A stretch of 64,000 bases of DNA. Source: a virus. Lineage: Duplodnaviria; Caudoviricetes. The position numbers and the translations under genes are program-made. Shown here piece by piece: positions 1 to 64,000 of this stretch. Positions within the stretch are counted from its first letter, which is position 1. Each line of letters begins with the position of its first letter. The stretch is from positions 32,001-96,000 of the IMG/VR virus record IMGVR_UViG_3300028833_000073; one strand, given 5' to 3'. The notes beneath the pieces are model-generated. The model saw only the letters and a list, made by a program, of their open reading frames with translations. It was not told the origin of the DNA and searched no databases.

Positions 1-358
1 AATTGGAGTATAACCAATTAAACTTCTTAGAACTTTTTTTCAGATCATCTAACATTTGATATACTGCCGCATCAGCTCCATATTGTTCTCCATCTGGAGA
101 GGTATATGCAGCTTCATATTGATCCCACACAATACGAGCAACAAACTGATTGTTTGCCTTTAAAAATGATGGAACCTTAACTCGATAAAAATCCTTTTCT
201 AGTTCACCAACTTTGCCTAATTTCCATTTATTAAAAAACTTTGTTAGCTCATTGTATGCTTCTTTTCTTTCCTTGTCTCCAAAATTCTTATCATTCATTA
301 ATCCTATTTTTCGTCCTAATCGTTCAAAATAACTAGCCCTATCAATTTTTTCAGGCAT
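1..358 (-). CDS. hypothetical protein, truncated by window edge
   Basis: My translation: ATG at 358 after AAGGACGGTGA; MPEKIDRASYFERLGRKIG... stays open to position 1. Confidence 0.7.
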   Translation of the reverse strand, partial: MPEKIDRASYFERLGRKIGLMNDKNFGDKERKEAYNELTKFFNKWKLGKVGELEKDFYRVKVPSFLKANNQFVARIVWDQYEAAYTSPDGEQYGADAAVYQMLDDLKKSSKKFNWLYSN

Positions 359-497
359 AGTTATCATCACCGTCCTTATTTGAATAAATACAAGAGAATC
401 TCAAATTCTATAAGCACTAATCCAGCAGATACACTCTCTACTGGAATAATTGCTTTTAGAAATAAGATACAGTCATTTTTAGAGAACTTCATAAATC

Positions 498-1679
498 TTA
501 GTCCTCTCTAACACCAGTCTTGATATTACCAAGAATTCTATATAGAGCCTTATATAGAATGGTCTTATCCTGGTTAAATCTATCTTTATATGCATCAAGT
601 CTAGCGCTGAAAGCAATAGTATGAATAGAAGCAACTTCATTGATCTCATTAGATCTTGCCTTCATATAGTACTCATACTTTCTTGCAGCAGAATCTGACC
701 CTACATCATATTCTTTATCTTTAACCTTAAACTTACCTTCTTTATCAAGGTTTACAATCTTAGATACTTCCTTAGCAATATCATCATATGCCTTCTCGGC
801 TTCTTTCTTTCTCTTCTCTAGATCCTTCTTAATACTGTCATAAGTATTGAAACGGGTATAAGCTTCTGTAATATCAGTAGCTTCAAACTCATAGTCTTCT
901 TTACTAGATTGACCATCTCTGAAAACTTCAAAGAGATCCTTAGAATAATCAGAAGCATCAACTCTAGTATTATCAGTTCTTCCTAGCATATATCCTCTTA
1001 TCTTATCATAGTAATCATCACTTTCTAATGCATTCATATAGTCTTGATATGCTTTATCAATATCAAATCCACTTTCTCCATGCTTCTTAAAGCCTTCATC
1101 AGTATTACCAGTAGCAGGTTTAGTTGTAAATGCAGTATTAAGCTTATTATCCATGATATTAGATAAACCAGTACTTGCACTGATACTAAGCCTACCTGTA
1201 TTACTTGCCACACTATAAATAGCATTCATTGGAGGTACATTTGCACCAGCACCATCATCTATAGTAAACTTAAATACGTTCATATGGAACTTATGGTTCT
1301 CATTAAACTTATTGAAATCCTTCTTATGATCTTTAAGATACTTCTCTCTCTTGATTAGCATATTAATACCTACTAAGAACTTATTCAAAAGAGCTTTAAG
1401 AAAGTCCACTACTTTCTTAATAATCTTCTTAAAGGTATCCATCCAGTCAGAGAAAGATTCAGTAATGAGCATATCATTACCTTCACTCTCACATAAAGCA
1501 CCATAGAAAACTCTATTAGCTTCTAGCATCTCATTGTCTAGATTAGTAAGAAACTCTAGAGCTTCATTCACATATGAGTGATCATGTCTATCTGAGTTAA
1601 TGAAAGACTCATTCAAAGAAATAGCACCTTCTGTTACTACATTGGATGTAGAAGGTGCTAACCTATTAAGATCAAACAT
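498..1679 (-). CDS. putative internal head/virion protein, paralog family member 5
   Basis: Acidic N-terminal leader, then ITE|SFSDWMDTFKKIIKKVVDFLKALLNKF amphipathic helix; shares F..FR.G..SKE motif with the upstream paralogs. Confidence 0.65.
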   Translation of the reverse strand: MFDLNRLAPSTSNVVTEGAISLNESFINSDRHDHSYVNEALEFLTNLDNEMLEANRVFYGALCESEGNDMLITESFSDWMDTFKKIIKKVVDFLKALLNKFLVGINMLIKREKYLKDHKKDFNKFNENHKFHMNVFKFTIDDGAGANVPPMNAIYSVASNTGRLSISASTGLSNIMDNKLNTAFTTKPATGNTDEGFKKHGESGFDIDKAYQDYMNALESDDYYDKIRGYMLGRTDNTRVDASDYSKDLFEVFRDGQSSKEDYEFEATDITEAYTRFNTYDSIKKDLEKRKKEAEKAYDDIAKEVSKIVNLDKEGKFKVKDKEYDVGSDSAARKYEYYMKARSNEINEVASIHTIAFSARLDAYKDRFNQDKTILYKALYRILGNIKTGVRED

Positions 1680-1695
1680 ATCTTAATCCCTCCAT

Positions 1696-2790
1696 TTATT
1701 TCGGTTCATATTTGTAGTTAGCAATCTTAGCTATGAGAGCTTTATTCTGCTTAGACCTTTCTCTAAGAGCACCTAAAGCTGCACCATTGATTGCTAAGAG
1801 TAATGATTTAGATCTATGTGTCCAAGTAAGAAGGTAATTAACCGTAGACATACGATGACTATGTGCATCCTTACCTTTCTTATCTTTACTTCCAACTTTC
1901 AAAGAGTCTTTATCAATATCTTCTCTTGTCTTATTGTAAAGACTCTTCTGATTATATTCAAGCTGCTTAGAGGCATCATCAATGATTCTCTTAGCAGCTC
2001 TATACATCTCTTGTACTTTCTTTCTAGTGTCTCTAGATGTTTGCATCTCGGTACCAATAGTACCTACATTGATCTTACTATTATCCAATGTAGTTTTATC
2101 TTCTTCTCCATTTCTAAAAGCCTTATATAGATCTTTAATGAAATCTGATTGTGATAATTTAGATGCTTGTACCTTAGGGTTGATAGTATGGACTATGTTT
2201 CCTCTAAGGGTTTCAATAGTTGTTTCCATATCAACCTGAGCTTTACTAGGATCTTGGGTATTCTTGATATGAGTTTCAACCTTACTATCATCAAGATTAT
2301 CCATATCCTTATTACTTCCACCAGGCATATTATTACATAACTGCATAGCAGTTTCAATATTCTTAGTTTCTATAGTAAAGACAAATCCATCAAACTCAAA
2401 GTCCGTTAGATTCTTACCAAATACTTCCTTCTTATACTTCTCTAAGAAGGCTCTATCACTCTTAGTCTGTTTATCAATAAACATCATAAACGACTTAAAT
2501 AGAGAGGATAACTTCTCCCAGATTCTATATAAGAACTTCTTAACGGCAAGAATGAATCCTTGTACACTAGCTTCATTATACACTATATCTTCTTTATATT
2601 CTTCCAAATGAGATAATTCATTAACGTATATCTCTTTTTGTATCATATTGTAGTTCTCTGTCATATCAATGACAGCATCAAGTGCTCCCTCTAGATAATC
2701 TTCTCCTAGATACCAAGGAGATCTATCATATACTAAAGACTCTAATGTTAATTCACCTGTTAGAGTCTGATCGTTTTTGAAGATACCCAT
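1696..2790 (-). CDS. putative internal head/virion protein, paralog family member 4
   Basis: MGIF start; YNE|ASVQGFILAVKKFLYRIWEKL; KSDRAFLEKYKKE; AFRNGEEDK; late promoter at 2839-2850. Confidence 0.7.
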   Translation of the reverse strand: MGIFKNDQTLTGELTLESLVYDRSPWYLGEDYLEGALDAVIDMTENYNMIQKEIYVNELSHLEEYKEDIVYNEASVQGFILAVKKFLYRIWEKLSSLFKSFMMFIDKQTKSDRAFLEKYKKEVFGKNLTDFEFDGFVFTIETKNIETAMQLCNNMPGGSNKDMDNLDDSKVETHIKNTQDPSKAQVDMETTIETLRGNIVHTINPKVQASKLSQSDFIKDLYKAFRNGEEDKTTLDNSKINVGTIGTEMQTSRDTRKKVQEMYRAAKRIIDDASKQLEYNQKSLYNKTREDIDKDSLKVGSKDKKGKDAHSHRMSTVNYLLTWTHRSKSLLLAINGAALGALRERSKQNKALIAKIANYKYEPK

Positions 2791-2838
2791 ATAGGGAATC
2801 CTCCTTTCTTAAGACCCTTAATAAGCCTTTATAGTCAT

Positions 2839-2850
2839 TATCTCTATGTT
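2839..2850 (-). promoter_or_regulatory. late promoter AACA-N6-TA
   Basis: AACAtagagaTA on the minus strand upstream of the 2790 gene; motif recurs upstream of structural genes. Confidence 0.7.
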
Positions 2851-2909
2851 TGAGGTACACAAAATATACCCCCTAGGTTTCCCTAGGGGTTTATATATGA
2901 ATGATTGTA

Positions 2910-3176
2910 TTAGGCTTTAACTACCCAGTCATTAGCAAGCATATCTGCCTGAGATGCCAACCAACCAAGCTGTACACCAGAAGTTCCTACGAAAGCAACT
3001 GCCTGGTTACCAATAGCATCATGATTGGCATTGACCACTTCACCTTTAGCATTCTTGTAGCTGATATTGGTAGCAAGCTCAATATACTGATTCTTGCCAT
3101 TCCAACCTTCTCGTGCTACTTGTTTTCCTTCCTTCATAGCGATGATAGCTTCACCAAAATTCATTCTTTCTTGCAT
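2910..3176 (-). CDS. tad2: DUF2829 / Thoeris anti-defence 2 (Tad2)-family nucleotide-signal sponge
   Basis: MNFGEAIIAMKEGKQVAREGWNGKNQYI...GWLASQADMLANDW matches the DUF2829 signature; start moved to ATG 3176 after GGAGG (88 aa). Confidence 0.85.
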   Translation of the reverse strand: MQERMNFGEAIIAMKEGKQVAREGWNGKNQYIELATNISYKNAKGEVVNANHDAIGNQAVAFVGTSGVQLGWLASQADMLANDWVVKA

Positions 3177-3290
3177 TTGTAATTCCTCCATTCTATTATT
3201 AAGAAACAATACATTTATATGTATATAGACAAATTAAAAATAAATTCTCCCTAGGTCGCCCTAGGGAGAAATATATTAGATATGAAAGGA

Positions 3291-4487
3291 TTAATAGTCA
3301 GCTTCCCATACAGCAAGCTCAGCCATTGCCTCTTCCATAATCGCAGACTCTTCCTTACGCTTATAAGCAACTGCCTTAGCAAAAATACTACGATTCTGCT
3401 TATTGTTGAAGTCATAGATCTTAAGAGAAACTTGAGTTGCCTTAAGAACTGCAGACTGCACAATATTAGCAGTACGAGAAAGCATACCTAAAGCTCTCTG
3501 ATGTTTACTAATATTTTCAGAACGAGCATTTTTAGATTTATTATCAGTTCCAGCGGCACCCCATGAAGTACTAGCTGTTGAATATACTTTTGCTTTACCT
3601 TTTTCACTCATATCTGTATCATAGGCTACAGCAGTATGAGATCCTTCATCATTATCATTATCTTTAACTGGAGAATTCTTAAAATTATTATTAGAAGCTT
3701 TTTCAAGATCCTTAATAATCTGATTCATGTCTTTGTTAAGATTATCATATTGCTTCTTAATAGCTTTACGAGTATCCTTAAAGCCCATCATTTCAGTCAT
3801 AATATCATTTATATTTACGCTATCAGTGGTTTCATCTTCAAAAGCCTTATCAAAAGCTTCTTTTTCAAACTCTTTTTCACTTACACTAGATTCACCAATG
3901 AAAGAACCAAGAAGCTTTTCTTTTACATCTTCACCGTCAAACTTTTCATCTTCTTTGCTAATATCTTTATTGTTAATAATATCATAAGTAGAAATATGGC
4001 CGCCTGCCTTTTGGACTTTTACAGAAAGATTATCAAAACTGATAACTTCAAGAGTCTTCTTCTTACGATGAGAAGGCTCAAAATCAGTTAGATCCTTACC
4101 AATGATATCTTTCTTGTACTTATTAATGAATTCCTTGTTATTCTTACCAAACTTAGCTTCAAGACGAGCCATAAAGCCATTGAAAATAGCCTTAATCTTA
4201 GCCCAAAGCTTCTTGAAGAACTCTTTGATCTTATTGAACATATCTCCAATAGCACTCTCAGAGAAGTTCATAACTTCATTCTCATTAACACCTTCATTAA
4301 CCATTAAGCAAGCCTGCATATCTGTCTTAACTCCAGCTTCTACTAGAGCCATTTCATTCTGTAGGCCTACAATCTGTGCAATCTGGGCAGAGTATACACC
4401 ATCATCATAGCCTTCGGCCTCTTGAATATTAAGAGGGGCACTATACCCATTCATAGTATCCATAATCTGATTGGAAAAGATACCCAT
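3291..4487 (-). CDS. putative internal head/virion protein, paralog family member 3
   Basis: MGIFS start; FSE|SAIGDMFNKIKEFFKKLWAKIK; C-terminal KEES motif; late promoter at 4553-4564. Confidence 0.7.
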   Translation of the reverse strand: MGIFSNQIMDTMNGYSAPLNIQEAEGYDDGVYSAQIAQIVGLQNEMALVEAGVKTDMQACLMVNEGVNENEVMNFSESAIGDMFNKIKEFFKKLWAKIKAIFNGFMARLEAKFGKNNKEFINKYKKDIIGKDLTDFEPSHRKKKTLEVISFDNLSVKVQKAGGHISTYDIINNKDISKEDEKFDGEDVKEKLLGSFIGESSVSEKEFEKEAFDKAFEDETTDSVNINDIMTEMMGFKDTRKAIKKQYDNLNKDMNQIIKDLEKASNNNFKNSPVKDNDNDEGSHTAVAYDTDMSEKGKAKVYSTASTSWGAAGTDNKSKNARSENISKHQRALGMLSRTANIVQSAVLKATQVSLKIYDFNNKQNRSIFAKAVAYKRKEESAIMEEAMAELAVWEADY

Positions 4488-4552
4488 TATTTTTCACTCC
4501 ATTCATGATATTTTATCAACCCTAATAACAGGTTTATAGTTAGTGACATCAT

Positions 4553-4564
4553 TATCTTGATGTT
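4553..4564 (-). promoter_or_regulatory. late promoter AACA-N6-TA
   Basis: AACAtcaagaTA on the minus strand. Confidence 0.7.
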
Positions 4565-4613
4565 TAGAGATGTAAAGAACGATGAGTAGTAAATACTCCT
4601 TAATGACGATAAA

Positions 4614-4643
4614 AGAGACTATCCCATATTAGGGATAGTCTCT
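4614..4643. terminator. hairpin/terminator
   Basis: agagactatccc-atatta-gggatagtctct perfect stem just downstream of the 4650-5849 gene. Confidence 0.7.
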
Positions 4644-4649
4644 GATATA

Positions 4650-5849
4650 TCACTTAAGAGCAAGATCTGCTAAGAATCCAGAACCACCAGTTGGTGTATA
4701 AGACTCTTCATATGCACTTTCACTCTTAGACTTATGAGCTACTGCTGCTACGATACAAGCTTTATACTGACGAGAACGATCATTAATCGCCCTAAGTCCT
4801 TCTGCATTAACAGCGGTTAGTAATTCTGCACTAAGATGGGTCCATTTCAAATAATAGTTAGCTCCTGTAACCCTAGCTTCATAATGTTTGCTTTTTTCTT
4901 TATCATTATCTTTAGCCTGCTGTGTATCTCCAGAAGGTTTAACAGGAAGCTCATGATGACCTCCCTTAATAATAGAATTTAATACTTTTTCGGTATCTTT
5001 AATCGTCCTATCAGATGCCTTATATGCATCATTTAGTTCTTTCTTGGTTTGCTTTGAAGTCATAAGTTCTGTAGCATAATCAGAAAGATTAATCTTATCA
5101 AGTTCTTCTTTTTCACTTTCGCCATTACGGAAAGCTTCAAATAAAGCCTTTCTAAATTCAGTAGCATCCATTGATCCACCAGATTTTGCACCTGCAGCTA
5201 CAGCTACTTCACCACGTTCCTTCTCTGCCTCATCAGTAAATTTTTCATTATCTTTCTTAAAATTATCATTATTAGCATCATAAAACTGGCCTGCTTTAGA
5301 ATCACCTGCATTTTTTTCGATACCTTCAAAAGTCTTAAAATTAGATTCACTAATACCACATTTTTTAATAGCATTAGTAAGGTTGTCAAGTGTAAACTTA
5401 TATCCCTTGAAAGTGAAATCACTTAGATCCTTACCACTATAAATCTCTTTCTTATACTTTTGAACGAACTCCTTATCGTTCTTCATATAAGAATCAATCT
5501 TCATAATGAAACGCTTAAAGAGAGCCTTAATCTTCTCCCATACCTTCTTAAGGAAATTCTTAATACTCTCAATGAAGCCTTCAACTACTACTTCAGTATA
5601 TTCATACTCCTTACCAGTCTGCTCCATATAGACTAGCTCGTTACCCATTAAAGCCTTCTCAATCATATTGTAATTCTCATTGATATCAATGACTGCCTGA
5701 AGACCACACTCAGTGAGATCCATACTCTCTGAGAATACAGTATCTAGACTATCATCATTTAGCACTGCTTCCTCAAAACTCTTATTTTCAGTGATCTCAC
5801 TATCATAACCTTCATAGCTATTCTTAACTGTCTGGCTAAAAATACCCAT
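4650..5849 (-). CDS. putative internal head/virion protein, paralog family member 2
   Basis: MGIFS; VVE|GFIESIKNFLKKVWEKIKALFKRF; DKEFVQKYKKEIYSGK nearly identical to the 5996-7207 product. Confidence 0.7.
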   Translation of the reverse strand: MGIFSQTVKNSYEGYDSEITENKSFEEAVLNDDSLDTVFSESMDLTECGLQAVIDINENYNMIEKALMGNELVYMEQTGKEYEYTEVVVEGFIESIKNFLKKVWEKIKALFKRFIMKIDSYMKNDKEFVQKYKKEIYSGKDLSDFTFKGYKFTLDNLTNAIKKCGISESNFKTFEGIEKNAGDSKAGQFYDANNDNFKKDNEKFTDEAEKERGEVAVAAGAKSGGSMDATEFRKALFEAFRNGESEKEELDKINLSDYATELMTSKQTKKELNDAYKASDRTIKDTEKVLNSIIKGGHHELPVKPSGDTQQAKDNDKEKSKHYEARVTGANYYLKWTHLSAELLTAVNAEGLRAINDRSRQYKACIVAAVAHKSKSESAYEESYTPTGGSGFLADLALK

Positions 5850-5937
5850 TTTATTTTCATTCCTTTCATCGTATATTTCAAAGCATTATTAACTTACTTG
5901 AATGTAATCCCTATTCAAGAAGTCTGGTTAAAGACTT

Positions 5938-5949
5938 TATCTCTATGTT
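5938..5949 (-). promoter_or_regulatory. late promoter AACA-N6-TA
   Basis: AACAtagagaTA, identical to the copy at 2839-2850. Confidence 0.7.
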
Positions 5950-5995
5950 TAAATGATCAATTTAAAGAGGATACCATTAGGTATCCTCTTATATC

Positions 5996-7207
5996 TTACT
6001 TCATAACCACACTAGAGAAAGGAGTATAACCAAGACTAGCAGATTCTGCTAACTGTGCTACACTCTCATTCTTAGGCTTATGAGCCACATAGGCAATGAT
6101 AATTGCCTTATTCTGTCTAGACCTTTCTTTAAGAGCATTAAGACATGCTCCTTCAATAGTTAGTACACATGTTTTAGTATCTTTAATTGCTCGCATATTA
6201 AGGCTTAATGTTTTTGCAGCTCTATCACTTTGTTCCTTTCCAGTTGCATTAATAATAGATTTTTGTGCATTTCCATCTTTATCATAACGAGTAATGGTAG
6301 CAGATGATGATTTTGCATCTTTATCATCTAATGGCTGAGTTTTAAAAAAATCTTTTTGTCTTCTATCTACTTCTTTATCATCTTCATCTATAGATTTCTT
6401 TGCAGCTTTTAACATATCTGTCATTGTTTTCTTTGTTTCTTTTGATGTCATAAGTTCAGTAGCAATACCACTAATACCACCAGGAAAATCTTTTTCATCC
6501 AATTCTTCTTTAGATTCTTCTCCGCTATGATAAGCATTACGAAGTTCTTTAGTAAATTCAGATTGGGTTAAGGAGCTAGATGATTTTCCTGTTAAAGTTG
6601 TTATTACTTTTCCTCTAAACGCATCTGCAAGATCTTCGTATTTATCTTCAGTTTTCTTAAGATCATCTAGTGGTTTGGCAGTAGATCCTGCTAATTCTCT
6701 ATAGTCCATAGATTTAGCAACACAATCTTGAACAGCCTTACTAGTATTATCAAATGCAGACTTACTAAATTTCCATCCTTTAAAGGTGAAGTCAGTTAGA
6801 CTCTTACCACTATAAATTTCTTTCTTATACTTCTGAACAAATTCCTTATCAGTCTTTGTCCAGCTATCAATCTGCATCATAAATCTCTTAAAGAGAACCT
6901 TAATCTTCTCCCAGATCTTCTTAAGAAAGTTCTTGATGGCATTTACCATGTCACCAAGCATTCCTTCATTGTATACCAGGAGTTCACCGGTTCTCTCAAG
7001 ATATGAAGACTCAGCTAAAGCAGTCTGAGTCATAAACATATTGTAGTTCTCTTGCATAGTAATGCAGCAATCAAGAGCGCCTTCCATTAAGTCGTCTCCT
7101 TCATAAGGCTCTACATTACTATCAGTCATAATGGAATCAAGAGTGTCCTCATTAAAAGGTTGTTCTCCATGATATCCATAATGGGCTTCATTAGAAAAGA
7201 TTCCCAT
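5996..7207 (-). CDS. putative internal head/virion protein, paralog family member 1
   Basis: MGIFS; YNE|GMLGDMVNAIKNFLKKIWEKIK; C-terminal KPKNES. Confidence 0.7.
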   Translation of the reverse strand: MGIFSNEAHYGYHGEQPFNEDTLDSIMTDSNVEPYEGDDLMEGALDCCITMQENYNMFMTQTALAESSYLERTGELLVYNEGMLGDMVNAIKNFLKKIWEKIKVLFKRFMMQIDSWTKTDKEFVQKYKKEIYSGKSLTDFTFKGWKFSKSAFDNTSKAVQDCVAKSMDYRELAGSTAKPLDDLKKTEDKYEDLADAFRGKVITTLTGKSSSSLTQSEFTKELRNAYHSGEESKEELDEKDFPGGISGIATELMTSKETKKTMTDMLKAAKKSIDEDDKEVDRRQKDFFKTQPLDDKDAKSSSATITRYDKDGNAQKSIINATGKEQSDRAAKTLSLNMRAIKDTKTCVLTIEGACLNALKERSRQNKAIIIAYVAHKPKNESVAQLAESASLGYTPFSSVVMK

Positions 7208-7231
7208 AGTTATATCACCTCATGAAAGATT

Positions 7232-7510
7232 TTATTTGAAATTGAAGTTGAAGAATGCTGATTCATTCTTGCTATCGCTGTCATCCTTATCATCATTGTC
7301 TTCTGTATCAACATCATCGTCGGTATCTGGTTCCATGTCATCATTGAGCTTCTTACTCTTCTTAGATGACTTCTTATCTGTATCCTTCTTTTTCTTCTTC
7401 TTAGACTTTCCAGCCTCATCAAGAAGAATTTCAGGATCATAAGAACCATCATCGTTAATTAAAGACTCATGAATGTAAACTCCACGCTTTGAATCATATG
7501 CATATCCCAT
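7232..7510 (-). CDS. small Lys/Asp-rich putative head protein (paralog of 7526-8002)
   Basis: N-terminus MGYAYDSKRGVYIHESL shared with the neighbour; C-terminal KNES; AGGAG RBS. Confidence 0.65.
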   Translation of the reverse strand: MGYAYDSKRGVYIHESLINDDGSYDPEILLDEAGKSKKKKKKDTDKKSSKKSKKLNDDMEPDTDDDVDTEDNDDKDDSDSKNESAFFNFNFK

Positions 7511-7525
7511 GATATAACAACTCCT

Positions 7526-8002
7526 TTATTTCAACTCAAGACCAGAGAAGAACTCTGTTGAGTAATCATAAGATTCATTCTTAGATTTATATCTTGCTAG
7601 CATTTCTTGCCTTTTTTCAATTTTATCATCATGCTTTTTACCTGCCTTGTCTAAAGAACGAGCAGAAACTCCTTTAGCCTTAGCAGCGGTTATTCTTTCA
7701 CTAGTTCTCTGAGGATGTCTAGCCCATGAATCTTTGGCCCATGTTGCATTATCCTCTTTAGATGTCGATCCTTTATACTTTTCTTTAGATGCTGCAAATT
7801 TTGTATCTGCAGCAGAAATTTCAGAATCTCTATGATATCTTCCTACTCCACCAGCCTTTTTATTAAACTTCTTTCCGGCTGCATTATTATTTATTACTGC
7901 ATGAATATTTTCATTCAATATATCAGCATCATAATGTCCGTTCTCATCTACTAAAGACTCATGAATATATACTCCTCTATCAGAGTCAAATAGATATCCC
8001 AT
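7526..8002 (-). CDS. basic putative head protein (paralog of 7232-7510)
   Basis: MGYLFDSDRGVYIHESL...ILNE| followed by a basic core and KSKNES. Confidence 0.65.
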   Translation of the reverse strand: MGYLFDSDRGVYIHESLVDENGHYDADILNENIHAVINNNAAGKKFNKKAGGVGRYHRDSEISAADTKFAASKEKYKGSTSKEDNATWAKDSWARHPQRTSERITAAKAKGVSARSLDKAGKKHDDKIEKRQEMLARYKSKNESYDYSTEFFSGLELK

Positions 8003-8021
8003 TTATTTTCACCATCCTTGT

Positions 8022-10631
8022 CTAATTCATTACCTGAATAGTAATATCAGGTAGGTCTTTACTAGTAATGTTCACGCATATCAATTCAGGTACTTTTGTG
8101 ATGTCTGTTTCAAAGGGTTCCCTTGTAAGATGCTGTATAGAAGTATCATAATGATTGAAGTTAACAAAGTCAAAGAATTCAATTTGAGTCTTAAACTCTT
8201 CATATACAGCGGACTGAAGATTAGCAAAGTGAAGATCTCCAAGATTATTGAAGTTCTCTATATATTCCTTGATGTAGTTGGTAATATCAGTAAGATATTC
8301 CTCAGTAGCAGCAGGAGTAGGTTTAGTTCTGAATACAGGAGATATAGATGTGTTATCTAATTGAGTATCATTCTCTACTTTAAAGAATCTAGCAGGACCA
8401 TATGTGTTGAATAGCTTTATATCTACACCAAATCCATCTTCTATAGTTACTAGCTTGAAGTCTATGTAGTGTCTTACAATCTCTAGATACTCTACGATGT
8501 TTCTTATTCTCTCTTCGGTGATTACATAGTCATATTTGATACAAGGTACCTTCTTAATACTGTATCTAAGACTATTATCAGTACCCTGGGAGATATTGAT
8601 AAATGTGGATATGACTTTGCTATAGTTGTAATACATCGGTACTCCATTCATAATCGAGTACATGTTACAACAAGTCCATCCTTCTAGACCATTAACATAA
8701 GTGGATATAGCTCCTCTACCAGTATAGTCTTCAGATAGTTTAGCAAGTATATAGATATCAACATCTGTAGTTTCTGGGAAATATCCATCAATAGTGTAAG
8801 TTTGGTGAATATCATATAGATTCAATAGTTTAAGATTCATATCTTTATCCATAGTATTATCTGTGGTAAATCTGAAGTCATATCTGAATGATTGATCTTC
8901 ATCATTATAACTAACAAAGTCTGCATAAGCATATCTAGAAGGAGTACCATCTTTATTCTTAAGGATAGCTATGACCTTTAACTTAGCGTCAACTACAACC
9001 TCTTTATTATTTTCGTCTCTAGTAGTGATAAGAATATCATAGTTATCAGTATTGATGTTCTGTAGCATATTGAGAGACAAAATATAAGTGTTTCTATCAG
9101 TGAAGTACTCTCTTCTCCATCTGATATCATTCACTATGAATTGCAATGGAGAGTTCTGATTAATATAAGCGAAGGTTACATCTCTTACACAATCTATGAT
9201 GTTAATAAGATAGCTGACATAGAAAGGACTCTTATTGATTACCATTAAGAATGGATTGAAATATAAGAACCCACTGTCTCTATACTGCTTCATAGCTTCT
9301 TCATCATTAAGATAAGATGTCACTACTTGTCCATTGATATTTCTTCTATAGTAGATACAGTTACCAGGATATAGTAGATAGTTAGAGTTACTGATACCAT
9401 CGAACTGGTCTCTAGTAATGTCTATATCAATGGTATTTGTAGGAATGACATTGTTATCTTGCTTAATAGCTACATAGCTATAGTACAATCTCTCTAATGA
9501 ATCTAGTTTCTTAATAAAGTAAATCCTTCTATCATCTGTATTGATACTATTAAAGAAGCTTCCTAAATCACTAGTATTAGTTACACTACCTCTAGCTAGC
9601 ATCTCAGTAGGAATCAACTTCTTAAGATCCTCAGTAGAGTTACCATCTTCTCCTGTTTGAGAGTCTGTTAATGGTTTAGATATCATCCAGATATTGTTGT
9701 ATTTAAATCTGTCTGACTTCAGGTCAGACATGATAGTTTTTGTATAAGTAAAGTTACCTTCTTCTCCCTTAGTAGTATAGATATTGATAGTAATTCTCGC
9801 ATTTATTCTAGGCTGATATGATTCCTTCTTAAAAGTACATCTTATAGTCTTCTCGTCTAAGAATAGATAGGTTAGATACTTAGATCCAGTATTATCTATC
9901 AACCCATCATATACTGCATTAAGATGATAAGTATTATCTCCCTCTTTAACATCAATATTGAATCCAGCTAGCTGATCATCAAAAGAGAACTGAAATGTCT
10001 TATTCTGCAATGGGTTAGATGTAATAAGAGTAAGCTCTTGCCTATCTATAGCTACCTGTCTTATCTGAGTCTGTATAGCAATGATTCTAGTATTATTTAC
10101 AGTGAATCTTCCTACTGACTGTATATAAGGACTAGTAAGATCTGATAATGGATTAGATCTAGACATGTCATATAGAGCCGTATATACTGTGTCCTTATTA
10201 GGAAGAGTGACTCTTCTAATGATGATATCATAGTCTAGATGAAACTCAAAATCACCAACCATGATTTTGTAGTTAGAATCTAATGTAAATCTACCAGTAT
10301 AGTCTAGATTCTTCTCTAGTCTATCTTCTGGTAGATATACTACTACTTTCATTATCGCTGGTGTTGCCTCAGCAGATAATCCTAAAGAGTAAGCATGAGT
10401 CAATACATTTCTACCAAACTGAGCTTTAGTAGGTAATGCTTCTAATGAGTTCTCAGAAGCAGTCTGAGCTGAGTTTTGTAGAATATTAGCTTGTACTTCT
10501 CCAAAGTATCCAAAGATACCCATCTGTAATGGTTCATCATCCATATCTATATGCTTCTTCTTAATCTCATCTATGAAGGAATTACATTCATAGATGTCTG
10601 TGAAATCTACAGCCACATTTAATCCCTCCAC
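8022..10631 (-). CDS. baseplate wedge protein (T4 gp6-like)
   Basis: 869 aa; beta-rich middle; ITINIYTTKGEEGNF and GEDGNSTEDLKK...RGSVTNTSDL resemble gp6/baseplate-J motifs; structural context. Confidence 0.65.
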   Translation of the reverse strand: MEGLNVAVDFTDIYECNSFIDEIKKKHIDMDDEPLQMGIFGYFGEVQANILQNSAQTASENSLEALPTKAQFGRNVLTHAYSLGLSAEATPAIMKVVVYLPEDRLEKNLDYTGRFTLDSNYKIMVGDFEFHLDYDIIIRRVTLPNKDTVYTALYDMSRSNPLSDLTSPYIQSVGRFTVNNTRIIAIQTQIRQVAIDRQELTLITSNPLQNKTFQFSFDDQLAGFNIDVKEGDNTYHLNAVYDGLIDNTGSKYLTYLFLDEKTIRCTFKKESYQPRINARITINIYTTKGEEGNFTYTKTIMSDLKSDRFKYNNIWMISKPLTDSQTGEDGNSTEDLKKLIPTEMLARGSVTNTSDLGSFFNSINTDDRRIYFIKKLDSLERLYYSYVAIKQDNNVIPTNTIDIDITRDQFDGISNSNYLLYPGNCIYYRRNINGQVVTSYLNDEEAMKQYRDSGFLYFNPFLMVINKSPFYVSYLINIIDCVRDVTFAYINQNSPLQFIVNDIRWRREYFTDRNTYILSLNMLQNINTDNYDILITTRDENNKEVVVDAKLKVIAILKNKDGTPSRYAYADFVSYNDEDQSFRYDFRFTTDNTMDKDMNLKLLNLYDIHQTYTIDGYFPETTDVDIYILAKLSEDYTGRGAISTYVNGLEGWTCCNMYSIMNGVPMYYNYSKVISTFINISQGTDNSLRYSIKKVPCIKYDYVITEERIRNIVEYLEIVRHYIDFKLVTIEDGFGVDIKLFNTYGPARFFKVENDTQLDNTSISPVFRTKPTPAATEEYLTDITNYIKEYIENFNNLGDLHFANLQSAVYEEFKTQIEFFDFVNFNHYDTSIQHLTREPFETDITKVPELICVNITSKDLPDITIQVMN

Positions 10632-11572
10632 TCAAAGACATATTTGATTGTATTTCTATACTTATCCTGTTCAGTGCCAATCATAGGAGGATTACCAAAT
10701 ACATTATTTACATATCCTAGGTCTTTATCATATAGCTTAGCGTTAGATCCGCTGTATTGTTTACTAAGCTCATTGAAGTCTTCTATAATCATAGGATCCA
10801 TATCTTCTACCATATTAGCTTTGAAGTTAACAGTGAACTTGAAATTACCATCTTCTGGCATATCACTGAATGCACTACGAGGAACATTCTTAGGATATAC
10901 TCCATATAACTTAGCCCAATATATAACCTCTCTAGCATCCTCTGCTAGGATGAATTTGAATACAGCCATTTGGTCATGTATCTTTCTCTCTGTTATATAC
11001 TTACCACCACGATACTGCATAATATTTATACCACCATAAGACTTCTTTATCTCATACTCATCATAGAGCTTGAAGAATGTATATACATCTCTATACTTGT
11101 TATCTAAAAACTCCATAGAGAAGTCAAAGTCATCATTACTTGGAGCTGAAGACCTACGATAATAGATCTTTTGTCCCCACAAATTCTCTGCTGTTTCCAT
11201 ATCTTGTGAGTCTAGATCAGGAAGATCTAGATTACTTGCTCTATGATTATATAGAATAGCAGAAAAGGGTAAGCCATTCTCACTAAGAGATAGATCTGTT
11301 ATAGCAGGATGTCTTTCGTTTATGAATTTATTAAAGATAGGAGTTCCTACACCCCTTACATATAGATCTGGTTTAGTAAAGAACACATACTCGAATGTAT
11401 TACCTACACGATTATATGGATCTAAGTAATTGAATCTAATGAACTTATCTGTATCTCTTATATCTTCTCTATCAAATAAGCCATTACCCATTCTAGACTT
11501 CTTTAAGCTAGAATCTTCATCTCCTCTGCTCTCAAATGATTGAGCAGTTACGTTATCACCTGAATTAGGCAT
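10619..11572 (-). CDS. baseplate/tail-tube-initiator-like virion protein
   Basis: YVFFTKPDL and YWAKLYGVYPKNVP...FTVNFKA resemble tail-tube-fold proteins; overlaps the wedge gene start. Confidence 0.55.
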   Translation of the reverse strand: MPNSGDNVTAQSFESRGDEDSSLKKSRMGNGLFDREDIRDTDKFIRFNYLDPYNRVGNTFEYVFFTKPDLYVRGVGTPIFNKFINERHPAITDLSLSENGLPFSAILYNHRASNLDLPDLDSQDMETAENLWGQKIYYRRSSAPSNDDFDFSMEFLDNKYRDVYTFFKLYDEYEIKKSYGGINIMQYRGGKYITERKIHDQMAVFKFILAEDAREVIYWAKLYGVYPKNVPRSAFSDMPEDGNFKFTVNFKANMVEDMDPMIIEDFNELSKQYSGSNAKLYDKDLGYVNNVFGNPPMIGTEQDKYRNTIKYVFEWRD

Positions 11573-11641
11573 ATCAATTCACCTCTTTAAGAAGTATTAC
11601 TTTAAGGTCTTAAAAATCATATAATAAACCAAATCTTAGAC

Positions 11642-11657
11642 ACATATTATAATTGTG
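11642..11657 (+). promoter_or_regulatory. early promoter A(C/T)ATATTAT-N6-G
   Basis: ACATATTATaattgtG followed by the shared leader ccgtatag and a GAAAGGA RBS. Confidence 0.7.
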
Positions 11658-11694
11658 CCGTATAGTTAATAATGTTTTAGAAAGGATGATTCTT

Positions 11695-12141
11695 ATGAAG
11701 GTAACAAACAATGACAATGTTATCACGGTTGTATTTGAGGAGAGTGATATTGTAAAGATCTCAGCATGGATTGGTTATCATAAACGTGCTAGGAACTATG
11801 GTAGTCCAGAGGCTAAGAAAATATATGAAGCAAAGAGAGATCTTATTCTCGGTAAGGGCGAAGGAGATAATGCATTCAATATTATCTTTGATGAATTACT
11901 CTATAAGAATGGAGAGAACAAAGGATTGTTTAAAATGAAAGTAATACTCATTACTGCTAAAGGAGAGGATGCAGACGCTGCTCTTAAGAGTAGCTTTAAT
12001 GTTGATACTGTCACCAAGGAAGATAGGAAAGGAGTTATTCATGATTTGATTAAGAAATCAATAGAAGTATCTGAAACTAATGACAAGGCTTTCTATGATA
12101 AAGTAAAAGCAAGAGGATATGAACTGAAGTTTGAGATCTGA
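11695..12141 (+). CDS. early hypothetical protein
   Basis: ORF track entry; start moved to ATG 11695 after the RBS. Confidence 0.75.
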   Translation: MKVTNNDNVITVVFEESDIVKISAWIGYHKRARNYGSPEAKKIYEAKRDLILGKGEGDNAFNIIFDELLYKNGENKGLFKMKVILITAKGEDADAALKSSFNVDTVTKEDRKGVIHDLIKKSIEVSETNDKAFYDKVKARGYELKFEI

Positions 12142-12163
12142 TCACTAATCGGTAAGTAGGATT

Positions 12164-12189
12164 TAGAGTACCCATCTAGGGTACTCTAT
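12164..12189 (+). terminator. GAGTACC/GGTACTC-stem terminator
   Basis: tagagtaccc-atctag-gggtactcta followed by a T-rich tract. Confidence 0.7.
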
Positions 12190-12225
12190 TTCTTCCTATC
12201 TATAGTAGAAATGAGGTAATATTCA

Positions 12226-12861
12226 ATGAGAGATACAAATACTATAAAAAGATTCAAAGACTATGATTTGTTTGTTGAAGAATGTAATGAGCTTAAAGAT
12301 TTTGTTATTGATTACATGGGAAGAGATAAATATGGATCAGTAAATATAAAGATGATTAAAGCATTTTCTTCTTTTGAAAAATCTACACTATTTGGTAGAT
12401 ACTATCGACCAACTGATACGATTGCTATATATCTGTATAATATACGCAACCGTACAGAAATGCATCAACATGCTAAGTTATTAGCAATAACAGTGATAAT
12501 ACATGAACTAGTTCATTCTAATAGATGTGCAGATACTAAGAATGATATTATCTTTAATGCACACAAAAACTATAAGAATGCAATGGAATTAGATTGCAGA
12601 CTACAAACCATGAGAATATTTACTGGGATGAAAGACATACTTATCAAAAGGCCATATTTATTTACTGAAAAAGCAATCAATCAGCAGATAATCAATATTA
12701 AGATTGATATTTTAAAGTATTACTGGAATATGATACCAGATGATGAATCCATTGGTATAAAGACCAATGATAAGATACGTGAGAAACTAAATGAGATATC
12801 TGATCTACTAGAACAAGAAGATATCTTTAAAGATGTTCCTGAATTTGGATGGATAAGATAA
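12226..12861 (+). CDS. putative zincin-like (HExxH) metalloprotein
   Basis: FGRYY...IAIYL...TVIIHELVH and a downstream E, typical of SprT/IrrE-like zincins. Confidence 0.5.
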   Translation: MRDTNTIKRFKDYDLFVEECNELKDFVIDYMGRDKYGSVNIKMIKAFSSFEKSTLFGRYYRPTDTIAIYLYNIRNRTEMHQHAKLLAITVIIHELVHSNRCADTKNDIIFNAHKNYKNAMELDCRLQTMRIFTGMKDILIKRPYLFTEKAINQQIINIKIDILKYYWNMIPDDESIGIKTNDKIREKLNEISDLLEQEDIFKDVPEFGWIR

Positions 12862-12920
12862 TAAATTTAGAGTACCCTAAATGGGTACTCTATTTCTTCT
12901 GACCAAATTCAAAAATAGGC

Positions 12921-12936
12921 ATATATTATATATGTG
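12921..12936 (+). promoter_or_regulatory. early promoter
   Basis: ATATATTATatatgtG preceded by ACCAAATTCAAAAATAGGC. Confidence 0.7.
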
Positions 12937-13074
12937 AGCTTAGAGCAATAAGTTTTAAGAAAAGGAGTTGATTTTATAAACAAAGGTAATAGAGATGTTG
13001 ATCAGGTTGTCACTGGTGGACAATACCTTTGTGTAGATTTTTATGACTAATATGACTATAGAATATAAGTATTT

Positions 13075-13360
13075 CATTCACCTGAAGCGAAGTTCCGAGA
13101 GTCGATCCTGGCGCAAGACATTGTGGGGGCGCCTAGTCTTAGAGCATGGTTAGCTCTATGCGCGTAGATAGTAGTGGAAGGAAAGTTTCTGCCGCGCACG
13201 AATAAGGACGTAATAAATCCCTGGAACGCTGAATCGTATTGGTGATCGGAGGTGGATTAATAATTGAAGATAGTATCAGATTCTCCGCCGAATATGGATC
13301 TATTTGGTCCAGGCGTAAAATTAGAATTGTAGCGAAAGTTACTTACGCCAAATATCCTGA
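13075..13360 (+). ncRNA. candidate structured ncRNA of unknown family
   Basis: GC-rich and lacks a long plus-strand ORF; lies between an early promoter and a terminator; several stems with G-U pairs, a GAAA tetraloop and a possible pseudoknot. Confidence 0.5.
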
Positions 13361-13379
13361 AGAAATACTTGAATTGATT

Positions 13380-13410
13380 AGAGTACCTTTTGGGTACTCT
13401 TTTCTTTTTT
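13380..13410 (+). terminator. GAGTACC/GGTACTC-stem terminator
   Basis: agagtacc-ttttg-ggtactct plus T-tract. Confidence 0.75.
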
Positions 13411-13433
13411 CCTGAGTAAACAAAATCTTGGAG

Positions 13434-13449
13434 ATATATTATATATGGG
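13434..13449 (+). promoter_or_regulatory. early promoter
   Basis: ATATATTATatatggG. Confidence 0.6.
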
Positions 13450-13542
13450 AAGGAAGAGAGAGATATGTTTTGAATCATTTAACCTCCAACTAATAGATTT
13501 AGCTAAGACTAAATAACAAATAGAAAGGAAAGATGATTCAAG

Positions 13543-13914
13543 ATGTCTAGAAGAAAGAATTACTCTATTCCTGATTGTCCTAAAATTGGAAGGTATGATG
13601 GTCTTGGAATGGCCGCTGTGCCATTAGCAATAGCAGATAAGGAGAGAGAGTTAGGTATTAGTCATAGTAGTTCTTCTTCATATGACTATGGCTATGATGA
13701 TTATAGTTATGAAGAGGACGAAAAAGAGCTTGAAAAAGAATATGATGATATATATAATCGGGGAAAGAAACGTGGGTTTGAAGAAGGCTATCTTAAAGGA
13801 AGATTAGAAGTCTTGGTTGATTTTCTTGATAAAGATATTGATTATATACAAGATAAGATCAATGAAGATATATATATACTTGCATTCGGTAAAGATGCCA
13901 TAAACCATATTTAA
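13543..13914 (+). CDS. early hypothetical protein
   Basis: GAAAGGA RBS; acidic middle; GxxxG-periodic helix. Confidence 0.7.
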   Translation: MSRRKNYSIPDCPKIGRYDGLGMAAVPLAIADKERELGISHSSSSSYDYGYDDYSYEEDEKELEKEYDDIYNRGKKRGFEEGYLKGRLEVLVDFLDKDIDYIQDKINEDIYILAFGKDAINHI

Positions 13915-13952
13915 AGTTTCTTTCCCATCTCTCTCTTCTTTTTTGTCACTAG

Positions 13953-13964
13953 AACTCTTAATTA
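13953..13964 (+). promoter_or_regulatory. late promoter variant AACT-N6-TA
   Basis: AACTcttaatTA upstream of the three-gene plus-strand operon. Confidence 0.55.
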
Positions 13965-13977
13965 AATTAAATAAGGG

Positions 13978-15684
13978 GTGATTAATGATATGAATAGTCT
14001 TAGACAAGACCCCAAAGCTATACATGAGACTGTAGTTCGAGATATAGTCGAAATAATAGCTGATGGTATTAAGCAACATAACGACTATGATGACTTTGTT
14101 ACCTTTGGTAAGTCTACTAGAAATAGAAGCTTTAGGTCAATTACTAAAGCATCATCTAATTTAATACTTACATTCCCTGTATTGATTAGTGATCAGGCTG
14201 ATTTAGAATCAGCAACTATGATTATGAAGTCCCATGAGAGAAAATGTGCTGCAATGATGCAGATGCTTTTTTCTGCTCTATCTGTGTCTACTGATAGTGA
14301 GAACGTCTATGAGTATCTACAGAAGTTTCATAAGAATCTAGACTTTGATTCTAATGATATGAATGTAGATAATTTCGTAGACTCTATGGATACTATTGCT
14401 GATAGAGTAGATGAAGCTGCTATTGAAGAGAATAGATTCTTTAAAGAGTGGGCTTATAAGCTCATTCAAGAAGATATGAAGAATCTAGGATATGAGCTTA
14501 AGAATAAGAAGTTAGAGTCTGTTGGAATCAATGAGTATAAAGTCTTTAGTAAGAGTGGTCCTGGTGGTACTGTTAAGATAATGAGACCTATTAATGAAGA
14601 TGCTTATGGGGATAGTAGATATTATGGAAATCTTCCTCCTAGTGATCAATTGAAATGGGATGCAATATATTCTAGTTATAAAGATGAGTATGGTGAAGCT
14701 ACTGCAAGAAGAGTTGCTGATACTGCTGCAGCAACAGGATTTTCTCAAGGAGCAATGGAAGATCTTGGTAGAGAGTTAGAAGATAAAGGTCATATGAAAG
14801 TAAGGACAAGAGATCTTATTGATAAATACAAGCAAAGAGGAGAAGAAATAGATAAGTTAAATAGAAGAGTTGATATAAAATCAAAAATTGCTAAACGTAA
14901 TCTTAGCGATGCTAGAAAATTTAGAAAAGGTCTTGGAGGAAAAGCTGGTGCACCAGAAAGACATTGGGCACAACAGTATTCCGATAGGATGCAAGGTATG
15001 GAGAAAGCACATTCAATGGCTGCTAATCCATTTGTGAAGACTGATGTACCTAAGGCTAATGAATTACTTCCTACTATGATGGTAATTCACTTCCATTCTT
15101 ATGCTTCTAATGAACCTGTAACTGCTGTTATAGGAATTAAAGCTAAGTTATATCCTATTCCTTCTCAAGAGATTGTAAATCGTCTTGTTATAAGGAATAA
15201 GGATAACCATGGATTCCATAATTTCCTTAGAGCAGCAACAAGAGAAATCTCTTTCTTAAAGGATTTTGTTTTTGCTGTAGATAAGGCTAAGATAGATGCT
15301 TTGTCTTCTTCTAAGAGAGGATCAGATAGTAAGATCTGGAAGCTATTAGAGAAGAGAGCTATTAAGAGTCGTATACGTAGGTCTATGGGTATGACTAATG
15401 ATGCTACTGCTATAACATCTTTAGTGGTTACTTCAGATGAAGTAGAGATACTTAAGAAGGAGTATAATGTAGATATCGAGAGGATACCTGTTATTAGACC
15501 TATCATGGATGCATATAACCTTATGGGTATTGCTATCATTAATCAGAACTTAGAATCAGTGAAGTTCTTATATGATGATGGTAGTAATAATTATGAAACT
15601 TATTCTTATAGATCTCTAGAACGTGAAACTGGAGATCAAAACTATAAGAAGATCGTTAATCTTATGACTAAAATGGTGAGGTGA
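13978..15684 (+). CDS. putative virion structural protein
   Basis: 568 aa; late promoter; coupled to the next gene (GTGA overlap); probable start at ATG 13990. Confidence 0.6.
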   Translation: MINDMNSLRQDPKAIHETVVRDIVEIIADGIKQHNDYDDFVTFGKSTRNRSFRSITKASSNLILTFPVLISDQADLESATMIMKSHERKCAAMMQMLFSALSVSTDSENVYEYLQKFHKNLDFDSNDMNVDNFVDSMDTIADRVDEAAIEENRFFKEWAYKLIQEDMKNLGYELKNKKLESVGINEYKVFSKSGPGGTVKIMRPINEDAYGDSRYYGNLPPSDQLKWDAIYSSYKDEYGEATARRVADTAAATGFSQGAMEDLGRELEDKGHMKVRTRDLIDKYKQRGEEIDKLNRRVDIKSKIAKRNLSDARKFRKGLGGKAGAPERHWAQQYSDRMQGMEKAHSMAANPFVKTDVPKANELLPTMMVIHFHSYASNEPVTAVIGIKAKLYPIPSQEIVNRLVIRNKDNHGFHNFLRAATREISFLKDFVFAVDKAKIDALSSSKRGSDSKIWKLLEKRAIKSRIRRSMGMTNDATAITSLVVTSDEVEILKKEYNVDIERIPVIRPIMDAYNLMGIAIINQNLESVKFLYDDGSNNYETYSYRSLERETGDQNYKKIVNLMTKMVR

Positions 15685-17438
15685 ATAGTACAATGGGAAT
15701 TTATAACCCTTCAATAGATAGTGAAGGTCTAAAGAGTGCTATTGAGAATGAGTTTGGAGTAACTGCTAGTAATCCTTTGTCTCCAGAGGCTAAAGCAGTT
15801 GCTAAGTGTTCTAAGTCATTCACTACTGGTAAGGCTATCCGTACTCTTAAGGAGAATGGATGGACTGATGCTATGATCAATAGCTTACTACTAGAAACTG
15901 CTAAGAAGAGTAAGAAAAAGAAAGATGATGAGAAAGATGAAGATACTTCTACTGATGATATTGATTCTATTGATCTCGATGACAGTGATTCTGATTCATC
16001 TGATTCTAAGTCTAAGTCTAAAGGATCCGATGATAGTGACAGTGATAAAGATTCTAGCAATTCTGATTCTGATGATGATGATAAGGATTTACATAAAGAT
16101 GTAGATGATGATAAGAAGTCTAAGAAGAGTAAGAAGAAAGACGACGATGATAAAGATGATGAAAAGGACGATGACGATAAGGATGAGGATGACAAGAAGT
16201 CGAAGAAAAAGAAAGGAAAGAAGAACTCTAAGAAGAAGGAAGATGATCTTGAAGAGCATGGTTCTATTTCTTCTAATTCTCCTCATACTTTTGATCCAAT
16301 CAAAGCCATAGAAGAAGAGTTTGATGCATACTTCAAAGTAGGAGTTAAGTCAGTACCTATTCCTAAACCTAGGGGATTCTTAGAGGCTACTAGACTTAGG
16401 GTAGATCCCTCATATGAGAGACCATTTAAGACTCCTGAGTTTAATAGAGCTGTAATGGAAAACCTAGATATGTCTGATCATAATACTAGAGTTATTATGA
16501 CTACAGTGGATGAAGATGATCAATCTATTGTGCTTCAGTCTTTGACTAATAAGCTATATGATATGATCGTTGATAAGTCTACTGATATTGACTATGGTGA
16601 AATTCCTAATACTAAGGGAGATATTGATGCTCTTTCTAACATTGCTAAGATTGAAGAGTGCTTAGATACTATCTCTAGTATCTGCACTCAGTATAAACAA
16701 CCTACTGATCAGGTAGATATTGTTAAGAGGGCTATTGATAATACAAGGGAAAGAAAAGAGCTATTTATGACTGGCTATCAGAGAGGTGCTGGATTCACTG
16801 TATTCACATATCAAACAGTGGTTCTTGCTATCGTAGCTAGTACATCTCTATTGATTTCTTCTTGTATTGAATTCATTAAGAATCCTGGAAGTGAGTCATT
16901 CTCTATTTCCTTTGACAAGGCTGGTATGAGTAAGTCTAAGAACAGCTTACTTTTCAACAATCTTAGGGAATATAATAAGATCTGTGATGATAAGAGTATT
17001 GATAAGGCTCTCACTACTACGAATGCTACGGAAGAGAGACATTTCTTAGGTACATCCACTATGGCTACACTAGCTCTTGCTGGTGCTGTGGCTGTTATCC
17101 TATTTAATATTCTTCCGATTCTAAGAGAGCTTACATACTTCTTCTACTATACTCGTACAAGGATTTCTGATTACTTCAATCTACAGGCAGATCTCTTAGA
17201 GATCAATGCTGAACGTCTTAAGCAAGATGAACCAGAAACTGTAGGTAATAGAAATATGGTTATTAAGAGACAGAAGGCTATTGCTGAGAGATTCAGAAAG
17301 CTAGCTGACTTCTTTATGATAGATAGTAGACAGACTGAGGGTAGGGTAGTAAGAGAGATATCTCAGACTAAGAAGACCCTCAAAGCAGATGATATCATGG
17401 ATAATGTTCCTGATAGTACAGCATCTGCTCTATTCTAA
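15681..17438 (+). CDS. putative virion/head protein with Asp/Lys/Ser low-complexity segment and hydrophobic helices
   Basis: LLE|TAKKSKKKKDD resembles 7232-7510; two hydrophobic stretches (VVLAIVASTSLLISS; LALAGAVAVILFNILP). Confidence 0.6.
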   Translation: MNSTMGIYNPSIDSEGLKSAIENEFGVTASNPLSPEAKAVAKCSKSFTTGKAIRTLKENGWTDAMINSLLLETAKKSKKKKDDEKDEDTSTDDIDSIDLDDSDSDSSDSKSKSKGSDDSDSDKDSSNSDSDDDDKDLHKDVDDDKKSKKSKKKDDDDKDDEKDDDDKDEDDKKSKKKKGKKNSKKKEDDLEEHGSISSNSPHTFDPIKAIEEEFDAYFKVGVKSVPIPKPRGFLEATRLRVDPSYERPFKTPEFNRAVMENLDMSDHNTRVIMTTVDEDDQSIVLQSLTNKLYDMIVDKSTDIDYGEIPNTKGDIDALSNIAKIEECLDTISSICTQYKQPTDQVDIVKRAIDNTRERKELFMTGYQRGAGFTVFTYQTVVLAIVASTSLLISSCIEFIKNPGSESFSISFDKAGMSKSKNSLLFNNLREYNKICDDKSIDKALTTTNATEERHFLGTSTMATLALAGAVAVILFNILPILRELTYFFYYTRTRISDYFNLQADLLEINAERLKQDEPETVGNRNMVIKRQKAIAERFRKLADFFMIDSRQTEGRVVREISQTKKTLKADDIMDNVPDSTASALF

Positions 17439-17456
17439 TTAGGAGGTATATATCTT

Positions 17457-18656
17457 ATGCCTAGATTATTAACCGATAAAGAATTCACACAGAAGCTATT
17501 GAAACAACAAGCTCTACGTGAAGAGAATGAAAGAATCCAAGCTAAGCTTGATAAGAAGAATAAACAGAGAGCTTTAAGAGAATCTTATGATGCTTCTAAA
17601 GAATTTAACCGTAAAGGAATTATTCAGGAGCAGAATAGTAAAGCTTATAGTAACTTCAAGAGAAGTATTAAAGAAGCTTTACTTACAGAAGCAATCATGT
17701 TCTCTTATAGTCAAAGTATTCCTCCAATGATGGTTGAGGAAACCTATAAGAGAGGTATTGATCCTCAGAATCTTCAAAGAGGATTTGTACAGGATTTCAT
17801 TAAAGAGAATGGTGGAGTCTCTAAGCTACTCACTAGGTTTAGCTATAAGAATGATGTTCTTTCTGAGTATGCTAGACTTATTAACGAGACAGCTAAGGAT
17901 ATTGCTGAGAATAATGATAAGAATGATCCTTCTTCATTCGGTATTCCTACTAACGCTAAGGAAACATTCTATTCTGGTTTAGCTCAGGCTACTCCTGAAG
18001 AAGTTATTGATACTATCAAGAGCAGAGTAGCTGATAGTATTAGTGGTTTCTTAGATGAGAACCGTAATATGAAAAATGCTATCACTGATATCATTAGTAA
18101 TAACCAGGCTAAGGCTGAAGTAGATAATGATCAGCTTAAAGAACAATACCATGGTAAGACTGATGAAGAGATTGAAGCTATTAAAGAACAGCGTCTTCAG
18201 AAGATCAATGTAAAGACTAATAAACTGATTAGAGAAGCTAGAGAGAAGTATAGTAGGTCTGTACTAGGAGAGATGGTAAAGACTCTTGGTAAGAGTGTAA
18301 TGAAGGATCAAGTCATTAGAGAGTCATTCTTCACTGAAGGTACTCTTAATGTAGATGCTCTTGTAGAGACAGCAGTAATGATGTATGGTCTACTAGAGAC
18401 AGTCAATGCTCTACAGATTGTCAATGTAGATGAAGCATATATTCAAAAGGTACTAGAAGATATGAGTCAACCTAGTACTCCTGCATCTAAGAGTGAACAA
18501 TATAAGAGTGAAACTCCTAAGGAAACATCTGATCCTACTAAGACATCTCCTTCAAGTAGTTCATCATCTAGTTCATCTCCTTCAAGTACTACTCCATCTT
18601 CTAGTTCATCTTCATCTAGCTCTAGTAGTTCTACTGGTATGTGTTCTAAGAAGTAA
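17457..18656 (+). CDS. putative virion protein with Ser-rich tail
   Basis: AGGAGG RBS; helical 399 aa; last gene of the late operon. Confidence 0.6.
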   Translation: MPRLLTDKEFTQKLLKQQALREENERIQAKLDKKNKQRALRESYDASKEFNRKGIIQEQNSKAYSNFKRSIKEALLTEAIMFSYSQSIPPMMVEETYKRGIDPQNLQRGFVQDFIKENGGVSKLLTRFSYKNDVLSEYARLINETAKDIAENNDKNDPSSFGIPTNAKETFYSGLAQATPEEVIDTIKSRVADSISGFLDENRNMKNAITDIISNNQAKAEVDNDQLKEQYHGKTDEEIEAIKEQRLQKINVKTNKLIREAREKYSRSVLGEMVKTLGKSVMKDQVIRESFFTEGTLNVDALVETAVMMYGLLETVNALQIVNVDEAYIQKVLEDMSQPSTPASKSEQYKSETPKETSDPTKTSPSSSSSSSSSPSSTTPSSSSSSSSSSSSTGMCSKK

Positions 18657-18664
18657 TAAAGATA

Positions 18665-18696
18665 GAGGTACCTTATGGTACCTCTTTTTCTTTTTT
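18665..18696. terminator. probable bidirectional terminator
   Basis: gaggtacc-ttat-ggtacctc plus T-tract between convergent genes. Confidence 0.7.
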
Positions 18697-19082
18697 CATA
18701 GATTGATAATTGCCATATCATCTATCTGACCTATACTAAGATATAGATGAGATGGGTTTTCAAAGATGTCATTCTTAAAATCCCATATACTGTTTGGCAA
18801 GTTATTAGTATTGATGATCTTAGCAATCTCTTCTTCTATAGAGTATTGTCCAGATACTATATTTATCAGAGCATTTTCAAAAGCCCTGTATAGATTCAAG
18901 AGATTACTATTCTTTTCACATCTTACGATTATAGCAAGTGGTTGTTCTTGAAAGAATGGATCTCTATATCCAATACATTCATTTATACAATGTAGAATAT
19001 AATCTCGATGATTCTTATCATTATATATATTGTCATACAACCATGTTCTAAGATAATGAATATATGGTGTATATACTGTCAT
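18696..19082 (-). CDS. hypothetical protein
   Basis: Overlaps the rusA stop (ATGA coupling). Confidence 0.65.
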   Translation of the reverse strand: MTVYTPYIHYLRTWLYDNIYNDKNHRDYILHCINECIGYRDPFFQEQPLAIIVRCEKNSNLLNLYRAFENALINIVSGQYSIEEEIAKIINTNNLPNSIWDFKNDIFENPSHLYLSIGQIDDMAIINL

Positions 19083-19819
19083 ACATTTACATCTCCTTGA
19101 ATCACATTTCCTTTGTTGTCATAGTAAGCAATAGGTTTATCTAGTCGCTTACTCATCTTCATGTACTGATTCCTATGATATAGTGCATTAAGGAATTTAA
19201 GAGTTATCTCCACTCTAGGTAGTATAGAGTAATACTTTCCTACTCTTCCTTCTATAACACACTCATCATCAATCCATACATTTCCGTTATACATATCACT
19301 ATACTTCTTACCTATGTTATCCCAATCAGGTTTTGCTATAGGTCTAATAAGACCTATCTCTGCTAAGAACTTATCTGTCGTATTAAAGTAAGATGGTGTC
19401 TTAAGGAATGCATAGTAGTCTACATCACATGCTGTATAGATAATAGATTCTAACTGATACAGTTCTTCTGTTGATACTAGTCTCTTCATATAGTTTCTAT
19501 CTTGAGCACCAGTAATAGAATATACGTGAACAAAGAAGCTATTGCTTACTGCTTCTTGTAATAAACTATGTCTATTTACTAATCTGAATCTAGGTCTAGG
19601 AGATCCTTCTGGTTCTTCGTATAGAATTATTCTATAGATAGAGTAGTACATATTAGATATCATATTGTCTTTCTTGCTTAGTATTTCTTTATATTTGGAT
19701 TCCTTTATAATGAATCTATCACACATCCAATTTAGTCTCTCATAGAAGTCTCTAGGAATATCTGAGTACTTAGCTTCATATTCTTCTGCTTTCTTTTTTC
19801 TGTTTTTCATCATTATCAC
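19079..19819 (-). CDS. rusA: RusA-family Holliday junction resolvase
   Basis: PRPRF; KPDWDNIGKKYSD...WIDDECV...KYYS..PRVEI matches RusA catalytic motifs. Confidence 0.85.
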   Translation of the reverse strand: MIMMKNRKKKAEEYEAKYSDIPRDFYERLNWMCDRFIIKESKYKEILSKKDNMISNMYYSIYRIILYEEPEGSPRPRFRLVNRHSLLQEAVSNSFFVHVYSITGAQDRNYMKRLVSTEELYQLESIIYTACDVDYYAFLKTPSYFNTTDKFLAEIGLIRPIAKPDWDNIGKKYSDMYNGNVWIDDECVIEGRVGKYYSILPRVEITLKFLNALYHRNQYMKMSKRLDKPIAYYDNKGNVIQGDVNV

Positions 19820-19864
19820 TCATTATCTATTATTTTATATAAGTGTGGCTATATATGTAAAATT

Positions 19865-21952
19865 CTAATGTCGCCACATTCCAGTTAAGACATTGGTTGC
19901 CCACTGGTCTATAGTATTCAAAGTCTGATTAATTACATTACTAGCCATATTAGTCTTAATATAGTACCAGGTAGTTATCATACGTCCTAAATCTGGTTCA
20001 TTTATATTAACGCCACACATGTTAGCTACATAGTCTAAGAGTCCTATATTAGACAAGATCTCAAATTCATTAGCACCTTCCTGAGTGACAGATAGAATCG
20101 AGTATAGATCCTTTATATCTAAGGAAATATCTACTGAACAGGCTAAACCATCTAGTGTCCAGTCACCTGCACCAGCACCTCTGGTTATATTAATACCAGT
20201 AACTAGTCCCATCTGACAATTAAAGAATCCTTTATAAAAAGCTCTTACTAAGAATGGAGCTATATATCCATTAGGACCAGATTGTTTAGGTAATACATAT
20301 GGAAGTAGATGTGCTATAGGAACCCATATAGTCCAAAACCAAGATAATGGATCTGGGTTAGGGCACCTAAGTTTTATATTGATTTGATATGATTTAGAGA
20401 AGAGTGAATCAGACCATATCTCTGGGAAGATAAGCTTACCACCTTGTACTACAGTAGCTAAGTTACCAGCTATCTTACTTAAGAAACTTCCTGATCCTAG
20501 TGCATCTTCTACCCATTTTTGGGCATTTTCTGCATTCATTTGAGCATTTTGTGGTATATTAGATAACGTATTGGTCGTTTTAGATCCAGTCATAGCTCCA
20601 GCAGAACCTAATAAGAACTGTATCTCTTTAGCAATATCCGACATACCATTTACTTTATCAGCTATAGAAGACCTCATAGTTTGATTAGACATATTGTCTG
20701 TTACCTGAGTATCGCTATTAATATAGAATGCAGCAGAATGTCTATAATTAAACTTCTTAGCTATTTCATCATTACCAAATTTCTCATATCTACCTTGAGC
20801 TAAAGTAGTATCATCAGTACCAGGAAAAAGATCTCCACCTATACCGAGGAATATAGCTGCATGACGACATAATGGATTTAGATACTTAGCATACTCATCC
20901 CATCTCTCTTCAAAGACATAGTATCTACCATTCTTTGTTAATACTTGATCTAGACTTCCACCGCCACCCATAGAAGATATAAAATTTTGCCAGAAATCTT
21001 TAACATCTTCTTCCTTCCATCCTGCTAAGAACTTAGGTTCTCCAGGACACATTATCATTAATGGCATTCTAGATACTACCCTATCAGCAAATATTCTTCC
21101 TAGTTTACTATCACCTTTCACCGGTCTATCTACAATATCCATAAACTGATATGGCATACCATGAATACCAAAAGTATCCTTAATTTGTAGATTAAGATTA
21201 GATGTGGAAGGTGAGTGACCTATAGCGTTTCCTTCAGCTCCATAGTAATTACCTACAGCCTCTTGAGCTTGATTCTCATCCATTGGTTTAGCTGCTTGAC
21301 CATGTTCATCTAACCTAGATGTAGATATCACCTTTCCATTACCATCAGTCTTAACAACCTTCTTTATCTTTTCACCATTTGCCATAACTTCTTTAGATTC
21401 TGTAATAGTCATATCTGGACTTTTCTCTGTTATAACTTTATTACCATTATCATCGTACTTCTCTGTCTTCTGATACTTTATTGAACCAGATGTATCATAA
21501 CGATACTGCTCAGTTATATCTCTATTCTTGCTATCTTGATAAGAGATCATCTTATTATATTCACCATTGCCTTTATTCTGGGTAGTAACATGCTTACGAG
21601 TACCATTAGCATCTGTATATGAGTAGCTATTCTCTTGACCTTCTTCAGGATAATCTTGTGAGTAGTCCTCTGAAGTTCTTTCTTCTTCTCCTTCATATGC
21701 TATGAATCTATCTACTACACTCATATCTTCTCTACTATGTCTTCTAGCTATTACATTAGCATCATTAGTAAACATCATCTTGCCGTCACTATCAAGAGTA
21801 TATACATATCCCTTAGATAGTTCCATCCAATTATCCTTTATATTCTTGCAAGAAACATAGTCTCCTTCCTTAACTATATTGATATTCTTTCCATGAACAC
21901 TAGGTTCATCTTTAACCCATATCGGATAACGTCCGATGTAATAATACATCAT
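19865..21952 (-). CDS. baseplate hub/tail-tube-cap-like virion protein with N-terminal SH3-like domain
   Basis: C-terminal FPEIWSDS..SKSY.I.IKL...PFLVRAF...WTLDGL...VDIS.DIKDL seen in jumbo-phage baseplate proteins; N-terminus resembles SH3b; start moved to ATG 21952; late promoter at 21968-21979. Confidence 0.55.
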   Translation of the reverse strand: MMYYYIGRYPIWVKDEPSVHGKNINIVKEGDYVSCKNIKDNWMELSKGYVYTLDSDGKMMFTNDANVIARRHSREDMSVVDRFIAYEGEEERTSEDYSQDYPEEGQENSYSYTDANGTRKHVTTQNKGNGEYNKMISYQDSKNRDITEQYRYDTSGSIKYQKTEKYDDNGNKVITEKSPDMTITESKEVMANGEKIKKVVKTDGNGKVISTSRLDEHGQAAKPMDENQAQEAVGNYYGAEGNAIGHSPSTSNLNLQIKDTFGIHGMPYQFMDIVDRPVKGDSKLGRIFADRVVSRMPLMIMCPGEPKFLAGWKEEDVKDFWQNFISSMGGGGSLDQVLTKNGRYYVFEERWDEYAKYLNPLCRHAAIFLGIGGDLFPGTDDTTLAQGRYEKFGNDEIAKKFNYRHSAAFYINSDTQVTDNMSNQTMRSSIADKVNGMSDIAKEIQFLLGSAGAMTGSKTTNTLSNIPQNAQMNAENAQKWVEDALGSGSFLSKIAGNLATVVQGGKLIFPEIWSDSLFSKSYQINIKLRCPNPDPLSWFWTIWVPIAHLLPYVLPKQSGPNGYIAPFLVRAFYKGFFNCQMGLVTGINITRGAGAGDWTLDGLACSVDISLDIKDLYSILSVTQEGANEFEILSNIGLLDYVANMCGVNINEPDLGRMITTWYYIKTNMASNVINQTLNTIDQWATNVLTGMWRH

Positions 21953-22011
21953 ATTTAACACCTGCCTTATCAAAAAGTTTAGGGAGTGCAAAATTGCACT
22001 CCCCATTGACT

Positions 22012-25000
22012 TTATCTAGATGCGACATTAAACAACGCAGCGGCCATCGCTTGTAAAGCATCAATATTAGCAGTCTCGTCTCCTCTATCTCTAGCACTTT
22101 TATTATTCGTTATCATGCTTATATTATTTCCTCCACGTACATTCACAGTATTATTGACAGTATTGTTCAAGTTACCACCAGTAAGAGCATTAGCTATAAT
22201 CTTCAAGTAATTTACACCTTCACGTAAGAGGCTTACTGCTTCTTCTTGACTTACAGCACCAGTAGGAGGAGAATCAATATTATCCTTAGCATTCTTTAAC
22301 TGAGTCTGATTAACAGTATCCATCTGAGTGATAGTTTCTTCAGTTTGCTTCTTGATATCTTCTAAAGTATCTTCCTTTTCAATATCTTTTACCTTAGCTC
22401 TATCTTCTTCTTGTTGTCTAATAATTGTAGGAATATTATCTTTCTTTTCAGGTTGTTCCTTCTTAAGATTCTCTAGCTGTTCTAGCTGATTAACTTGTTT
22501 ATTCTTCTTAAGATCACCACTAAATCCACCACCGACAGTATAGTCTGGTAGCTTATTCGTATCTATAGTAGGCTTAGATTCCTTCTTATTCTCTTCAATC
22601 CATTTCTTCTGAGTCTCTAGTTTCTTTTTCTTAACCTCATCATTATCATCCTTAGTAATTAGAGCTTCTTTAGGACCTTTGTATGCTTTAATATTACCTA
22701 GCTCATCTAGTTCATTCTCATTCTTTACTATTCCACTCTCTACACCAAAGTTCTTGAATAGATTATTTACCTCATCTTGTATCTTCTTAAGCAGAGCGTT
22801 GAATGCATCAATAGGATTCTTATTCTTCTTATCTTCCTTCTTACAATACTTATCCATCTTAGACAATGTAGCTATTGCTGATTCTCTTGTCTCTCCCTTA
22901 TCCATAAGAGCTAGTATTTCTTTCTCTTCATAGTGCTTTCCATTAGGAGCTACCTCAGGTGCTAAACCTTTTTCCTTCAACTTAACTGCATCTTCTACTT
23001 CTCCTTCAATCTTGTTGTTAGGTTGCTTCACATTCTCTTTAGTCTTATCTTCTTCAAAGGGATCTACACCACCAGTTGTCCAACGATCAACCGGTAACAT
23101 ACCGCCCTTCTTCCATAGCTCTGCATCTACTACAAAGTGTGCCCATGTTCTATTTAATCCAAATTCTCTATATCCAAGTGCTTGTTGTGTAGCCTGATTA
23201 AGTACAGTATCATCTGTAGGAATACCATTAAACCCAACTGCTTTAGCAACTTCATCAAGAGTAGCTGCTCCCTTAATATAAAGCCTTGCTGTAGGACTAG
23301 CTTTACTAGCATCATTGAAGTATTCTCCACCTTTAAAGGTATCTATCTTAGCTTGAGTAATATCTCCAACTTTAGTATCTCTCTTCATACTATCTTCGAT
23401 AAATGCATTAGCCTTCCAATCAACCTTCTTAGTCTCTTCCTTAAATGGATTCGTTCTTATCTTCTCATCTCTAGTAGGTACATGAATCTCTTCTTTCTTT
23501 GTAGACTCTTCTACTTTACTCTTAGCAGGTTCTGGCTTAGGAATAGGTTTCTCTGGAATATCTTGTGCCTTCTCAATAGGCTTCTTAAGTTCTTCAAATG
23601 GATCTACACCACCAGTTAACCAACGATCAACTGGTAACATACCACCTTTCTTCCATAGCTCTGCATCCACTACAAAATGTGCCCATGTTCTAACAGGACT
23701 ATATTCTCTATATCCAAGTGCTTGCTGTACAGACTGATTAAGCTTAGTACTATCTGAAGGAATACCACTAAATCCAACTGCTTTAGCAACTTCATCAAGA
23801 GTAGCTGCTCCCTTAATATACAATCTTGATGTAGAACTAACTTTACTAGCATCATTATAATACTCTCCGCCTTTAAACTTTTCTGCCTTAGCCTGAGTAA
23901 TTCCTAATAGTGAAGTATCTCTAGAAGCATTGTCCTTAATAAATGCATTAGCTTTCCAATCAACTTTATTAGATTCTTCCTTAAATGGATTAGTTCTTAT
24001 CTTCTCATCTCTTGTAGGTACATGAACATCTTTAAAGGTATCATGAGCTGTTTCTATCATTTTCGGCTTTGGTTCTTCTATCTTCTTCTTTTCCTCTTCT
24101 ACTACCTTAACTCTTTCTTGTACTTGTTTACCTCTCTTTTGCATTAGTCTTTCTTGTAGTGATCTTCTATCTTCTTCTTTAGGTTTCTCAATAGATGGAG
24201 TCTCTGGTTTAGGAATAGGTTTCTCTTGAATATCTTGTGGTTTCTCAATAGGTTTCTTATCTTCTTTTATCTTAGCTCTTTCTTGTACTTGTTTAGCTCT
24301 CTCTTGTAACATCTCTTGTTGTGGGCTAGGTTTACCCTGTTGTGGTTTAGCTTCAGGAGTAATAGGCTTATCACCCATATTAGGATTAAATCCACTCTTA
24401 TTTCTATACCATTCATCAAAAGATTCTTGAGACTTAGGTAATGCCATGAATTTATCATAAGGAACACTATATGTCATAGTACCATCAGAACTACGAATAC
24501 TTACTTTCTCTATATCAGCATTAGCACCAACTGAAGCTATAATTTGATTAATCTGATCAATATAAGCACTAGGATCATTAGTCTCAGGATAAGCTACAAA
24601 CATTCTTCCTTCTTTGTGTCCAGTTCTTGACTGTCTTATAGCTTTCATTCCAGCTTTAGTAATATCTGCACTTATCTTTCCAATACCACTTGCTGACCAA
24701 TCTGACAAGTTATGAATATTAACATTTACACCCTTAGAACCTTTACCATATTTAGTCTTACCACTACCTTCTCCTTGAAGAGCTTGTGCTTCTTCTAGAG
24801 CTTGCTGAGGAGTTATTTCTCCTGAAGCAATTCTGTCATTGAGAGCTTTTGCTCTTTCAAAAGGAAGTTGTGCTAGTGATATAATATCGAAATATCCAGC
24901 AAAATCTAAAATATTAGCCAATGCAGGGAAGTTTTCAGTAATATAATTTGAAGCTTTCTCATATGCTTCATTTCCAAGAACTGTTTTTCCTAACCATTTA

Positions 25001-28000
25001 AGACCATCTTTTTTAATCCCTTTACCATATTTAATCTTACCACTACCAATACCCATGTATTGCATATTAGCCATAGGATTACCATCAGGATTCTCATATG
25101 CGTATTTAGCGCAAGCTTCTAATATAAACACAAAAGGATTACTAATCAAATCTGCTACATCCATAGCACCTGCGCAGAAACTAGCAAAGTCTTCACTAAA
25201 TCCAAGATCAACTAGAATATCATATAAATTCCATCCTGCATATTTCTCTGCACCTTTTCCACCTAACTTAGTAGCTACATATTTCGCAATAGTAGTAACT
25301 GCACCCATACCATATCTAGAACCTAGTCCCAAATTAGGTATAAATACTTTTCTTCTCATTTCATTCAATTGATCAGGAGTAAATATAGCTTTAGGCTTAT
25401 TCTCTGGGAATGTTCCAGGAGTTCTAGGAATTCTATCAATATCAATCTTAGGAACAGCAGGTTTAGGCTTATTCTCTGGGAATGTTCCAGGAGTTCTAGG
25501 AATTCTATCAACATCAATCTTAGGAACATCAGGTTTAGGCATTTCAACAGGTTTAACAACTTCAGTAGGAATATTAGGTTTAGGCATTTCAACAGGTTTA
25601 GTAACTTCAATAGGAGTATTAGGCATCTTAGGAGCTATATCATCTTTCTTAGGAACAACTACATCTGGTTTATCTATCTTAGTTTCTGCAAATGGATCTA
25701 CACCACCAGTCATCCAACGATCAACTGGTAACATACCTCCACGCTTCCACATATAAGAATCTACTAAGAAGTGTTGCCATGTTCTAACAGGACTATATTC
25801 TCTATATCCAAGTGCTTGTTGTGCTGCCTGATTCAAAGGCATACTAGGATCAGGTTCTCTATTAAATCCAACTGCTTTAGCTACATCTTCTAATGTACCT
25901 ACACCTTTAATATACTCTCTGACTACATTTGATGCTTTACTAGAATCATTATAGTATTCTCCACCTTGGAATGTATCTATCTTAGCTTGAGTAATACCAA
26001 GTAATGAAGTATCTCTACTACGGATATCTTTAATGAAGTCATTCTCTTTCCACTCATCATATTCTACTTTATCTGCTATTGGCTCCATTAGCTTCTGTGG
26101 AGTTGTTTGTTTAAATGGATATGCGATAGCATCTCTTACTTTAATCCAGAAATCATCTAACCATCCAAAGATTCCACTTCTTCTCTTCTTCCATCTACGT
26201 TGTTTCTCTAGCTTCTGTAGTATTATCTCATCTGAATCTGTAGGTTTACATCTATACTTATCGGGTCCATTGTATCCTTTAATATCTCCATTAGGATCAA
26301 ACTGTACATTCTTCCATGGATCACTAGCCATTCCATATTTAGTCTTACCACTACCTGTACCAGATAATGAGTATTCCCAAGGATTCATTCCAGATTTTTT
26401 AGTACAACCAGCATCAGGATGAATACCGTAATGTAAATGATCTCCAAATGAATGACCTGTATTGTCTGCCGTAGCAACTTGATCTCCAGCTTTTACTGTT
26501 TGACCAGGCTTTACTGTAGGAGCTGCATTGTGGGCAAACATATGATAGTTCCCTTTAGCATCCTTGATTATAACAAAGTGTCCATAACCTGCACCATAGC
26601 CTTCAGTACATGTATCATCAACAACACCGTTTACAGGTGTATATATAGGATCTCCGCTTCCATAAGCTAAGTCAACACCACCATGGAAATCTTCTGCACC
26701 ATTTAATGTTCTAGGTCCATAATCTGACGTTATTCCTTCATCCTTAGTAAAGTTATGATATTTCAACAATGCATCTACTGGGTTATCTCCTACTGGAGCT
26801 CCAGCATTAGGTCCTTGCGCTGCTTCTGCGCCTGCACTTGCTGCTGTCTGAGAACCATTAGAATTAGTATTTCCTGCATTAGGCTTAGGTACCGTTAGTA
26901 ATCCGAGTGCTTTTGCTTTAATCAATAGATCTTTAGCATATGGGTCAGTAGTCCAGAACTTAGCCAATGTTTGACCAATTAATCCACCACCAAATAGGCT
27001 ACCCATATCTCCTAAATCAGCACTAATAGATGTAGCATCGCCAGAACCAATAGCTACTGCTGCTCCAGGTCCTGCGCTATCTACAATCTTAGTAGGTGTC
27101 TTATCTCCTGTAGAATATTTACTATAGTACTCTTCAGCTTTAGGTATTCTTCTTGTATATAGATGATTAACCTCTGGATTCTCATTAGGTCTTTCTACTC
27201 TCTTCATAAATACTTCTGTAGCTGATTTTACATCAGGTCCATCTAACTGATCTAGCAATGCTTGTACTGAAGATTTGCCTAGAGTTATATCTTTTTCATG
27301 ATGTAAGAATTCATTACCAAGATAATCTATTTGTGTTTGATAACTACCTGTAGAACCTCCAACTTGTCCTGCATATTCTTTCAATCTGTCACGTCTTGAA
27401 TCACCTGCTCCAGCAGACCATTGATGCAGCCCATATCCTTTATCTTTTCCACCAGGGAATCCTGCTTCTTCTACTGCTTCTAGAGTATCATAGTGCTTCT
27501 CATTGCCTTCCCATGCACCAGGATCTAAGGAAGATTCAGCATCAAAGTTACCCATAAGAGCTGCCGTAGCATTCTCTGACCAACCTTTACTTCTGATATA
27601 TTTCCAAAGTTCTCCTGGATCCATTGAAGTTATAGCATCACCACTACCCTTACCATATTTAGACTTAGCTTTCTCTAAAACTTCATCAAATCTATGCTTT
27701 CTATCAAATAGCTCTCTCACATTAACTGGCATCTTCTGTAGCTGTTCATCATCTACTTCTGTCTTAACTCCTCTAGATTGTTGTAGCAATCTATCTTTTA
27801 CTGTAGCAATTTCTTTGATATTTATATGCCTTGCTATCTCTTTATCAGCCATAGATCTCTTTTCAGGTTTAATACTAGCTAGTGTAGTTCCAATATCAGT
27901 CTGAATAGAATTCATAGTTTTATATTCTTTAGGCTGTTGCTCATACCATTTCTTTTGTGCTTCAATTTTAGCTTTCTGTGCAGTTATAGTATCTTTAGTG

Positions 28001-31000
28001 GGATCCAATCTATTGTAATCAGGACCATTATAAGACCCAAGATCTTGCATAGTATTTCCAGTCTGATTTTGATTTTTAATCCATTTAAGCTGTGATTGTC
28101 TCTTAGCTTCTTTTACTGCTGGTGAATCATTATCCTCATCAATCTTATTGTAATCAGGACCATTATAACCTTCAATATTAGAACCTTTACCAAATTTACT
28201 CTTTCCACTACCTTTACCCTTCATAGACATTGGATCTTTAGTACCTGGCTGCTTCATAGACATTGGATCTTTAGTACCAGGCACATTATCCTTTAATCCA
28301 GCACTAGGAGTACATGCTTTAGCTTTATTCACAATATCATCTATCTGGTTGAATATTCCAGGTCCAGGACAATCTGTGTTATTATATTCTTTATGACCTT
28401 TTACTGTCTTCCTACTTACATCAAATCCATACTTAGTAGCTACATCCTTAATGAGCTGATACAAAGACTTAAGCTGTTCTGCTGTAGGTTTAACATCCTC
28501 TACGAAAGTACCTGATAAGTGAATACCAATACTATCACTATTATGACCTTGACAATGAGATCCTACTGTATCAATAGGTCTTCCTTCTTCTATTGTACCA
28601 TTCTTTCTGATTACAAAGTGATATCCGATACCTGCCCATCCATTACCTAGATGCCATTTATGTATCTCATCTGCTCCAACATCTCTATCATCTTTAGCAC
28701 TATTACCTGCTCCAGTATGATGTAGAATAATCTGTTTAGTCTCTTTTCTATTCTCTAATCCACTAGCCCACTTATATTCTTTATGAACTACATTTGCTAA
28801 TCCACTTCCTCCACCAGGCTTTACATCTCCAGCAGGTGTAACAGGTTTGGCATCTGAGGGGTTTCCTCCACCAATATTACCACCAAAGAGATTAGCATGG
28901 ATAATGGCAAGTGGTCCAAATGCACTAGCTAACATCTTTCCTACTACGCCACCGCCAAACTGATCCATGATACCTCCACCGCCACTACTAGTGGAAGTAG
29001 AAGTCTTATCAGAACCAGTTTTAACGTCAGCAATATCAGTAGATTGTTTAGTACCAGGTTTATACCCTTTTAACTTAGGTAGATCATCTTTATAGTCTCT
29101 TAAATGTGCACTCAATCCAGAAGCATAATTTGCTTGATCTCCAGCATAATATCCATTCTCTTTAAGTATTCTAGCAAAGTCTTCAGGATTATCAGCATTA
29201 GCAATATCAGATTGATACCGTTTATATACATTATTGAAAGCTCTTTGAGCATATTCTTCATCAGAATTAAATCTAGCATAATATCCACCTTCAGGACGAG
29301 GAACACCTTTATGGTCTTCACCCATTCCTTCATACCAAGTGAATCCACCATAGTTATGATCATCAGCACCAATCTTAGGAATAACAATACTCTCCATATC
29401 ACTTAGATACTTATTAGGACCACCAGTTTCATGCATCAATTGTGCCCAGAATAATTCAGGATGCTCACTTCCTACTAGCTTAGTAATATCTACTGCAATC
29501 TGTGCAAATGGAGGATCGCTATCTGTTGCAGGAGTACCCATACCATATTTAACTTTACTAGAACCTTTGCCTAGGAATGCAGCTCTTCTCATCTCAGTAA
29601 GTCTTCTAGATCTCTCTGCATTAGTCTCTATCTGTTGCTTTCCTTCAGATGTAATATTGAATCCTACACTACTCTTATTAAGAACTTGGTTAGCATTATA
29701 TAGAACATTACTTCTTCTCTCTTCAGGATCTTGGACTACTATGTCTCCACTCTTAGTAACTCCAGTAGCAGTTACATAGTGTGGGTTAGGTCCAAATGGA
29801 GTAGATTGACTTGTTCTATCATCAGTACCCATTAGAATAGTAGGTTTACCATGCTTAAGATTATCAAGTATATCACTCTTATTACTCGTCTGATCTGCAC
29901 TCAATCCAGCATCAGATGCCATTCTCTTAAAGTAATTAAACTTAGTACCACCATCAGTCTCTAACTCTTCATCCTTAACACTCTTTACCATAGATAATGG
30001 ATCTACTCTCTGTCCAGTTGCACCGGTGATAGCAGATGCCATAGCCATAGGACCACAAGCACGTTCTCCAATAGTCATCTTCTCTGTGTCAGAATCTTTA
30101 TTGAACTGAATATCTTTAATAGATGGATCTAACTGAGAGTAGTTAGCACCAATATTAGCAGCCATATATCTATTCTGTACTTCTTTCTTAGCATTGATTA
30201 CTGTTAAGCTATCATTCTCTTCATCAATCTTATTGAACTCAGGACCATTATAACCCTCTAAATCAGAACCTTTACCATACTTAGCTCTAATGAATCTATC
30301 AGTTTCTGGTCTACCATTCTCAAACGTATAAGTTCTATTAGGATCTACTCTATAAGAATTCCTTATCTTAGGATCTTTCTCTTTTCCTGAACCAGTACCA
30401 TCTTCTGGTACATAATCTGTGAGTTGCTCATTCTGTGCAACATCTTTAAGCTCTACATTTATTTCTCCTCTAATAATCTGATTAACTTTCTGACTTAGTA
30501 TCTTACCACTATTGACTCTATTAATCAAATATGCCTTATCATAATCACTCAGATTCTCAGATTCTTTAATCTCTTTGATAGCGTTTTGCTTAACTTCTTC
30601 TTTAGAAGCATTGATTTTCGCCAAGTCTTCATCTGTTCTATAAGTACTGTCAACTTGCTTTCTAAACTTTTGCTGTTCATCTGGAGGTAATTCATTATAT
30701 AATTTATCTAGTTCTCTCTTCTTCTTATCTCTTTCAGCTTGAGCTGCATTGGCTGCTTTAAGAGCTTCTAATTGTTCATGAGCTTTCTTAGCTTCTGCTA
30801 TTCTTTCTTCTGGAGTCTTCTTATAATCTTCTATCTTCTTCTTTACGTCACCAGCATCAGTACTTTCTATTTTAGACTTTTGATCTGTTTCATCCCACCA
30901 CTTAAAGAAGTTACTTACCTTATTCTTCAATCCACCTAAAGTATCTAGAATACTACTATTACCATCAAATACTTTACTAGCAATATATCCAAAAATCTTT

Positions 31001-34000
31001 CCAGGAAGTTTGAAATACTTATACATCAAATCTGCAAAAGCACCGAATACAGTCATTGGTTTAGATGCATCAAACACAATCTCTCTATGATCTAAATAGG
31101 TATTATCCCAGACTTCTTTAAACTCATATTCTTCATAGAATTTAGGATCGAATTTATTACCACCAATATTACCCATCCATTCAATAGCTGAGAATCCAGC
31201 TTTAGCTATAGCATTAAAAGTAGCTCTTACAAAGTTTACTCCCTTATAGATACTAAATCCAATACCAGCTACCCTACCACCAAATGAATCATCTTCATCA
31301 AATGGATTAGCAACACCAATCAAATCTATTGGATGACCTTCTTGAGCTAACTGAGAAATTTCTGCAAAACCATCTTCAGGATTAATTCTATTAACACTTT
31401 CTAGTACCTCATTCACAGCATCGAAAGCAGATCTACCTACCCATACTAATGCAGCAGGAGAAACTGCAAAACCACTCATCAATGTACCAACTAATGATCC
31501 AATAGCACCACCAAAACCTTGATATCCACCTGCATTATAAGCATCATATCCAGCAGTAATAACTCCTAAAGGATCACCTGCTATTACTCTATCTTTAACT
31601 CTAGTGAATGTTCCTGCTAGGTTACCAAATGCATCTCCAATTCCACCAAATACACTTCTAGTGACATCTAGTACTTTACTTACAACAAATCCACCCGTAG
31701 ACATTAAGAAGAAATGATTAGTAGCAAAGTCTTTCATCATCATCTTAATACCGGCAAATCTTTCATTAGGATCTATCTGAATCTGTTGATTCCATCTAGC
31801 AATCTCTTCTGGTCCAGCATCATTAAACGCTATTGCTTGTGCTCTATTATACAAAGTATCCCAATAATTCTTAACTCCCTTAATATCTTCTGCTATATTG
31901 AATGCTCCTTCAGCTAGATTTCTAATATTATCAAGAATAATATCGGGTAATTGCTTTATAAAATCTACTGCCTTTCCGGCAACAAACTTACCAGCATTCA
32001 TTACATTATCCATTACAGTTTTCTTATTTAGCTGACCATTAAGATCCATAAATTCTTTTTGAGTAAGATTAGTACCATGCTCCATATTAAAACGATCTAA
32101 TTCAATTTTAGCTGCATCTCTCTTCTCTTTTAATCCTGCTCCAGTATATCCGATAACAGGACCAATAGTGTCCATAACAAGATCTATTACATCTCTACCA
32201 TCTAGAATACCAAGAGTACATGTCTTAACAATTGCATTTGTAATAGCTGCCAATACAGTTTCTGTTTCCGTTATAGTAGATTGATCATTAATACCTAATA
32301 CCAATCCTGGATTAGTCATACCATCATAAAATGCTTCTGCAAAGTCGTAAGCCATCAATGCTTGCCCTACATATGGGATAAGTTTACGTCCAATTGAGGC
32401 AAATAGTCTTGCTCCACCTTTTTTCTCTATTGCTTTCGCCAATCCTTCAGCTAGTTTCTGGAATCCACTATTTAAAGAACTTGTCTTAAGCCCAGGAATA
32501 TGACCTAGTACTTCTGCTGCCAAACTAGCAATCTTCTGTAATGGGGTCATAATGAAGTTAAAGATCTTATTAAATGCTCCTTCTGTACCTTGAGCTACTT
32601 TAAATCCAGCTTTCTTATAAATAGATGCTCCTTCTTCTAGTACTTTACCCTGTACAAAACTTCCTTTAGAACCTGCGTCTAGCGCCATATCACCAAGCTT
32701 GGCCATATTACCACTAATTCCACCTCTAATTAATTCAGCCGTATTACCGAATCCTCTAAGAGCTTCTAGTGGCATCTGCGCCATAGTCTTAGGAACAAAT
32801 GATGCTACTTTATAACCTTTACCAAACTTAGTTGCTAAATCATCATCTACTGTATTCAATAATTGTTTACCAAATGCAGCCGCTTCTCCGACTTTAGAAA
32901 CACCTTGTAATGCATAATCACCGACGTTTAATAATGCTCTTGTAGGAGCTGTATAGAAATTAACAACCTTTCCTGCTGCATTTCCTACTCCTTTAGCTAC
33001 ACCACCTACTGTTTCTCCAGCACTTCTAGCCATATTACTTGCTGCTTTAACCGCATCACTCTCTACTATTCTAGTACCAAAGTTCTTAGCACGCTGATAA
33101 TCTTGTGTTAAGGTATCTCTCATAATACCTAAGCTAGTACGTGACCTTTCTAATGATAACTTTCTTACTTCTTCCATTGCTTCTTTCTGAGTATATCCAT
33201 CTTGCATTAATCTTAGTACTTGATTATTCATTTCTTGTGGTGATAATCCATAAGTGTGTCCACCAAATAGGAAATTCTTAGTACTTGTTTTAGCTGCACT
33301 TGCTGCATCTGATAATTTACTACTAATTTTACCTCTAATGCCCATATCTTGATAACGTAGCTTCTTTAAGGTTTGCTCAATTTCTGCTTCACTATATTTT
33401 CCTGATTCTCTTAATACTCTTGCTCTTTCAGCTAGTTCTGCTTCAGATAAAGCAGTTCTCTCTGTTTTACCAAATATAGTATTTAATAACTTAGAATCAT
33501 CTCTATATTGATGCAATCCAGATTGTACCATTCCTTTTGCAGTAGCCGCTTGAGTTTTAATAGCTTCAGTAGCTTTACCTACACCTTCACTTACTTTTAT
33601 AGCTCCTCTACCAATAATACTTCTAGAATATGCCCTTTCAGCTTGTATAAATCTTCCTTCTAACATAGGATACTTATTGATTAGCTCTGCTTTTATAGCA
33701 GCATTCTTCGCTATTTCAGTTTGATTAGCTCCTAAAGCACCATGGTTTTGTTCCATTACATCTAAGATTTGTCTCATAGCTTTTTCATCTTTAGCTACGT
33801 TTCTAAGAGTTCCAAGTTTTTGTTCTTCTTGTAGTATACTCAACTGAGGACCAAGTCTTTGTTCAAGTATTTCTGTTAGTTTAGAATTTGCAGTAGCTTT
33901 ATTACCTTCGGCAAGCATAGTAGCTTTAATATTACCTTCAGCAGTAAGAGCATCAAATCCTTTATCCATTCTAGTAGAACCAGTTAATATTTCATATTGT

Positions 34001-37000
34001 CTAGCTAGTACATCCTGCGTAGATACTCCAAGCTTTTGTGCAATCTCTTTAACTTCAGCAGGATTTAAACCTTGTACTGTATCTTTGATCTTATATTTAT
34101 CTAAACCTTTCATAAAGCTTCGTTCATCTTCACTCATTATAGATGCTAATCTTTTATTTAAACTTCCATCTGTTCTCTCTATTCCGTTAGCATTAATAGC
34201 CCTATTCATTCTCCATCCAGCTAGTTTACTATCTACCCATTCTCCTGCTCTAACAATCTTATCTTGTCCTTGTTTAGTAGATCCATATGCTAATGCTGCA
34301 CGAGACCCTGCTTTAGCTGTTGCAGCGGCTCCTTCGGCTACTCTAGCACCTTTACCTCTAAATCCATCCCAGAAATCTCTTATTGCTTTAGTAATACCAG
34401 CACCAACTTTAGATATTTTATCATATAGCTTAGTAAAGAATGGTCCAATTATAGGAATCCTAGGAAATAGTCTAGCTAATTGGCTAGCAAAGTTCTTAAG
34501 CATATTAGGTATCTTTGGAATTTTAGGAATAACCTTCTTAAGGAGTGCAAGTAATCCACCCTTCATAAACCATGCGGCTAATCCTCCTAAGAGGCCCATT
34601 AGTTTATCAAACCAATCGTTCTTTTTCTTTTGTTCAGGTCCAGCTTTCTTAACATCTAATCTATTCTTCAATAGTTTATAAATCTCTTCAGAGTAGTATC
34701 CAGTATTGACGATAGAATCATGTTTCTCTTCTACTTTACCTTCAATTCGTTTAGTCTCTTTATTAGCAGGAATATTAGTACCACCTTGACCAGGTACATA
34801 CTTACCAATACCATACTCACTCATTACTTCTTTAAACTTATCTTTACCTTTATTAAGCATTCCTCTAATCTTATCTTTGTTATCTTTAATACTATCTAGC
34901 ATCTTAGCAATATAGGTTCTCTGCTCTGCTAGCTGCTCATTGATCTTTGTTCTATCACTATCTTTTTCATTCTTCTTCTTTTGACTATCCCTATCTTTAC
35001 CTTCTTGAGATGTAGTCTGTGCTGCTTTATTTCCGCCTTCAATTCCTCTAAGTTTAGTACCAGTAGAAGTAGTTCTTGTACCTGGTTCATTAACATTATT
35101 TGCAGGTGGAGCAACTTCTGGCTCTGGTTGTAGTGCTAGATTACCAACAGTACCTTCAGCGTATCTAGGCATATTCTTAAGATAATCATTTATATTTACT
35201 ACTTTCTCTCCCTTAGACAATACAGCTAAGTGATCTTTATTGATTACTCCAGTACCATAAGCATGAGTTGGAATCTCTCCTTCATTCTTAGCCTTCTCCA
35301 TTTCTTCTAGCTTATTGTATGCTGTCTCTACTTCTTCTTCAGATAGTTCTCCATTACGATATCTATCCATCCAATCATGACCAAGTTTATCTAGCTTATC
35401 GAGAATATCTCCACTTATATACCTTCTCTGTTCAGGTCTTCCTACTCTAGGATCAGGAACATTTCTACGTATCCATTTAACTCCAGTTCTACCAATATCA
35501 TTCAATCCTTCTCCGGTAGTAGCCATTCTATTCATAATGAAATTATAAGTGTGATCCATACGACGAGTCTTTATCTTACCATCTAGCTCTCCGCCACCTT
35601 CTCTATTCTTCTCCATTGTTTCTTGTCTAGCTATTTCTGATTCTAGTTTATTAGGATCTATTCTGAAATACTCTGGATTCATTAGCATTTGACCATAAGT
35701 ACCATCATCTATTAATCTCTGCATATGCTTAGCATCTAAGTACTTTTCATTTAATCCACTTATATCCATTATCTTCTTCATAGCTTCTGCATCTTTTAGC
35801 TTTACATTCTTAAATTCATTTAGATCTGTTAGCTTCAATCCTTGACTTGCTGCATTTACTAGATTCTGAACTTGATCAGCAGATAACTGGCCAAGACCTT
35901 TAAGATCTTTAGTCTGATATCCTGCTTCAGTAAAGAGCTTATATTGCTTAGAGAATAGATTCTTATCATCTTTCTTAAGAGCTTCATTAGATGCCCAAAG
36001 AACAAGATCGTTGAGATTATCTACCTTGAATCCTTTAGAACCCATCTGTAGAATCTTCTCTAGATCATTCATTCCTTGTTTTGTATCTAGATGCTGTAAT
36101 GACTCTTCAGAAATATCTAAGTTATCACCAAATACTGACTCTAATCTTCCTAGAATACTAGCTGAATTAGTCTTATGCTGTCTATCAATCTTATCCATCT
36201 CATCTTTGAATATCATTCTTCTCTTATATAGATCTGCTAATTGCTCTGGGGTTCTTCCACCACCTACAGTAATCTCTAATGTAGTCTTAATTTCATTCAA
36301 TGCTTCTACTAAGGTATTAGTCTGGTCTACAATGCTTCCTCTGATAGCATCTTCACCTTCACTAATCTTACCTTCTTTTCTCTCTTCTTCTACTTTTTCT
36401 CTTACACTAATCTCTTTCTCTACATTCTTTATCATCTTATTGAGGTTATCGCCTTCAGTAATATCATATCCAGTCATCTCTTTGATGGTTTCTACCATCT
36501 TACCTTTCTCATTAGCAAAATTGTTTCTAATATCTTCTGATTTAGCTAAGTCTAGAGCAACATCCTGGAATGTCTTAATAATCTCTTTACGCTTATCTGT
36601 AGAAACTTGTTGTCCTGCTGCTTGTGCATTATCTAGAACCTTATTAACCATTGCTATAGCTTCTTTATCTTTTCTTTCTCTAAAGAGTCTAGCAATCTTA
36701 TCTCTATCAAATTCTCCTGTAAGTCCCTTAGTACCAAACCAATGCCAATCTCCTGATTTAATTCTATCATCTACAGTTGCCCATAGATTTCTCATTGCTT
36801 GTCCTTGATCTCTCTTTAGTCCTTCATCACCATCTCTATAGAGTGTAAGTATCTTCTTAATATCATTAAGATTACCCTTGTTAGCAGTAGCTAGATTCTG
36901 ATCTAATTGTAGATATTGATTGTCTTCTATATTCATTCCTTTATCTTGTGCAAACTGTACTCTTTCTGCGGCAGACATGTAATCCGCATTACCCATCATT

Positions 37001-40000
37001 ATCTGTCTTCTTCTTAGAGCATCACCAACAGCACCTATCATCTTACTAGGAGCAGATAGTATAAACTTAGCTGGCTTAAGAGCTGTACTTATTAGCTTCT
37101 GTGAAATAGCAGTAAATGGCTTAAACAAATAGTCTTGTAGTGTCTTAGCTAATGGCTTACCAGTGATAACTTCAAACAATCTTCCAATAGCTTTACCTAC
37201 TCCAGAGAACATTCCTACTACACCTAGCTGTATTTGCTTAGCTATAGGAGTGAATGCTCCTTTGAGTGGTCCAAATACATCCTTCTTAACCCATTCAAAT
37301 AGATCATCTTTAACCTTCTTACCAAATTCTAACCATGGTTCTACTATACCTTCTCTTAAAGCACCTACGATACCACCATGTCTCTTACCATCTTTACCCA
37401 TAGGACCAAACATATGTGTCTGGAAAGCTTCTGTAGAGCCTAGCATACCTACAGCTCCACCCATCATAACATTACCTACTAAGCCAAAAGGTCCTAAGAA
37501 CATTCCAGCTATAGCAGATGCTGCCATATTAGGAGCTGCTTTCTTAAAGAAATCTCTAGTATCTTTATCTATAATGCCACCTATACGTTGTCCATCTTTA
37601 TTCTTCTCTCCATATAGCATAGTCTGGAAGTCTTCATTCTTCCTTAAGAATCCTAAACCAGAGCCAATCATTAAACCACCGAGAGGACCAAACGGAGTTA
37701 CTAAACCAGCAATAGTACCAATTAATCCCATAGTCTTCATAGAAGGTCCATAATGCTCTATAGCTTCTATAGTCTGCTTATCAAAGAATCCACCTTGTCT
37801 TTCTCCTTCTGCATTCTTTTCACCAAATAGCTCTTTCATGAAGAATTCATTGTTCTTAATAATACCAATAGATGCTCCAGCTATAGCACCGAGTAATGGT
37901 CCACCTAAGAGAGTACCTCCTACAAGACCTACAACACTATGAGCAGCAACATCTGGAGTAGCATCTATTATAGTCTTCTTAGTCTCATCTATATACTTAT
38001 TGACTTCCTTGTTAGTGCCATCGCCAAACAATATTGTGGAAAATGCATCTATAAAACCACTCTTAATATTATTAACACCATCCAATGTAGTTCTAGTAAT
38101 TGTATTATCAGTAAAGAATTCTTTAGTAGCCTTTCCTCTAATCTTACTACCTAACTTATGTAAGTCATCTATAATTGGATCAAAGCCTTTTCTATTAGCA
38201 CTAATACTTCTATCTCCTACTTCAACACCAGCTTCAGTATTAGCTTCTATAGTATTATCTCTTATATCTTTAATGAAGTCTTTGATGAATACTACCTTAG
38301 ATTCCATAGTATCCTTCTTAGGCTTCTTACCAGTAACACTCTCTACTTGAGCCGCTAGTTCATCTACACTCTTATTAGTCTCTTCACTAAGTTTATCATT
38401 AGCCATAGTAGGTAATATTCTAATTACATTACCCATTACTTCTACTTCTTTATCTCCTATTCTTCTCTTCTTAGCATCTCCATAAACACCAGTACCTTTA
38501 GCATATCCTTTAATATTCTTAGGATTAATTGAATTAGCAATAGAGTTAGAAATCCTATCAATGAATGCTTGTTCTCCCTTAGCATCTTTAGCTTGTTCTT
38601 TAGGATCAAATGATCTAGGAATAACTATCTCACCCTTAGACAGAGCATAGATACCAGTCTTAGGTACTGTACCACCTTCTGCCATTCCAAATCCAGTAAT
38701 ACCTTCAGTCTCTATATTAATACCTTTAATAGCATCTATAACATCATCTAGCTTTTTAGATAAAGTATCTCTTAAATCAACAAAGAATCCTTTCTGCTGT
38801 TCAGTAGCAGTCCCAATAATATTCTCAAATGGAGGTCCTTCTACTTCATGAATGCCAAAAGATCTATTAAATTCAAGAGGTGTAATACCATCCTTAAACT
38901 TCTCATCATATAGCTTCTCTTGATTATAACCTTGGAGAATACTTTGACCAACTTGTACATTGTCTATGATAGCTTCTTTCTTCTTACTTTCCTCTGGAGT
39001 AAACTTGCCTTGCTCAAACTCTCTAGTTATCTTCTTTCTATGACGATTAATAGCATATCTAAGATTTTTAACGCTTGAAAGGTCTTCCAAAGTTGCCCTA
39101 TCATTAGATATAAACCTATCTCTTACATCTTTAATTATATCATCTCTAGTATTCTTATCCTCTATCTTAACTAGATCCTTTAGGAATTTATCAATGTGAG
39201 GCCTATAGCTATCGAATATGATATCCTTGTTCTCATATACAAACTCTGCTAATCCTTGATCTATATTAAATGAGAAATTACCCTTCTCAAAATTATTGGT
39301 TATTCTTTCCCAGGTATGTAGCTTACCAAGCATTTTATTCTGAGCTTGTTCTCCAATATAACGACTTTTTACTTTCTCTTCTGTCTTAGTTCCTTTACCT
39401 TTTTCTTTTTCTTCCTTGTCAACTCTTGCTTTTTCAGCAATAAGATCATATAAACCTTTCTTAAAGTCATTATATATTCCTTCTGGTAGAGCTTTATTAA
39501 GAGCATTAGTATAAATTTGTACCTTTGTTTTCATTGTGGCTAGTGCAGTATCTATAGCAGTTCTTTGTTCATCTGAAGTAGCAGATAGTCTTTCTTTTTC
39601 TAACTTATCTATTTCTCCTCGTAAGAATGTAATTTGATCAGAAAGTTTCTTCCTATCCTTATCAGATAATACAGGACCAGTAGCAAGAATCCTCTGATAC
39701 ATTTGTTCTCTATCTTCAATGCTTCCATATGAATCAATATTCTTCTTAAGCTCAGAGAACATCTTTCTATTTTCTTCATCAAGATTTCCATATCCTCTTG
39801 AAGTAAAATCTACTAAAGTATCAATCTCAATACCAGTAATATTGTATGCTTTACCTCGTTCAATAGACTCTCTTGTTAATCTAGAGCTTTCATTAATCTT
39901 ATCTCTTAACTCAGAAATTCTTTGTCCACCTTTTCCTTTATATTCTGGATTATATTTGAGATTAGTATATCCTTGCACATATCTACCCTTTGAATCTACT

Positions 40001-43000
40001 ATTGTTTTCTCATTAGCATACATTGTTTCTAATTGATTTATATAGTCACCATATCCAGATCTCTTAGATTGATCAGATAATACTAATTGACCTTTCTTCA
40101 TCTGCTCATATTTAGCTTTACGATTTTTCAGTTCTTGAGCACCTAGCATATCACCTTTAGCTTCAGCATCTTTAATTCTTTGATCCATTGATGCTAGCTG
40201 AGCAGTAATCTTTTCTTGTTCTGTCTTAGGTTTAGTCTCAGTTGTAGTAGTAGTTCCTTCAGGATGATATTCTCCTTCATGTGTAGCTTCATTAACTTTT
40301 CTACGTTCTTCTGCTAATGCTTCTTTAGCATCTTTAAAGAAATCTATACCCATCTCTTTTAGTCTATCTTTAATAGGACCAAAGAATTCCTTAGTACTAT
40401 CCTTGAAATTATCTATTATACCATCAATATCAATACCAATGTAGTTAAGTCCTTTCTTAATAGCATCCCAAGGACCTTCAACACCTAATTTATCTTTAAG
40501 GGGCTGGAAGAGATATTCATTAAGACCTTCATTGATCCTCTTAAATACATCATCCATCTCCCATTTCAGTCTACCGAAGAACCCTTCTACAGGTTTACCA
40601 TTCTTATCGACACGCTCTTCTTCTAAGAAGAAGAAGTCATATAATTTTTCATCTGCTTGCTCTAGTACTTTAGTGAGCATAGAAGTAGGTTTATCTGCCA
40701 ACTGTTCTAGACCAGTTTTAATAACACCAAACTTCTCACTTACAGTACCAGCTTTGATAAGAGTATCTAGGAAGCCATTCTTCTGAATATCTTCCCAAGT
40801 CTTTTCATTTCTCTTAATGAAGTCTTTCTTTTGTTCATCCCACCATTTACTGACTCCGGTCTTATCTTCTTCGTATCCTTGTTCAGCTTTCCTTTGTTCT
40901 TTTTGCCATTTCTCTAAATATATCTCGGCTGCTTTCTTGCGGTATTCTTCTTCATTCTCTGCGATTCTCATCAATTCATTAGAATCTGCAGATCCTCCAT
41001 ATCTCTCAAAGAGATATTTATGACGAATTTTACCTTTGCCTTCTTTAAAGGCTTTCTGTTCTTCTTCTATTTGCTTTTGATACCGCTCATTTCTCTTTCT
41101 TTCTTCTTCTTCAAATAATTTCTTAGGGTCTTCTTTTCTCTTGGACACAACCTCGCCAATTTGTTTTTCAATACCAGGAAGGCTACTAGCTGGGTCGCCA
41201 GGAGATGGTCCAGATGTTCCAACACCTCTAGAAATCCTACGCATTCGTTTACGTTTATCCATTATAGCTTGTTCTTCTCTAGATTTACCAAGTCCTACAC
41301 CATAGGTTCTAATAGCAATAATCTCTGCTAGAATCTCACTTAGATAATGGAAGGTATTATATCCCTTAGAGTCATAGATGTTAGAGATATCTAACTTATT
41401 CAGCATGCTCTCTGTGTTAGTAGTAACAGTACCATACTTCTTATGAATTCTCTCTATATAAGATCCATCAAATAGATTCATAAATGGAGTCATACCACGT
41501 TCTTGTAAATTCTGTATCTCTTGATCTAATTTAGTCTTATTAGAAAATACCTCGCCAGCAAGTCCCATTATTCTGCCTTTATTCTTACCAGGACCTTGTC
41601 CTGCTTGATATATAGCTTCTAGTATATCTTGTAAATCTCTACTACCATTATATCCACCAAAGCCCATATTCATAGCAGCTTCATCTATTATCTCTTGTGC
41701 TCTCTCTTTATCTCCTTGCTTAGGATTAACTGATGCTAACTTAGACATAGCAGATACTAAGTCTTGGAATTGACCTGGTTGTGCGAATACACCTTTACGG
41801 AATCTATCATAGTTTTCCCATCTCTCAAGCTCTTCTTCTCTATTGCCACGTTTAAACTCACTCATGTATTTAGTAACTATAGAATCTATATCTCTAAATG
41901 ATTGATCTACATATCTATCATATCTAGCATTCCATTGATCCTGTAAATCTTTAGTATTTACAAACTGACCTCTCTCATAGTCATAAGTACGATGGCTTCT
42001 ACCAGTCAAAGCATTCTCAATAGCAGCTAAGTACTCAGGAATAACCTTGACTAAAGCTTGTTTTGCCTCACCATCCCATGGGATGGCGCCTTTTTCATAT
42101 GCTGACGAATCTAAGCTGGATTTTACAGTATCTCTTACTCCTAACAACTTTCCTATCATGCCCATAGGAGACATTTCATCCTGACTGGCATACATATTCA
42201 TCTTTGCTAGGAAGGTACCAAAAACCCCACTCATTGTATTATCAAAGTTCTTAGCAGTCTCTTGAAGCTTAGGACCAATCATGGTACTCACTAGCATTGT
42301 CATAATTCCGCCTAGTGGATTCTGAGCAAACATCATGAGTGGGTTATCCATGCCCATAGCTTCACCCATGGAATTGATCATTCCTAATCCAAGATCATCT
42401 AGTACAGTCTTAAAGTTATTAGCGATATTCTGTCCATATTCTTCAAATCTAATCATACCTTCAGAAGTAGCTATATCTCCAAAGCGTAGTTTCTTCTTCT
42501 TATCCTTCTCTTCTTCTTCCTTATGATGTAGCTTATATTCATTACGATACATCTCTAATAGTTCTTTAAGCATAGCATTACGTTCAGAACCTAGCTTATC
42601 TTGTGATTCAAAGAATTTCTTAGCATTCTCAAAGTGAGTATTAACAGCTTCAGTACTAAACTTAAGCTGATTAGCCATAGTCTCATTAAGAGTAGAGAAA
42701 CCAGACTGAGTTACACTCATCAGTCTCTCACCCTGAGCATAAAGTAAATTAGCAGATATTCTATTGCTCTTCATTATAGCATCAGCAGAACCAATGATAG
42801 CATTACCAGTGGCTGCTGTTGATGCTTTGGATGATTCTTTAATGCTCTTAGATATAAGAGCATCACCTTCAGAGATACCAAAGTCTTCTTCACCATTCTC
42901 ATCAAGACCTAGCATCTTATCAATATCATCAGTAGATCCAGAGGATTCATCTCCTCCTAGATCAAATCCAAAGTCATCTCCTCCACCCATGTTATCCATG

Positions 43001-43314
43001 ATGGCATCTTCAGATGACTTGATTCTATTATGGTTATAGAATGTACCATGAGCTAAGTCATACTTAGCGTTAGATAAAGCAGCTTCTCCTGCTTGATATA
43101 TATTAGATTTAGTAATAGCATTCTTGATTCTATTTATAGTAGCTCTATAGTCTCTTACAGCAACATAAGCACTTTTAAATACTTCCTTGTTATCATCTAC
43201 AAATGAATGATATCCTGGCATCAAGTCTCCTGCAACATCATTAGATGCATAGACAGCAGACTTCATTAAATTCTTAGTATAGTTCTTTACTAGCGGCAAC
43301 GGGTTTACTCCCAT
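22012..43314 (-). CDS. giant (~7,100 aa) tape-measure-like tail protein with C39-like peptidase, glucosaminidase, Amidase_2, phage-tail lysozyme and M23 peptidase domains
   Basis: Long helical region with Gly-rich hydrophobic segments and AxGG/AxGT motifs; C39-like QLDP..ACGP..PHYV..QDP (~30145-29660); glucosaminidase AQLMHETG..NYGG (~29515-29100); amidase IILHHT..GYHF..GH..CPG (~28740-28350); lysozyme MGNFDAES..GYGLHQW (~27610-27120); M23 HGGVD..HLH (~26735-26370); start moved to ATG 43314. Confidence 0.85.
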   Translation of the reverse strand: MGVNPLPLVKNYTKNLMKSAVYASNDVAGDLMPGYHSFVDDNKEVFKSAYVAVRDYRATINRIKNAITKSNIYQAGEAALSNAKYDLAHGTFYNHNRIKSSEDAIMDNMGGGDDFGFDLGGDESSGSTDDIDKMLGLDENGEEDFGISEGDALISKSIKESSKASTAATGNAIIGSADAIMKSNRISANLLYAQGERLMSVTQSGFSTLNETMANQLKFSTEAVNTHFENAKKFFESQDKLGSERNAMLKELLEMYRNEYKLHHKEEEEKDKKKKLRFGDIATSEGMIRFEEYGQNIANNFKTVLDDLGLGMINSMGEAMGMDNPLMMFAQNPLGGIMTMLVSTMIGPKLQETAKNFDNTMSGVFGTFLAKMNMYASQDEMSPMGMIGKLLGVRDTVKSSLDSSAYEKGAIPWDGEAKQALVKVIPEYLAAIENALTGRSHRTYDYERGQFVNTKDLQDQWNARYDRYVDQSFRDIDSIVTKYMSEFKRGNREEELERWENYDRFRKGVFAQPGQFQDLVSAMSKLASVNPKQGDKERAQEIIDEAAMNMGFGGYNGSRDLQDILEAIYQAGQGPGKNKGRIMGLAGEVFSNKTKLDQEIQNLQERGMTPFMNLFDGSYIERIHKKYGTVTTNTESMLNKLDISNIYDSKGYNTFHYLSEILAEIIAIRTYGVGLGKSREEQAIMDKRKRMRRISRGVGTSGPSPGDPASSLPGIEKQIGEVVSKRKEDPKKLFEEEERKRNERYQKQIEEEQKAFKEGKGKIRHKYLFERYGGSADSNELMRIAENEEEYRKKAAEIYLEKWQKEQRKAEQGYEEDKTGVSKWWDEQKKDFIKRNEKTWEDIQKNGFLDTLIKAGTVSEKFGVIKTGLEQLADKPTSMLTKVLEQADEKLYDFFFLEEERVDKNGKPVEGFFGRLKWEMDDVFKRINEGLNEYLFQPLKDKLGVEGPWDAIKKGLNYIGIDIDGIIDNFKDSTKEFFGPIKDRLKEMGIDFFKDAKEALAEERRKVNEATHEGEYHPEGTTTTTETKPKTEQEKITAQLASMDQRIKDAEAKGDMLGAQELKNRKAKYEQMKKGQLVLSDQSKRSGYGDYINQLETMYANEKTIVDSKGRYVQGYTNLKYNPEYKGKGGQRISELRDKINESSRLTRESIERGKAYNITGIEIDTLVDFTSRGYGNLDEENRKMFSELKKNIDSYGSIEDREQMYQRILATGPVLSDKDRKKLSDQITFLRGEIDKLEKERLSATSDEQRTAIDTALATMKTKVQIYTNALNKALPEGIYNDFKKGLYDLIAEKARVDKEEKEKGKGTKTEEKVKSRYIGEQAQNKMLGKLHTWERITNNFEKGNFSFNIDQGLAEFVYENKDIIFDSYRPHIDKFLKDLVKIEDKNTRDDIIKDVRDRFISNDRATLEDLSSVKNLRYAINRHRKKITREFEQGKFTPEESKKKEAIIDNVQVGQSILQGYNQEKLYDEKFKDGITPLEFNRSFGIHEVEGPPFENIIGTATEQQKGFFVDLRDTLSKKLDDVIDAIKGINIETEGITGFGMAEGGTVPKTGIYALSKGEIVIPRSFDPKEQAKDAKGEQAFIDRISNSIANSINPKNIKGYAKGTGVYGDAKKRRIGDKEVEVMGNVIRILPTMANDKLSEETNKSVDELAAQVESVTGKKPKKDTMESKVVFIKDFIKDIRDNTIEANTEAGVEVGDRSISANRKGFDPIIDDLHKLGSKIRGKATKEFFTDNTITRTTLDGVNNIKSGFIDAFSTILFGDGTNKEVNKYIDETKKTIIDATPDVAAHSVVGLVGGTLLGGPLLGAIAGASIGIIKNNEFFMKELFGEKNAEGERQGGFFDKQTIEAIEHYGPSMKTMGLIGTIAGLVTPFGPLGGLMIGSGLGFLRKNEDFQTMLYGEKNKDGQRIGGIIDKDTRDFFKKAAPNMAASAIAGMFLGPFGLVGNVMMGGAVGMLGSTEAFQTHMFGPMGKDGKRHGGIVGALREGIVEPWLEFGKKVKDDLFEWVKKDVFGPLKGAFTPIAKQIQLGVVGMFSGVGKAIGRLFEVITGKPLAKTLQDYLFKPFTAISQKLISTALKPAKFILSAPSKMIGAVGDALRRRQIMMGNADYMSAAERVQFAQDKGMNIEDNQYLQLDQNLATANKGNLNDIKKILTLYRDGDEGLKRDQGQAMRNLWATVDDRIKSGDWHWFGTKGLTGEFDRDKIARLFRERKDKEAIAMVNKVLDNAQAAGQQVSTDKRKEIIKTFQDVALDLAKSEDIRNNFANEKGKMVETIKEMTGYDITEGDNLNKMIKNVEKEISVREKVEEERKEGKISEGEDAIRGSIVDQTNTLVEALNEIKTTLEITVGGGRTPEQLADLYKRRMIFKDEMDKIDRQHKTNSASILGRLESVFGDNLDISEESLQHLDTKQGMNDLEKILQMGSKGFKVDNLNDLVLWASNEALKKDDKNLFSKQYKLFTEAGYQTKDLKGLGQLSADQVQNLVNAASQGLKLTDLNEFKNVKLKDAEAMKKIMDISGLNEKYLDAKHMQRLIDDGTYGQMLMNPEYFRIDPNKLESEIARQETMEKNREGGGELDGKIKTRRMDHTYNFIMNRMATTGEGLNDIGRTGVKWIRRNVPDPRVGRPEQRRYISGDILDKLDKLGHDWMDRYRNGELSEEEVETAYNKLEEMEKAKNEGEIPTHAYGTGVINKDHLAVLSKGEKVVNINDYLKNMPRYAEGTVGNLALQPEPEVAPPANNVNEPGTRTTSTGTKLRGIEGGNKAAQTTSQEGKDRDSQKKKNEKDSDRTKINEQLAEQRTYIAKMLDSIKDNKDKIRGMLNKGKDKFKEVMSEYGIGKYVPGQGGTNIPANKETKRIEGKVEEKHDSIVNTGYYSEEIYKLLKNRLDVKKAGPEQKKKNDWFDKLMGLLGGLAAWFMKGGLLALLKKVIPKIPKIPNMLKNFASQLARLFPRIPIIGPFFTKLYDKISKVGAGITKAIRDFWDGFRGKGARVAEGAAATAKAGSRAALAYGSTKQGQDKIVRAGEWVDSKLAGWRMNRAINANGIERTDGSLNKRLASIMSEDERSFMKGLDKYKIKDTVQGLNPAEVKEIAQKLGVSTQDVLARQYEILTGSTRMDKGFDALTAEGNIKATMLAEGNKATANSKLTEILEQRLGPQLSILQEEQKLGTLRNVAKDEKAMRQILDVMEQNHGALGANQTEIAKNAAIKAELINKYPMLEGRFIQAERAYSRSIIGRGAIKVSEGVGKATEAIKTQAATAKGMVQSGLHQYRDDSKLLNTIFGKTERTALSEAELAERARVLRESGKYSEAEIEQTLKKLRYQDMGIRGKISSKLSDAASAAKTSTKNFLFGGHTYGLSPQEMNNQVLRLMQDGYTQKEAMEEVRKLSLERSRTSLGIMRDTLTQDYQRAKNFGTRIVESDAVKAASNMARSAGETVGGVAKGVGNAAGKVVNFYTAPTRALLNVGDYALQGVSKVGEAAAFGKQLLNTVDDDLATKFGKGYKVASFVPKTMAQMPLEALRGFGNTAELIRGGISGNMAKLGDMALDAGSKGSFVQGKVLEEGASIYKKAGFKVAQGTEGAFNKIFNFIMTPLQKIASLAAEVLGHIPGLKTSSLNSGFQKLAEGLAKAIEKKGGARLFASIGRKLIPYVGQALMAYDFAEAFYDGMTNPGLVLGINDQSTITETETVLAAITNAIVKTCTLGILDGRDVIDLVMDTIGPVIGYTGAGLKEKRDAAKIELDRFNMEHGTNLTQKEFMDLNGQLNKKTVMDNVMNAGKFVAGKAVDFIKQLPDIILDNIRNLAEGAFNIAEDIKGVKNYWDTLYNRAQAIAFNDAGPEEIARWNQQIQIDPNERFAGIKMMMKDFATNHFFLMSTGGFVVSKVLDVTRSVFGGIGDAFGNLAGTFTRVKDRVIAGDPLGVITAGYDAYNAGGYQGFGGAIGSLVGTLMSGFAVSPAALVWVGRSAFDAVNEVLESVNRINPEDGFAEISQLAQEGHPIDLIGVANPFDEDDSFGGRVAGIGFSIYKGVNFVRATFNAIAKAGFSAIEWMGNIGGNKFDPKFYEEYEFKEVWDNTYLDHREIVFDASKPMTVFGAFADLMYKYFKLPGKIFGYIASKVFDGNSSILDTLGGLKNKVSNFFKWWDETDQKSKIESTDAGDVKKKIEDYKKTPEERIAEAKKAHEQLEALKAANAAQAERDKKKRELDKLYNELPPDEQQKFRKQVDSTYRTDEDLAKINASKEEVKQNAIKEIKESENLSDYDKAYLINRVNSGKILSQKVNQIIRGEINVELKDVAQNEQLTDYVPEDGTGSGKEKDPKIRNSYRVDPNRTYTFENGRPETDRFIRAKYGKGSDLEGYNGPEFNKIDEENDSLTVINAKKEVQNRYMAANIGANYSQLDPSIKDIQFNKDSDTEKMTIGERACGPMAMASAITGATGQRVDPLSMVKSVKDEELETDGGTKFNYFKRMASDAGLSADQTSNKSDILDNLKHGKPTILMGTDDRTSQSTPFGPNPHYVTATGVTKSGDIVVQDPEERRSNVLYNANQVLNKSSVGFNITSEGKQQIETNAERSRRLTEMRRAAFLGKGSSKVKYGMGTPATDSDPPFAQIAVDITKLVGSEHPELFWAQLMHETGGPNKYLSDMESIVIPKIGADDHNYGGFTWYEGMGEDHKGVPRPEGGYYARFNSDEEYAQRAFNNVYKRYQSDIANADNPEDFARILKENGYYAGDQANYASGLSAHLRDYKDDLPKLKGYKPGTKQSTDIADVKTGSDKTSTSTSSGGGGIMDQFGGGVVGKMLASAFGPLAIIHANLFGGNIGGGNPSDAKPVTPAGDVKPGGGSGLANVVHKEYKWASGLENRKETKQIILHHTGAGNSAKDDRDVGADEIHKWHLGNGWAGIGYHFVIRKNGTIEEGRPIDTVGSHCQGHNSDSIGIHLSGTFVEDVKPTAEQLKSLYQLIKDVATKYGFDVSRKTVKGHKEYNNTDCPGPGIFNQIDDIVNKAKACTPSAGLKDNVPGTKDPMSMKQPGTKDPMSMKGKGSGKSKFGKGSNIEGYNGPDYNKIDEDNDSPAVKEAKRQSQLKWIKNQNQTGNTMQDLGSYNGPDYNRLDPTKDTITAQKAKIEAQKKWYEQQPKEYKTMNSIQTDIGTTLASIKPEKRSMADKEIARHINIKEIATVKDRLLQQSRGVKTEVDDEQLQKMPVNVRELFDRKHRFDEVLEKAKSKYGKGSGDAITSMDPGELWKYIRSKGWSENATAALMGNFDAESSLDPGAWEGNEKHYDTLEAVEEAGFPGGKDKGYGLHQWSAGAGDSRRDRLKEYAGQVGGSTGSYQTQIDYLGNEFLHHEKDITLGKSSVQALLDQLDGPDVKSATEVFMKRVERPNENPEVNHLYTRRIPKAEEYYSKYSTGDKTPTKIVDSAGPGAAVAIGSGDATSISADLGDMGSLFGGGLIGQTLAKFWTTDPYAKDLLIKAKALGLLTVPKPNAGNTNSNGSQTAASAGAEAAQGPNAGAPVGDNPVDALLKYHNFTKDEGITSDYGPRTLNGAEDFHGGVDLAYGSGDPIYTPVNGVVDDTCTEGYGAGYGHFVIIKDAKGNYHMFAHNAAPTVKPGQTVKAGDQVATADNTGHSFGDHLHYGIHPDAGCTKKSGMNPWEYSLSGTGSGKTKYGMASDPWKNVQFDPNGDIKGYNGPDKYRCKPTDSDEIILQKLEKQRRWKKRRSGIFGWLDDFWIKVRDAIAYPFKQTTPQKLMEPIADKVEYDEWKENDFIKDIRSRDTSLLGITQAKIDTFQGGEYYNDSSKASNVVREYIKGVGTLEDVAKAVGFNREPDPSMPLNQAAQQALGYREYSPVRTWQHFLVDSYMWKRGGMLPVDRWMTGGVDPFAETKIDKPDVVVPKKDDIAPKMPNTPIEVTKPVEMPKPNIPTEVVKPVEMPKPDVPKIDVDRIPRTPGTFPENKPKPAVPKIDIDRIPRTPGTFPENKPKAIFTPDQLNEMRRKVFIPNLGLGSRYGMGAVTTIAKYVATKLGGKGAEKYAGWNLYDILVDLGFSEDFASFCAGAMDVADLISNPFVFILEACAKYAYENPDGNPMANMQYMGIGSGKIKYGKGIKKDGLKWLGKTVLGNEAYEKASNYITENFPALANILDFAGYFDIISLAQLPFERAKALNDRIASGEITPQQALEEAQALQGEGSGKTKYGKGSKGVNVNIHNLSDWSASGIGKISADITKAGMKAIRQSRTGHKEGRMFVAYPETNDPSAYIDQINQIIASVGANADIEKVSIRSSDGTMTYSVPYDKFMALPKSQESFDEWYRNKSGFNPNMGDKPITPEAKPQQGKPSPQQEMLQERAKQVQERAKIKEDKKPIEKPQDIQEKPIPKPETPSIEKPKEEDRRSLQERLMQKRGKQVQERVKVVEEEKKKIEEPKPKMIETAHDTFKDVHVPTRDEKIRTNPFKEESNKVDWKANAFIKDNASRDTSLLGITQAKAEKFKGGEYYNDASKVSSTSRLYIKGAATLDEVAKAVGFSGIPSDSTKLNQSVQQALGYREYSPVRTWAHFVVDAELWKKGGMLPVDRWLTGGVDPFEELKKPIEKAQDIPEKPIPKPEPAKSKVEESTKKEEIHVPTRDEKIRTNPFKEETKKVDWKANAFIEDSMKRDTKVGDITQAKIDTFKGGEYFNDASKASPTARLYIKGAATLDEVAKAVGFNGIPTDDTVLNQATQQALGYREFGLNRTWAHFVVDAELWKKGGMLPVDRWTTGGVDPFEEDKTKENVKQPNNKIEGEVEDAVKLKEKGLAPEVAPNGKHYEEKEILALMDKGETRESAIATLSKMDKYCKKEDKKNKNPIDAFNALLKKIQDEVNNLFKNFGVESGIVKNENELDELGNIKAYKGPKEALITKDDNDEVKKKKLETQKKWIEENKKESKPTIDTNKLPDYTVGGGFSGDLKKNKQVNQLEQLENLKKEQPEKKDNIPTIIRQQEEDRAKVKDIEKEDTLEDIKKQTEETITQMDTVNQTQLKNAKDNIDSPPTGAVSQEEAVSLLREGVNYLKIIANALTGGNLNNTVNNTVNVRGGNNISMITNNKSARDRGDETANIDALQAMAAALFNVASR
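23052..26055 (-). repeat. three copies of a ~120-aa repeat inside the giant protein
   Basis: WKxNxFI..D...RDT...ITQAK...GGEY...QQALGYRE...GGMLPVDRW.TGGVDPF at about 26055-25690, 23960-23595 and 23420-23052. Confidence 0.9.
25390..25530. repeat. 72-bp tandem duplication (PKID.DRIPRTPGTFPENKPK x2)
   Basis: Near-identical tttaggcttattctctgggaatgttccaggagttctaggaattctatcaa twice. Confidence 0.9.
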
Positions 43315-43341
43315 GGTGTATTCACCTCTTTCTATTTGCCT

Positions 43342-43353
43342 TAATAAGGAGTT
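43342..43353 (-). promoter_or_regulatory. late promoter variant AACT-N6-TA for the giant tail gene
   Basis: AACTccttatTA on the minus strand, 28 nt upstream of ATG 43314. Confidence 0.6.
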
Positions 43354-43395
43354 TGAGAGGATAAATTGGATGTGGTTTCCCACATCCTTCTAGTA

Positions 43396-43920
43396 TTAGT
43401 TATTATTAGTCCAAGCTAAGATTGCATTTTTATCTTCAAGAGCTTCCTCAAAAGTTTTAATGATATCTGTCTTATCTACTTCATATTTCTCTGCTAGTAG
43501 ATCAAAGCTACTACCAATAATTTCTTCTCTAGATACATTTCTAAATGTAATCCAAGAAGACTGTAATGCATGAGCTAAATAATCTTTAAAATGATCACTA
43601 TTGATTTCATATAACCCATTTATACTATCTATATCCATATGCTTACCAGTAATAGTAGGAATTAACTGAGATGAATTACTTCTTATCTTCTCATTAGTAG
43701 CTATATATGGTCTCATAAAATCATTGATTTGTTCTAGAGTGGTACCTCCCCCGATATCAATAATATCATCGCTCCAATCAGACCTAATACTATCAAAGTC
43801 TTTAGCATTAATAATAAAAGCAGATGATCTGTGTATGCTATCAATTCTCTTAATAATGCAAATATATTTGGGGGCATTCTTTAAAACCTCTTTTACTTTG
43901 ATTTCTAGTTCATTGTTCAT
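43396..43920 (-). CDS. hypothetical protein
   Basis: AGGAGG RBS; 174 aa. Confidence 0.7.
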   Translation of the reverse strand: MNNELEIKVKEVLKNAPKYICIIKRIDSIHRSSAFIINAKDFDSIRSDWSDDIIDIGGGTTLEQINDFMRPYIATNEKIRSNSSQLIPTITGKHMDIDSINGLYEINSDHFKDYLAHALQSSWITFRNVSREEIIGSSFDLLAEKYEVDKTDIIKTFEEALEDKNAILAWTNNN

Positions 43921-43992
43921 TTCTTATACCTCCTTATAGAGGGGTTAAAAGAGAGAGCCGAAGCTCTCTCTTTGGCTTCTTTACTAAGGAGT

Positions 43993-44529
43993 TTACCTCT
44001 TCTTGGGAATCCAAGGAGGACAAGGAGAGGAGGCTTTGATACCAGAGTATCCATCAACCCATACTTCTCCAGCTCCCATAATATTACTACCATCGTCATT
44101 TTGACCAATCTTAGTCGGATAACGACGCATACCAGGCTCATAGTCCTTACGGATGAAGGAGACATTTGCATCTTCACGACCACCAAGACGGAACTTACGT
44201 CCAGTGGAAGTATATGCATACAAGAACTCCTTAGTCATATCGACCATAGTAGCTGCATGAGCTTTCTTGAACTCATACTTATCTACTAGAGCCTCTGCCT
44301 CTTCAGCATTCATCTTCGTAGTACCAGCTACGACATCAGATACCATACCACGGAATTCACGGCCAGGTGCAAAAGTACCAGTGATTCCATTACGGCTATA
44401 GATATCTACCTCATAGTCACGATCATTCATCATAGCTTGCATTACAGCTACTTCATCACGAACAGATGCAGAGTGCTGCTTCACATTTGCCTTGATGTCA
44501 TTGATTGTGTCTTTCAAATTCTGACTCAT
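43993..44529 (-). CDS. putative HU/IHF-like DNA-binding protein with N-terminal extension
   Basis: KKAHAATMVDMTKEFLYAYTSTGRKFRLGG...SF..K..EPGMRRYP aligns by eye with HU helix2/beta arm; codon bias suggests high expression. Confidence 0.45.
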   Translation of the reverse strand: MSQNLKDTINDIKANVKQHSASVRDEVAVMQAMMNDRDYEVDIYSRNGITGTFAPGREFRGMVSDVVAGTTKMNAEEAEALVDKYEFKKAHAATMVDMTKEFLYAYTSTGRKFRLGGREDANVSFIRKDYEPGMRRYPTKIGQNDDGSNIMGAGEVWVDGYSGIKASSPCPPWIPKKR

Positions 44530-44568
44530 TCTGATCATCCTTTCAAAATAGTTAAATCATGACGATTT

Positions 44569-44739
44569 TTATATAGATATTGGATTACGTATAGAATCTG
44601 ATCTAAGGTAATCCATATCAATATACCATGGGACATTATAACACTTAGGTTCCTTCTTCTTACCATGAACCTTTATGTATTCATTAAGTTCATCATGTGT
44701 CATTTCTGATAACTTCTTAATGAAATCTTCTCTATCCAT
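44569..44739 (-). CDS. small hypothetical protein (56 aa), not in the ORF track
   Basis: GAAAGGA RBS; MDREDFIKKLSEMTHDELNEYIKVHGKKKEPK... Confidence 0.65.
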   Translation of the reverse strand: MDREDFIKKLSEMTHDELNEYIKVHGKKKEPKCYNVPWYIDMDYLRSDSIRNPISI

Positions 44740-44826
44740 ATCAAATCAATCCTTTCAGAAGGATCTATTTCTAATCTTATGTATATGGCTGTATAAAAAT
44801 ATATCTAACCAAACCAAAAAATAGGC

Positions 44827-44842
44827 ATATATTATAGTTGTG
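44827..44842 (+). promoter_or_regulatory. early promoter
   Basis: ATATATTATagttgtG followed by ccgtatag leader. Confidence 0.7.
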
Positions 44843-44883
44843 CCGTATAGATAGTAATGTGTTTTAAGAAAGGAAGATTTATA

Positions 44884-45150
44884 ATGGATGCAGAAGAATT
44901 GAAAAGGAATATTGATAAGGCTGTTGTTGATGTAGGTATTGTTGCTATGATACAAGTCGGAATCAAAGAAGCCAATACCTATATTGATGGTGTTCTTAAT
45001 GTTATTAACTCCGCTGGTGCTGATTCTAATATTGACGTTATTAATGATCACTATCGTGACCTTCTTGAAATCTCTAATAAGCTCAAGATTATTAATAGGG
45101 AAATCACTTTGAAGTACGACATAAAGCTTGGAGAGGATGAGAAAGAATGA
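44884..45150 (+). CDS. early hypothetical protein
   Basis: Start moved to ATG 44884 after GAAAGGA. Confidence 0.7.
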   Translation: MDAEELKRNIDKAVVDVGIVAMIQVGIKEANTYIDGVLNVINSAGADSNIDVINDHYRDLLEISNKLKIINREITLKYDIKLGEDEKE

Positions 45151-45605
45151 CACCATATCATATCACTCAGGTTGAAGCTAGGTTCGATAAAGAAACAGAA
45201 CAGTTCTATATCAAGAATATAAAGAATTTAGGTGATATAGACTTAGATGGTGAAAGTATGAAAGATTTCGCTATCTATCTTGATAAGCACAAAGACGAGA
45301 TGATCGAATTAATACCAGAGATTTATGAAAAGAAGTTCTATGAAGTAAATCCAATATTCGATGATTATGGTTCGACTACTAACTTCGTATCAGTTTTGTT
45401 GGAGTCATATACACATAATGAAACAACCAGTAAGATGAACATTGTGTTTGGACGGATTATTATTGTCTCTAAGGATTTTCCTAATCTTGACAATAATACT
45501 ATCATTCAATACTTGTCTCTTAGATCACTTAATTCAGTATATATTACTCTTAATAACAAAATAAAGCTTTTCAATGAGATGGAATATGATTTAGGCATGT
45601 ATTGA
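45147..45605 (+). CDS. early hypothetical protein
   Basis: ATGA overlap with the previous gene. Confidence 0.7.
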   Translation: MTPYHITQVEARFDKETEQFYIKNIKNLGDIDLDGESMKDFAIYLDKHKDEMIELIPEIYEKKFYEVNPIFDDYGSTTNFVSVLLESYTHNETTSKMNIVFGRIIIVSKDFPNLDNNTIIQYLSLRSLNSVYITLNNKIKLFNEMEYDLGMY

Positions 45606-45628
45606 TTACTATGGAAGGATGAGCAATA

Positions 45629-45886
45629 ATGGCTAAATTAACAGATGAGGGTGCAGACAAATTAGCCAATGCAATCTATATGTTGTGTGATAAGATAGAT
45701 GACTTAACAGATGATACCCTTATTAATCTTGCTGATTCGCTTGATACTTTTTCAAGAGTACTTGAACACCACAATACTATACTCTCTGAAGGAGAATATA
45801 ATAATGAGTCTTTTTGTAAGACACTTAGTGACTTAAGTTCAAACATTGCCAATCTTACTTCTGAATTAAAAGGGATACCAAGATAA
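45629..45886 (+). CDS. early acidic hypothetical protein
   Basis: RBS present; followed by terminator at 45907-45929. Confidence 0.7.
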   Translation: MAKLTDEGADKLANAIYMLCDKIDDLTDDTLINLADSLDTFSRVLEHHNTILSEGEYNNESFCKTLSDLSSNIANLTSELKGIPR

Positions 45887-45959
45887 CTAAACTGGGCTAT
45901 ATATGATAGAGTACTTTTATGGTACTCTACTCTTTTATCTAAAGAAAGGATGAGTAATA

Positions 45960-46475
45960 ATGAATGAGTTTACGTATAATGTAATTAACTTTAATATCAA
46001 CAGTAGGCCAAGTTGTTATAACATTGGTTGCAATATTATTGGTTGTAACAAAGTTACTGATGACTATATTGTACACAATATCATTAATTATCCACGTATT
46101 GATTGTGAAAGTGATATTGTTTCCATTCTTAATAGGTTTAAGAACACAATCACAAGTACTTTGCAAGAACATATTCATTGGAGGTATAATGAAGAAGCTG
46201 AAAAAGTATACGATAAAACAGAAATAAAGGTTATTGAACTTAATGAAATAACTGGAAAGAGTGTGTTTATCTACTTGCCTCCGACTGAAGATGATGAAAA
46301 CAAAGTGGCGCTTATGATAAAGATAACTAGCACTGGCACTATCTATAGCATGGAAGAACTCAGCCTTGTTCTGCATATGTTAGATACAAAGCTTGTTAGG
46401 TATACACCGATTAGATTTAAATCAGATGGTACTATCTACTTCGATGGAATGATCGAAAATGAGAATGATAACTAA
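45960..46475 (+). CDS. hypothetical protein
   Basis: GAAAGGA RBS; followed by GAGTACC terminator. Confidence 0.7.
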   Translation: MNEFTYNVINFNINSRPSCYNIGCNIIGCNKVTDDYIVHNIINYPRIDCESDIVSILNRFKNTITSTLQEHIHWRYNEEAEKVYDKTEIKVIELNEITGKSVFIYLPPTEDDENKVALMIKITSTGTIYSMEELSLVLHMLDTKLVRYTPIRFKSDGTIYFDGMIENENDN

Positions 46476-46594
46476 ATAATATCCATGTGACGGAGGCTAA
46501 CGATACTGGGCTATATAAGAGAGAGTACCTATATGGTACTCTTTTCTTTTTCTATGGTACTAAATGAAAAGTGTAAATTGTTAAAATCTCAAAG

Positions 46595-46610
46595 ATATAT
46601 TATAATTGTG
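46595..46610 (+). promoter_or_regulatory. early promoter
   Basis: ATATATTATaattgtG followed by ccgtatag leader. Confidence 0.7.
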
Positions 46611-46647
46611 CCGTATAGATAAGTGTCTGAGAAAGGATGTATTTGCT

Positions 46648-46839
46648 ATGAAGGATGCAAGAACAGAAACTTTAAAATTGGTTCTCGGAGAAACCGAAAG
46701 GATATTAAAAAGAGAACTGAATTGGAGAAGAAAGATCTTCCAGGAACTGGTAAAAAGCAACGAAAGAATAAATTCGGCAATTCATGATATCGAGTATTTG
46801 AAGTCTGTAGTTACTCGCATCGAAAACGATGAGGAGTAA
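46648..46839 (+). CDS. early small coiled-coil protein
   Basis: Start moved to ATG 46648 after GAAAGGA. Confidence 0.65.
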   Translation: MKDARTETLKLVLGETERILKRELNWRRKIFQELVKSNERINSAIHDIEYLKSVVTRIENDEE

Positions 46840-46918
46840 TTAATATCCATGTCGGAGATAAAAAGAATGAGGGTACCTATATGGTACTCTTTTCTTTTTT
46901 GTAAATTTAGGTACCTTG

Positions 46919-46930
46919 AACTCCTATATA
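46919..46930 (+). promoter_or_regulatory. late promoter variant AACT-N6-TA for the RNAP gene
   Basis: AACTcctataTA followed by AAGGAGG and ATG 46956. Confidence 0.6.
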
Positions 46931-46955
46931 AATGCCTAATAAGGAGGTTTGAATA

Positions 46956-49900
46956 ATGTCAGCTATAGTAGATGATCTGAAAAACTATATGCTATACAAT
47001 AAAAAGATATATCTTCCAATTAATGATGATGACCGTAAAAATGGAAGTGCTATCTACTTACTTACTCCAAACTTGAATTCTTCTAAAGATATCTTAGGAG
47101 ATGTATATAATCATACTAAGTATGATGGTGCTATTAACTGGGCTAGCTACTATATGGAAAAGGATATGTCCTTCTATTTCCATACTGAATCTCATAAGAT
47201 GTCTAGACTAAGATCTAATCTTATTCTAGAGGATAGTGAATATACACTTGAGACAAATGTTAAAGGGACATTAAGTGAGTTCAAACGAGTGGAAATAAGT
47301 GAAGAGTTAATAGATCAATATAGTGGAGATTGTGATGATGTAAATGGATTGATTGGTTACTTTCCATGGACTGGTTATCTATATATGAATGAGAATGATC
47401 AGATAGTTGCTGGGTTAAATGTGAATGTAGATGATAGAGATATTCATAAGATCTTTGTGGTCGATGAAGAGAAGTATGGTTATCTATATAAGGATCTAAT
47501 TGCAGAAGCTAGAAAGATGAAAGCTAACTACTGTACCATTAGCAAGAATAATACAAGTGCTATCAAAGCACTTGAAGAATTTGGTTTTACTAAGACTGAA
47601 GACTTAGTAGACAATATAAAGATGCAGTTTAAGATTCCTATCACTGAATCTACTAGAGAGTCTGAAGTTATTGACTTCTTAGAACACTCTACTATGTTTA
47701 GACATATTAAGAACAATATCCAGTTTACTGAGCAGTATAAAGCTTTTAAGAAGCTAGTTATCTACTACTGTGAGTTCTTCAATATTAAGAAAGAGATAGG
47801 TATTCTAGGTGCTATCATTGTCTGTAGTAATAACCTAATCAATCCAGAAGAGTTGAGAGGGAATCTAAAGATTCTTAACTACATGAGTCAAGAAGAGATT
47901 GCTATTGCTTATAAGGCTGCTATGGGAGCATATGAACATAAGTTCATCGGAGAGAATATATATGATAGAATTCTATTTGATGGTTATAGACTCATACACT
48001 TCACAGATATTAATGTCATTATTAGAGATGAAGTCTTAGCTTACTATGATGAGCATAGTATTAATGGAAGATGGGATAATAACTTCCTATACATGAATGA
48101 AGTAGAAGAGATAGTGGAGAATATTAAGAGGAAGCATAGTACTAGTTCACCTAATCATATGATTCTTAATCTCTCTTATAGCTACTATAGGAAAGCTCAT
48201 AAGAAAGTACAATCTGCTATAAATAAGGGATTAACTAATAAAATTATCATTGACTATAGGGTCACTGTAAAAGAATCTGCTGAAGATGATATAGCTGCTA
48301 ATATACTCAATGAAAGTCATATCTCTTTTGGGTATGAGGATGAGAAGTTTACTAACTATGATCCTGATTGGAGATTCAAGTTATTTCCTAACCACAGAGG
48401 ACCTGGATTTGGATTTACTACTAAGACTGACTCTAAGAATCTAAGAGGAATCATTATAAGTTCTGGTACTGAGGTTAAAGGTGTTATAGGTGTAGATGAG
48501 TATAATAATATCATTGAGATGTACTGGACTGATATCAATCCTACTTTCTTACTAATGATTGCAGAACGTAAGTTCTATGCCAATAAAGTAGCTGTACCAA
48601 GGGGATATAAAGTAGCTATAGAAGCTCTTCAAGAATGTTCTAGCTGGTGTGAAGTAGAAAGAGATGAGCATGAAATTCACTTTGATTGTTACTCTCAAGA
48701 GAGGATTCCATATAAAGATATTGGGATTACTAAGAATGTAGCAAATATCTTTAATAGACTATCTTCTACTGACAAGGAGTATCTAGGTAATCAGTATCTT
48801 AACCCAGTATGTATCTCAAGTACTATCTGGAGTAAGGTATTAGAGGATACAGCTCTTGTAGATGTCTATGTACAACCTACTATGCCAAAGATCGGATGGA
48901 TTGATATTGCTGTGGTAGAATCTCAGAGAGGTAAAGGTTATGCTCTACGATTGATAAGAGAAACTCAAGAAGAGATAAAGACTAAGTTCAAAGATATAGA
49001 TGCTCTAGGATGGGTATGTCATAAAGACAATACTGCTTCATATAATCTTGCCACTAAAGCTGGTTTCTATCCATATAAAGAAGTAGAAGACCACAAGTAT
49101 CTTCTATGGACTATCCACAATACAGATATGATTCCTAATACATTCATAGAAGAAACAGAAGAGACTGAATGGACTGTAAAAGGTATAGAAGAATCATCTA
49201 CTATCAATGGTGATGGAGTAATGATGTTCATAGATGAAGATGTATCTAAGGTAATGGATGATGCTAAGTTTGGATCTAAGCTAAAGAAGATTATGTGGGA
49301 AGATAGAATTAGGAATAATAAGCAGGTACTACAGATATATGACTCTGTTAAGAAGGATACTAATGGTGGTATCAAGTACACCTATCTAGATCTTAATCTC
49401 TATAAGGGAAGGAATCTATTTGTTGACTTGTCATTCTATAACATTAGCTTCTTTAACAACTATACTAAGGCTGCTCCGAATGAAAGAGGACTAAATGAGA
49501 TGTACTTTGAGCTAGTATCTAGATTGATCAATGATAAAAGAATCAAGGATAAATATAAGAAAATCAATGTAATCATTCCTATAGAAGATTGGTGTAAAGA
49601 AGATATAAAGAAATATAAGGCTGAAGCTGTTAGAAAGGCAGACTACTGGGAGAATCTTAGTCCAATAGGTTGCTTCTTATTCTATGCAGAGAAGAATCCT
49701 TTAAGACTTCGTCAAGAGTTTAAGAATATTAACTTCATCTTCATTAGTGAGAGTGGTAGTTTCTTTAAGACTAACTTCACTGACTATGATAAGTCTAAAG
49801 ATTTTGTTAAGTTTAGAACTGCTGTACATAGCTTACTTAAGAGAGTCCATATTCCTAAGGATGAGACTTATGATAAGAAAGCTATAGTTCATAGTGTACT

Positions 49901-52900
49901 AGATAAAATGGAGTCTAATGGAGAAAACAAAGTAGTCATCAATAGCATTATAGCTAAACCTGAAGAACCTGGTAGTATTGATATACATGATCCAGCAGAT
50001 ATGAATGAAGAACAAAAGAAGAAAGCAGTTGTAACTAAGATTACTAATGCTGCTGAGAAAAGTAAGAGTCCTGAAGATGTAGTTGACACTATGTCTAAAG
50101 ACAATGAGTATGCCAAGGAATATACTGAAAAACTACTTAAGGATCTAGCTGATAATGAAACAGGGAATGTTAAGCTATCTGCTGCTAGAAGTAAGAGATT
50201 AGATAGTTTGAGTGAGAAGTTCTTATCTCAGAAGGTAGTAGATAATAAAGCTAAGTTTAATGGTACTATGGAGGAGTATATCAACTATAATTCTAATGCG
50301 GAAGAGTTACCTGAGACTGCATTACCTATAGAGAGTATCAATGAAGGATGGAAGCATCTTAAGTTTACTAACTTTGATGCTAGATATAGTGTAAGATCAG
50401 ATATCTATGCTATTCTATACTCATTTGAGAATAAGACTAGTAGGTTATCTATAAGGGATAAGATTGATATTGTAGATACTAGTACTACAGAAGACTGGAA
50501 GGAAACATGGACTGTTCCTTTTGAAGCTGATACAGGTAAGAGATTCAAGTTGAAGTTTGATGTTCCTTTGTTGAAAGATAATAGAAATATGGTATTAGGT
50601 GGTAATGACAAGACTATGAATGGTCAGCTAGTACTACTACCAATATCTAAGACAGATGAAGATACAGCACAGATAGTATCTCTTTACAATAAGATCTTTA
50701 TTAGAAGATATAGTATGGGCAACTGTAAGGCTAATAGGGAAACCGATAGGTTAAATAAAGCAATAGAGATTTTTACTAAAGAGCATCCAAATATTATGAA
50801 AATAACATATGGAGATAGCTCTAAGAGTAATGTGAAGTATGCTCTTCCTTTCGACTATACTGAGCTAGCTAGTATGTACTATAGCATAGAGCTGTATAAG
50901 AATAATAAACTAGAGCTTAAGATACTATTCAATCAAGACCAAGCAAGAAAAGAAGCAGGTCTTAAAGATGATGATACAAGAATGCCATATGGATACACTG
51001 TAAGAAATGGTAAGAAGGAAACTCTATTCTGGTATACTGATGATAGGATGGTATTTGCTAGTCAGGTTGTAGGTGTTATAAGTGGAAGATCAATTGAGTT
51101 TTATGATGTATATAAGAAGATAAAGCCAGGTGCTAAGCATTGCTATAGTAAGGCAAGCATTTTAGGTACTGAGATTCCAGTGATAATCATTATGGCTTAT
51201 TGTGAAGGATTGATAGAAGCTCTTAGAAAAGCTCATATCAACTATATTATCTCTGATAAGAGGGTCAATAGTTATAATGATACTCATGATATGATCAAAT
51301 TCAGTGATGCTTATCTATACTATGAAGATACTTATATTGGATCTATGCTTATGAATGGTATTAAAGATGTAGATACTAAAAGTCACTCTATACAAGAAGT
51401 AGATTCTAAGTCAATGTGGACTGAATTCTTAGATGAATATGGTGGTAGAGCTAAGTCCGATGGTCTTGATAACTTCTATGATCTTATGATGGATCCTATC
51501 ACTATCGAGGTATGTAATGTATATAAGCTTCCTACTGACTTCTGTGAGATGTTAGCTTATGCAAATCTCTTACTATCGACGAATGAGTATATAAAGCATA
51601 CTGATCTTAGTTCTAATAGATATAGAACCAATGAGATGATTGCTGTTCATGCTTATAAATGCTTAGCAAAAGCTTATGCTAATTATAGACTACAGCTTAA
51701 GAAGGAAAGATCTAATGTAGCTATGACTATGAAGCAGTCAGCTATCATTGACTCTATCATGGAAGAATCCATTATGTCAGATCTATCCATAATGAATCCT
51801 AACCTAGAAGCAGAAGCTATCAACTCTGTAGGATTCAAAGGACTTACTGGTATGAACAATGATAGATCTTACTCATTAGACAAGAGAACTTATGACAAGA
51901 GTATGACTAATAAGATTGCTATGTCTACTGGATTTGCTGGTAACGTAGGTGTTAATAGACAGACTACTATAGATATGCAGATATATGGTACTAGAGGATA
52001 TATAAAGAACTCGGATATGAAAGATGCATCTGTTACTAATACTCTTAGCATCACAGAAGCATTAACTCCATTTGGATCTACTAGAGATGACCCATTTAGA
52101 ACTGCTATGACTAATATCCAGACAAGTAAGCATAACATGAGAATCAAAGAGTCCATGCCTATGCTAGTGACATGTGGTGCTGATCAAGCATTACCATATC
52201 TTACAGGAGATACATTCTCGTTTAAAGCTAAGGGTAATGGTAAGGTTATTAAGAAAAATGATGATTATATGGTCGTAGAGTATGATAATAAGACTAGAGA
52301 GATGATAGATCTAAGAGAGAATGTTAAGAAGAACTCTGATGGTGGTTTCTATATCACTGTGAAGCTAGATACTAATCTTAAGAAGGGATCTAGATTCAAA
52401 GAGAAGGATATATTAGCATATGACAAGGTAGTATATAATGACTCAGTAGGTGACGGTAAGAATATAGCTTACTGTGTTGGTGCTTTAGCTAATGTAGCTT
52501 ATCTTAATACTGATGAAGGATTTGAAGATTCTGCTATTATCTCCAATAGATTAGCAGAAGCTTTATCATCTGAAGTAGTAGTAGAAGTTGCTAAGAACTT
52601 ACCTTGCAACACTAACATATTTGATATCGTTAAGAAGGGTACTAAAGTACAAGAAGGTGACACTCTACTCTTATTCCAGTCTCCATTTGAAGAAGAGGAT
52701 GCTAATAGAATCGTCAAGAATCTTGCTATGGATAAGAAAGAAGTATCTGAGCTAGGAAGAATACCATTAAGATCTAAAGTAACTGGTGTAGTACAAGATG
52801 TAAAGCTCTATAGAACAGTAGAACTATCTGAGATGTCTCCTAGTCTTAGGAAGTTGTTCAAGGAATATGAGTCTAAGATAGAAGTAATGAGAAAGGACTC

Positions 52901-53294
52901 TGAAGGAATGCTCAATAAGGTTCCTCTAGAAGCCAACTATAAACTTCCTGCTGTCTCTAAGATGAAGAATCTAGAAGGTAAGGTAAGAATTGAGTTCTAT
53001 ATAAAGTATAATGACAAGATGGGTATCGGAGATAAACTAGTATTCTACTCAGCAGTAAAAGGTGAGACTAAAAATATATTCCCCAGGGGGTTAGAACCCT
53101 ATACAGATGATCGTGGTAGTTCTGAAATTATTGATTCACTTTGTCCATTACCTAGTCTCTTACATCGTATGGTAGCATCAGTTACGATTGTTACTGGTCT
53201 CTATAAGGGTGTAGTAGAATTGACTAGATATATGAAGGAAGCCGTAGGATTAAAATATATTCCATATAATCCAAGAGAAGAAATTAAAAAATAA
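46956..53294 (+). CDS. phage multisubunit RNA polymerase beta-like subunit (probably virion RNAP) with N-terminal GNAT-like domains
   Basis: C-terminal ~950 aa has beta motifs: GNVGVNR, DDPFRTAMTNIQTSKH, GFEDSAIIS, GDKL....KG, RM; GNAT motif A IAVVESQRGKGYA and HKDNTASYNLATKAGF near 48900-49070. Confidence 0.88.
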   Translation: MSAIVDDLKNYMLYNKKIYLPINDDDRKNGSAIYLLTPNLNSSKDILGDVYNHTKYDGAINWASYYMEKDMSFYFHTESHKMSRLRSNLILEDSEYTLETNVKGTLSEFKRVEISEELIDQYSGDCDDVNGLIGYFPWTGYLYMNENDQIVAGLNVNVDDRDIHKIFVVDEEKYGYLYKDLIAEARKMKANYCTISKNNTSAIKALEEFGFTKTEDLVDNIKMQFKIPITESTRESEVIDFLEHSTMFRHIKNNIQFTEQYKAFKKLVIYYCEFFNIKKEIGILGAIIVCSNNLINPEELRGNLKILNYMSQEEIAIAYKAAMGAYEHKFIGENIYDRILFDGYRLIHFTDINVIIRDEVLAYYDEHSINGRWDNNFLYMNEVEEIVENIKRKHSTSSPNHMILNLSYSYYRKAHKKVQSAINKGLTNKIIIDYRVTVKESAEDDIAANILNESHISFGYEDEKFTNYDPDWRFKLFPNHRGPGFGFTTKTDSKNLRGIIISSGTEVKGVIGVDEYNNIIEMYWTDINPTFLLMIAERKFYANKVAVPRGYKVAIEALQECSSWCEVERDEHEIHFDCYSQERIPYKDIGITKNVANIFNRLSSTDKEYLGNQYLNPVCISSTIWSKVLEDTALVDVYVQPTMPKIGWIDIAVVESQRGKGYALRLIRETQEEIKTKFKDIDALGWVCHKDNTASYNLATKAGFYPYKEVEDHKYLLWTIHNTDMIPNTFIEETEETEWTVKGIEESSTINGDGVMMFIDEDVSKVMDDAKFGSKLKKIMWEDRIRNNKQVLQIYDSVKKDTNGGIKYTYLDLNLYKGRNLFVDLSFYNISFFNNYTKAAPNERGLNEMYFELVSRLINDKRIKDKYKKINVIIPIEDWCKEDIKKYKAEAVRKADYWENLSPIGCFLFYAEKNPLRLRQEFKNINFIFISESGSFFKTNFTDYDKSKDFVKFRTAVHSLLKRVHIPKDETYDKKAIVHSVLDKMESNGENKVVINSIIAKPEEPGSIDIHDPADMNEEQKKKAVVTKITNAAEKSKSPEDVVDTMSKDNEYAKEYTEKLLKDLADNETGNVKLSAARSKRLDSLSEKFLSQKVVDNKAKFNGTMEEYINYNSNAEELPETALPIESINEGWKHLKFTNFDARYSVRSDIYAILYSFENKTSRLSIRDKIDIVDTSTTEDWKETWTVPFEADTGKRFKLKFDVPLLKDNRNMVLGGNDKTMNGQLVLLPISKTDEDTAQIVSLYNKIFIRRYSMGNCKANRETDRLNKAIEIFTKEHPNIMKITYGDSSKSNVKYALPFDYTELASMYYSIELYKNNKLELKILFNQDQARKEAGLKDDDTRMPYGYTVRNGKKETLFWYTDDRMVFASQVVGVISGRSIEFYDVYKKIKPGAKHCYSKASILGTEIPVIIIMAYCEGLIEALRKAHINYIISDKRVNSYNDTHDMIKFSDAYLYYEDTYIGSMLMNGIKDVDTKSHSIQEVDSKSMWTEFLDEYGGRAKSDGLDNFYDLMMDPITIEVCNVYKLPTDFCEMLAYANLLLSTNEYIKHTDLSSNRYRTNEMIAVHAYKCLAKAYANYRLQLKKERSNVAMTMKQSAIIDSIMEESIMSDLSIMNPNLEAEAINSVGFKGLTGMNNDRSYSLDKRTYDKSMTNKIAMSTGFAGNVGVNRQTTIDMQIYGTRGYIKNSDMKDASVTNTLSITEALTPFGSTRDDPFRTAMTNIQTSKHNMRIKESMPMLVTCGADQALPYLTGDTFSFKAKGNGKVIKKNDDYMVVEYDNKTREMIDLRENVKKNSDGGFYITVKLDTNLKKGSRFKEKDILAYDKVVYNDSVGDGKNIAYCVGALANVAYLNTDEGFEDSAIISNRLAEALSSEVVVEVAKNLPCNTNIFDIVKKGTKVQEGDTLLLFQSPFEEEDANRIVKNLAMDKKEVSELGRIPLRSKVTGVVQDVKLYRTVELSEMSPSLRKLFKEYESKIEVMRKDSEGMLNKVPLEANYKLPAVSKMKNLEGKVRIEFYIKYNDKMGIGDKLVFYSAVKGETKNIFPRGLEPYTDDRGSSEIIDSLCPLPSLLHRMVASVTIVTGLYKGVVELTRYMKEAVGLKYIPYNPREEIKK

Positions 53295-53313
53295 ATGAGT
53301 ATAACATATTAGT

Positions 53314-53540
53314 ATGGTGGAACCAAGTGCCGTAGTGATTGTACACTTTCGCTGGGATACTTTACTTGGAAGGCCATCATACAGATGAGGGAGACAAGAG
53401 GCCGCTTTATAGAGTCGTGAAGCTTGCAAGTGGGAAGACGTGGTACCATCTTTCTTAGGCCTGTAAGGCGGTCTAGTTTCCCGTTTATATCAATTTCTTA
53501 AAACCACGTCAAAATATATCCACTACCAATGGTAGTGGAA
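53314..53540 (+). ncRNA. candidate structured ncRNA A
   Basis: Own late promoter (53303-53314) and terminal hairpin (53520-53538); long G-U-containing stems; 8-bp long-range pairing. Confidence 0.6.
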
Positions 53541-53566
53541 TTCTATTTTCTTCAATACATTATAGT

Positions 53567-53705
53567 ATGACCATGTTCTTTGCTGGTTGCATTCATTGAG
53601 GGAAGGTGCGGATCCCTTAATGGCTTTTTGCTCATTTGAAAACGCTCTTCTTTTTGTTACACGATATTTATTCCTCTCTTAACGGAGAGGGATAAATATT
53701 TTATT
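53567..53705 (+). ncRNA. candidate small ncRNA B
   Basis: TACA-N6-TA promoter at 53556-53567; stem cattgaggga/tcccttaatg; long terminator hairpin; no RBS or meaningful ORF. Confidence 0.45.
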
Positions 53706-53730
53706 TTTTATATAGATACAACATAAAAAT

Positions 53731-53910
53731 ACCAGAAGTCATGACACTCTTTGAGTGTACACGTTTGCTCATGACAGTATGGTTGGTATTTAGGTTATCC
53801 GGACCTAATACTATGCCTGTGAAAGAAAGTTTGTAGATCCTTTCTTTCCTGGAACGCTTCGTTACAACAGAGAAGACTGGAGGGCGTAACCGCCCTCCCT
53901 CTTCGCTGTC
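53731..53910 (+). ncRNA. candidate structured ncRNA C
   Basis: AACA-N6-TA promoter at 53720-53731; chain of hairpins ending in ggagggcg-taac-cgccctcc. Confidence 0.55.
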
Positions 53911-53920
53911 AAAAATGTGA

Positions 53921-53954
53921 ATATCTCTGAATTCAGAGATATATTATATATGTA
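53921..53954 (+). promoter_or_regulatory. early promoter overlapped by a 22-bp perfect palindrome
   Basis: atatctctgaattcagagatat (53921-53942) overlaps ATATATTAT (53939-53947). Confidence 0.6.
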
Positions 53955-53993
53955 GTAATAGGGTACCTTGTTTAACAACAAGGAGGAATTACC

Positions 53994-54101
53994 ATGAGAT
54001 TCTTTATATATCGTCTAGCAGAAACCACCTGCAAAAACGAATGGATCTTTGACGTAATTAATCATGTAATGTTTGATTTACTTATCACTTGTTTGCGATA
54101 A
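53994..54101 (+). CDS. small 35-aa ORF in a highly folded mRNA
   Basis: AGGAGG at 53981; MRFFIYRLAETTCKNEWIFDVINHVMFDLLITCLR. Confidence 0.55.
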   Translation: MRFFIYRLAETTCKNEWIFDVINHVMFDLLITCLR

Positions 54102-54201
54102 GCGACATTACCTCTGATCCTCGTTGTTGTGACTTGCAATCGCTTACGGTGGTATGAATATCACTCGCAATGTCAAACTCAAGGTACCCTATTACTTTTT
54201 G

Positions 54202-54831
54202 TCAAATAGTCTTATCTTTATATTCATTCTCATACTTTCTAGATAGAGTAACACAATACTTATTCATCTCTTCATCTTCTTCACCATTGAGAGTATATAG
54301 AATCATTGTATGGAAGTTAGCATCAAAGGTTACTGCTAGTCTACTTAGGATGTAGTATGAACTAATCATCCACCAACCAGCATCTTGCTTATCATTGAAG
54401 AGAATATCAAAGACTTCTCTATCAATACCAGTTCTATAAGCAAGAATATTAGTGTTTCTTTTTTCTATGTTTTGTTCTCTACAATACTTGAGAACTAGTT
54501 CCTTCATCCATTGGAATTCCGTATAAGGATCTCCCTTGATAGGAATAAACTCTAATGGTTCATCTATCAATCCATACAGATAGTCACAATTGACATTAAG
54601 CTCTCTTGCTATCTCGTATACAAAAGAATCTGGGAACTCGTCTCTTACATAGAAACTATGTAAGATCTCATTAAGTCTTTTATCTGTATGATGGCTATGC
54701 ATTATAAATTTATCTTTAAGACTCTCTACTTCTATTTTTTTCTCTTCACATAACCTTCTAACTCTCATGCAATTTATTGAAATCATTATTTCACTCCTTC
54801 TTTCTACAAGGGTCATAATCTGGCACTTCAA
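54202..54831 (-). CDS. putative XRE/HTH transcriptional regulator
   Basis: EIARELNVNCDYLYGLID is typical of XRE HTH C-terminal helices; a second degenerate copy follows; true start probably internal (ATG ~54786). Confidence 0.5.
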   Translation of the reverse strand: MKCQIMTLVERRSEIMISINCMRVRRLCEEKKIEVESLKDKFIMHSHHTDKRLNEILHSFYVRDEFPDSFVYEIARELNVNCDYLYGLIDEPLEFIPIKGDPYTEFQWMKELVLKYCREQNIEKRNTNILAYRTGIDREVFDILFNDKQDAGWWMISSYYILSRLAVTFDANFHTMILYTLNGEEDEEMNKYCVTLSRKYENEYKDKTI

Positions 54832-55168
54832 AGACTCCAGATTTAACAGATTGCTCTTCTAAGTAATCTTCTAGGGTAGTTACCTTGACGACCACTTGAT
54901 TTTGCTTTTTAGAAAAATAGGCATCTTCAAGTGCCCTGTATTTTGTACATTTAGAAAAATCTATAGGTTCCTTAATAAGAGGATCCACTATAGCGAATAC
55001 ATTGCCTCGTTTTATATTAGCCATCCTTCCTCGCTTATATTGTTCATTACCATAAGCATCATCAGGTTGTCTAATATAAATCTTTCTAAGTAATCTATTG
55101 CTTCTATCATAATCATCAACTTCTAAAAACTCTTTAGGAATAACTGTAGATTCATCCATTCTTATCAC
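54791..55168 (-). CDS. hypothetical protein
   Basis: GAGGTGA RBS; late-type promoter at 55178-55189. Confidence 0.65.
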   Translation of the reverse strand: MIRMDESTVIPKEFLEVDDYDRSNRLLRKIYIRQPDDAYGNEQYKRGRMANIKRGNVFAIVDPLIKEPIDFSKCTKYRALEDAYFSKKQNQVVVKVTTLEDYLEEQSVKSGVFEVPDYDPCRKKE

Positions 55169-55227
55169 CTCATTAATTATTAAGAAGTTTAAGCTCCTAC
55201 CAATTATGGTAGGAGCTATAATATCCT

Positions 55228-55304
55228 TGGCGGCCCGTATTGAATTCGAATCAATGACCTAGGCTTTAGAAGAGCCTTGCTCTATCCAACTGAGCTAACG
55301 GGCC
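55228..55304 (-). tRNA. tRNA-Arg (anticodon UCU) with encoded CCA
   Basis: ggcccgttagctcagttggatagagc-aaggct-cTTCTAA-agcct-aggtcattgattcgaattcaatacgggccgCCA folds as a cloverleaf; late-type promoter at 55315-55326. Confidence 0.93.
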
Positions 55305-55400
55305 AAGATTTTCATACTACTATGTATGTATCTATATAATTTTTAATATACAATAGATACTAAAGTAAATAATATATGTTGTAAAGGAGTGTAATTACAT

Positions 55401-55994
55401 ATGATTAGAAGATCTATTAACATGTCCATAGACAATGACTTGATAGAAAGTCTTAATAATCTTTCAATCAAAAGAAACACATCAAGATCAGATTTGATTA
55501 ATACAATACTTAGAGACAATATTGATAATTACAAAACTAAGAATGTTAGTCTCACTACATCTAACGATACTATACTTACAGCTACTATATCTAAGAATAC
55601 TATGAGTAAACTCAATGAATTACATACTAAGTATAATAGTGATAGATGTAGATATTCTTCTATAGGTAATTACTTAACTTATCTAATCAATGAAACTTAT
55701 AAAGATCATAGTGATAAACTTAAGTCTCTTAGAGATAGTATCAATAATATATACAATAAGAATAATAGAATAGGTACAAATACTAAGAGATATATAGATA
55801 GTAAATGTAGTATACTTAAACAGAATATTAAATGGTTCCAGAATGTAATAGATAATCTTAATAATTCTATTGAATTCAAGAATACTAGGAATAAAGATAT
55901 ACTACAGCATTATATCAATAGAGTAGAAGAATCTCTTAAGAGATTCAATACTTCCATAGATAACTTCAATAATAGTGATATTCCTAAGAAGTAG
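55401..55994 (+). CDS. ribbon-helix-helix (CopG-like) DNA-binding protein
   Basis: RRSINMSIDNDLIESLNNLSIKRNTSRSDLINTILR; a second RHH-like segment follows. Confidence 0.65.
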   Translation: MIRRSINMSIDNDLIESLNNLSIKRNTSRSDLINTILRDNIDNYKTKNVSLTTSNDTILTATISKNTMSKLNELHTKYNSDRCRYSSIGNYLTYLINETYKDHSDKLKSLRDSINNIYNKNNRIGTNTKRYIDSKCSILKQNIKWFQNVIDNLNNSIEFKNTRNKDILQHYINRVEESLKRFNTSIDNFNNSDIPKK

Positions 55995-56065
55995 TATAAC
56001 AATCACAACAGAAATAGGTAGTCTAATAGACTACCTATATTTTTTGACCAAATTCAAGAATAGGC

Positions 56066-56081
56066 ACATATTATAACTGTG
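56066..56081 (+). promoter_or_regulatory. early promoter
   Basis: ACATATTATaactgtG with the shared upstream element ACCAAATTCAAGAATAGGC. Confidence 0.7.
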
Positions 56082-56120
56082 GCATATAGACAATGATATG
56101 TTTAGAAAGGAGGTATTACA

Positions 56121-56231
56121 ATGACTGTATTGGAAGTAGTATACTTAGACATGAATTCTAGAATCACAGTGTATGATTTTAAAATTTTACACACCACTAA
56201 CACAAGAGTAATCAAAACCAGTTTCGTATAA
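56121..56231 (+). CDS. small early ORF (36 aa)
   Basis: GAAAGGAGG RBS; MTVLEVVYLDMNSRITVYDFKILHTTNTRVIKTSFV. Confidence 0.5.
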   Translation: MTVLEVVYLDMNSRITVYDFKILHTTNTRVIKTSFV

Positions 56232-56531
56232 ATATAATATAATATAAATCTTGGGAGCCCAGAGCTAGGAACCAGGAGAACGGAGCTAGGAACCTACCCT
56301 TAGGATGGACTTGGAGGCTAAGAAACTCAGCAGAGGAAAAGACTAACAAAGGACAAACTAGGAGAAGGAAGGATCGAGACGGTAACACCCCAATGGAAAG
56401 AGAAGATATAGAGCCTAGGATGGTAAGGAGCGGCAGCTCCTTACATATATAGGAGTGTTGAGGATAAATGAATATAATACTACTATAAGTAGAATAAGAA
56501 TAATAATCTCAATAGAAAGGATAATACTACT

Positions 56532-56843
56532 ATGAGTAGAATAAATGCATATGTACTCTATAACAAGACTAATGATGATATAGGAGTATTCAATAATCTT
56601 ACATCATGTAGAGTAGCAAGAGATACTTATAGAAAGAAGGGTAGATTATACAAGTACTCTGTAGGAACAGAGAAAGAAGCTATTAATATAGCTAGTAAGA
56701 TAATACATAGTATATTTAATCCAGAATTACCAAAAAGATACTATACATTAGTAAAACCTGTAAAGACTAATGAGATGTGTTCAATAAGAGATCTTATCAG
56801 TGAAGTACCAAGATACTATATCAAAGATGATGATATTGTATGA
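56532..56843 (+). CDS. hypothetical protein, possible RNase H1 N-terminal (hybrid-binding)-like domain
   Basis: YVLY......GVFNNLTSC..........YK....EKEA pattern; weak similarity only. Confidence 0.4.
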   Translation: MSRINAYVLYNKTNDDIGVFNNLTSCRVARDTYRKKGRLYKYSVGTEKEAINIASKIIHSIFNPELPKRYYTLVKPVKTNEMCSIRDLISEVPRYYIKDDDIV

Positions 56844-56858
56844 AAGGAAGATACTACT

Positions 56859-57416
56859 ATGAGTAATAAGTTTAAAGTACGTACAAGCAGTAGTAATGAC
56901 TACTTAATCTACATGGTAACTAATAAGTTCAATAGTAAAGGATACATAGGATATACAACTAAGAAGAGAATAGAAGATGCAATAATACAAAAAATACACT
57001 TAGCAATAAACAAGACTAATCCATACTCTATGTTTGACTTAGATGTACTAAGTACTCTTAAGAAGATAGACTATAACTATGACTTCATCTATAAAGCTTA
57101 CTCTCAATTCTTACTAGATACTTTTCCATGTACTACACCAATAGATGATATCAATGATATAAAGATAGCATATATCTATAAATATCATACTTTTACTAGT
57201 GGTCTTAATGATACACTCAATGGAATCAGATATGATGAATTACTAATCTTAGTACAAGAGATTGTTGACATGTATCTTCATGGAATGCCAATAGAGAAGA
57301 TAAGTAATACAATATTCAAACCTGAAAGGATGATAGAGATAATACTGAAAGCTAACAACATAGACATCAGTAATCAACCTAAGTTAATAGATCCTCCATT
57401 CAAGATTGTAATCTGA
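56859..57416 (+). CDS. GIY-YIG nuclease-domain protein
   Basis: LIYMVTNKFNSKGYIGYT; C-terminal HTH-like segment. Confidence 0.65.
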   Translation: MSNKFKVRTSSSNDYLIYMVTNKFNSKGYIGYTTKKRIEDAIIQKIHLAINKTNPYSMFDLDVLSTLKKIDYNYDFIYKAYSQFLLDTFPCTTPIDDINDIKIAYIYKYHTFTSGLNDTLNGIRYDELLILVQEIVDMYLHGMPIEKISNTIFKPERMIEIILKANNIDISNQPKLIDPPFKIVI

Positions 57417-57523
57417 TAATACTCATACTATAATAAAATACTACCATCGTTAAGATGGTAGTATTTTATTTTTTATAAATTGATATACATCATCATAAGA
57501 TATAAAAGGAGGTAAGATACCTT

Positions 57524-58882
57524 ATGATAATCACATTTGAAGGTCCTGATTGTTCAGGTAAAACTACACAAGCAAAATCATTAGTGGAGTACATTAATAA
57601 GTACTATCCTAAGTTACATGCAATATATAAGCACTTTCCTAATCATGATAGGAAAGATATACAATTGATTCTACATGATAAGGATGCTAATATTAGTAAT
57701 CCTTATTACATTGCTAGTAGTTATATGAATGAATTCTTCTATGAATTCAATAGTAATGAAAAGTATACTACAGCAGATAACAAAGTAACACTAACATTCA
57801 AAGAAGCAGCTAGAAGAAAGGATGTAGTATTAGTATTAGATAGATACTACTATTCTTCTCTTATCATGTGTCCTCATTGGCCTAACAAGTATGACAATAT
57901 CAAGGATATGACTAGTGAACAAAAAACACAGAAGAATGAATATATTAAGAATCTCTTTGGAGTAACTGGATTACTACTACAGAAGTTTGAATTACCTAGA
58001 CCTGATCTTACTATTGTACTAATTCCTGATAAAGATGAGATGATTAAAAGGATCAGTGAGAAGACAACTATAAAAGAATCAGATAAGTTTGAGACTATAA
58101 AGAAAGCAGAAGAGTTCTATTATGATTACTTAGATTCTATTCTTGATGGTGATGCTTCTATCTATCATATGAATGGAGAGTGGTTTAATCCAGTAGTAAT
58201 CAACAATAGAAAGACTGCATATATTCCTACATCAAAGAAGACTAGTAAGATGGATTCAATTCTACAAGACTATTGTTCAGATATCCTAGATAATACAAAG
58301 GATATCAAAGAAACTAAACTGATGGTAGAAGGAGTATTTGAATCATATCTAAAGACTATCTGTAGAATTACTAATGATAATGAAGAGAAGTCAATCTATA
58401 TCTTCAAAGTAAGTAAGAAAGATCTTGATATATATGAATCTTGTTATAATGATCCTAAAGATAGTGAAGAGACTAAGGAAGAAGAACATGCTACTGGATT
58501 ACTCAATCCAGTAAAAGAATATGACCTTAGTAAGAAAGAAGAGGTTGCATTCTGTAAGATTGGACATCCTACTCCTTACAATGTAATCAATTCTCCTGAT
58601 AAGTATATCTTATCTAAACAATATCCTACTAATGAAAGAGTAATGGTACTTAATATCTTACTTAAGATTCTTAGAGCTGACTATACTAAAGATCAGTTCC
58701 CATCTGCTAAGATTGATGAAGTTACTAGATATATCTATAGGAAGATTGAACAGTTACATGCAGGTTCTGTAGTAAGTACGGAAGGTGGTAAGGTTGAATA
58801 TACTAGAGAAGATAAAGAAGACAACTCAGGAGATCAACCCATTGAAGGAACAAAAGCAGAAGGAAACAAAAAAGAAGAATAG
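57524..58882 (+). CDS. tmk: thymidylate-kinase-family dNMP kinase with C-terminal extension
   Basis: MIITFEGPDCSGKTT P-loop; VLDRYYYSS; LPRPDLTIVL; late-type promoter at 57486-57497. Confidence 0.85.
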   Translation: MIITFEGPDCSGKTTQAKSLVEYINKYYPKLHAIYKHFPNHDRKDIQLILHDKDANISNPYYIASSYMNEFFYEFNSNEKYTTADNKVTLTFKEAARRKDVVLVLDRYYYSSLIMCPHWPNKYDNIKDMTSEQKTQKNEYIKNLFGVTGLLLQKFELPRPDLTIVLIPDKDEMIKRISEKTTIKESDKFETIKKAEEFYYDYLDSILDGDASIYHMNGEWFNPVVINNRKTAYIPTSKKTSKMDSILQDYCSDILDNTKDIKETKLMVEGVFESYLKTICRITNDNEEKSIYIFKVSKKDLDIYESCYNDPKDSEETKEEEHATGLLNPVKEYDLSKKEEVAFCKIGHPTPYNVINSPDKYILSKQYPTNERVMVLNILLKILRADYTKDQFPSAKIDEVTRYIYRKIEQLHAGSVVSTEGGKVEYTREDKEDNSGDQPIEGTKAEGNKKEE

Positions 58883-59771
58883 TAGTTTAAAGACATTGTT
58901 CTTATGGGATAATGAACCTCTACTCTATAGAGATAATAGAGGTTCTTTTATATGGGCTATACAGATGATAAATCCTGATGAGAGTATGCTAGAGGATTTG
59001 GTTACCTTCTTAGAGGTAACACCTAAGCATGTTACTCATAGATCAGGATCTATTCTATCCATACTTATCTCACTGAACGTATACGATATAATGAACATCC
59101 TAAGAGATAATAGATTCCCATATTCTAGATTGTATAATGAATTTGTTAAGGATGTAGAGTTAGAAGTTCCTGGTAAATATATTCATAGCTATATAACAAA
59201 TAATTTACATTTAGAATTTGCTAGAGAAGAGATAAAACCACAGACTGATGATTACTTCAATGAGAATGATAAAGAATCACTAGCACTGAAGGATAAGTAT
59301 GATATCAAGTATGTATCAGAGAATGTAAAGGTTGTAGGATTAGATATACCTAAGAATATCTATGAGAAGGTAACTAACTTCATTGGTCTTTTAAATCCTA
59401 ATGGTATAAGCTATAATACTTGCTTACAGCTATGCAGGATAACTTTTGATATCACTAACATAGAAGATAGAGACTATGGGAGGTCATTCTCATATAACTT
59501 CCATGATCTATATACTATGATGAAGGATGAACTACTTAATGATGACCCTGGTCCTTATATTGACCTTAAGTATTTACTAGAATCTGAGGGAGAAATAACT
59601 ATTGACTTAGATAATGATCTTGATATATCCAAGATCAATCCTTGGTCAGATAGTGATGAAGATGTTGATGATATTCTTAGTACTGAAGAAGAGATTATAG
59701 ACTCATCTAAAGTACCCGATTCAAACTACATTGGTAAAGAAGGAGAGAATAATAATGGCAATGAGAAATGA
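58785..59771 (+). CDS. hypothetical protein
   Basis: 328-aa ORF overlapping the tmk end. Confidence 0.65.
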   Translation: MVRLNILEKIKKTTQEINPLKEQKQKETKKKNSSLKTLFLWDNEPLLYRDNRGSFIWAIQMINPDESMLEDLVTFLEVTPKHVTHRSGSILSILISLNVYDIMNILRDNRFPYSRLYNEFVKDVELEVPGKYIHSYITNNLHLEFAREEIKPQTDDYFNENDKESLALKDKYDIKYVSENVKVVGLDIPKNIYEKVTNFIGLLNPNGISYNTCLQLCRITFDITNIEDRDYGRSFSYNFHDLYTMMKDELLNDDPGPYIDLKYLLESEGEITIDLDNDLDISKINPWSDSDEDVDDILSTEEEIIDSSKVPDSNYIGKEGENNNGNEK

Positions 59772-60483
59772 TTATGAGCCTACTAGTGACACTTATGTAA
59801 AGAAGTTTGATAAGCTTAGTGATGGTTTTAAGGAGTTACAGAAGGTAACCAATGATCCCAATATTGAAGGTATTACATTTGATGGATGTGAATCTTTCTT
59901 AGATGAATACAAGGCTATTGCAAAGCATTGCTCTAATATTGTTCTTGATGATAATAACTTCCCTAACTTTATGGGAGAAGACTTCCCTGATGTATATGGA
60001 GTAAGTATCTTTGGTAATCGTTTCTATTTCCGTACCAATGATATCTATAGCTTCTCATTCAATATCAATACAAGAGATATTGATACAGTAGATGCTGAGC
60101 TTTTATCCATGTATATCAGTATCAAGAAGCCACATAATCCTGTTGCAGTAGTCAACTACAATAAAATTGTAAAAGAGCTAAATGATCTAGGCTGGTCAGT
60201 ACATGAAAGTCGCCGTCGTCGTAATTCATTTGGTTATCGTCGTGGTGCTGATAGCTATTTAGTTAATCATATGGTTGACAATAGACTTCAGGCCACTACT
60301 AAGAAGAACACTATTGGACATGACGTTGTAACTACTTCTTCTGAAGAAGAAGGAGACGTATATGTAGCAACTTCTATTCCTATTGACAGTGGTAAGATCA
60401 CTAATGCTATGAATAAGCTTAATGATCTTAACTCTGCTGAGAAGGAAGCATTGTCTAAAGCTCTTGGTAGTGATAATTCCTGA
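59755..60483 (+). CDS. hypothetical protein
   Basis: Start moved to ATG 59755 after AAGGAG. Confidence 0.7.
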   Translation: MAMRNDYEPTSDTYVKKFDKLSDGFKELQKVTNDPNIEGITFDGCESFLDEYKAIAKHCSNIVLDDNNFPNFMGEDFPDVYGVSIFGNRFYFRTNDIYSFSFNINTRDIDTVDAELLSMYISIKKPHNPVAVVNYNKIVKELNDLGWSVHESRRRRNSFGYRRGADSYLVNHMVDNRLQATTKKNTIGHDVVTTSSEEEGDVYVATSIPIDSGKITNAMNKLNDLNSAEKEALSKALGSDNS

Positions 60484-60562
60484 ACAGCCTAGTAACATAG
60501 AAAATAAGAATGTAGAGCCTTCTATGGCTCTACATTTCTTTTGACCAAATCTAAAAATGGGC

Positions 60563-60578
60563 ATATATTATAGATGTA
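60563..60578 (+). promoter_or_regulatory. early promoter
   Basis: ATATATTATagatgtA with upstream ACCAAATCTAAAAATGGGC. Confidence 0.7.
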
Positions 60579-60604
60579 GCCAAAAGAAGAAAGGATGTGA
60601 TAAA

Positions 60605-61300
60605 GTGGGCATTATAAGAACAGATAGGCCTAAGCCTAGTGAGTACTTCAAAATGCAAAGGGAGTTGAAGAACAATAAGTTTCTGAAAAGATCAGAAAGG
60701 AAGAAAATCATTCGTAAGCTTAATGAGAGGAGGAAGTATTTATCATCCATAGCGGTATGCCAAGTATGGATGTGTGAGCAGGAAGATGATGAAGAAGTAT
60801 ATAAGATTGAGTCTAAAGGAATTACCGAGAAGACTCGTCCTATGCTAGTGTCTATGTGTCATGGAGACAATATTACTGTGTATCCATTGACCACTAGTGA
60901 GAATGCTACTGAGAGGTGTAAGATATACCATAGAATGTGGGATGGATCTGGTATCTGTCTTACAGAACAGCTTAAAGCATTTACAAGAGTTAAGTTCTGG
61001 TTCTATATGAATACAATAGACTTCAGAGAACTAGAAGAGATCAATAATCAATACGCAAAGGAGTTGCTAAAATCAAGAGTACCTACCCTAACGAAGGAAA
61101 CCACCATTCCTTCATATGAGATCAATATGGATAGGAAGCTAGTTACCACTACGGACAAAAGAACTTATTCTCCAGATATCGTTAAATATATCGTAGATAA
61201 CTGGAGTCTATTACCTATGAACAATATCTTGTCGGCATGTAAGGGTTTAAACAGACACGATGTATACAATATTGCTAATGCTAACTTTAGTACAATATAA
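60605..61300 (+). CDS. PemK/MazF-like endoribonuclease-domain protein
   Basis: QVWM...EKTRPMLV...ITVYPLTTS...SGICLTEQLKAF...ELEEIN follows the PemK/MazF pattern; start moved to GTG 60605. Confidence 0.65.
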   Translation: MGIIRTDRPKPSEYFKMQRELKNNKFLKRSERKKIIRKLNERRKYLSSIAVCQVWMCEQEDDEEVYKIESKGITEKTRPMLVSMCHGDNITVYPLTTSENATERCKIYHRMWDGSGICLTEQLKAFTRVKFWFYMNTIDFRELEEINNQYAKELLKSRVPTLTKETTIPSYEINMDRKLVTTTDKRTYSPDIVKYIVDNWSLLPMNNILSACKGLNRHDVYNIANANFSTI

Positions 61301-61314
61301 GGGAGAGATTTATA

Positions 61315-62127
61315 ATGGCATTGAATGAAGATCAAGTGAAATTGATGAATTACTATCAGATGGAAGAGTTTAAGCAGAAGCTGATAGAGGATAATAGGCC
61401 AAAAGATGAGAAGGATATGGTTGATGCATATCTTAGTGACTTCTTGAAGTATGCTAAGAAGTTGGGAGAGAATGTTAAAGAACATCCATATGCAGTAGCA
61501 TACATGTTCTTTAGCAAAGGTTATGATGCTGCTCCTCCAGCCACTAGGGGAATCTGTGATCTTTCCAGGATGACAATGTCTAATATGATTCCATTGGATG
61601 CCCTTCTCACAAGGATTCTCTATGATATGGGAGTCAAGATGGGACTGTACTTTGATATGCTGGAGAGGTATAAGATTGATGAAGAGCTTGATGTTATTAA
61701 GGAGGAAGATGACAAGGATAAGCTCTATGATCTGATCATCGCGTTCTTTAAGAATCATATTGATAAGAACGTGGATTATGAGAAAGAGTTCTGTATGTTG
61801 TTGAATGAGGATTCCATTAATACGCTCAAGAATGCGATTGAGAAGTTTGAGCAGATTATGGGAATCTTTAGGAATAACAACATCGAAAGAGATAGGTTGC
61901 TCTTCAATACGGTGATTGCCAAGACTTATAACTTCGATATGGAATATATGACTTCTGTACAGGCAACAAACCATGCATCCTTTATTGATAGCCTCTATAG
62001 AAATCCAAAGAAGTATATGAAAGATTTGGATACTATTGAGGTAGTCAAGCAGGATGAGCATCACCATAGCCATATTGAGAAGGTGCCTGTATATAGGAAG
62101 GAAAAGGTGAATAACGATGAAGGTTAA
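61315..62127 (+). CDS. early hypothetical protein
   Basis: RBS; helical 270 aa. Confidence 0.7.
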   Translation: MALNEDQVKLMNYYQMEEFKQKLIEDNRPKDEKDMVDAYLSDFLKYAKKLGENVKEHPYAVAYMFFSKGYDAAPPATRGICDLSRMTMSNMIPLDALLTRILYDMGVKMGLYFDMLERYKIDEELDVIKEEDDKDKLYDLIIAFFKNHIDKNVDYEKEFCMLLNEDSINTLKNAIEKFEQIMGIFRNNNIERDRLLFNTVIAKTYNFDMEYMTSVQATNHASFIDSLYRNPKKYMKDLDTIEVVKQDEHHHSHIEKVPVYRKEKVNNDEG

Positions 62128-62302
62128 AGAGGTTGCTGATTCACTCCGTGGTGCATATCTGTATATTGATGAAGACCTGTATCGTACTGTGGATGTTCCT
62201 GAAGATATTGGAAACAAAGAAGTAGACTTTATGTACATTATAACTGACGGGATAATGACTCTTCATGAAGATAGATACCTTGCAGTAATAACCAAGAAGT
62301 AA
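62117..62302 (+). CDS. small hypothetical protein
   Basis: Overlaps the upstream stop; followed by GGGTACC terminator. Confidence 0.6.
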   Translation: MKVKEVADSLRGAYLYIDEDLYRTVDVPEDIGNKEVDFMYIITDGIMTLHEDRYLAVITKK

Positions 62303-62369
62303 AATTTTGGGTACCTTAATGGTACCCTTTTTCTTTTTCTTAAAATAGCCTAGTCAGAACATACTGGTA

Positions 62370-63185
62370 ATGATTAAGAAGGGAGCGATACATATGTCGA
62401 GAGATGTCTTGACAATGAATCATGTCGACCCGATAGATTTCAATGTAATAAGAATTCCATCGCTTCCTGTGTATGATAGAGAAGACTACGACTTCTATGA
62501 TGATAAAGACATAGATAAGTATATAAAGGATGTAGAAAGAGTAGCGAGGAATTCATTTGAGTATCATCGGTTCATTAAGTTCTTACGTACTCGTCTAGAT
62601 ATGAATAAGTGTTCATTCTACGAGAATGTATCTAATAGATTTGGTGATACAGATTGTTTTAAGATAAAGATACATATTCATCATGATCCTTTCACTCTAT
62701 ATGAGATTGCTAAGATAGTATATCTCAAGAGAGCAAAGAGACATGAGAATCTAGATGAACAGTTGACTGCATGTGAAGTGATGCTACTACATTATAACCT
62801 TTTAGTAGGACTCATTCCACTAGCAGAGACTGTACATGAGCTAGTACATAATCAATATCTTTTTGTTCCAACTACTTCAGTTTTTGGCTTCTATAGAGAC
62901 TTCATGGAAATGTATGATGAGTACATAGATCAAGAACTGAAAGATAAGATTGAAAGATTAGAAGAGTTTAGTGCTTTATATGAGGGTGAAGATAAATTCA
63001 TCTTAGATAAGCATTTCCTTTATACTGATCTTTCAGGAACTTATAAACTTCCTAAGTATGAAGATGTTAAAGCTTTTCTTAATGAGCGTATATCTGAGAT
63101 TGATAATGGATTACCATCTCCACACGTGGAACCTAAACCAGTAAAGAAGTTAGTAGATCCACCGTGGAAGATAGTGATAGATTAA
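62370..63185 (+). CDS. late hypothetical protein with HNH-like His motifs
   Basis: KCSF...IHIHH.PFTL...LIPL..TVHELVH; late promoter at 62358-62369; probable start ATG 62394. Confidence 0.5.
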   Translation: MIKKGAIHMSRDVLTMNHVDPIDFNVIRIPSLPVYDREDYDFYDDKDIDKYIKDVERVARNSFEYHRFIKFLRTRLDMNKCSFYENVSNRFGDTDCFKIKIHIHHDPFTLYEIAKIVYLKRAKRHENLDEQLTACEVMLLHYNLLVGLIPLAETVHELVHNQYLFVPTTSVFGFYRDFMEMYDEYIDQELKDKIERLEEFSALYEGEDKFILDKHFLYTDLSGTYKLPKYEDVKAFLNERISEIDNGLPSPHVEPKPVKKLVDPPWKIVID

Positions 63186-63221
63186 GATTAAAATGACATA
63201 AATAGATAGGAGGAAGTAATC

Positions 63222-63584
63222 ATGCAGATTTGTTCTGTTCTTAAGCAGAAGTATGTTGACGGCACTCCAGCCGGTAAGAATTATCTAGTTGCATATTTCC
63301 CTCGTACTAAGGACGAGGTTATTGCAATGATCATGAGGGATAACAAGACTTCTGTATCTAATGTCGTTGCTGTTGATGACGGTAAGGTATGGACGGCTGA
63401 TATGACTAAGGAGTCTGGTGAGAAGTGGAAGCTTACCTTTATTTATCATGAACTCAAGGAGCTTGAAGCCTTCTCCGAGATCAAGAAGCAGATCAAGGGT
63501 CAGATTATCAAGCAGGCTCAGTTCATTGTCAAAACTCCAGTTGAATTCGATGAGATCAATTGGGTAACCAAGTGCTATTTTTGA
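63222..63584 (+). CDS. hypothetical protein
   Basis: AGGAGG RBS; followed by hairpin at 63600-63622. Confidence 0.7.
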   Translation: MQICSVLKQKYVDGTPAGKNYLVAYFPRTKDEVIAMIMRDNKTSVSNVVAVDDGKVWTADMTKESGEKWKLTFIYHELKELEAFSEIKKQIKGQIIKQAQFIVKTPVEFDEINWVTKCYF

Positions 63585-63634
63585 TACATGGTGATACGAG
63601 GGACTACCTTAGGGTAGTCCCTTTTAAATAAGGA

Positions 63635-63973
63635 GTGATAATGATGCTTAATGTTAGAATTAGTTCTACATTGAATATATTAATCAGACATTTTGATCAA
63701 TGTATTAATACTTTGCTATGTAATGTGAATGAAAAGGATAGGAAAACTATCAGAGAGAGTATTGAATTATCTCCATTCTATTCTGTTATGACTGAATTAG
63801 AGAAAGATGGTACTGCTACTGGTATGCTATATGAGTTCAATAATGACATTAAGAAGAAGTATACTAAAGAGATTGAGTTATTTAAGAAGCAGCTTACTAT
63901 GTATCCTAACTATTGGGATAAGATCTATGCTTTAGAAGCAGATGATGATTCTTTGCTTATATCTCTTGTCTAA
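63635..63973 (+). CDS. hypothetical protein
   Basis: AAGGAG RBS. Confidence 0.65.
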   Translation: MIMMLNVRISSTLNILIRHFDQCINTLLCNVNEKDRKTIRESIELSPFYSVMTELEKDGTATGMLYEFNNDIKKKYTKEIELFKKQLTMYPNYWDKIYALEADDDSLLISLV

Positions 63974-64000
63974 TTACTATAAACGGGGGTACCTAATGGT

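Follow-up and report, generated by a model that had tools for sequence, protein, structure and literature searches.

The segment at 13070-13368 of the window, by which we mean the whole 64,000-nt stretch analyzed here (bases 32001-96000 of a 158-kb IMG/VR virus contig), appears to encode a genuine structured RNA that belongs to no described family and is tied to a freshly deleted gene for an RNase H-like protein. The explanation that we consider probably the best as a whole begins with an ancestral cassette, kept in the relative L012, in which an early promoter and a ribosome-binding site would be followed by a 174-aa RNase H-like gene, an RNA of ∼300 nt, and a terminator. It combines the deletion of that gene with the conservation of the RNA fold and with a role of the RNA in trans, which we prefer. 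The promoter would now drive a transcript of ∼470 nt made up of ∼115 nt of gene debris and then the intact RNA.

The source contig has an estimated completeness of 64% and a GC content of 34%. Its virion proteins matched PHROG structural families, and an 869-aa protein matched proteins of phiR1-37, AR9/PBS1, Staphylococcus LY01, Listeria LPJP1, and Fusobacterium jumbo phages at 23 to 26% identity. Because of these two sets of matches, we place this uncultured jumbo phage, a relative of AR9, PBS1, and phiR1-37, as a distant member of the AR9-like group. Phages of this group carry two multisubunit RNA polymerases. The RNA unit follows cassettes of 162 and 211 aa and precedes one of 123 aa; together, these four small early-type cassettes make up an island (11653-13914) between divergent structural-gene blocks. 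A distant relative, L005, has no such island, and the flanking structural genes abut there. The 211-aa gene directly upstream of the RNA unit (12226-12861, plus strand) has a HELVH motif that resembles a zinc-peptidase motif, and a word-index search of 5.8 billion proteins returned no homologue of its product other than itself. The first-pass annotation of this DNA had remarked on a GC-rich core in the unit, and the region is indeed the second-highest GC peak of the contig (0.55 versus a mean of 0.34). The highest peak (0.61; L010:615-1586, contig 136615-137586) comes not from an RNA but from the coding sequence for the C-terminal half of a 323-aa protein, a half rich in Pro, Gln, and Met.

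The same annotation had listed a normal early promoter, an AAAGGAG sequence resembling a ribosome-binding site, and a terminator, all of which we found where it had placed them (Table 1). The promoter core ATATTATATATG occurs in 20 copies in the 158-kb contig with at most one mismatch, mostly ahead of genes, and an upstream element of the CCAAA type precedes most of these copies. The early promoter consensus of phage AR9, which is used by the injected virion polymerase, is AAATATATATTAT-N6-G(+1) (PMC5312081). The promoter of the unit, ATATATTAT-ATATGT-G, has the AAATATATATTAT element, the spacing of six bases, and the G at +1, and on this match to the AR9 consensus we class it as early, with transcription predicted to start at that G. 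Hairpins of the GAGTACC..GGTACTC type were observed four times in the window versus 0 expected by chance. The distance from stop codon to terminator is 330 nt here and 303 nt in L012, compared with 6 to 47 nt for other terminators of the same type. On each side, the cargo is bounded by a conserved terminator hairpin with an early promoter directly behind it (12868-12936 and 13380-13447).

Table 1. Features of the RNA unit and its upstream boundary, in window coordinates.
Feature	Position	Strand	Sequence or basis
Preceding terminator hairpin (211-aa gene cassette)	12868-12892	+	With the next promoter, forms a terminator-plus-early-promoter boundary
Early promoter	12900-12936	+	TGACCAAA (12900-12907), ATATATTAT (12921-12929), six bases ATATGT, predicted start G 12936
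Ribosome-binding site and spacer of deleted gene	12961-12972	+	AAAGGAG (12961-12967); alignment with L012
Gene remnant, last 25 codons and TAA stop of RNase H-like gene	12973-13050	+	phmmer match to P0003 C terminus
5' domain of RNA	13070-13250	+	Helix rod ending in a junction
Rod helix P2	13079-13082/13241-13244	+	
Rod helix P2.1	13087-13090/13234-13237	+	
Rod helix P3	13092-13096/13223-13227	+	
Rod helix P4	13103-13109/13205-13210	+	
Junction helix P5	13110-13114/13129-13133	+	
Junction helix P6	13141-13145/13153-13157	+	
Junction helix P7	13159-13164/13193-13198	+	
P8	13174-13180/13186-13192	+	Loop GAAAG
Hairpin P9	13251-13289	+	GGUGG/CCGCC closing a 29-nt loop
Hairpin P10	13296-13310	+	Hand alignment
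Hairpin P11/P12	13312-13349	+	GGCGUAA/UUACGCC, invariant 10-nt bulge AAUUAGAAUU, GUAGC-GAAA-GUUAC
Tentative closing helix P1	13070-13078/13359-13367	+	Least certain; two broken pairs
Intrinsic terminator hairpin and T run	13380-13410	+	AGAGTACC-TTTTG-GGTACTCT, hairpin 13380-13400; near-identical in L012

Stop codons interrupt each of the three plus-strand frames of the unit, as had been noted before. We translated frame 2 with an X at each stop and queried it by phmmer against 1.84 billion representative proteins. Residues 4 to 32 aligned with the last 29 residues of P0003 (79% identity; E value, 5.4e-6), a 174-aa protein encoded on a 20-kb Logan contig, L012, the sole relative of the RNA unit that we found. 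The L012 genes upstream of P0003 are collinear with window positions 60557-63973 (66 to 78% DNA identity), and the RNase H/RNA cassette occupies a different genome position in L012 than here. In L012, the same promoter and ribosome-binding site are followed by the intact gene (6001-6525, with its stop at 6525), the RNA (6540-6817), and the terminator (6829-6849), so that the stop codon and terminator of one transcription unit flank the RNA. About 290 nt on the 3' side of the gene are homologous to window positions 13051-13410, terminator included. The L012 sequence AACA-ATAGAA-TA (6528-6539), just past the stop codon, fits the AR9 late-promoter consensus AACA-N6-TA, with a start that would fall one base before P1. 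The site might serve the RNA of L012 as a second, late promoter or be a chance match, and it is not conserved here, where GACT stands at 13054-13057.

The two phages share GGAGTTGAT (12964-12972), after which the window proceeds directly to codons for FINKGNRDVDQVVTGGQYLCVDFYD and a stop. The deletion here corresponds to about 455 bp of L012, ATG included, reaching from immediately behind the ribosome-binding site up to codon 150, with its junction between 12972 and 12973. We found no in-frame ATG, GTG, or TTG start in the remnant. Over its 78 bases, the remnant has 14 differences from L012, 13 of them at third codon positions; 12 of the codon differences are synonymous and 2 are non-synonymous (conservative). 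This near-exclusive third-position divergence indicates that the gene was under protein-level selection for nearly all of the time that separates the two phages, and thus that the deletion was recent. As an alternative to an RNA, the first-pass annotation had considered a decayed foreign gene. The 5' 115 nt are indeed debris of an RNase H-like gene, but the pattern of divergence from L012 identifies them as the product of a recent deletion rather than of foreign decay. Its main proposal, that the unit holds an early noncoding RNA instead of a gene, applies to the GC-rich core and the 3' hairpins, which have the marks of a conserved structured RNA and contain no conserved reading frame; it does not apply to the 5' 115 nt, in which 12973-13050 is the 3' end of the deleted gene.

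We call the deleted gene RNase H-like based on the match of P0003 to phrog_531 ("Rnase H"; E value, 5.1e-6). The score of P0003 against Pfam RVT_3 was 17.3 bits, under the cutoff of 21.6, and its motifs FTDGS, TDS, KVKGH, and GNRDVD resemble catalytic ones when compared by eye. P0003 had no PDB sequence match and no relatives in a word-index protein search, and a single-sequence AlphaFold model of it was unusable (pLDDT, 31.5).

Based on the comparison of the two copies, we describe the RNA at 13070-13368 as a long irregular rod that ends in a junction of three hairpins and is followed by three further hairpins. The comparison comprises two sequences, this phage and L012, too few for an R-scape-type statistical test of covariation, and P5, P6, and P10 were placed by hand to fit the fold. 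Among the 76 pairs of the hand alignment, 22 differ between the phages: 13 are changed on both sides and still paired, 7 are changed on one side and still paired, and 2, both in P1, are broken. A structure-blind MAFFT alignment that covers 61 of the pairs kept 98.4% of them paired, with 7 two-sided changes, whereas controls in which the partner was shifted by 1 to 3 columns had 42 to 48% of cells paired and zero two-sided changes. RNAalifold independently recovered the same helices, with 10 compensated pairs, and favored another short closure over P1. The compensated pairs include three in P8 around the invariant GAAAG loop and two in P12 around the invariant GAAA loop, and the P11/P12 hairpin as a whole has three two-sided changes. 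P10 differs wholly in sequence in L012, yet a 5-bp hairpin occurs at the equivalent place. The invariant unpaired segments are the 29-nt loop of P9 (about 24 of 29 nt identical in L012, AGAUAGUAUCA included), the segment UAAUAAAUCCCU, the P11/P12 bulge, the GAAAG loop of P8, and the GAAA loop of P12. Read on the opposite strand, the roughly 13 cells that hold a G-U pair (7 here and 6 in L012) would become C-A mismatches, which assigns the fold to the plus-strand transcript. Taken together, these patterns argue that selection has maintained the fold on that transcript.

Eight pairings had been proposed earlier from this sequence alone, and seven of them (ggcgc/gcgcc, agagc/gctct, gcgcg/cgcgc, gttcc/ggaac, ggtgg/ccgcc, ggcgtaa/ttacgcc, and gtagc-GAAA-gttac) are kept in L012, most with compensatory changes. 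The eighth, an H-type pseudoknot between aagac and gtctt, did not survive the comparison. The P5 loop of L012 has only 6 nt (AATTAT), and the sole candidate pairing there, ATTA/TAAT, would have a linker of zero length to span a stem of 5 bp. Likewise, the suggested agcg/cgct extension is better replaced by GCGA/UCGU, which RNAalifold added as a further compensated pair (GUGA/UCAU in L012). Beyond the nested helices, we found no conserved pseudoknot or covarying long-range pairing.

It is important to note that the folding energy of the core (13085-13235) is no better than that of dinucleotide shuffles (z = +0.34), although the segment 13235-13352 does stand out (z = −2.4). With single-sequence energies this close to shuffles, the listed helices could have been chance, and the case for the fold rests on the comparison with L012. 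The energy of the core is thus one argument for reading 13070-13368 as chance helices in GC-rich sequence or as a decayed or frameshifted coding gene; partly protein-like stretches in frames 1 and 2 and a weak phmmer match to a repetitive protein, P0004, are others. However, the P0004 match carries little weight, as that protein is internally repeated and low in information and the score was summed over five repeats. In addition, stop codons occur in all frames of the core in both phages, frame-breaking insertions and deletions separate the copies, and the substitutions are compensatory in helices and not spaced every third base. The earlier annotation had named an intact open reading frame (ORF) across the region in a homologue as evidence against an RNA; the L012 gene ends before the RNA, and no frame is open across the core. 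A search for pseudogene remnants, as it had suggested, recovered the RNase H-like 3' end by phmmer. Across the core, nothing relevant was returned by two large protein searches, one of them a word-index search with a 61-residue frame-1 stretch, or by a tblastn search of phages with the frame-2 read-through. We consider the decayed-gene or chance reading of the core largely refuted and can give it hardly any credence.

No Rfam 15 family matched the region at the gathering threshold, the outcome of another check that the annotation had proposed. When the search was relaxed to an E value of ≤10 for both this phage and L012, just terminator-type and AT-rich chance matches appeared, well under the gathering scores of their families. 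ARAGORN called no tRNA or tmRNA at the unit, its sole call in the window being a tRNA-Arg at 55228-55304. A group I intron (RF00028) would likewise be a GC-rich multi-helix RNA of 250 to 300 nt in an AT-rich phage. We rejected this identification: against a criterion of ≥50 bits, the RNA had no match at an E value of ≤10, and the conserved P4/P7 core sequences of such introns are absent. Nor is a host gene interrupted, as the RNA in L012 starts after the gene's own TAA and the P0003 match reaches the C-terminal residue. The contig does have a true group I intron elsewhere (L009:10335-10563, minus strand; contig 126335-126563), which matched RF00028 at 73.3 bits with typical core sequences, so the same search works on this genome. 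The cores of that intron, AAUUGC..GGAAA, GUUCAACGACUA, and GAUAUAGUCU, do not occur in the RNA, which also has neither a P3-P7 pseudoknot nor flanking exons. We also discarded a resemblance to RNase P, which GAGGAAAGUU in P8 had brought to mind, because no RNase P model matches and the segment is a simple hairpin.

A catalytic RNA of an undescribed class, self-cleaving or other, would be consistent with the compact multi-helix fold, the invariant junction nucleotides, and the two conserved GNRA-like loops. We nevertheless judge this very unlikely, given that no ribozyme family matched at an E value of ≤10 and that neither a conserved pseudoknot nor an obvious active-site core was found.

To look for further copies, we built a covariance model, R1, from both RNA copies. 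R1 found no second copy in the phage's own contig and nothing in LY01, LPJP1, JD-Fnp4, BpSp, or the L005 record. A match in AR9 (20.7 bits) was rejected because it lies inside a coding gene and most helices are missing. Exact-block scans with four blocks returned 0 matches or chance matches within coding regions in IMG/VR, 7 chance matches in JGI metagenomes, and 2 in GTDB genomes, none of which scored when rechecked with R1. The sole blastn match in phage and plasmid collections was a 41-nt chance match. By these searches, the RNA family is limited to two sequences so far.

As for function, the RNA may be the functional product of a long 3' untranslated region, stable and acting in trans. It would be bound by a protein early in infection, as a scaffold, sponge, or decoy, and its invariant unpaired segments (the P9 loop with AGAUAGUAUCA, UAAUAAAUCCCU, the bulge AAUUAGAAUU, and the GAAAG and GAAA loops) would be the likely contact points. 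We found no antisense targets of the conserved loops within the contig. Of the possible roles, we prefer this one in trans, with an RNA that comes from a 3' untranslated region and binds a protein, and we hold it tentatively, with somewhat less than even confidence. Because the deletion is recent, the survival of the RNA without its gene is no proof of an independent function, and the RNA could instead act in cis at the 3' end of the RNase H mRNA (on its stability, processing, or translation) and persist here as an orphan relic not yet decayed. In L012, the RNA shares a transcript with the gene and follows its stop codon directly, which fits a cis element, as does the absence of a second copy of the RNA or the gene from the 158-kb contig; the synonymous type of the remnant's divergence, as a sign of recent deletion, does so too. 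However, 300 nt with ∼13 helices and long invariant loops far exceed what a 3' stabilizer needs, and other cassettes here make do with a terminator hairpin alone. Moreover, the deletion took the gene cleanly and left the promoter, the RNA, and the terminator. We regard the cis-acting reading, the chief alternative to a role in trans, as rather unlikely.

The link between the RNA and an RNase H-like gene also brings to mind a replication primer or R-loop RNA like ColE1 RNA II; here, a folded, G-rich early transcript would hybridize to its template and be cut by the RNase H from the adjacent gene. In favor of such a primer, the unit stands out as GC-rich from an AT-rich genome, has a positive GC skew, and adjoins a switch in gene orientation. 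On the other hand, positive skew is common to all nearby plus-strand genes, a strong terminator ends the transcript, and it is the RNase H-like gene that was lost here and the RNA that was kept. The presence of the cassette at different positions in the two phages is also unlikely for an origin, and we consider a primer role highly improbable.

A second ORF-less early unit (unit 2; longest ORF, 31 aa) begins 105 nt past the end of the window (64105-64480 in window numbering; L008:105-480), at the site where L012 has its RNase H cassette. It has the same promoter, the same type of terminator, and a similar leader (TGAGTCTAGAGTGATAA versus TGAGCTTAGAGCAATAA). Unit 2 had no Rfam match, its fold z-score was −0.38, and R1 does not find it. 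It contains three copies of GAGAUA(G/A)NAUCAA, each in the large loop of a GC-rich hairpin, and 4 of the 6 contig-wide matches to RAGATA[AG]NATCA are in the large loops of GC-rich hairpins in the RNA unit and unit 2. The shared motif is a lead and not a test, because it was defined after being seen. The cores of the two units could not otherwise be aligned: global alignment was uninformative, and the local matches were short and differed in order. The two RNAs might form an immediate-early pair whose RAGAUA(G/A)NAUCA loops capture one host or phage RNA-binding protein, an idea that we put forward as doubtful. If it were true, jumbo phages with their own RNA polymerases would have a virus-encoded sponge or decoy RNA whose structural class is new.

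Early promoters also share sequence beyond the core. Eight of them contig-wide are followed by the leader TGGTGGTATTGGGTA (e.g., L010:545-575), and its exact complement, CCAATACCACCA, lies beside a 7-bp hairpin that shortly precedes unit 2 (L008:30-70) and also at the corresponding site in L012 (5850-5890).

CsrB/RsmZ and 6S RNA are protein-sequestering RNAs, and the action proposed here is like theirs, in that a folded RNA shows a short conserved motif in hairpin loops (three times in unit 2). The analogy is one of mechanism only: the RNA lacks both a GGA motif and a central bubble like that of 6S RNA, and it matched no Rfam family. A precedent comes from phiKZ, in which Grad-seq uncovered noncoding RNAs derived from untranslated regions, the 3' species being ∼100 nt long with two stem-loops (PMC8545117). 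In both cases, a noncoding RNA occupies the interval from the stop codon of a phage gene to the terminator, and the jumbo phage has RNA polymerases of its own. The phiKZ 3' RNA was detected experimentally, whereas the RNA described here, with ∼300 nt and ∼13 helices, is known from comparison with one relative; the two have no sequence relationship, and the RNA here stands without its gene.

The layout of the island resembles the PeSL cassettes of T4-type phages, in which near-identical terminator hairpins, each with a conserved early promoter directly behind it, enclose single-gene cassettes, and cassette content and position differ between related phages (PMC2839356, PMC4122927). The early promoter is of the sigma-70 type there and of the AR9 virion-polymerase type here, and the cargo here is an RNA. 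Recombination may take place at these terminator/promoter boundaries. Accessory islands of this kind usually hold host-takeover or counter-defence functions, and AR9 uses the promoter class of the RNA within minutes of infection.

Jumbo phages with their own RNA polymerases have been studied almost wholly through their proteins, with few short RNAs derived from untranslated regions reported (phiKZ). To these, the unit adds a large RNA fold that is supported by compensatory changes and has no described family. If further homologues confirm the fold, it would constitute a new RNA family, one that might bind a protein or act as a catalyst early in infection. The two phages also provide a natural experiment, with gene and RNA together in the L012 phage and the RNA alone here.

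Two other parts of the window drew our attention. GC-richer, ORF-poor stretches lie at 53303-53910, behind a 2112-aa gene, with GC peaks at 53321-53490 and 53791-53910 and no Rfam match at the gathering threshold. On the minus strand, 22012-43383 is one ORF of 7123 aa.

Follow-up and report, generated by a model that had tools for sequence, protein, structure and literature searches.

A single open reading frame in the stretch of viral DNA analysed here (the window, 64,000 nucleotides) encodes a giant protein in which eight copies of a short tag delimit an array of modules, the first of them an intact C39-like cysteine peptidase domain. The tag is found again in ~140 relatives and has the family consensus G-K-G-K-[YFW]-G-[RK]-G. 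We tentatively propose that it may well be a proteolytic site in a virion polyprotein, probably cut by the built-in C39-like protease.

The giant ORF (P0001) lies on a contig of 158 kb that belongs to an uncultured jumbo phage and is ~64% complete. Its parts, with positions counted from the first letter of the window, are as follows.

22012-43383, minus strand: giant ORF, 7,123 aa as a stop-free translation
30382-30399, minus strand: tag copy 1, first half (GTGSGK), aa 4329-4334, 33 residues before the second half
30268-30282, minus strand: tag copy 1, second half (KYGKG), aa 4368-4372, upstream of the C39-like module
29704-30156, minus strand: C39-like cysteine peptidase domain, aa 4410-4560
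30055-30057, minus strand: Cys4443, catalytic candidate
29779-29781, minus strand: His4535, catalytic candidate
29728-29730, minus strand: Asp4552, catalytic candidate
29536-29571, minus strand: tag copy 2, 12 residues, aa 4605-4616, between the C39-like and glucosaminidase-like modules
29047-29535, minus strand: glucosaminidase-like domain (divergent GH73-type), aa 4617-4779, beginning directly after tag copy 2
28339-28761, minus strand: Amidase_2 domain, aa 4875-5015, in one block with the glucosaminidase-like domain, no tag separating the two
28183-28218, minus strand: tag copy 3, 12 residues, aa 5056-5067
27646-27666, minus strand: tag copy 4, short form, aa 5240-5246, directly upstream of the lysozyme module
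27097-27621, minus strand: Phage_lysozyme2 domain, aa 5255-5429
26389-26700, minus strand: Peptidase_M23 domain, aa 5562-5665, in the same block as the lysozyme domain
26326-26361, minus strand: tag copy 5, 12 residues, aa 5675-5686, final residue Ala, not Gly
25303-25329, minus strand: tag copy 6, degenerate form, aa 6019-6027
25054-25302, minus strand: small module s1, 83 aa, tag on both sides
25018-25053, minus strand: tag copy 7, 12 residues, aa 6111-6122
24775-25017, minus strand: small module s2, 81 aa, tag on both sides
24739-24774, minus strand: tag copy 8 (the last), 12 residues, aa 6204-6215, followed by 908 tag-free residues
22015-24738, minus strand: C-terminal part of 908 aa with two more copies of a ~130-aa domain, aa 6450-6578 and 6630-6758

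In the protein, the N-terminal ~4,300 aa appear to be structural and tape-measure-like, and the C-terminal ~2,800 aa form the module array. Met24 may be the true start because the relatives align from approximately residue 29. The first-pass annotation called the product a tail protein, which is plausible. A weak match (31% identity over 140 aa, E 1e-7) was found to g083 of phiR1-37, annotated as a 'putative tape measure tail fibre protein'; aa 1-4400 gave no match to any Pfam, PHROG or NCBIfam model, those for tape measures included, and the sole PHROG 'tape measure' match of the protein runs through the M23 domain.

All nine motif pieces listed in the first-pass annotation were recovered in the giant ORF within a few bases of where they had been placed. 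The tag has here the form G-x-G-S-G-K-x-K-[YF]-G-[KM]-G. Its core, [KR][YFW]G[KRMQ][GA] (here K-[YF]-G-[KM]-[GA]), is found nine times in the protein, whereas 2,000 residue shuffles gave an expectation of 0.25 and a maximum of 3. Residues 4301-6300 hold eight copies against 0.09 expected. The enrichment of the tag is ~35-fold in the giant protein and 20-50-fold in most relatives. No tag with Gly/Lys context was found in the other ORFs of the 158-kb contig or in the ±10 kb flanks of six related loci, which is more in keeping with a dedicated protease than with a general one. Since the contig is incomplete, the part of the genome that it lacks could encode a protease acting in trans or further tagged proteins. 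Two AlphaFold2 models that included the flanking tags placed all tag copies in segments with pLDDT <50 beside a confidently folded core.

It had also been claimed that the motif copies bracket the modules, from the C39-like domain through the small C-terminal ones, and this is indeed how they lie. The glucosaminidase-like and Amidase_2 domains make up one block (aa 4617-5015), Phage_lysozyme2 and M23 another (aa 5255-5665), and a tag-delimited helical spacer of 179 aa lies between the two. The next tag-delimited module, after the lysozyme-M23 block, holds the uncharacterised ~130-aa domain. Neither s1 nor s2 gave a family match, and no homolog of s1 was present among 20 giant relatives. The glucosaminidase assignment stands on homology (28% identity, E 5e-10) to a module of the relative P0011 that reaches 55 bits on PF01832; in the giant protein itself the domain goes unrecognised by Pfam, which reports only wall hydrolases and C39_2 there. 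Among 28 relatives the optional modules are lysozyme (in 22), M23 (15), glucosaminidase-like (11) and amidase (8).

The ~140 relatives are proteins of 3,100-6,600 aa encoded on jumbo-phage contigs, those of ~3,130 aa being abundant, and across the related loci the order of the giant gene, a gene for a virion protein of 500-730 aa and RusA is kept. Outside the tag their identity is only 24-45%. A scan of IMG/VR viral contigs with the single protein and a glucosaminidase profile gave no relative loci, and close relatives of the module array were not found in the GenBank phage collection. Another 120 relatives, 684-3,896 aa long, all have two or more tag copies. Tag placement was evaluated in 28 non-redundant relatives (154 tag copies, 93 domain starts and ends) with 2,000 permutations. 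Mapped domains contain only four of the 154 copies, where 45.8 would be expected (permutation minimum 29). The tag ends no more than 15 aa upstream of 37 of the 93 domain starts (5.4 expected, maximum 15) and lies within 40 aa of 32 of the 93 domain ends (13.5 expected, maximum 24). Homology to the glucosaminidase-like module starts at query residues 2-5, just past the tag, in seven of eight relatives. The tag stays at the joints while the relatives vary in module order and content; a motif unconserved at the boundaries of homologs had been named beforehand as the finding that would speak against processing, and conserved there it is.

Around the aromatic residue, information content is high from -4 to +3 and at background from +4 on. 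Such asymmetric conservation is the pattern that a site read on the non-prime side would leave. The residue after the tag is unconserved, and 2A-like skipping as well as intein or hedgehog-type self-splicing were rejected on this ground. It is rather unlikely, though worth weighing, that the tag remains uncut as a conserved hinge or docking element, all modules of the array then acting together on one tethered multi-enzyme chain. On that reading the tag could, for instance, be a short Lys/aromatic/Gly patch with affinity for an anionic polymer of the wall, for the lumen of the tail tube, for the baseplate or for a chaperone of assembly. The composition of the tag (Lys/Arg, aromatic and Gly residues) is compatible with glycan or teichoic-acid contact, multi-domain lysins commonly function uncut, and in both AlphaFold2 models the low-confidence tag copies are left undocked in cis on the C39-like domain. 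However, plain flexible linkers are normally unconserved across relatives of such low identity, and the abrupt loss of conservation past the last Gly is unexpected for a symmetric binding patch. In addition, a folded array of ~2,800 residues per chain would presumably be hard to fit in the tail whole.

Proteolysis at the tag, if it occurs, draws attention to the C39-like domain. As the first-pass annotation had it, the first domain after the first motif is C39-like with its Cys, His and Asp candidates intact: PF13529 matches aa 4415-4553 with 34.9 bits (cut-off 24), and PF03412 stays below threshold with 13.6 bits (cut-off 22). Across the copies of the family the Cys and the His are present in 188 of 188, the Asp in 186 (Asn in the other two) and the upstream Gln in 173. 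The AlphaFold2 core of the domain has a pLDDT of ~90, and its best Foldseek matches (E ~1e-5) are the double-glycine peptidase domains of PCAT1, ComA and LahT; staphopain is also returned. The domain has a papain-type fold, a Cys-His-Asp/Asn triad and, upstream, a Gln. It is the only enzyme module present in all 185 relatives with any enzyme module mapped, and it is always the first among the modules. Among 190 proteins, no relative with the tag and a dead or missing C39-like domain was found; in P0143 and P0144 the domain is missing only through truncation or a split inside the structural part. With the domain in all relatives, a natural control that has lost the protease does not exist. In 19 of 30 C39-like domains, 29-38 residues separate the end of the upstream tag from the catalytic Cys, a fixed distance that any boundary tag would give. 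Complex prediction for the C39-like core with an alignment of the 45-aa linker reached a score of 0.25 against a mark of 0.32 and is given no weight in either direction.

The earlier proposal that the motif is a processing site thus finds partial support, in the boundary conservation and in the intact, universal C39-like domain, but not in the Gly-Gly or Gly-Ala specificity it invoked. In the tag, two Gly are split by a basic residue, unlike the Gly-Gly cut by every characterised C39 peptidase, which counts against cleavage by the built-in domain. The tag could instead be cut by some other protease, be it the M23 domain, an enzyme of the host or a separate head or tail maturation protease of the phage, with the C39-like domain acting as a wall endopeptidase or an injected effector, and the absence of the Gly-Gly typical of C39 substrates would agree with this; still, we regard it as improbable. 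Peptidase_C39_2 has been listed as a catalytic domain of phage lysins (PMC8223927), and the domain could be one more wall hydrolase. The fold search, too, returned the wall-cutting endoisopeptidase PeiR, with a similar score, and the toxins StbD-CT and Cpe1. In addition, C39-like domains persist in tag-less relatives: the more distant ones, among them P0153-P0190 and, in Fusobacterium phage JD-Fnp1, a protein of 3,026 aa, have an intact domain and no tag, and their linkers are either Gly-rich in another way or not recognisable. The cultured Fusobacterium phages JD-Fnp1, JD-Fnp4, JD-Fnp6 and JD-Fnp7 are syntenic; the absence of the tag was read directly in JD-Fnp1, and the giant protein of the other three presumably has the C39-like domain and no tag as well. 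The domain therefore does not depend on the tag. The missing 36% of the genome leaves room for a separate protease; the ~64% at hand gave no match to the prohead-protease families S77 and S78. Nevertheless, a general maturation protease usually has several substrates and no further tagged ORF is present in the contig or the six flanks, M23 occurs in only 15 of the 28 tag-bearing relatives, and a host enzyme would presumably not explain conservation across phages from different samples.

Under self-processing, the long structural N-terminal part would be followed by wall-degrading modules separated by disordered, tag-bearing linkers. The tag would be the protease recognition site, with the putative scissile bond at or just after it. 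The most likely protease would be the protein's own C39-like peptidase, which may cut its own flanking tags first and then the others, either during assembly or after ejection. The released enzymes would be the C39-like peptidase (~244 aa), a glucosaminidase-amidase (~451 aa) and a lysozyme-M23 enzyme (~440 aa), and the other pieces would be the spacer, the module with the uncharacterised domain, two peptides of ~95 aa and the C-terminal piece of 908 aa. In its full form, which we consider possible and put forward with reserve, the protein would be a polyprotein of a dsDNA tailed phage, ~7,100 residues long, with eight aromatic-Gly-basic-Gly tags cut by its own C39-type protease of novel specificity, the enzymes and the two ~95-aa peptides being freed at the host surface and the tags permitting module swapping.

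In positive-strand RNA viruses, polyproteins combine one ORF, an embedded papain-like cysteine protease and a short conserved small-residue site at each junction, and their cleavage is established. The giant phage protein comes from a different virus realm. As in a polyprotein, it has several modules and an intact embedded protease, and its junction site is conserved, also in relatives. Nothing comparable was found for tailed dsDNA phages in the literature searched, and a full-text literature search for the tag strings returned no phage paper.

Tal of the lactococcal phages TP901-1 and Tuc2009 is similar in that its N-terminal part is structural and its C-terminal domains, M23 among them, degrade the wall. 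In TP901-1 it is processed at a Gly-rich motif between the structural and lytic domains, giving virions with and without the lytic part (PMC11409707). However, Tal has one site in ~900 residues whereas the giant protein has eight in 7,123, the Tal motif is a poly-Gly/Ser/Asn run rather than aromatic-Gly-basic-Gly, and Tal has no C39-like domain. Similarly to StbD-CT and Cpe1 (PMC12136450; PDB 8ssk, 8ssm, 9l5u), the giant protein contains a C39-type papain fold within a very large protein. StbD-CT, a C39 toxin, is released by its own cis cleavage, which falls in a flexible linker 25 residues before the catalytic Cys (bioRxiv 10.64898/2026.05.07.723447). Both toxins cut Gly-Gly, target GyrB/ParE in a rival cell and have one processing site and an immunity protein, unlike the giant protein with its wall-hydrolase cargo and no Gly-Gly.

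The PCAT/AMS leader peptidases (PCAT1, ComA, LahT150) share the Cys-His-Asp triad and Gln and read their substrate on the non-prime side. They differ in being fused to an ABC transporter and in recognising an amphipathic leader helix that ends in Gly-Gly; the domain described here lies within a 7,123-aa virion-type protein, and its candidate substrate is aromatic-Gly-[RK]-Gly, preceded by a Gly/Lys-rich stretch that is not helical. Polyvalent proteins likewise combine many effector domains in a giant phage polypeptide with predicted autoprocessing by embedded peptidases (Iyer et al., 2017; PMC5512222). Their processing is predicted to rely on zincin-like MPTases and their cargo is mostly anti-restriction and nucleic-acid enzymes (PMC5512222), whereas the giant protein carries wall hydrolases and C39_2; the combination of a zincin-like MPTase or another listed peptidase with anti-defence cargo is not found in it. 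C39, tape measure and linker are unmentioned in that text (Iyer et al., 2017; PMC5512222).

That the tag is mainly a DNA-level joint, a short in-frame sequence promoting recombination of lytic modules between or within phages, is very improbable: the variable module order with tags at the joints, tag-bounded tandem module duplications in P0010, P0033 and P0024 and an exact run of 24 nt common to two window copies agree with it, but most copy pairs share exact runs of 5-13 nt, the identity is that of conserved residues and codon bias, conservation acts at the protein level (Y/F/W and K/R interchange), which recombination does not need, and the effect could be a by-product of a tag that is cut or of one that is not. 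For the recombination joint suggested in the first-pass annotation as the other option, the shared DNA runs (up to 24 nt) therefore say little, since residue conservation and codon bias largely account for them.

Cleavage at the tags would take the single-site processing of tail lysins known from Tal further, to polyproteins proper in tailed phages. It would also define a C39-type protease of new specificity and explain how virion proteins of 3,000-7,000 residues with many folded enzymes can be encoded by phages. Tag and protease would then also be a natural, portable 'cut here' pair for protein engineering. The tag-delimited arrays are a catalogue of ready-bounded lysin modules from uncultured phages.

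Two minor observations concern individual tag copies. Within a protein they agree in their aromatic and basic residue more often than chance would allow, to which we give little weight because genome base composition or duplication could cause it. P0107 begins at a Met within a tag, and this start is most likely a gene-calling artefact of a broken gene.

The virus record that holds the window is linear, 158,305 bp long and approximately 64% complete (CheckV), and the window DNA has a G+C content of approximately 34%. Its giant protein, P0001, consists of an N-terminal structural part followed by a C-terminal array of modules. Met24 may be the true start, since relatives align from approximately residue 29. 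Pfam gave no hits in residues 1-3,500. Tape-measure family models did not match the protein, and a weak similarity to phiR1-37 g083 is all that connects it with tape measures. The features, in window coordinates or protein residues (aa), are:

22012-43383, minus strand: giant ORF, uninterrupted, 7,123 aa
aa 4415-4553: Peptidase_C39_2 (Pfam, 34.9 bits, cut-off 24)
aa 4617-4779: glucosaminidase-like module after the C39-like domain (by homology to a module of the related giant protein P0011)
aa 4881-5008: Amidase_2 (Pfam)
aa 5259-5423: Phage_lysozyme2 (Pfam)
aa 5566-5656: Peptidase_M23 (Pfam)
28864-28983 and 26890-27006, minus strand: Gly-rich hydrophobic stretches inside the two-enzyme blocks
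25744-26136, 23650-24036 and 23110-23496, minus strand: unknown aromatic-rich domain of ~130 aa, three copies
30136-30261, 28051-28176, 27916-28041, 26158-26283 and 22567-22692, minus strand: second repeat of ~40 aa, five copies

Module borders carry a short motif, GxGSGKxKYG[KM]G, here called the tag, and all pieces of it listed in the first-pass annotation were located where they had been placed. With eight tags and five enzymes the protein is unusually large. Of the eight, five are complete at 12 residues, two are shortened, and copy 1, the most N-terminal, is in two halves with a 33-residue insert between them. The core [KR][YFW]G[KRMQ][GA] occurs nine times in the protein against 0.25 expected from shuffles, eight of these copies within residues 4301-6300 (0.09 expected). 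The tag was found neither in the other ORFs of the contig nor in six related flanks. In order, tag copies delimit the C39-like domain, the glucosaminidase-like module with the amidase, a 179-aa spacer, the lysozyme with M23, the ~130-aa domain with a Pro-rich repeat, segments of 83 and 81 aa, and a 908-aa tail end. The modules claimed earlier are indeed bracketed by the motif; the "glucosaminidase", however, is not matched by any Pfam model directly and is assigned through its homology (28% identity, E 5e-10) to the P0011 module, a Glucosaminidase (PF01832, 55 bits). Within a block, the two enzymes are joined not by a tag but by a Gly-rich hydrophobic stretch, which is glycine-zipper-like and possibly membrane-active. 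The ~40-aa repeat (Y-N-G-P-D-Y-N-x-x-D-x-x-N-D, then a basic helix with K-W at its end) gave no family match. Three of its five copies stand immediately C-terminal to a tag, and similar units also come after tags in the related P0003, P0004 and P0005. The repeat could serve as a spacer or pro-piece. The ~130-aa domain is likewise present in three copies in P0003, and an Atlas feature search with it returned unnamed, mostly viral clusters only.

Three database searches yielded 189 related proteins, mostly of 3,100-6,600 aa and encoded on metagenome contigs of 250-320 kb. The gene order of giant gene, 500-730-aa protein and RusA is kept in all six fetched loci and in Fusobacterium phage JD-Fnp1. 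Lytic modules vary in order and set (C39/amidase/M23/lysozyme in P0003, C39/lysozyme/amidase/M23 in P0008), and the tag nevertheless remains at the joints. For 28 representatives less than 70% identical, domains were mapped with family-specific HMMs and compared with 2,000 permutations. Only 4 of 154 tag copies fell inside a domain (45.8 expected, permutation minimum 29), 37 of 93 domain starts had a tag that ended no more than 15 residues ahead of them (5.4 expected, maximum 15), and 32 of 93 domain ends had one within 40 residues (13.5 expected, maximum 24). These counts show the motif kept at boundaries in homologs; its absence there had been named as one sign that would speak against the earlier proposal. 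Among these representatives the tag typically precedes glucosaminidase-like (9/11) and lysozyme (16/23) modules and comes after M23 (8/15) and C39-like (17/30) modules. It never stands directly before amidase or M23, and the two-enzyme blocks are therefore a family feature. The logo of 138 copies reads G(-4) K(-3) G/S(-2) K(-1) [YFW](0) G(+1) [RK](+2) G(+3), with information content at background level from +4 on.

Four features point to recognition of the tag from its N-terminal side: a short sequence is kept at borders among proteins only 24-45% identical elsewhere, its conservation is one-sided, it is confined to one protein within the contig and the six related flanks, and it lies in low-confidence modelled, likely flexible segments (pLDDT below 50 for every copy in both AlphaFold2 models). 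A protease site is the simplest form of this reading, cleavage itself being predicted. The best candidate protease is the built-in C39-like domain, since no other module both occurs throughout and keeps a constant place (M23 occurs in only 15 of the 28 relatives). It was found in all 185 relatives extending to that region, as the first enzyme module every time; the two relatives without it are truncated or split inside the structural part. The candidate catalytic residues, previously described as intact, are conserved (Cys 188/188, His 188/188, Asp in 186 with Asn in two), as is an upstream Gln. The domain model has a confident core (pLDDT ~90) with best Foldseek matches to the peptidase domains of PCAT1, ComA and LahT, and similar scores for the endoisopeptidase PeiR, staphopains, phytochelatin synthase and the toxins StbD-CT and Cpe1.

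We thus tentatively favour the tag as a predicted cleavage site cut by the built-in protease. The earlier appeal to Gly-Gly/Gly-Ala cleavage fails, however: Gly-Gly is required by all characterised C39 enzymes and is missing from the tag, so a new specificity must be assumed. The scissile bond would follow the second Gly of the core or the first, the latter by analogy with other papain-fold enzymes, which have a bulky residue at P2. A further point against the favoured reading is that more distant relatives (P0153-P0190) and JD-Fnp1 have an intact C39-like domain and otherwise Gly-rich linkers without this tag. That the tag stays uncut, serving as a docking or hinge element, is rather unlikely. 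Cutting by another protease appears improbable, and a tag acting mainly as a recombination joint, as alternatively proposed before, very improbable.

A precedent is the C39 toxin StbD-CT, whose self-cleavage in cis takes place in a flexible linker at a distance of 25 residues N-terminal to the catalytic Cys (bioRxiv 10.64898/2026.05.07.723447). In 19 of 30 C39-like domains of the giant proteins, the distance from the end of the upstream tag to the Cys is 29-38 residues; in the window's protein an inserted mini-module extends it to 71. The P0003/P0005/P0007/P0010 clade has a tag-like loop within the domain, which is among the low-pLDDT copies in the models and might serve the protease for self-cleavage or regulation:

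L002:19742-19774 (locus of a relative; P0005 aa 3248-3258): tag-like loop just before the catalytic His, pLDDT ~41

Processing at a Gly-rich junction motif has a precedent in TP901-1 Tal (PMC11409707). C39_2 is also counted as a lysin catalytic domain (PMC8223927), and the polyvalent-protein paper predicts processing via MPTase domains, mentioning neither C39 nor linkers (PMC5512222). A full-text literature search found no paper with the tag strings in a phage context. The giant protein is best seen as a predicted variant of the virion lysins and polyproteins that are known to process themselves.

The record also encodes a fused RNA-polymerase beta-type protein of 2,112 aa (window 46956-53294, plus strand) with ~30% identity to its counterparts in PBS1, Staphylococcus jumbo phages and phiR1-37. 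It has ~1,000 additional N-terminal residues, including an acetyltransferase-like stretch (aa 645-714, PHROG E 6e-8). Five paralogous genes in a row (window 498-7207, minus strand; 364-403 aa, mutual identity 21-37%) had no PHROG match. In one relative, a frame change at L008:17401-17429, away from tags, splits the giant gene within the structural part, leaving pieces of 3,413 aa and at least 1,672 aa; the split may be genuine or due to an error in sequencing. Judging from the matching longest contig (254,467 bp) of P0069 and P0187, two giant paralogs seem to be present in the genomes of some relatives; one of this presumed pair has C39+lysozyme and this tag, whereas the other has NlpC/P60+lysozyme and a divergent C39-like domain and lacks the tag. 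Related jumbo-phage contigs encode a tubulin-family protein near the giant gene (L002:33402-34205), ThyX (L004-L006) and an anaerobic ribonucleotide reductase (L007:29507-31609), a gene content suggestive of anaerobic hosts and, possibly, of PhuZ-like biology.

Follow-up and report, generated by a model that had tools for sequence, protein, structure and literature searches.

In the window, the whole stretch of 64,000 nucleotides that was analysed, positions 46956-53294 form a single forward-strand open reading frame of 2112 aa which, from its PHROG and AR9 matches, encodes a virion-type RNA polymerase (RNAP) beta-N subunit carrying additional domains, referred to here as cargo, close to its N-terminus. 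The gene is preceded by a putative terminator, a late-promoter-like element and a ribosome-binding site. The promoter-like element is one base off the AR9 late promoter consensus AACA-(6N)-TA/G (PMC5312081) and the evidence for these elements is weak. The features are as follows (↓ marks a candidate cut site).

46871-46900: putative terminator, hairpin and T-run, preceding the promoter-like element; read from the sequence
46919-46930, forward strand: late-promoter-like AACT-N6-TA; read from the sequence
46941-46947, forward strand: ribosome-binding site AAGGAGG; read from the sequence
46956-53294, forward strand: whole gene, predicted virion-type RNAP beta-N subunit with cargo
46956-47210, forward strand: N-module, aa 1-85, the extreme N-terminus of virion RNAP (vRNAP) beta-N homologues
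47220-47234, forward strand: junction motif LILE↓D, with E92 and D93 invariant
47262-47636, forward strand: D2, aa 103-227, GNAT-ordered fold (by DSSP) without the acetyl-CoA loop
47637-47651, forward strand: linker with PITE↓S, E231 invariant
47661-48263, forward strand: D3, aa 236-436, all-helical domain (AlphaFold2/DSSP)
48264-48317, forward strand: linker, aa 437-454, with VKE↓S (E440, variable) and LNE↓S (E453, invariant)
48318-48719, forward strand: D4, aa 455-588, GNAT-ordered alpha/beta domain (by DSSP)
48720-49133, forward strand: GNAT acetyltransferase domain, aa 589-726 (Pfam, PHROG, structure alignment)
49119-49256, forward strand: low-pLDDT linker, aa 722-767, with FIE↓E, IEE↓T, IEE↓S and FIDE↓D (E761)
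49257-50255, forward strand: conserved vRNAP-specific region, aa 768-1100
50256-53294, forward strand: beta-homologous core, aa 1101-2112 (phrog_14872; tblastn)

The first-pass annotation had called the product a virion-type RNAP beta subunit, and this was borne out. It matched the PHROG RNAP beta families phrog_3148 (E 1e-128) and phrog_14872 (E 5e-119), the latter over aa 1129-2095, and the only tblastn match in the AR9 genome was gp188 (g189), the product of a late gene annotated as 'virion RNAP subunit, beta N-terminus'. The match was to the vRNAP rather than the nvRNAP paralogue, which is what distinguishes a jumbo-phage virion RNAP beta-N subunit. AR9 gp188 and its homologues in PBS1 and Staphylococcus jumbo phages were the nearest named relatives; tblastn alignments to them began at aa 1124-1139, and the likeness ran from about aa 1124 to the end with about 31% identity. 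Among close homologues the mean identity of the core was 67%. The vRNAP-specific region was kept in all homologues, including the cargo-less ones of AR9 and Staphylococcus phage AH12. The earlier estimate that about 1,100 aa precede the core was correct in that beta homology starts at about aa 1125-1130, but aa 1-85 and 768-1100 proved to be conserved polymerase-specific sequence and not cargo. Judged by these sequence relationships, the product is the beta-N subunit of a virion-type multisubunit RNAP from an AR9/PBS1-like jumbo phage, and is most likely packaged.

Domain boundaries and the order of secondary structure elements within the cargo were taken from an AlphaFold2 model, DSSP and pLDDT. 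The one clear GNAT recognised earlier was confirmed: Pfam Acetyltransf_1 matched aa 644-704 (E 4e-7, 30.8 bits against a cut-off of 20.7), PHROG acetyltransferase families also matched, Foldseek gave an E of 3e-5, and VIA-align placed the model of aa 589-726 on solved GNATs, including PA4794 and S. lividans PAT, with a Z of 13.7 and an rmsd of 2.1-2.8 Å over 121-129 residues. Motif A reads R658-G-K-G661-Y-A663; in 8 homologues R658 and G661 were invariant and position 663 was A, G or S. Motif B consists of N692..S695..A699..F704, with Ala699 standing at the usual tyrosine position of the GNAT consensus, which counts against the reading favoured below. NCBIfam and PDB sequence searches found no GNAT subfamily or substrate. 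As modelled, the domain is complete with motif A intact, and it should bind acetyl-CoA.

Two further, degenerate GNAT-like folds had also been proposed. In the model both D2 and D4 have the element order b1-a1-a2-b2-b3-b4-a3-b5-a4-b6-b7, but D2 fell below the family cut-off and D4 had no support at the sequence level. For D2, Acetyltransf_1 gave an E of 0.04-0.065 (11-14 bits, under the 20.7 cut-off), an Atlas search returned one GNAT-fold cluster (DUF1999; score 0.95, rank 26), and the beta4-alpha3 loop, DEEKYGYLY, is without the R/Q-x-x-G-x-G/A of motif A. According to the model, then, D2 is GNAT-like in shape only and lies outside the sequence family. It was the best-conserved cargo domain, with a mean identity of 56% and 36% invariant columns. 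D4 gave no Pfam or Atlas match and none to the GNAT domain by hhalign; hhalign of D2 against D4 gave an E of 5e-4 at a probability of 31%. The junction between D4 and the GNAT domain is continuous, with no low-pLDDT break. The helical domain noted previously was recovered in the model as D3, for which a Pfam search returned no match.

The cargo is preceded by a short conserved module. In a phmmer search of 1.8e9 representatives, aa 4-95 matched positions 3-90 in about 90 proteins, and the N-module began within the first 10 aa in all 110 scorable core homologues. An HMM of the N-module matched the start of AR9 gp188 (E 0.003) and did not detect phiKZ, 201phi2-1 or SPN3US, so that homology to the N-terminal regions of these phages is not established. 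The 158-kb contig held no paralogue elsewhere, indicating that the N-module is not a capsid-targeting tag shared within the sequenced part of the genome, and hhalign of the N-module gave no match to anything. The polymerase-conserved part restarts at about aa 740-768, after the cargo. A simple N-terminal extension is ruled out by the conserved N-module ahead of the cargo. In the model of a cargo-less homologue the N-module appears to fold together with the post-cargo region: its pLDDT was 80-96 in that context and about 30 in a model lacking it. The evidence consists of these pLDDT values and of the ranges covered by structural alignments of low Z, and the two models differ in alignment depth. 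Since the conserved N-module precedes the cargo and apparently co-folds with the region beyond it, the cargo behaves as an insertion, and the modelled co-folding argues against a simple removable propeptide.

A comparison of related beta genes for variable inserts, set beforehand as a check, was positive, with both length and enzyme content differing. Among the 110 closest scorable core homologues, the insert between the N-module and the polymerase part ranged from about 0 to 757 aa (median 184), and at least 15 changes between long and not-long inserts were required on a tree of 500 core residues, against 28-36 in five runs with shuffled labels. At the equivalent place relatives carried GNATs, a triple GNAT, NUDIX, HAD, DUF362, P-loop kinase-like, metallophosphatase and M23 peptidase domains, with the NUDIX, HAD and metallophosphatase scores well over the Pfam cut-offs. 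This phage encodes, as a separate 825-aa gene, the DUF6582-NUDIX-GNAT combination that relatives carry as cargo, indicating that the modules work without a covalent link to the polymerase. The cultured relatives checked, AR9 and Staphylococcus phage AH12, both had no cargo, and in the AR9, PBS1 and Staphylococcus phages hardly any sequence separates the N-module from the conserved region. Cargo-less homologues were also present in complete genomes of about 254 kb, which shows that packaging does not require the cargo. Neither the N-terminal 815 aa nor the gene gave a match by tblastn and megablast against 50,697 phage records; the form with cargo is known only from metagenomes. A search of IMG/VR for related loci found none with the N-terminal 800 aa, and with the full alignment only two relatives, both cargo-less. 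Taken by sequence, the arrangement looks like a new, swappable cargo bay between the conserved N-module and the polymerase body of a virion-type RNAP subunit, and it has what characterises a polyvalent protein, namely unrelated effector domains in one polypeptide with a composition that varies among relatives.

The N4-like virion RNAPs, which are fused to ART, lysozyme or MPTase, are polyvalent proteins of this kind (Iyer et al. 2017, PMC5512222). Polyvalent proteins are likewise large and virion-delivered, with shuffled effector domains that include GNATs and a proposed proteolytic release. Their carrier, however, is a single-subunit RNAP or of the MuF type, whereas the carrier in this phage is one of several RNAP subunits, and the present cargo occupies one fixed internal site without a built-in peptidase. 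Within the same phage group, an HD phosphohydrolase domain is fused to vRNAP beta-C of AR9 (PMC7598289), and of PBS1 and BpSp (PMC7598289, PMC7824862). This is also an enzyme-virion RNAP fusion, but it involves the other subunit and a single fixed domain with no reported variability. In the Chimalliviridae, 201phi2-1 gp274/273 and SPN3US gp241 are similarly virion RNAP beta-N proteins with a long N-terminal region; they differ in that no enzymatic cargo has been described there and their cleavage motifs have a small or polar P3. T4 Alt, a host-modifying enzyme, and the internal proteins are packaged, cut by gp21 at L/I-x-E and injected (PMC5694885), a P3 preference that matches the candidate sites found here; they are free proteins with a capsid-targeting leader of 10-20 aa and are not fused to a polymerase.

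The low-pLDDT linkers of the AlphaFold2 model span aa 1-102, 228-235, 437-454 and 722-767. The six Glu sites followed by Ser, Asp or Thr that had been listed as candidate cuts (E92↓D, E231↓S, E440↓S, E453↓S, E733↓T and E746↓S) were all present and all fell within these linkers. Across aa 86-767, 11 of 17 E[SDT] dipeptides lay within the 89 linker residues (Fisher p 7e-7), an enrichment that is suggestive only, because polar, acidic linkers favour such dipeptides anyway. Conservation gave a mixed answer: E92, E231, E453 and E732, each in a predicted linker, were conserved across the seven or eight closest homologues, but VKE↓S and IEE↓S were not. The context P-I-x-E-[SA] at E231 occurred in 8/8 homologues, and in FIE↓E both F730 and E732 were invariant while the residue after E732 varied. 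When [LIVMAST]-x-E-[ASGDTN] was sought over a span of 45 aa following the SYYxEKD anchor, it was present, mostly 19-27 aa after the anchor, in 88/95 homologues (54 ± 4.6 in shuffles), and 20/31 had F-x-E in the 70 aa that precede the core anchor (8.8 ± 2.3 in shuffles). The junction motifs were also kept in cargo-less homologues and so may be structural.

At the conserved sites (I-L-E, I-T-E, L-N-E and F-I-E) P3 is I, L or F, which is T4-like; the small-P3 linker motifs SAE440 and GIE745 were not conserved. The contig, which is 64% complete, contained no match to the prohead proteases phrog_3014, phrog_7478 or PF03420, nor to a T4-type Peptidase_S77. AR9 (E 9e-35) and two complete relatives of about 254 kb (E 3e-12) do encode a phrog_3014 protease. 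These proteases belong to the phiKZ gp175 / SPN3US gp245 family, whose measured motifs are (S/A/G)-x-E or A-x-E, with P3 being A, S, G or T (PMC5694885). The first-pass annotation's view of the sites as putative prohead-protease sites was therefore not supported by this family's motif, the conserved P3 being hydrophobic.

We favour, at a probability of roughly 0.65, the reading that this is a packaged beta-N polymerase with a labile, GNAT-based cargo bay that delivers its contents at time zero. The polymerase would sit in the capsid, enter the cell with the DNA and transcribe early genes, so that the cargo would be present before phage gene expression. A virion RNAP must arrive in the host cytoplasm ahead of all phage transcription, and anything riding on it would be the earliest possible effector. 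Most likely the cargo would acetylate a host protein or another amine-bearing target, aiding takeover or counter-defence; a phage GNAT, Rac, is reported to target the host RNAP alpha subunit (PMC7552054, cited in PMC7824862). If the reading is correct, takeover or anti-defence enzymes would have a new delivery route, a fixed and often restocked insertion site on a virion RNAP made of several subunits. The polyvalent-protein idea would extend to nucleus-forming and AR9-type jumbo phages, and the approximately 1,500 homologues, whose inserts measure 0-757 aa, would form a catalogue of candidate early effectors.

On this favoured reading the cargo may either be freed by the head-maturation protease at the hydrophobic-x-Glu sites in the linkers or remain tethered, and we consider release by that protease to have slightly less than an even chance. 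Precedent exists in both directions: in 201phi2-1 an N-terminal propeptide of vRNAP beta is removed at TFE-275, while the N-terminal region of the SPN3US homologue stays uncut (PMC5694885). A cargo bay may help to explain why some giant phages cut this region while others retain it.

The strongest competitor, credible though somewhat short of even odds, is that the cargo is never cut. Its GNAT and GNAT-like folds would then remain covalently joined to the polymerase and work in cis on the incoming genome; they could acetylate proteins that encounter the injected DNA, acetylate the polymerase, or modulate early transcription. In SPN3US the vRNAP beta functions while keeping its long N-terminal region (PMC5694885), the P3 of the conserved sites is unlike the specificity measured for the protease family of this lineage, and D2 is nearly as conserved as the core. 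In addition, the N-module and post-cargo region seem to be one domain with the cargo as a loop insertion, like the lineage-specific inserts of bacterial beta. Permanent tethering fits less well with the frequent changes in cargo content and length, with the occurrence of cargo modules as free proteins, and with linkers that hold conserved Glu motifs with variable P2, as cut sites would.

More tentative is a bolder reading, in which the loop between the N-module and the polymerase body is a dedicated docking bay that AR9-like gut jumbo phages fill with interchangeable enzymes. Cutting by the head protease at hydrophobic-x-Glu sites flanking the cargo and between modules would set these free, giving a co-injected time-zero kit of acetyltransferases, NUDIX, HAD, metallophosphatase and peptidases. 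On a similarly doubtful footing stands the proposal that the Glu motifs have no processing role and arise simply because the linkers are acidic and polar. Glu overall was also enriched in the linkers (p 0.006), conserved hydrophobic-x-E-small sites occurred inside the folded core (1179, 1701, 1854, 1900 and 2095), and E184 sits within a D2 helix. Composition would not readily account, however, for a conserved hydrophobic-P3 Glu with variable P2 in all three interdomain linkers and at the junction of N-module and cargo, among homologues 36-66% identical, nor for the excess of the motif after the N-module over shuffled expectation; five head-protein paralogues in the window also share an invariant Glu in like context.

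It is unlikely that the additional domains have no catalytic role and serve as adaptors for packaging or scaffolding, with GNAT-like folds docking the polymerase into the prohead or inner body: D2 and D4 do lack the acetyl-CoA loop, D2 is the most conserved cargo domain and the long N-terminal regions seen in head proteins of giant phages are considered to steer incorporation (PMC5694885), but the third GNAT domain keeps R-x-x-G-x-A/G/S in 8/8 homologues, relatives carry confidently scored NUDIX, HAD and metallophosphatase domains, and complete genomes encode cargo-less homologues.

A 713-aa candidate for the major capsid protein matched only entries named 'hypothetical protein' in cultured phages.

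[quoted passage not shown] The window covers bases 32001-96000 of an IMG/VR viral contig of 158 kb, for which CheckV gives 64% completeness. The gene is a single unbroken ORF (46956-53294, + strand; 2112 aa), and PHROG 'RNA polymerase beta subunit' profiles match aa 970-2090 (E 1e-128) and aa 1129-2095 (E 5e-119) of the protein. A tblastn search of 50,697 phage genomes gave matches in 296 jumbo phages, in all of which they were confined to the C-terminal 40-60%; the best were to jumbo phages of Staphylococcus, Listeria and Bacillus, where ~31% identity begins at aa ~1124, and to phiR1-37. Because the sole match in AR9 was gp188, labelled 'beta subunit, N-terminus; virion RNAP subunit', the protein is identified, by homology, as the beta-N subunit of a vRNAP.

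The only Pfam match in the first 1100 residues was Acetyltransf_1, which exceeded its cut-off over aa 644-704 (E 4e-7). A structure model of aa 1-800, made from an alignment of ten homologues (mean pLDDT 66), contained four confident domains, D2 (103-227), the helical D3 (236-436), D4 (455-588) and the GNAT (589-726), with low-confidence linkers at 1-102, 228-235, 437-454 and 722-767. The GNAT aligned to solved GNATs with a Z of 13.7 (rmsd 2.1-2.8 A, 121-129 residues), and its acetyl-CoA loop (R658-G-K-G661-Y-A663) is kept in 8/8 close homologues. Most of its nearest neighbours in structure acetylate proteins (PA4794, PAT, Naa10/Ard1, RimI), but their Z values tie with those of small-molecule enzymes, and NCBIfam profiles assigned it to no subfamily. 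D2 and D4 have their strands and helices in GNAT order in the model. D2 scores below threshold with Acetyltransf_1, lacks motif A in the loop and has an Atlas neighbour from the GNAT-fold family DUF1999; for D4, hhalign, Atlas and Pfam gave no sequence support for a GNAT. Ahead of the polymerase core, the first-pass annotation had described a clear GNAT, a pair of degenerate folds resembling it and a helical domain, and the model fits this description. Mean identity among homologues is higher in D2 (56%) than in the true GNAT (42%), which points to a constrained function of D2's own.

The entire N-terminal architecture recurs at 36-66% identity in eight metagenomic homologues, seven of them full-length and the other a fragment. 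When aa 1-800 were compared with 1.8 billion representatives, aa 4-95 matched positions 3-90 of ~90 proteins of very different lengths, and aa ~590-800 matched internal parts of further proteins. The mapped homologues share a common plan, in which a conserved N-module (aa 1-85 here) at the extreme N-terminus is followed by a stretch that varies in both length and content and then by the polymerase body, itself conserved, from the equivalent of aa ~740-768. This stretch is almost missing in the homologue P0009 (1444 aa) and in two complete ~254-kb IMG/VR genomes, and the N-module of AR9 and of Staphylococcus phage AH12 leads nearly directly into the body. According to Pfam, other homologues carry a NUDIX domain (P0057, stretch of ~950 aa), DUF362, HAD and GNAT (P0063), three GNATs (P0065), three GNATs and a P-loop kinase-like domain (P0012) and, in many cases, DUF6582. 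Apart from GNATs, the last is the element met most often (P0026, P0031, P0061, P0063, P0065 and 26/41 family members); it has the motif ER..LPDS.FG.P..RKYP..D..H and usually lies directly after the N-module, and no mention of it was found in the papers searched.

As these homologues had been retrieved by a query that itself contained a GNAT, the survey was redone with the core alone (aa 1130-2100), and 1491 homologues passed E <= 1e-20. Lengths among the best 120 ran from 1206 to 2200 aa, and their annotations included GNAT, Peptidase_M23, metallophosphatase or DUF6582. Inserts were surveyed in 119 homologues (113 new matches and six earlier ones); the N-module and body start were both locatable in 110, and in all 110 the N-module begins within the first 10 residues. 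Insert length ranged from ~0 to 757 aa (median 184; 672 in this phage). On a FastTree tree of 111 proteins, built from 500 core residues remote from the insert, the trait 'insert >= 300 aa' changed state at least 15 times, as against 28-36 in the five shuffled-label runs listed. The comparison of related beta genes for variable inserts, proposed in the first-pass annotation, was thus positive, and the varying lengths together with the state changes make the insertion site a hot spot of recurrent gain and loss.

The N-module reached a pLDDT of 80-96 in a model of P0075, a natural homologue without cargo (17 sequences), versus ~30 in the aa 1-800 model, where its downstream partner is absent. 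Alignments of P0075 to three-layer alpha/beta folds spanned residues 9..345, skipping the disordered 72-154, with a Z of only 4-5.4, and AR9 and AH12 have essentially no linker between N-module and body. These observations are suggestive only, the two models differing in alignment depth, of a single domain formed by the N-module and the post-cargo region, with the cargo in a loop.

Related modules occur elsewhere on the contig, outside the window:
G000:C1:16731-19208 (locus L003:154-2631), + strand: 825-aa ORF with DUF6582 (aa 24-73), NUDIX (274-395) and GNAT (454-552).
Parts of this ORF match cargo segments within vRNAP beta-N proteins of other phages (E 1e-24 to 1e-31). Cargo modules thus appear both fused to the polymerase and as a separate gene, which argues for autonomous effectors and against a role as components of the transcription machinery. 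The short leader at the start of the ORF, whose end reads LLNE|A, resembles a T4-type capsid-targeting sequence.

The cargo had also been proposed to lie between prohead-protease sites. All six x-x-E sites are present as placed, within low-pLDDT linkers. At E92|D, E231|S and E453|S, 8/8 homologues have the Glu together with a hydrophobic residue at P3 and a small one at P1', with P2 varying. F-x-E732 keeps Glu and the hydrophobic P3 in 8/8, the next residue being small in only 3/8. VKE|S (E440) and IEE|S (E746) lack conservation among the eight homologues. The enrichment of E[SDT] in the linkers (p 7e-7) is only suggestive, since Glu itself is enriched there (p 0.006) and such dipeptides are favoured by polar linkers. 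More widely, [LIVMAST]-x-E-[ASGDTN] follows the N-module in 88/95 homologues (54 +/- 4.6 in shuffles) and F-x-E precedes the body in 20/31 (8.8 +/- 2.3). These junction motifs could be structural, since they are also retained in proteins without cargo.

A comparable glutamate occurs in a group of putative head proteins:
Window 498-7207, - strand: five tandem paralogues of 364-403 aa, four of which begin MGIF[SK].
PHROG gave no match to the five, which may be processed internal head proteins; they share a Glu that is invariant across the group and lies near aa 74-100, its context being [IYF]-[TNS]-E-[SAVG].

N-terminal cleavage of vRNAP beta has one direct precedent, the removal of a propeptide at TFE-275 in 201phi2-1, and one counter-example, the SPN3US homologue, which is not cut (PMC5694885). 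The candidate sites and the head-paralogue Glu fit a specificity like that of T4 gp21, which is Glu-specific with a hydrophobic P3, but not the specificity measured for the phiKZ/SPN3US protease family, (S/A/G)-x-E in phiKZ and A-x-E in SPN3US (SPN3US: PMC5694885). By profile match the AR9 lineage encodes this family (phrog_3014; E 9e-35 in AR9, 3e-12 in two complete relatives), and profile searches found no phrog_3014-type protease on the 158-kb contig, which is 64% complete.
NC_031039.1 88583-89617, - strand: AR9 head-maturation protease, matching phrog_3014 in two pieces (profile positions 10-75 and 87-265).
Given the two pieces, the AR9 gene looks intron-split. Proteolytic processing of the cargo at the candidate sites is plausible, and we put it at somewhat under an even chance because P3 misfits the lineage protease and the motifs persist without cargo.

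In AR9 and phages of the phiKZ type, early genes are known to be transcribed by a vRNAP that is injected (PMC5312081, PMC7598289). On this basis the RNAP protein would be packaged and enter the cell with the DNA, so that the GNAT would be present ahead of any phage gene expression; by analogy with T4 Alt, Rac of phiKMV and polyvalent proteins, it would modify some host target in the service of takeover or counter-defence (PMC5512222, PMC7824862). Already known are jumbo-phage GNATs, virion proteins of the polyvalent kind (N4-type vRNAPs included), the HD domain of AR9 vRNAP beta-C and proteolysis of the vRNAP beta N-terminus; we found no description in the literature of a multisubunit virion RNAP with enzyme cargo, or with a fixed variable site, on its beta-N subunit.

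The region 5' of the RNAP gene contains a hairpin/T-run and an AACT-N6-TA element, 1 base off the AR9 late-promoter consensus, which is weak evidence consistent with a late virion-protein gene:
46526-46556 and 46872-46900, + strand: two copies of a hairpin and T-run, GGTACCTATATGGTACTC then a T-rich tract.
46649-46840, + strand: small ORF between the two copies, with an early-promoter-like GATATATTAT at 46594.
Further upstream, ~3.5 kb and several small ORFs separate the RNAP gene from a divergent giant ORF (7123 aa, window 22012-43383, - strand); Phage_lysozyme2 and Peptidase_M23 are both found in its syntenic homologue, a 6902-aa protein of a 265-kb relative.

Follow-up and report, generated by a model that had tools for sequence, protein, structure and literature searches.

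Three consecutive plus-strand segments directly behind an RNA polymerase (RNAP) gene of a jumbo phage are most likely real small RNA genes, and because Rfam, tRNA and tmRNA searches found nothing in them, we assign them provisionally to new families. Our model, in which we have slightly more belief than doubt, is that these are three structured noncoding RNA (ncRNA) genes, each with its own AR9-type promoter and terminator, whose products would probably act in trans via invariant loops and share a handle-binding partner. The source genome is a 158-kb fragment of an uncultured AR9-like jumbo phage from the sheep gut, and the record is about 64% complete. Coordinates refer to the window, the whole 64,000-nt stretch that was analyzed, unless genome positions are specified. 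The features of the locus are as follows.

46956–53294, plus strand: RNAP β-like gene (2112 aa, with a GNAT insert), the upstream neighbor of unit 1
53303–53314, plus strand: unit 1 promoter-like motif AACATATTAGTA, an exact fit to the AR9 consensus; predicted start A53314
53314–53548, plus strand: unit 1 RNA, predicted, about 230 nt
53314–53382, plus strand: unit 1 5′ domain with closing helix AUGGUGG/CCAUCAU
53333–53354, plus strand: unit 1 hairpin inside the 5′ domain, with invariant loop UUGUACACUU at 53339–53348
53389–53481, plus strand: unit 1 domain 2, with helix 53399–53412/53461–53474 and motif CUUGCAAGUG at 53423–53432
53484–53518, plus strand: unit 1 single-stranded tail, conserved
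53519–53539, plus strand: unit 1 terminator hairpin, then a T-run
53556–53567, plus strand: unit 2 promoter-like motif TACATTATAGTA, which has TACA and is one base off the consensus; predicted start A53567
53567–53710, plus strand: unit 2 RNA, predicted, about 140 nt
53569–53588, plus strand: unit 2 5′ hairpin, stem GACCA/UGGUU, with invariant 10-nt loop UGUUCUUUGC at 53574–53583
53663–53700, plus strand: unit 2 terminator of 17 bp, after a variable middle part and followed by a T-run
53710–53731, plus strand: unit 3 promoter-like element, ATATAG (53710–53715) and AACATAAAAATA (53720–53731), an exact fit; predicted start A53731
53731–53912, plus strand: unit 3 RNA, predicted, about 180 nt
53738–53775, plus strand: unit 3 H1, whose loop ends in GUUUGC (53763–53768)
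53781–53817, plus strand: unit 3 H2
53821–53849, plus strand: unit 3 H3, followed by a linker
53871–53904, plus strand: unit 3 terminal GC-rich hairpin, with no T-run (U-tract) on the plus strand
54202–54768, minus strand: convergent gene (188 aa), the right boundary of the island

Positions 53295–54201 form a 907-nt gap between the RNAP β-like gene on the plus strand and the convergent gene on the minus strand. It is the largest noncoding, ORF-free gap of the 158-kb record, and the corresponding gap in the closest relative is likewise 907 nt. Further variants of the island are present in runs X3 and X4 and in the contig of this relative. The predicted ncRNA cluster does lie directly behind the RNAP gene: the unit 1 motif begins 9 nt downstream of the RNAP stop codon (53292–53294), and the 2112-aa gene product matches PHROG 3148/14872 (RNAP β subunit, E 1e-128), with about 33% amino acid identity to the RNAP β of Staphylococcus phage S6 and other jumbo phages. 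The 188-aa convergent gene is kept beside the island in the related lineages L049, L056, L057 and L003; it had no significant match in Pfam and PHROG searches, which also yielded no function for neighboring genes or for the motif-preceded genes described below. The segments had also been described as ORF-poor, lacking a ribosome binding site and GC-richer. No ORF of at least 60 aa occurs anywhere in the gap and units 1–3 have no Shine-Dalgarno (SD) sequence. The GC claim holds for unit 1 (0.49) and the end of unit 3 (0.44) but not for unit 2 (0.37), the flanks being at about 0.33–0.37.

The three late-promoter motifs that had been reported were found exactly at 53303, 53556 and 53720. The AR9 late promoter consensus, which is used by the nonvirion RNAP (nvRNAP), is AACA-(6N)-TA/G with the last base as the transcription start site (Lavysh et al. 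2017, PMC5312081). We compared the locus with L049–L051 and L057, which are about 90% identical, and with the more diverged L056, giving two to three lineages per unit. The unit 1 motif is identical in L049–L051 and L057, reads AACATATTATTG in L056 and, at the same place, AACATGAAAATA in L003. The positional homologue of the unit 2 motif in L056 is the canonical AACAATATAGTA, and differences in the unit 3 promoter of L049–L051 are confined to the N6 positions and one upstream base. AACA-N6-TA is present in 99 copies in the genome and about 0.3 copies are expected per strand in 907 nt, so that the motif alone is weak evidence. There is a modest, 2- to 3-fold enrichment of the motif in intergenic DNA (32 of 169 copies, or 19%, vs 4–12% for permuted motifs). 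The longer pattern ATATAG-N-[AT]ACA-N6-TR occurs seven times in the genome, five of them preceding RNA genes (unit 3, tRNA-Arg and three units of a distal array). The assertion that the same motif precedes the tRNA proved true in the TACA variant, as tRNA-Arg on the minus strand is preceded by TACATAGTAGTA at a distance of 13 nt. The motif also precedes the genes 1696–2790, 3291–4487 and 4650–5849 (−), none of which has a PHROG annotation. Intergenic enrichment together with conservation in relatives indicates that the motif probably behaves as a promoter in this genome. The units would then be transcribed from the predicted starts, which we infer rather than map, and late timing may be proposed on the sole ground that the motif resembles the AR9 late-promoter consensus.

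All three units fold better than their dinucleotide shuffles (z −4.48, −4.84 and −6.80 for units 1, 2 and 3), and for each of them none of 200 shuffles did equally well. The minimum free energy (MFE) of unit 1 is −80.3 kcal/mol, and its z of −4.48 on the plus strand compares with −0.80 on the minus strand. Because 10 of its 60 pairs are G-U and it folds well on the plus strand only, unit 1 was assigned to the plus strand. Unit 3, at −6.80 on the plus strand, yet reaches −6.13 on the minus strand. As claimed, each segment ends in a strong hairpin; those at 53519–53539 and 53663–53700 are followed by T-runs, and that at 53871–53904 is GC-rich without one.

L049–L051, L057 and L056 retain the promoters, the terminators and some hairpin loops, with stems changing by compensatory substitutions. 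The structure-preserving substitutions that the original prediction said should be sought in homologs are present, in local hairpins only. In a consensus fold of unit 1 with L049, there are three double compensatory and three one-sided changes with no broken pairs. Identity between these two lineages is about 97% in domain 2 against about 91% in the RNAP coding DNA, and L056 keeps the domain 2 helix as GGGCCGUA/UGCGGCCU in addition to CUUGCAAGUG and the terminator. Comparison of the unit 2 stem among the window, L049 and L056 revealed two pairs changed on both sides and two on one side around the invariant loop, a covariation that is statistically weak in that 51 of 500 shuffles do at least as well. 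In unit 3, only 3 of 104 paired columns differ from L049 vs 20 of 90 unpaired columns, and the terminator has one double change from G-C to A-U; this unit is absent or replaced in L056, and homology between the window and L049 stops at about 53915. Summed over the consensus folds, changes fall in 19 of 298 paired columns vs 53 of 286 unpaired columns and no changed pair is broken, although these counts are partly circular because the two sequences compared also served to choose each fold. When MFE folds of the window sequence only were used, five of five pairs with both partners changed still pair, but pairing is lost in about half of the changed pairs, and paired positions are not depleted in substitutions. 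With two to three lineages per unit the covariation rests on few events; the comparisons support the local hairpins, not the global folds.

The coding capacity of the units was also compared between lineages. All ORFs of at least 25 aa in units 1 and 2, on either strand, acquired stop codons or frameshifts in L049. Short and possibly leaderless peptides as the real products would find their best candidate in unit 3, where a 31-aa ORF beginning with ATG (53741–53836) is intact in both haplotypes; with no SD sequence and all three substitutions nonsynonymous, and with the loss of the ORFs in units 1 and 2, we consider this explanation very improbable. A small-protein or type I toxin gene was rejected on similar grounds, as units 1–3 have neither an SD sequence nor a conserved ORF. 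The original reading of the segments as dedicated RNA genes that do not encode proteins thus gains support from the kept promoters and terminators, the compensatory stem changes, the broken ORFs, the strand asymmetry of unit 1 and the lack of any Rfam, tRNA or tmRNA match.

A second explanation is that the locus acts in cis only, as a stack of terminators and stabilizing 3′ structures between convergent transcription units, with the promoter motifs arising by chance or giving insignificant transcripts. The gap does lie between convergent genes and holds eight terminator-like hairpins where about one is expected, several of them bidirectional; the motif is low in information; and there is no terminator between the RNAP stop codon and unit 1, so that the RNAP mRNA can also yield unit 1 as its 3′ end. 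However, terminators require neither 600 nt, nor conserved internal loops, nor a near-invariant domain 2 such as that of unit 1. Moreover, homologous sites in the window, L049, L056 and L003 keep the AACA and TA positions fixed but differ in N6, and the unit 3 promoter is of the type found at the tRNA gene. We therefore regard a purely cis-acting role as unlikely, and retain the model of three RNA genes.

Known RNA families were sought with Rfam covariance models. The best matches in 53100–54400 had E values of at least 0.26, far below the cut-offs, and the sole passing match of the search was tRNA-Arg at 55231–55304; tRNA and tmRNA searches gave no match in the units, and the loci of the relatives likewise had none in Rfam. 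The statement that the units are not tRNA, tmRNA, SRP, 6S or RNase P RNAs agrees with this covariance check, since nothing in 53100–54400 came near a gathering score; GOLLD, ROOL, riboswitches, ribozymes, introns and any other Rfam family were rejected for the same reason. In blastn searches with 53250–54250, no relatives of the RNAs were found among 50,697 phage records. The RNAP C terminus alone as query identified no related loci, and an alignment of it identified 41 loci of at most 53% identity, none of which contained the RNAs. When all units and the L003 and L006 RNAs were compared by nhmmer with the loci of about 50 relatives, only self matches were obtained. Similarly, a covariance model of unit 1 (R1), run against relatives' loci, L056 (with filters off) and the phage's own genome, found only the three near-identical copies. 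Collections of viral, metagenome and genome sequences contained no exact 22-mer from unit 1 or unit 3. In viral contigs, the gapped pattern GGCCGY..CTTGCAAGTGRG..GCGGYC had a single match, which lies within a 1174-aa ORF and hence was attributed to chance. The unit 1 homologues from the window, L049, L056 and L003 could not be aligned well enough by MAFFT to derive a consensus fold, so that the case for homology with the L003 and L006 RNAs is limited to their position, their architecture and short common blocks; CAAGTG is present in each of the four lineages (p about 0.02 by shuffling), and CCCGTTT and GCAAGTG in three. A single sample of the sheep-gut metatranscriptome, with runs X5 and X24, contained exact low-depth contigs at 52783–53009, 54458–54849, 56230–56505 and 56821–56957 and, among the contigs listed, none in 53276–53977, which at about 3× depth and with libraries that may lose small RNAs says nothing either way.

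Hairpins with the 10-nt loop NNUUNUUUGC and a variable stem of at least 5 bp occur seven times in this genome. They belong to a class that we refer to as the UUUGC-loop handle, which is found in a tandem small-RNA array at genome positions 106427–106951 and in dispersed copies; L005 has one NNUUNUUUGC-type hairpin directly behind a late motif. The unit 2 hairpin GACCA-UGUUCUUUGC-UGGUU, at the very 5′ end of the RNA, is of this class. Unit 3 probably carries the handle as well: although the loop of H1 is enlarged by an inner hairpin, GUUUGCUCAUG is common to it and the L005 copy, and H1 has GTTTGCTCATG in common with a mini-RNA hairpin in L005. Unit 1 has no such handle. The presence of the same handle in the units and in the array suggests a common partner. 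Beyond unit 3 lies a fourth module (unit 4), with the following features.

53916–54182, plus strand: fourth module, a 267-nt indel with inverted ends 53954–53970/54180–54196
53943: early-type TATATTAT
53994–54101: 35-aa ORF with an SD sequence
54081–54102: hairpin CUUAUC-ACUUGUUUGC-GAUAAG

The fourth module folds with an MFE z of −6.75 and is missing from L049–L051, L057 and L056. The content behind the RNAP gene varies completely among relatives: L005 has a TnpB element there, L027 a 117-nt tandem array, and others gaps of 0–2 kb. Identity between diverged lineages is about 50% for the RNA bodies of the island compared with 80–83% for the flanking genes, which characterizes this spot as a fast-evolving RNA island. 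Such turnover would also be expected if the units were small mobile or selfish modules, or their remnants, gathered in a permissive spot behind the RNAP gene with structure serving mobility. This modular organization, the inverted-end 267-nt module in the window lineage only and the loss of unit 3 from L056 point in that direction, but units 1–3 have no second genome copy, terminal repeats or target duplications, they carry phage-type promoters and terminators, and the synteny of units 1 and 2 is preserved in all close lineages. Mobility is in our view a rather unlikely basis for the conserved structures.

Another question raised by the hairpins is whether the DNA rather than the RNA is the active form, as hairpin-displayed or antisense promoters or as replication or packaging signals. 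One candidate is the back-to-back minus-strand motif AACATGGTCATA (53577–53566), which overlaps with the promoter of unit 2; L056 retains it as AACATGACCATA, and L005 has the equivalent AACAAGATCATG. Unit 3, moreover, folds equally well on both strands. However, the antisense motif is missing at the array and unit 4 hairpins, unit 1 relies on G-U pairs and folds on the plus strand only, and invariance extends beyond UGUU to the entire 10-nt loop. Action at the DNA level thus appears more doubtful still.

Our preferred model remains that of three RNA genes with products acting in trans. Each gene would be read from its AACA/TACA-N6-TA motif by the phage nonvirion RNAP late in infection, by analogy with AR9, and would end at its own terminator hairpin to give RNAs of about 230, 140 and 180 nt. 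The RNAs would probably act through short exposed sequences that are invariant while the surrounding stems drift. Candidates for these elements are UUGUACACUU and CUUGCAAGUG in unit 1, UGUUCUUUGC in unit 2 and the GUUUGC loop end in unit 3. As the UUUGC loop type is common to unit 2, probably unit 3, the array and the 267-nt module, the likeliest mode would be the binding of the handle by one protein partner; this common partner could be of phage or host origin, with the rest of each RNA serving as the specific part. An RNA duplex search of the single-stranded parts of units 1–3 against all translation-start regions of the phage gave results no better than shuffled controls, and complements of the invariant loops occur at the loci themselves only. 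What the sequences show directly is the anatomy, the conserved promoters, loops and terminators, the compensatory changes and the broken ORFs; transcription, timing, trans action and the existence of the partner are the predicted elements of the model.

Finally, we considered whether the RNAs could be 6S-like decoys or regulators of the phage's own RNAP, with UGUU and UGUA in their loops titrating or tuning late transcription. The AR9 nvRNAP recognizes template-strand 3′-UUGU-N6-AU-5′, requires U rather than T and initiates on single-stranded DNA (PMC9209446). In this respect 5′-UGUU-3′ and 5′-UGUA-3′ are RNA counterparts of the deoxyuridine-containing 3′-UUGU-5′ that an AR9-type nvRNAP reads in single-stranded form. 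These words are exposed in the unit 1 and unit 2 loops, in H1 and H3 of unit 3, in the unit 1 loop of L056 and in the array loop, the start of unit 2, (U)A-UGACCA-UGUU, constitutes the full template-strand consensus, and the genes adjoin an RNAP gene. On the other hand, words of four letters picked out post hoc in AT-rich loops give a weak signal, a matching UA or CA element 6 nt upstream is missing from the array and unit 4 loops, and the folds are multi-hairpin and not 6S-like rods with a central bubble. The neighboring RNAP gene may also encode the virion enzyme instead of the nvRNAP. Searching with the promoter-specificity subunit gp226 of AR9 (query L059:6415-7809) revealed no homologue in the 158-kb, approximately 64% complete record; gp226 proteins diverge fast. 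Among the roles first suggested for the RNAs (packaging, RNAP binding, decoy or antitoxin), we see only for RNAP binding a small hint, in the loops exposing UGUU/UGUA, and we judge the RNAP-decoy reading improbable. An extension of this idea, to which we give equally little credence, is that the three RNAs, the module and the distal array form one system that, by displaying single-stranded 5′-UGUU/UGUA-3′ in UUUGC-ended hairpin loops, mimics the U-containing promoter element, binds the polymerase or its specificity subunit and tunes or shuts off late transcription. If true, this would be a phage-made 6S RNA analogue directed at an enzyme that reads nucleic acid in single-stranded, U-containing form.

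6S RNA and Ms1 are abundant structured RNAs that bind RNA polymerase and mimic promoter DNA. The RNAs described here resemble them in that their loops expose the RNA equivalent of a template-strand promoter element and their genes lie beside an RNAP gene, but the units have neither a rod with a central bubble nor an Rfam 6S match, and we treat the resemblance as a hypothesis only. GOLLD and ROOL are single RNAs of 500–800 nt with ornate conserved folds; like them, the units are phage-borne, structured and near tRNA genes, whereas here there are three short independent units with no Rfam match even at E ≤10. Handle arrays, such as CRISPR repeats bound by Cas6-type proteins or ToxI-type repeats, resemble this locus in that a constant hairpin, its loop invariant and its stem covarying, recurs beside variable sequence in several small RNAs of one genome. 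In contrast to such arrays, each unit here comes with a promoter and a terminator of its own, direct repeats and spacers are absent, the neighborhood contains neither a cas nor a toxin gene, and the unit 2 handle is at the 5′ end.

To our knowledge, descriptions of small RNAs from virulent phages are very scarce, and in jumbo phages having their own RNAP no such RNA has a known role. The phiKZ transcriptome contained one unconfirmed small-RNA candidate, and any such RNAs were expected to be late (PMC8244752). AR9 late units are nearly all protein genes plus one tRNA, and some AR9 late promoters drive antisense RNAs (PMC5312081). The phage described here is like AR9 in having the same motif and spacing, with the predicted start at the last base and the motif preceding genes and a tRNA, and in the placement of its RNAP β-like protein in the jumbo-phage multisubunit RNAP group; it differs in that three consecutive units have no protein and promoter use is predicted from sequence. 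With lengths of 140–230 nt and a promoter and terminator per unit, the RNAs also resemble bacterial and phage trans-acting sRNAs, and unit 1, at the 3′ end of a coding gene with a conserved single-stranded tail, terminator hairpin and U-run, is reminiscent of 3′-UTR-type sRNAs. Unlike trans-acting sRNAs, the units show no target complementarity above shuffled controls in the phage's own translation-start regions, their putative promoters are of the phage-RNAP type, and several units share a hairpin handle. The locus provides three compact candidates with defined promoters, ends, conserved loops and natural variants, and the shared hairpin links them to other small RNAs of the same genome, which makes a common RNA-binding partner or an RNAP-decoy function directly testable.

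Sheep and goat gut were the sources of the public sequencing runs that contain the stretch. The record (158,305 bp, ~64% complete, ~33% GC; the window is its bases 32001-96000) has its largest ORF-free gap, 907 nt, between an RNA polymerase (RNAP) beta-like gene and a convergent gene. Terminator-like hairpins in the gap region number 8 against ~1 expected. The neighbourhood also includes a 7123-aa ORF and genes for virion proteins.

Features of the locus
46956-53294, plus strand: RNAP beta-like gene, 2112 aa, multisubunit type (PHROG 3148, E 1e-128)
53295-54201: the gap
53314-53548, plus strand: unit 1, candidate small-RNA gene
53567-53710, plus strand: unit 2, candidate small-RNA gene
53731-53912, plus strand: unit 3, candidate small-RNA gene
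53916-54182: fourth module, 267 nt
54202-54768, minus strand: gene for a 188-aa protein, convergent to the RNAP gene
55231-55304, minus strand: tRNA-Arg (Rfam at gathering thresholds)

Among cultured phages, the RNAP beta-like protein has its closest relatives (~30-33% amino acid identity) in uracil-DNA and AR9/phiKZ-type jumbo phages, including Staphylococcus phage S6, Listeria phage LPJP1, Yersinia phage phiR1-37 and the Fusobacterium JD-Fnp phages. At its N-terminus the protein is extended by ~1100 residues, in which there are matches to GNAT acetyltransferases (PHROG 1249/3810; in relatives, Pfam PF00583). Further downstream, a purine- and GGA-rich non-coding tract (56230-56505) lies behind AACACAAGAGTA (56199), and contigs from each of the two sheep-gut metatranscriptome runs match it exactly (X24, 56230-56435; X5, 56265-56505). 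Within the 7 kb compared, it was the sole non-coding tract with an RNA contig among the matches listed.

The original prediction had put a late-promoter motif in front of each unit, and the three motifs sit exactly where it placed them. AACA-(6N)-TA/G, with the start at the last base, was defined by experiment as the late-promoter consensus of Bacillus phage AR9, whose non-virion RNAP reads it (PMC5312081). The genome contains 169 copies of AACA-N6-T[AG], 32 of which (19%) are intergenic, whereas 8.7% of the genome is intergenic and permuted control motifs gave 4-12%; this enrichment is real but modest. Chance would supply ~0.3 copies per strand in the 907-nt gap. Conservation argues more strongly for promoters than does intergenic enrichment, as the fixed motif positions are conserved at homologous places in relatives and the N6 is variable.

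Candidate promoter motifs of the units in the window and in relatives' contigs
Unit 1: AACATATTAGTA in the window and L049; AACATATTATTG in L056; AACATGAAAATA in L003
Unit 2: TACATTATAGTA in the window and L049; canonical AACAATATAGTA in L056
Unit 3: AACATAAAAATA, AACATAAAAGTA or AACATAATAGTA, depending on the copy

ATATAG stands upstream of the unit 3 motif. The extended form ATATAG-N-[AT]ACA-N6-TR has seven copies in the genome, five of them in front of RNA genes, namely unit 3, tRNA-Arg and three members of a small-RNA array at genome positions 106427-106951. A specificity subunit of the type of AR9 gp226 was not found in the 158-kb record, which is ~64% complete.

The description of the segments as structured RNAs gained support from fold z-scores of -4.48, -4.84 and -6.80 for units 1-3, with none of 200 dinucleotide shuffles as good. 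They had also been called GC-richer, which applies to unit 1 (0.49) and the end of unit 3 (0.44), not to unit 2. In agreement with the statement that they are not tRNA, tmRNA, SRP, 6S or RNase P RNAs, Rfam at gathering thresholds returned only tRNA-Arg, with which ARAGORN concurred, and at E <=10 gave no credible match in 53100-54400. By the searches run, units 1-3 are new RNA families. The proposed lack of a protein product also held. ORFs of at least 25 aa on both strands of units 1 and 2 contain stops or frameshifts in L049, except for a 25-aa TTG frame in which 3/3 changes are non-synonymous; a 31-aa ATG ORF in unit 3 is intact but lacks a Shine-Dalgarno (SD) sequence, and its 3/3 substitutions are non-synonymous.

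Substitutions between the window and L049 bear on the predicted structures. In the unit 1 hairpin at 53330-53356, five pairs differ and all five still pair, three through two-sided changes (C-G to G-C, A-U to G-C and G-C to A-U), and the 10-nt loop UUGUACACUU is invariant. Domain 2 of unit 1 (53389-53481) is ~97% identical, compared with ~91% for coding DNA. L056 and L003 retain its basal helix; the differences, compared by reading the sequences, are all wobble-compatible on the plus strand only. Unit 1 has 60 consensus pairs, 10 of them G-U, and its minus strand is no more stably folded than shuffled sequences (z -0.80). Across the window, L049 and L056, the 5' stem of unit 2 has two-sided changes in two pairs around an invariant loop, UGUUCUUUGC.

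Helices compared among the window and relatives
Unit 1 domain 2, basal helix: window AGGCCGC/GCGGUCU; L056 GGGCCGUA/UGCGGCCU; L003 GGGCUGC/GCGGCCC
Unit 2, 5' stem: window GACCA/UGGUU; L049 GACCA/UGGUC; L056 GGUCA/UGACC

The hairpins of unit 3 are nearly unchanged and substitutions fall in linkers (3/104 paired versus 20/90 unpaired columns changed); its terminator carries a double change, G-C to A-U. Pooled over units 1-3, 19/298 paired and 53/286 unpaired columns changed (Fisher p 1e-5) and no changed pair was broken, in consensus folds picked on the same two sequences used for these counts. When the window sequence is folded by itself, roughly half of the changed pairs are disrupted and changes are not depleted at paired positions, although 5/5 pairs with two-sided changes can still form. 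Because of the broken pairs and the way the consensus folds were chosen, we regard the local hairpins of units 1-3 alone as supported by these comparisons; the support does not extend to the global folds.

Relatives were drawn from a 90%-identity cluster of the RNAP protein (L049, L050, L051) and from the cluster of the downstream 188-aa protein (L056, L057). L049-L051 and L057 are one haplotype, to which window 52801-53915 aligns at 90.5%. L056 is more distant: it matches the window at 80-83% in the flanking genes but at just 50-54% in units 1 and 2, and it lacks unit 3 or has other sequence in its place. None of the five contains window 53916-54182. Of the lineages further away, L003, in which the RNAP C-terminus is 80% identical, has two different units at the same spot, each with a promoter, a structured, partly GC-rich RNA and a terminator; in L006 (71% identical) the spot is occupied by 960 nt of GC-rich non-coding DNA. 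Gaps in other relatives range from ~20 to 2099 nt, and in two loci the next ORF overlaps the RNAP stop. Since content differs in this way, the locus is a fast-changing, modular RNA island, and the site behind the RNAP gene is a hot spot for small inserts.

Other contents of the site were a TnpB (OrfB_IS605) gene in L005 (12300-13406) and a tandem repeat with a 117-nt period in L027 (4910-5155), every copy of which begins TACACAGCATTG. In L003, a GC-rich (~60%) RNA of ~240 nt (11561-11810) lies behind AACATATAAGTA; GCGGCCC, the 3' strand of a long-range helix in this RNA, shares bases with the terminator hairpin GGCCC-UUUU-GGGCC, and these mutually exclusive structures may form a switch.

Unit 2, and probably unit 3, has a hairpin type, the handle, with a loop ending UUUGC. 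Perfect 5-bp stems around 10-nt loops with this ending number 8 in a genome scan against ~3 expected. Seven of the eight have the form NNUUNUUUGC; six copies carry the invariant loop ACUUGUUUGC, one of them at 54081-54102 in the 267-nt module, and the seventh is the unit 2 hairpin. L005 has CAUGA-UCUUGUUUGC-UCAUG directly behind AACAATATTGTA, and H1 of unit 3 (GUCAUGA...GUUUGC-UCAUGAC), which has the 11-mer GUUUGCUCAUG in common with it, looks like this hairpin with an extra small hairpin inserted into the loop. Thus units 2 and 3 seem to be members of a wider small-RNA set of the phage group, for which this hairpin type is the defining feature and which suggests that one partner binds them all. 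The handle is lacking in unit 1, whose CAAGUG-centred blocks recur in the first GC-rich RNA that follows the RNAP gene in L056, L003 and L006 (shuffle p ~0.02).

The array lies outside the window on the minus strand (genome 106427-106951; window coordinates 74427-74951) and consists of tandem small-RNA units of ~125 nt. Each has an ATATAG...AACATAAAARTA promoter, the type found at unit 3 and the tRNA, a 5' part that varies, and two hairpins, UCAAC-ACUUGUUUGC-GUUGA and CUCCCAUCUUCGGAUGGGAG. The 267-nt module, present in the window lineage only, is closed by 17-bp inverted ends (53954-53970/54180-54196) and folds strongly (z -6.75). An early-type TATATTAT is located at 53943, and a strong SD precedes a 35-aa ORF (53994-54101), whose stop codon is covered by the ACUUGUUUGC-loop hairpin. 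The module may represent a small mobile gene or a cassette resembling a type I toxin.

Units 1-3 would give rise to three small RNAs, each independently transcribed, that act in trans via invariant exposed sequences, most likely through a protein bound at the handle. Alternatively, the RNAs might mimic promoters and bind the phage polymerase. The AR9 non-virion RNAP recognises 3'-UUGU-N6-AU-5' in the template strand, requires U not T and is active on single-stranded DNA (PMC9209446); 5'-UGUU-3' or 5'-UGUA-3' is exposed in conserved loops, and the start of unit 2, (U)A-UGACCA-UGUU, is the complete template-strand consensus. We consider such mimicry improbable, as the match is post hoc, is based on four-letter words and does not fit some copies. 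The unit 2 sequence can also be read as a minus-strand promoter, AACATGGTCATA (53577-53566), back to back with the unit 2 promoter and having the TA in common with it. This motif is kept as AACATGACCATA in L056 and AACAAGATCATG in L005, and it may be an antisense promoter or merely the complement of the conserved UGUU loop.

Action in trans through invariant exposed sequences remains our preferred reading. Phage small RNAs are a known kind, with few described in virulent phages and none with a known function in jumbo phages (PMC8244752). This locus is distinctive in having its units in tandem, in their connection with the hairpin handle and in how rapidly the island turns over.
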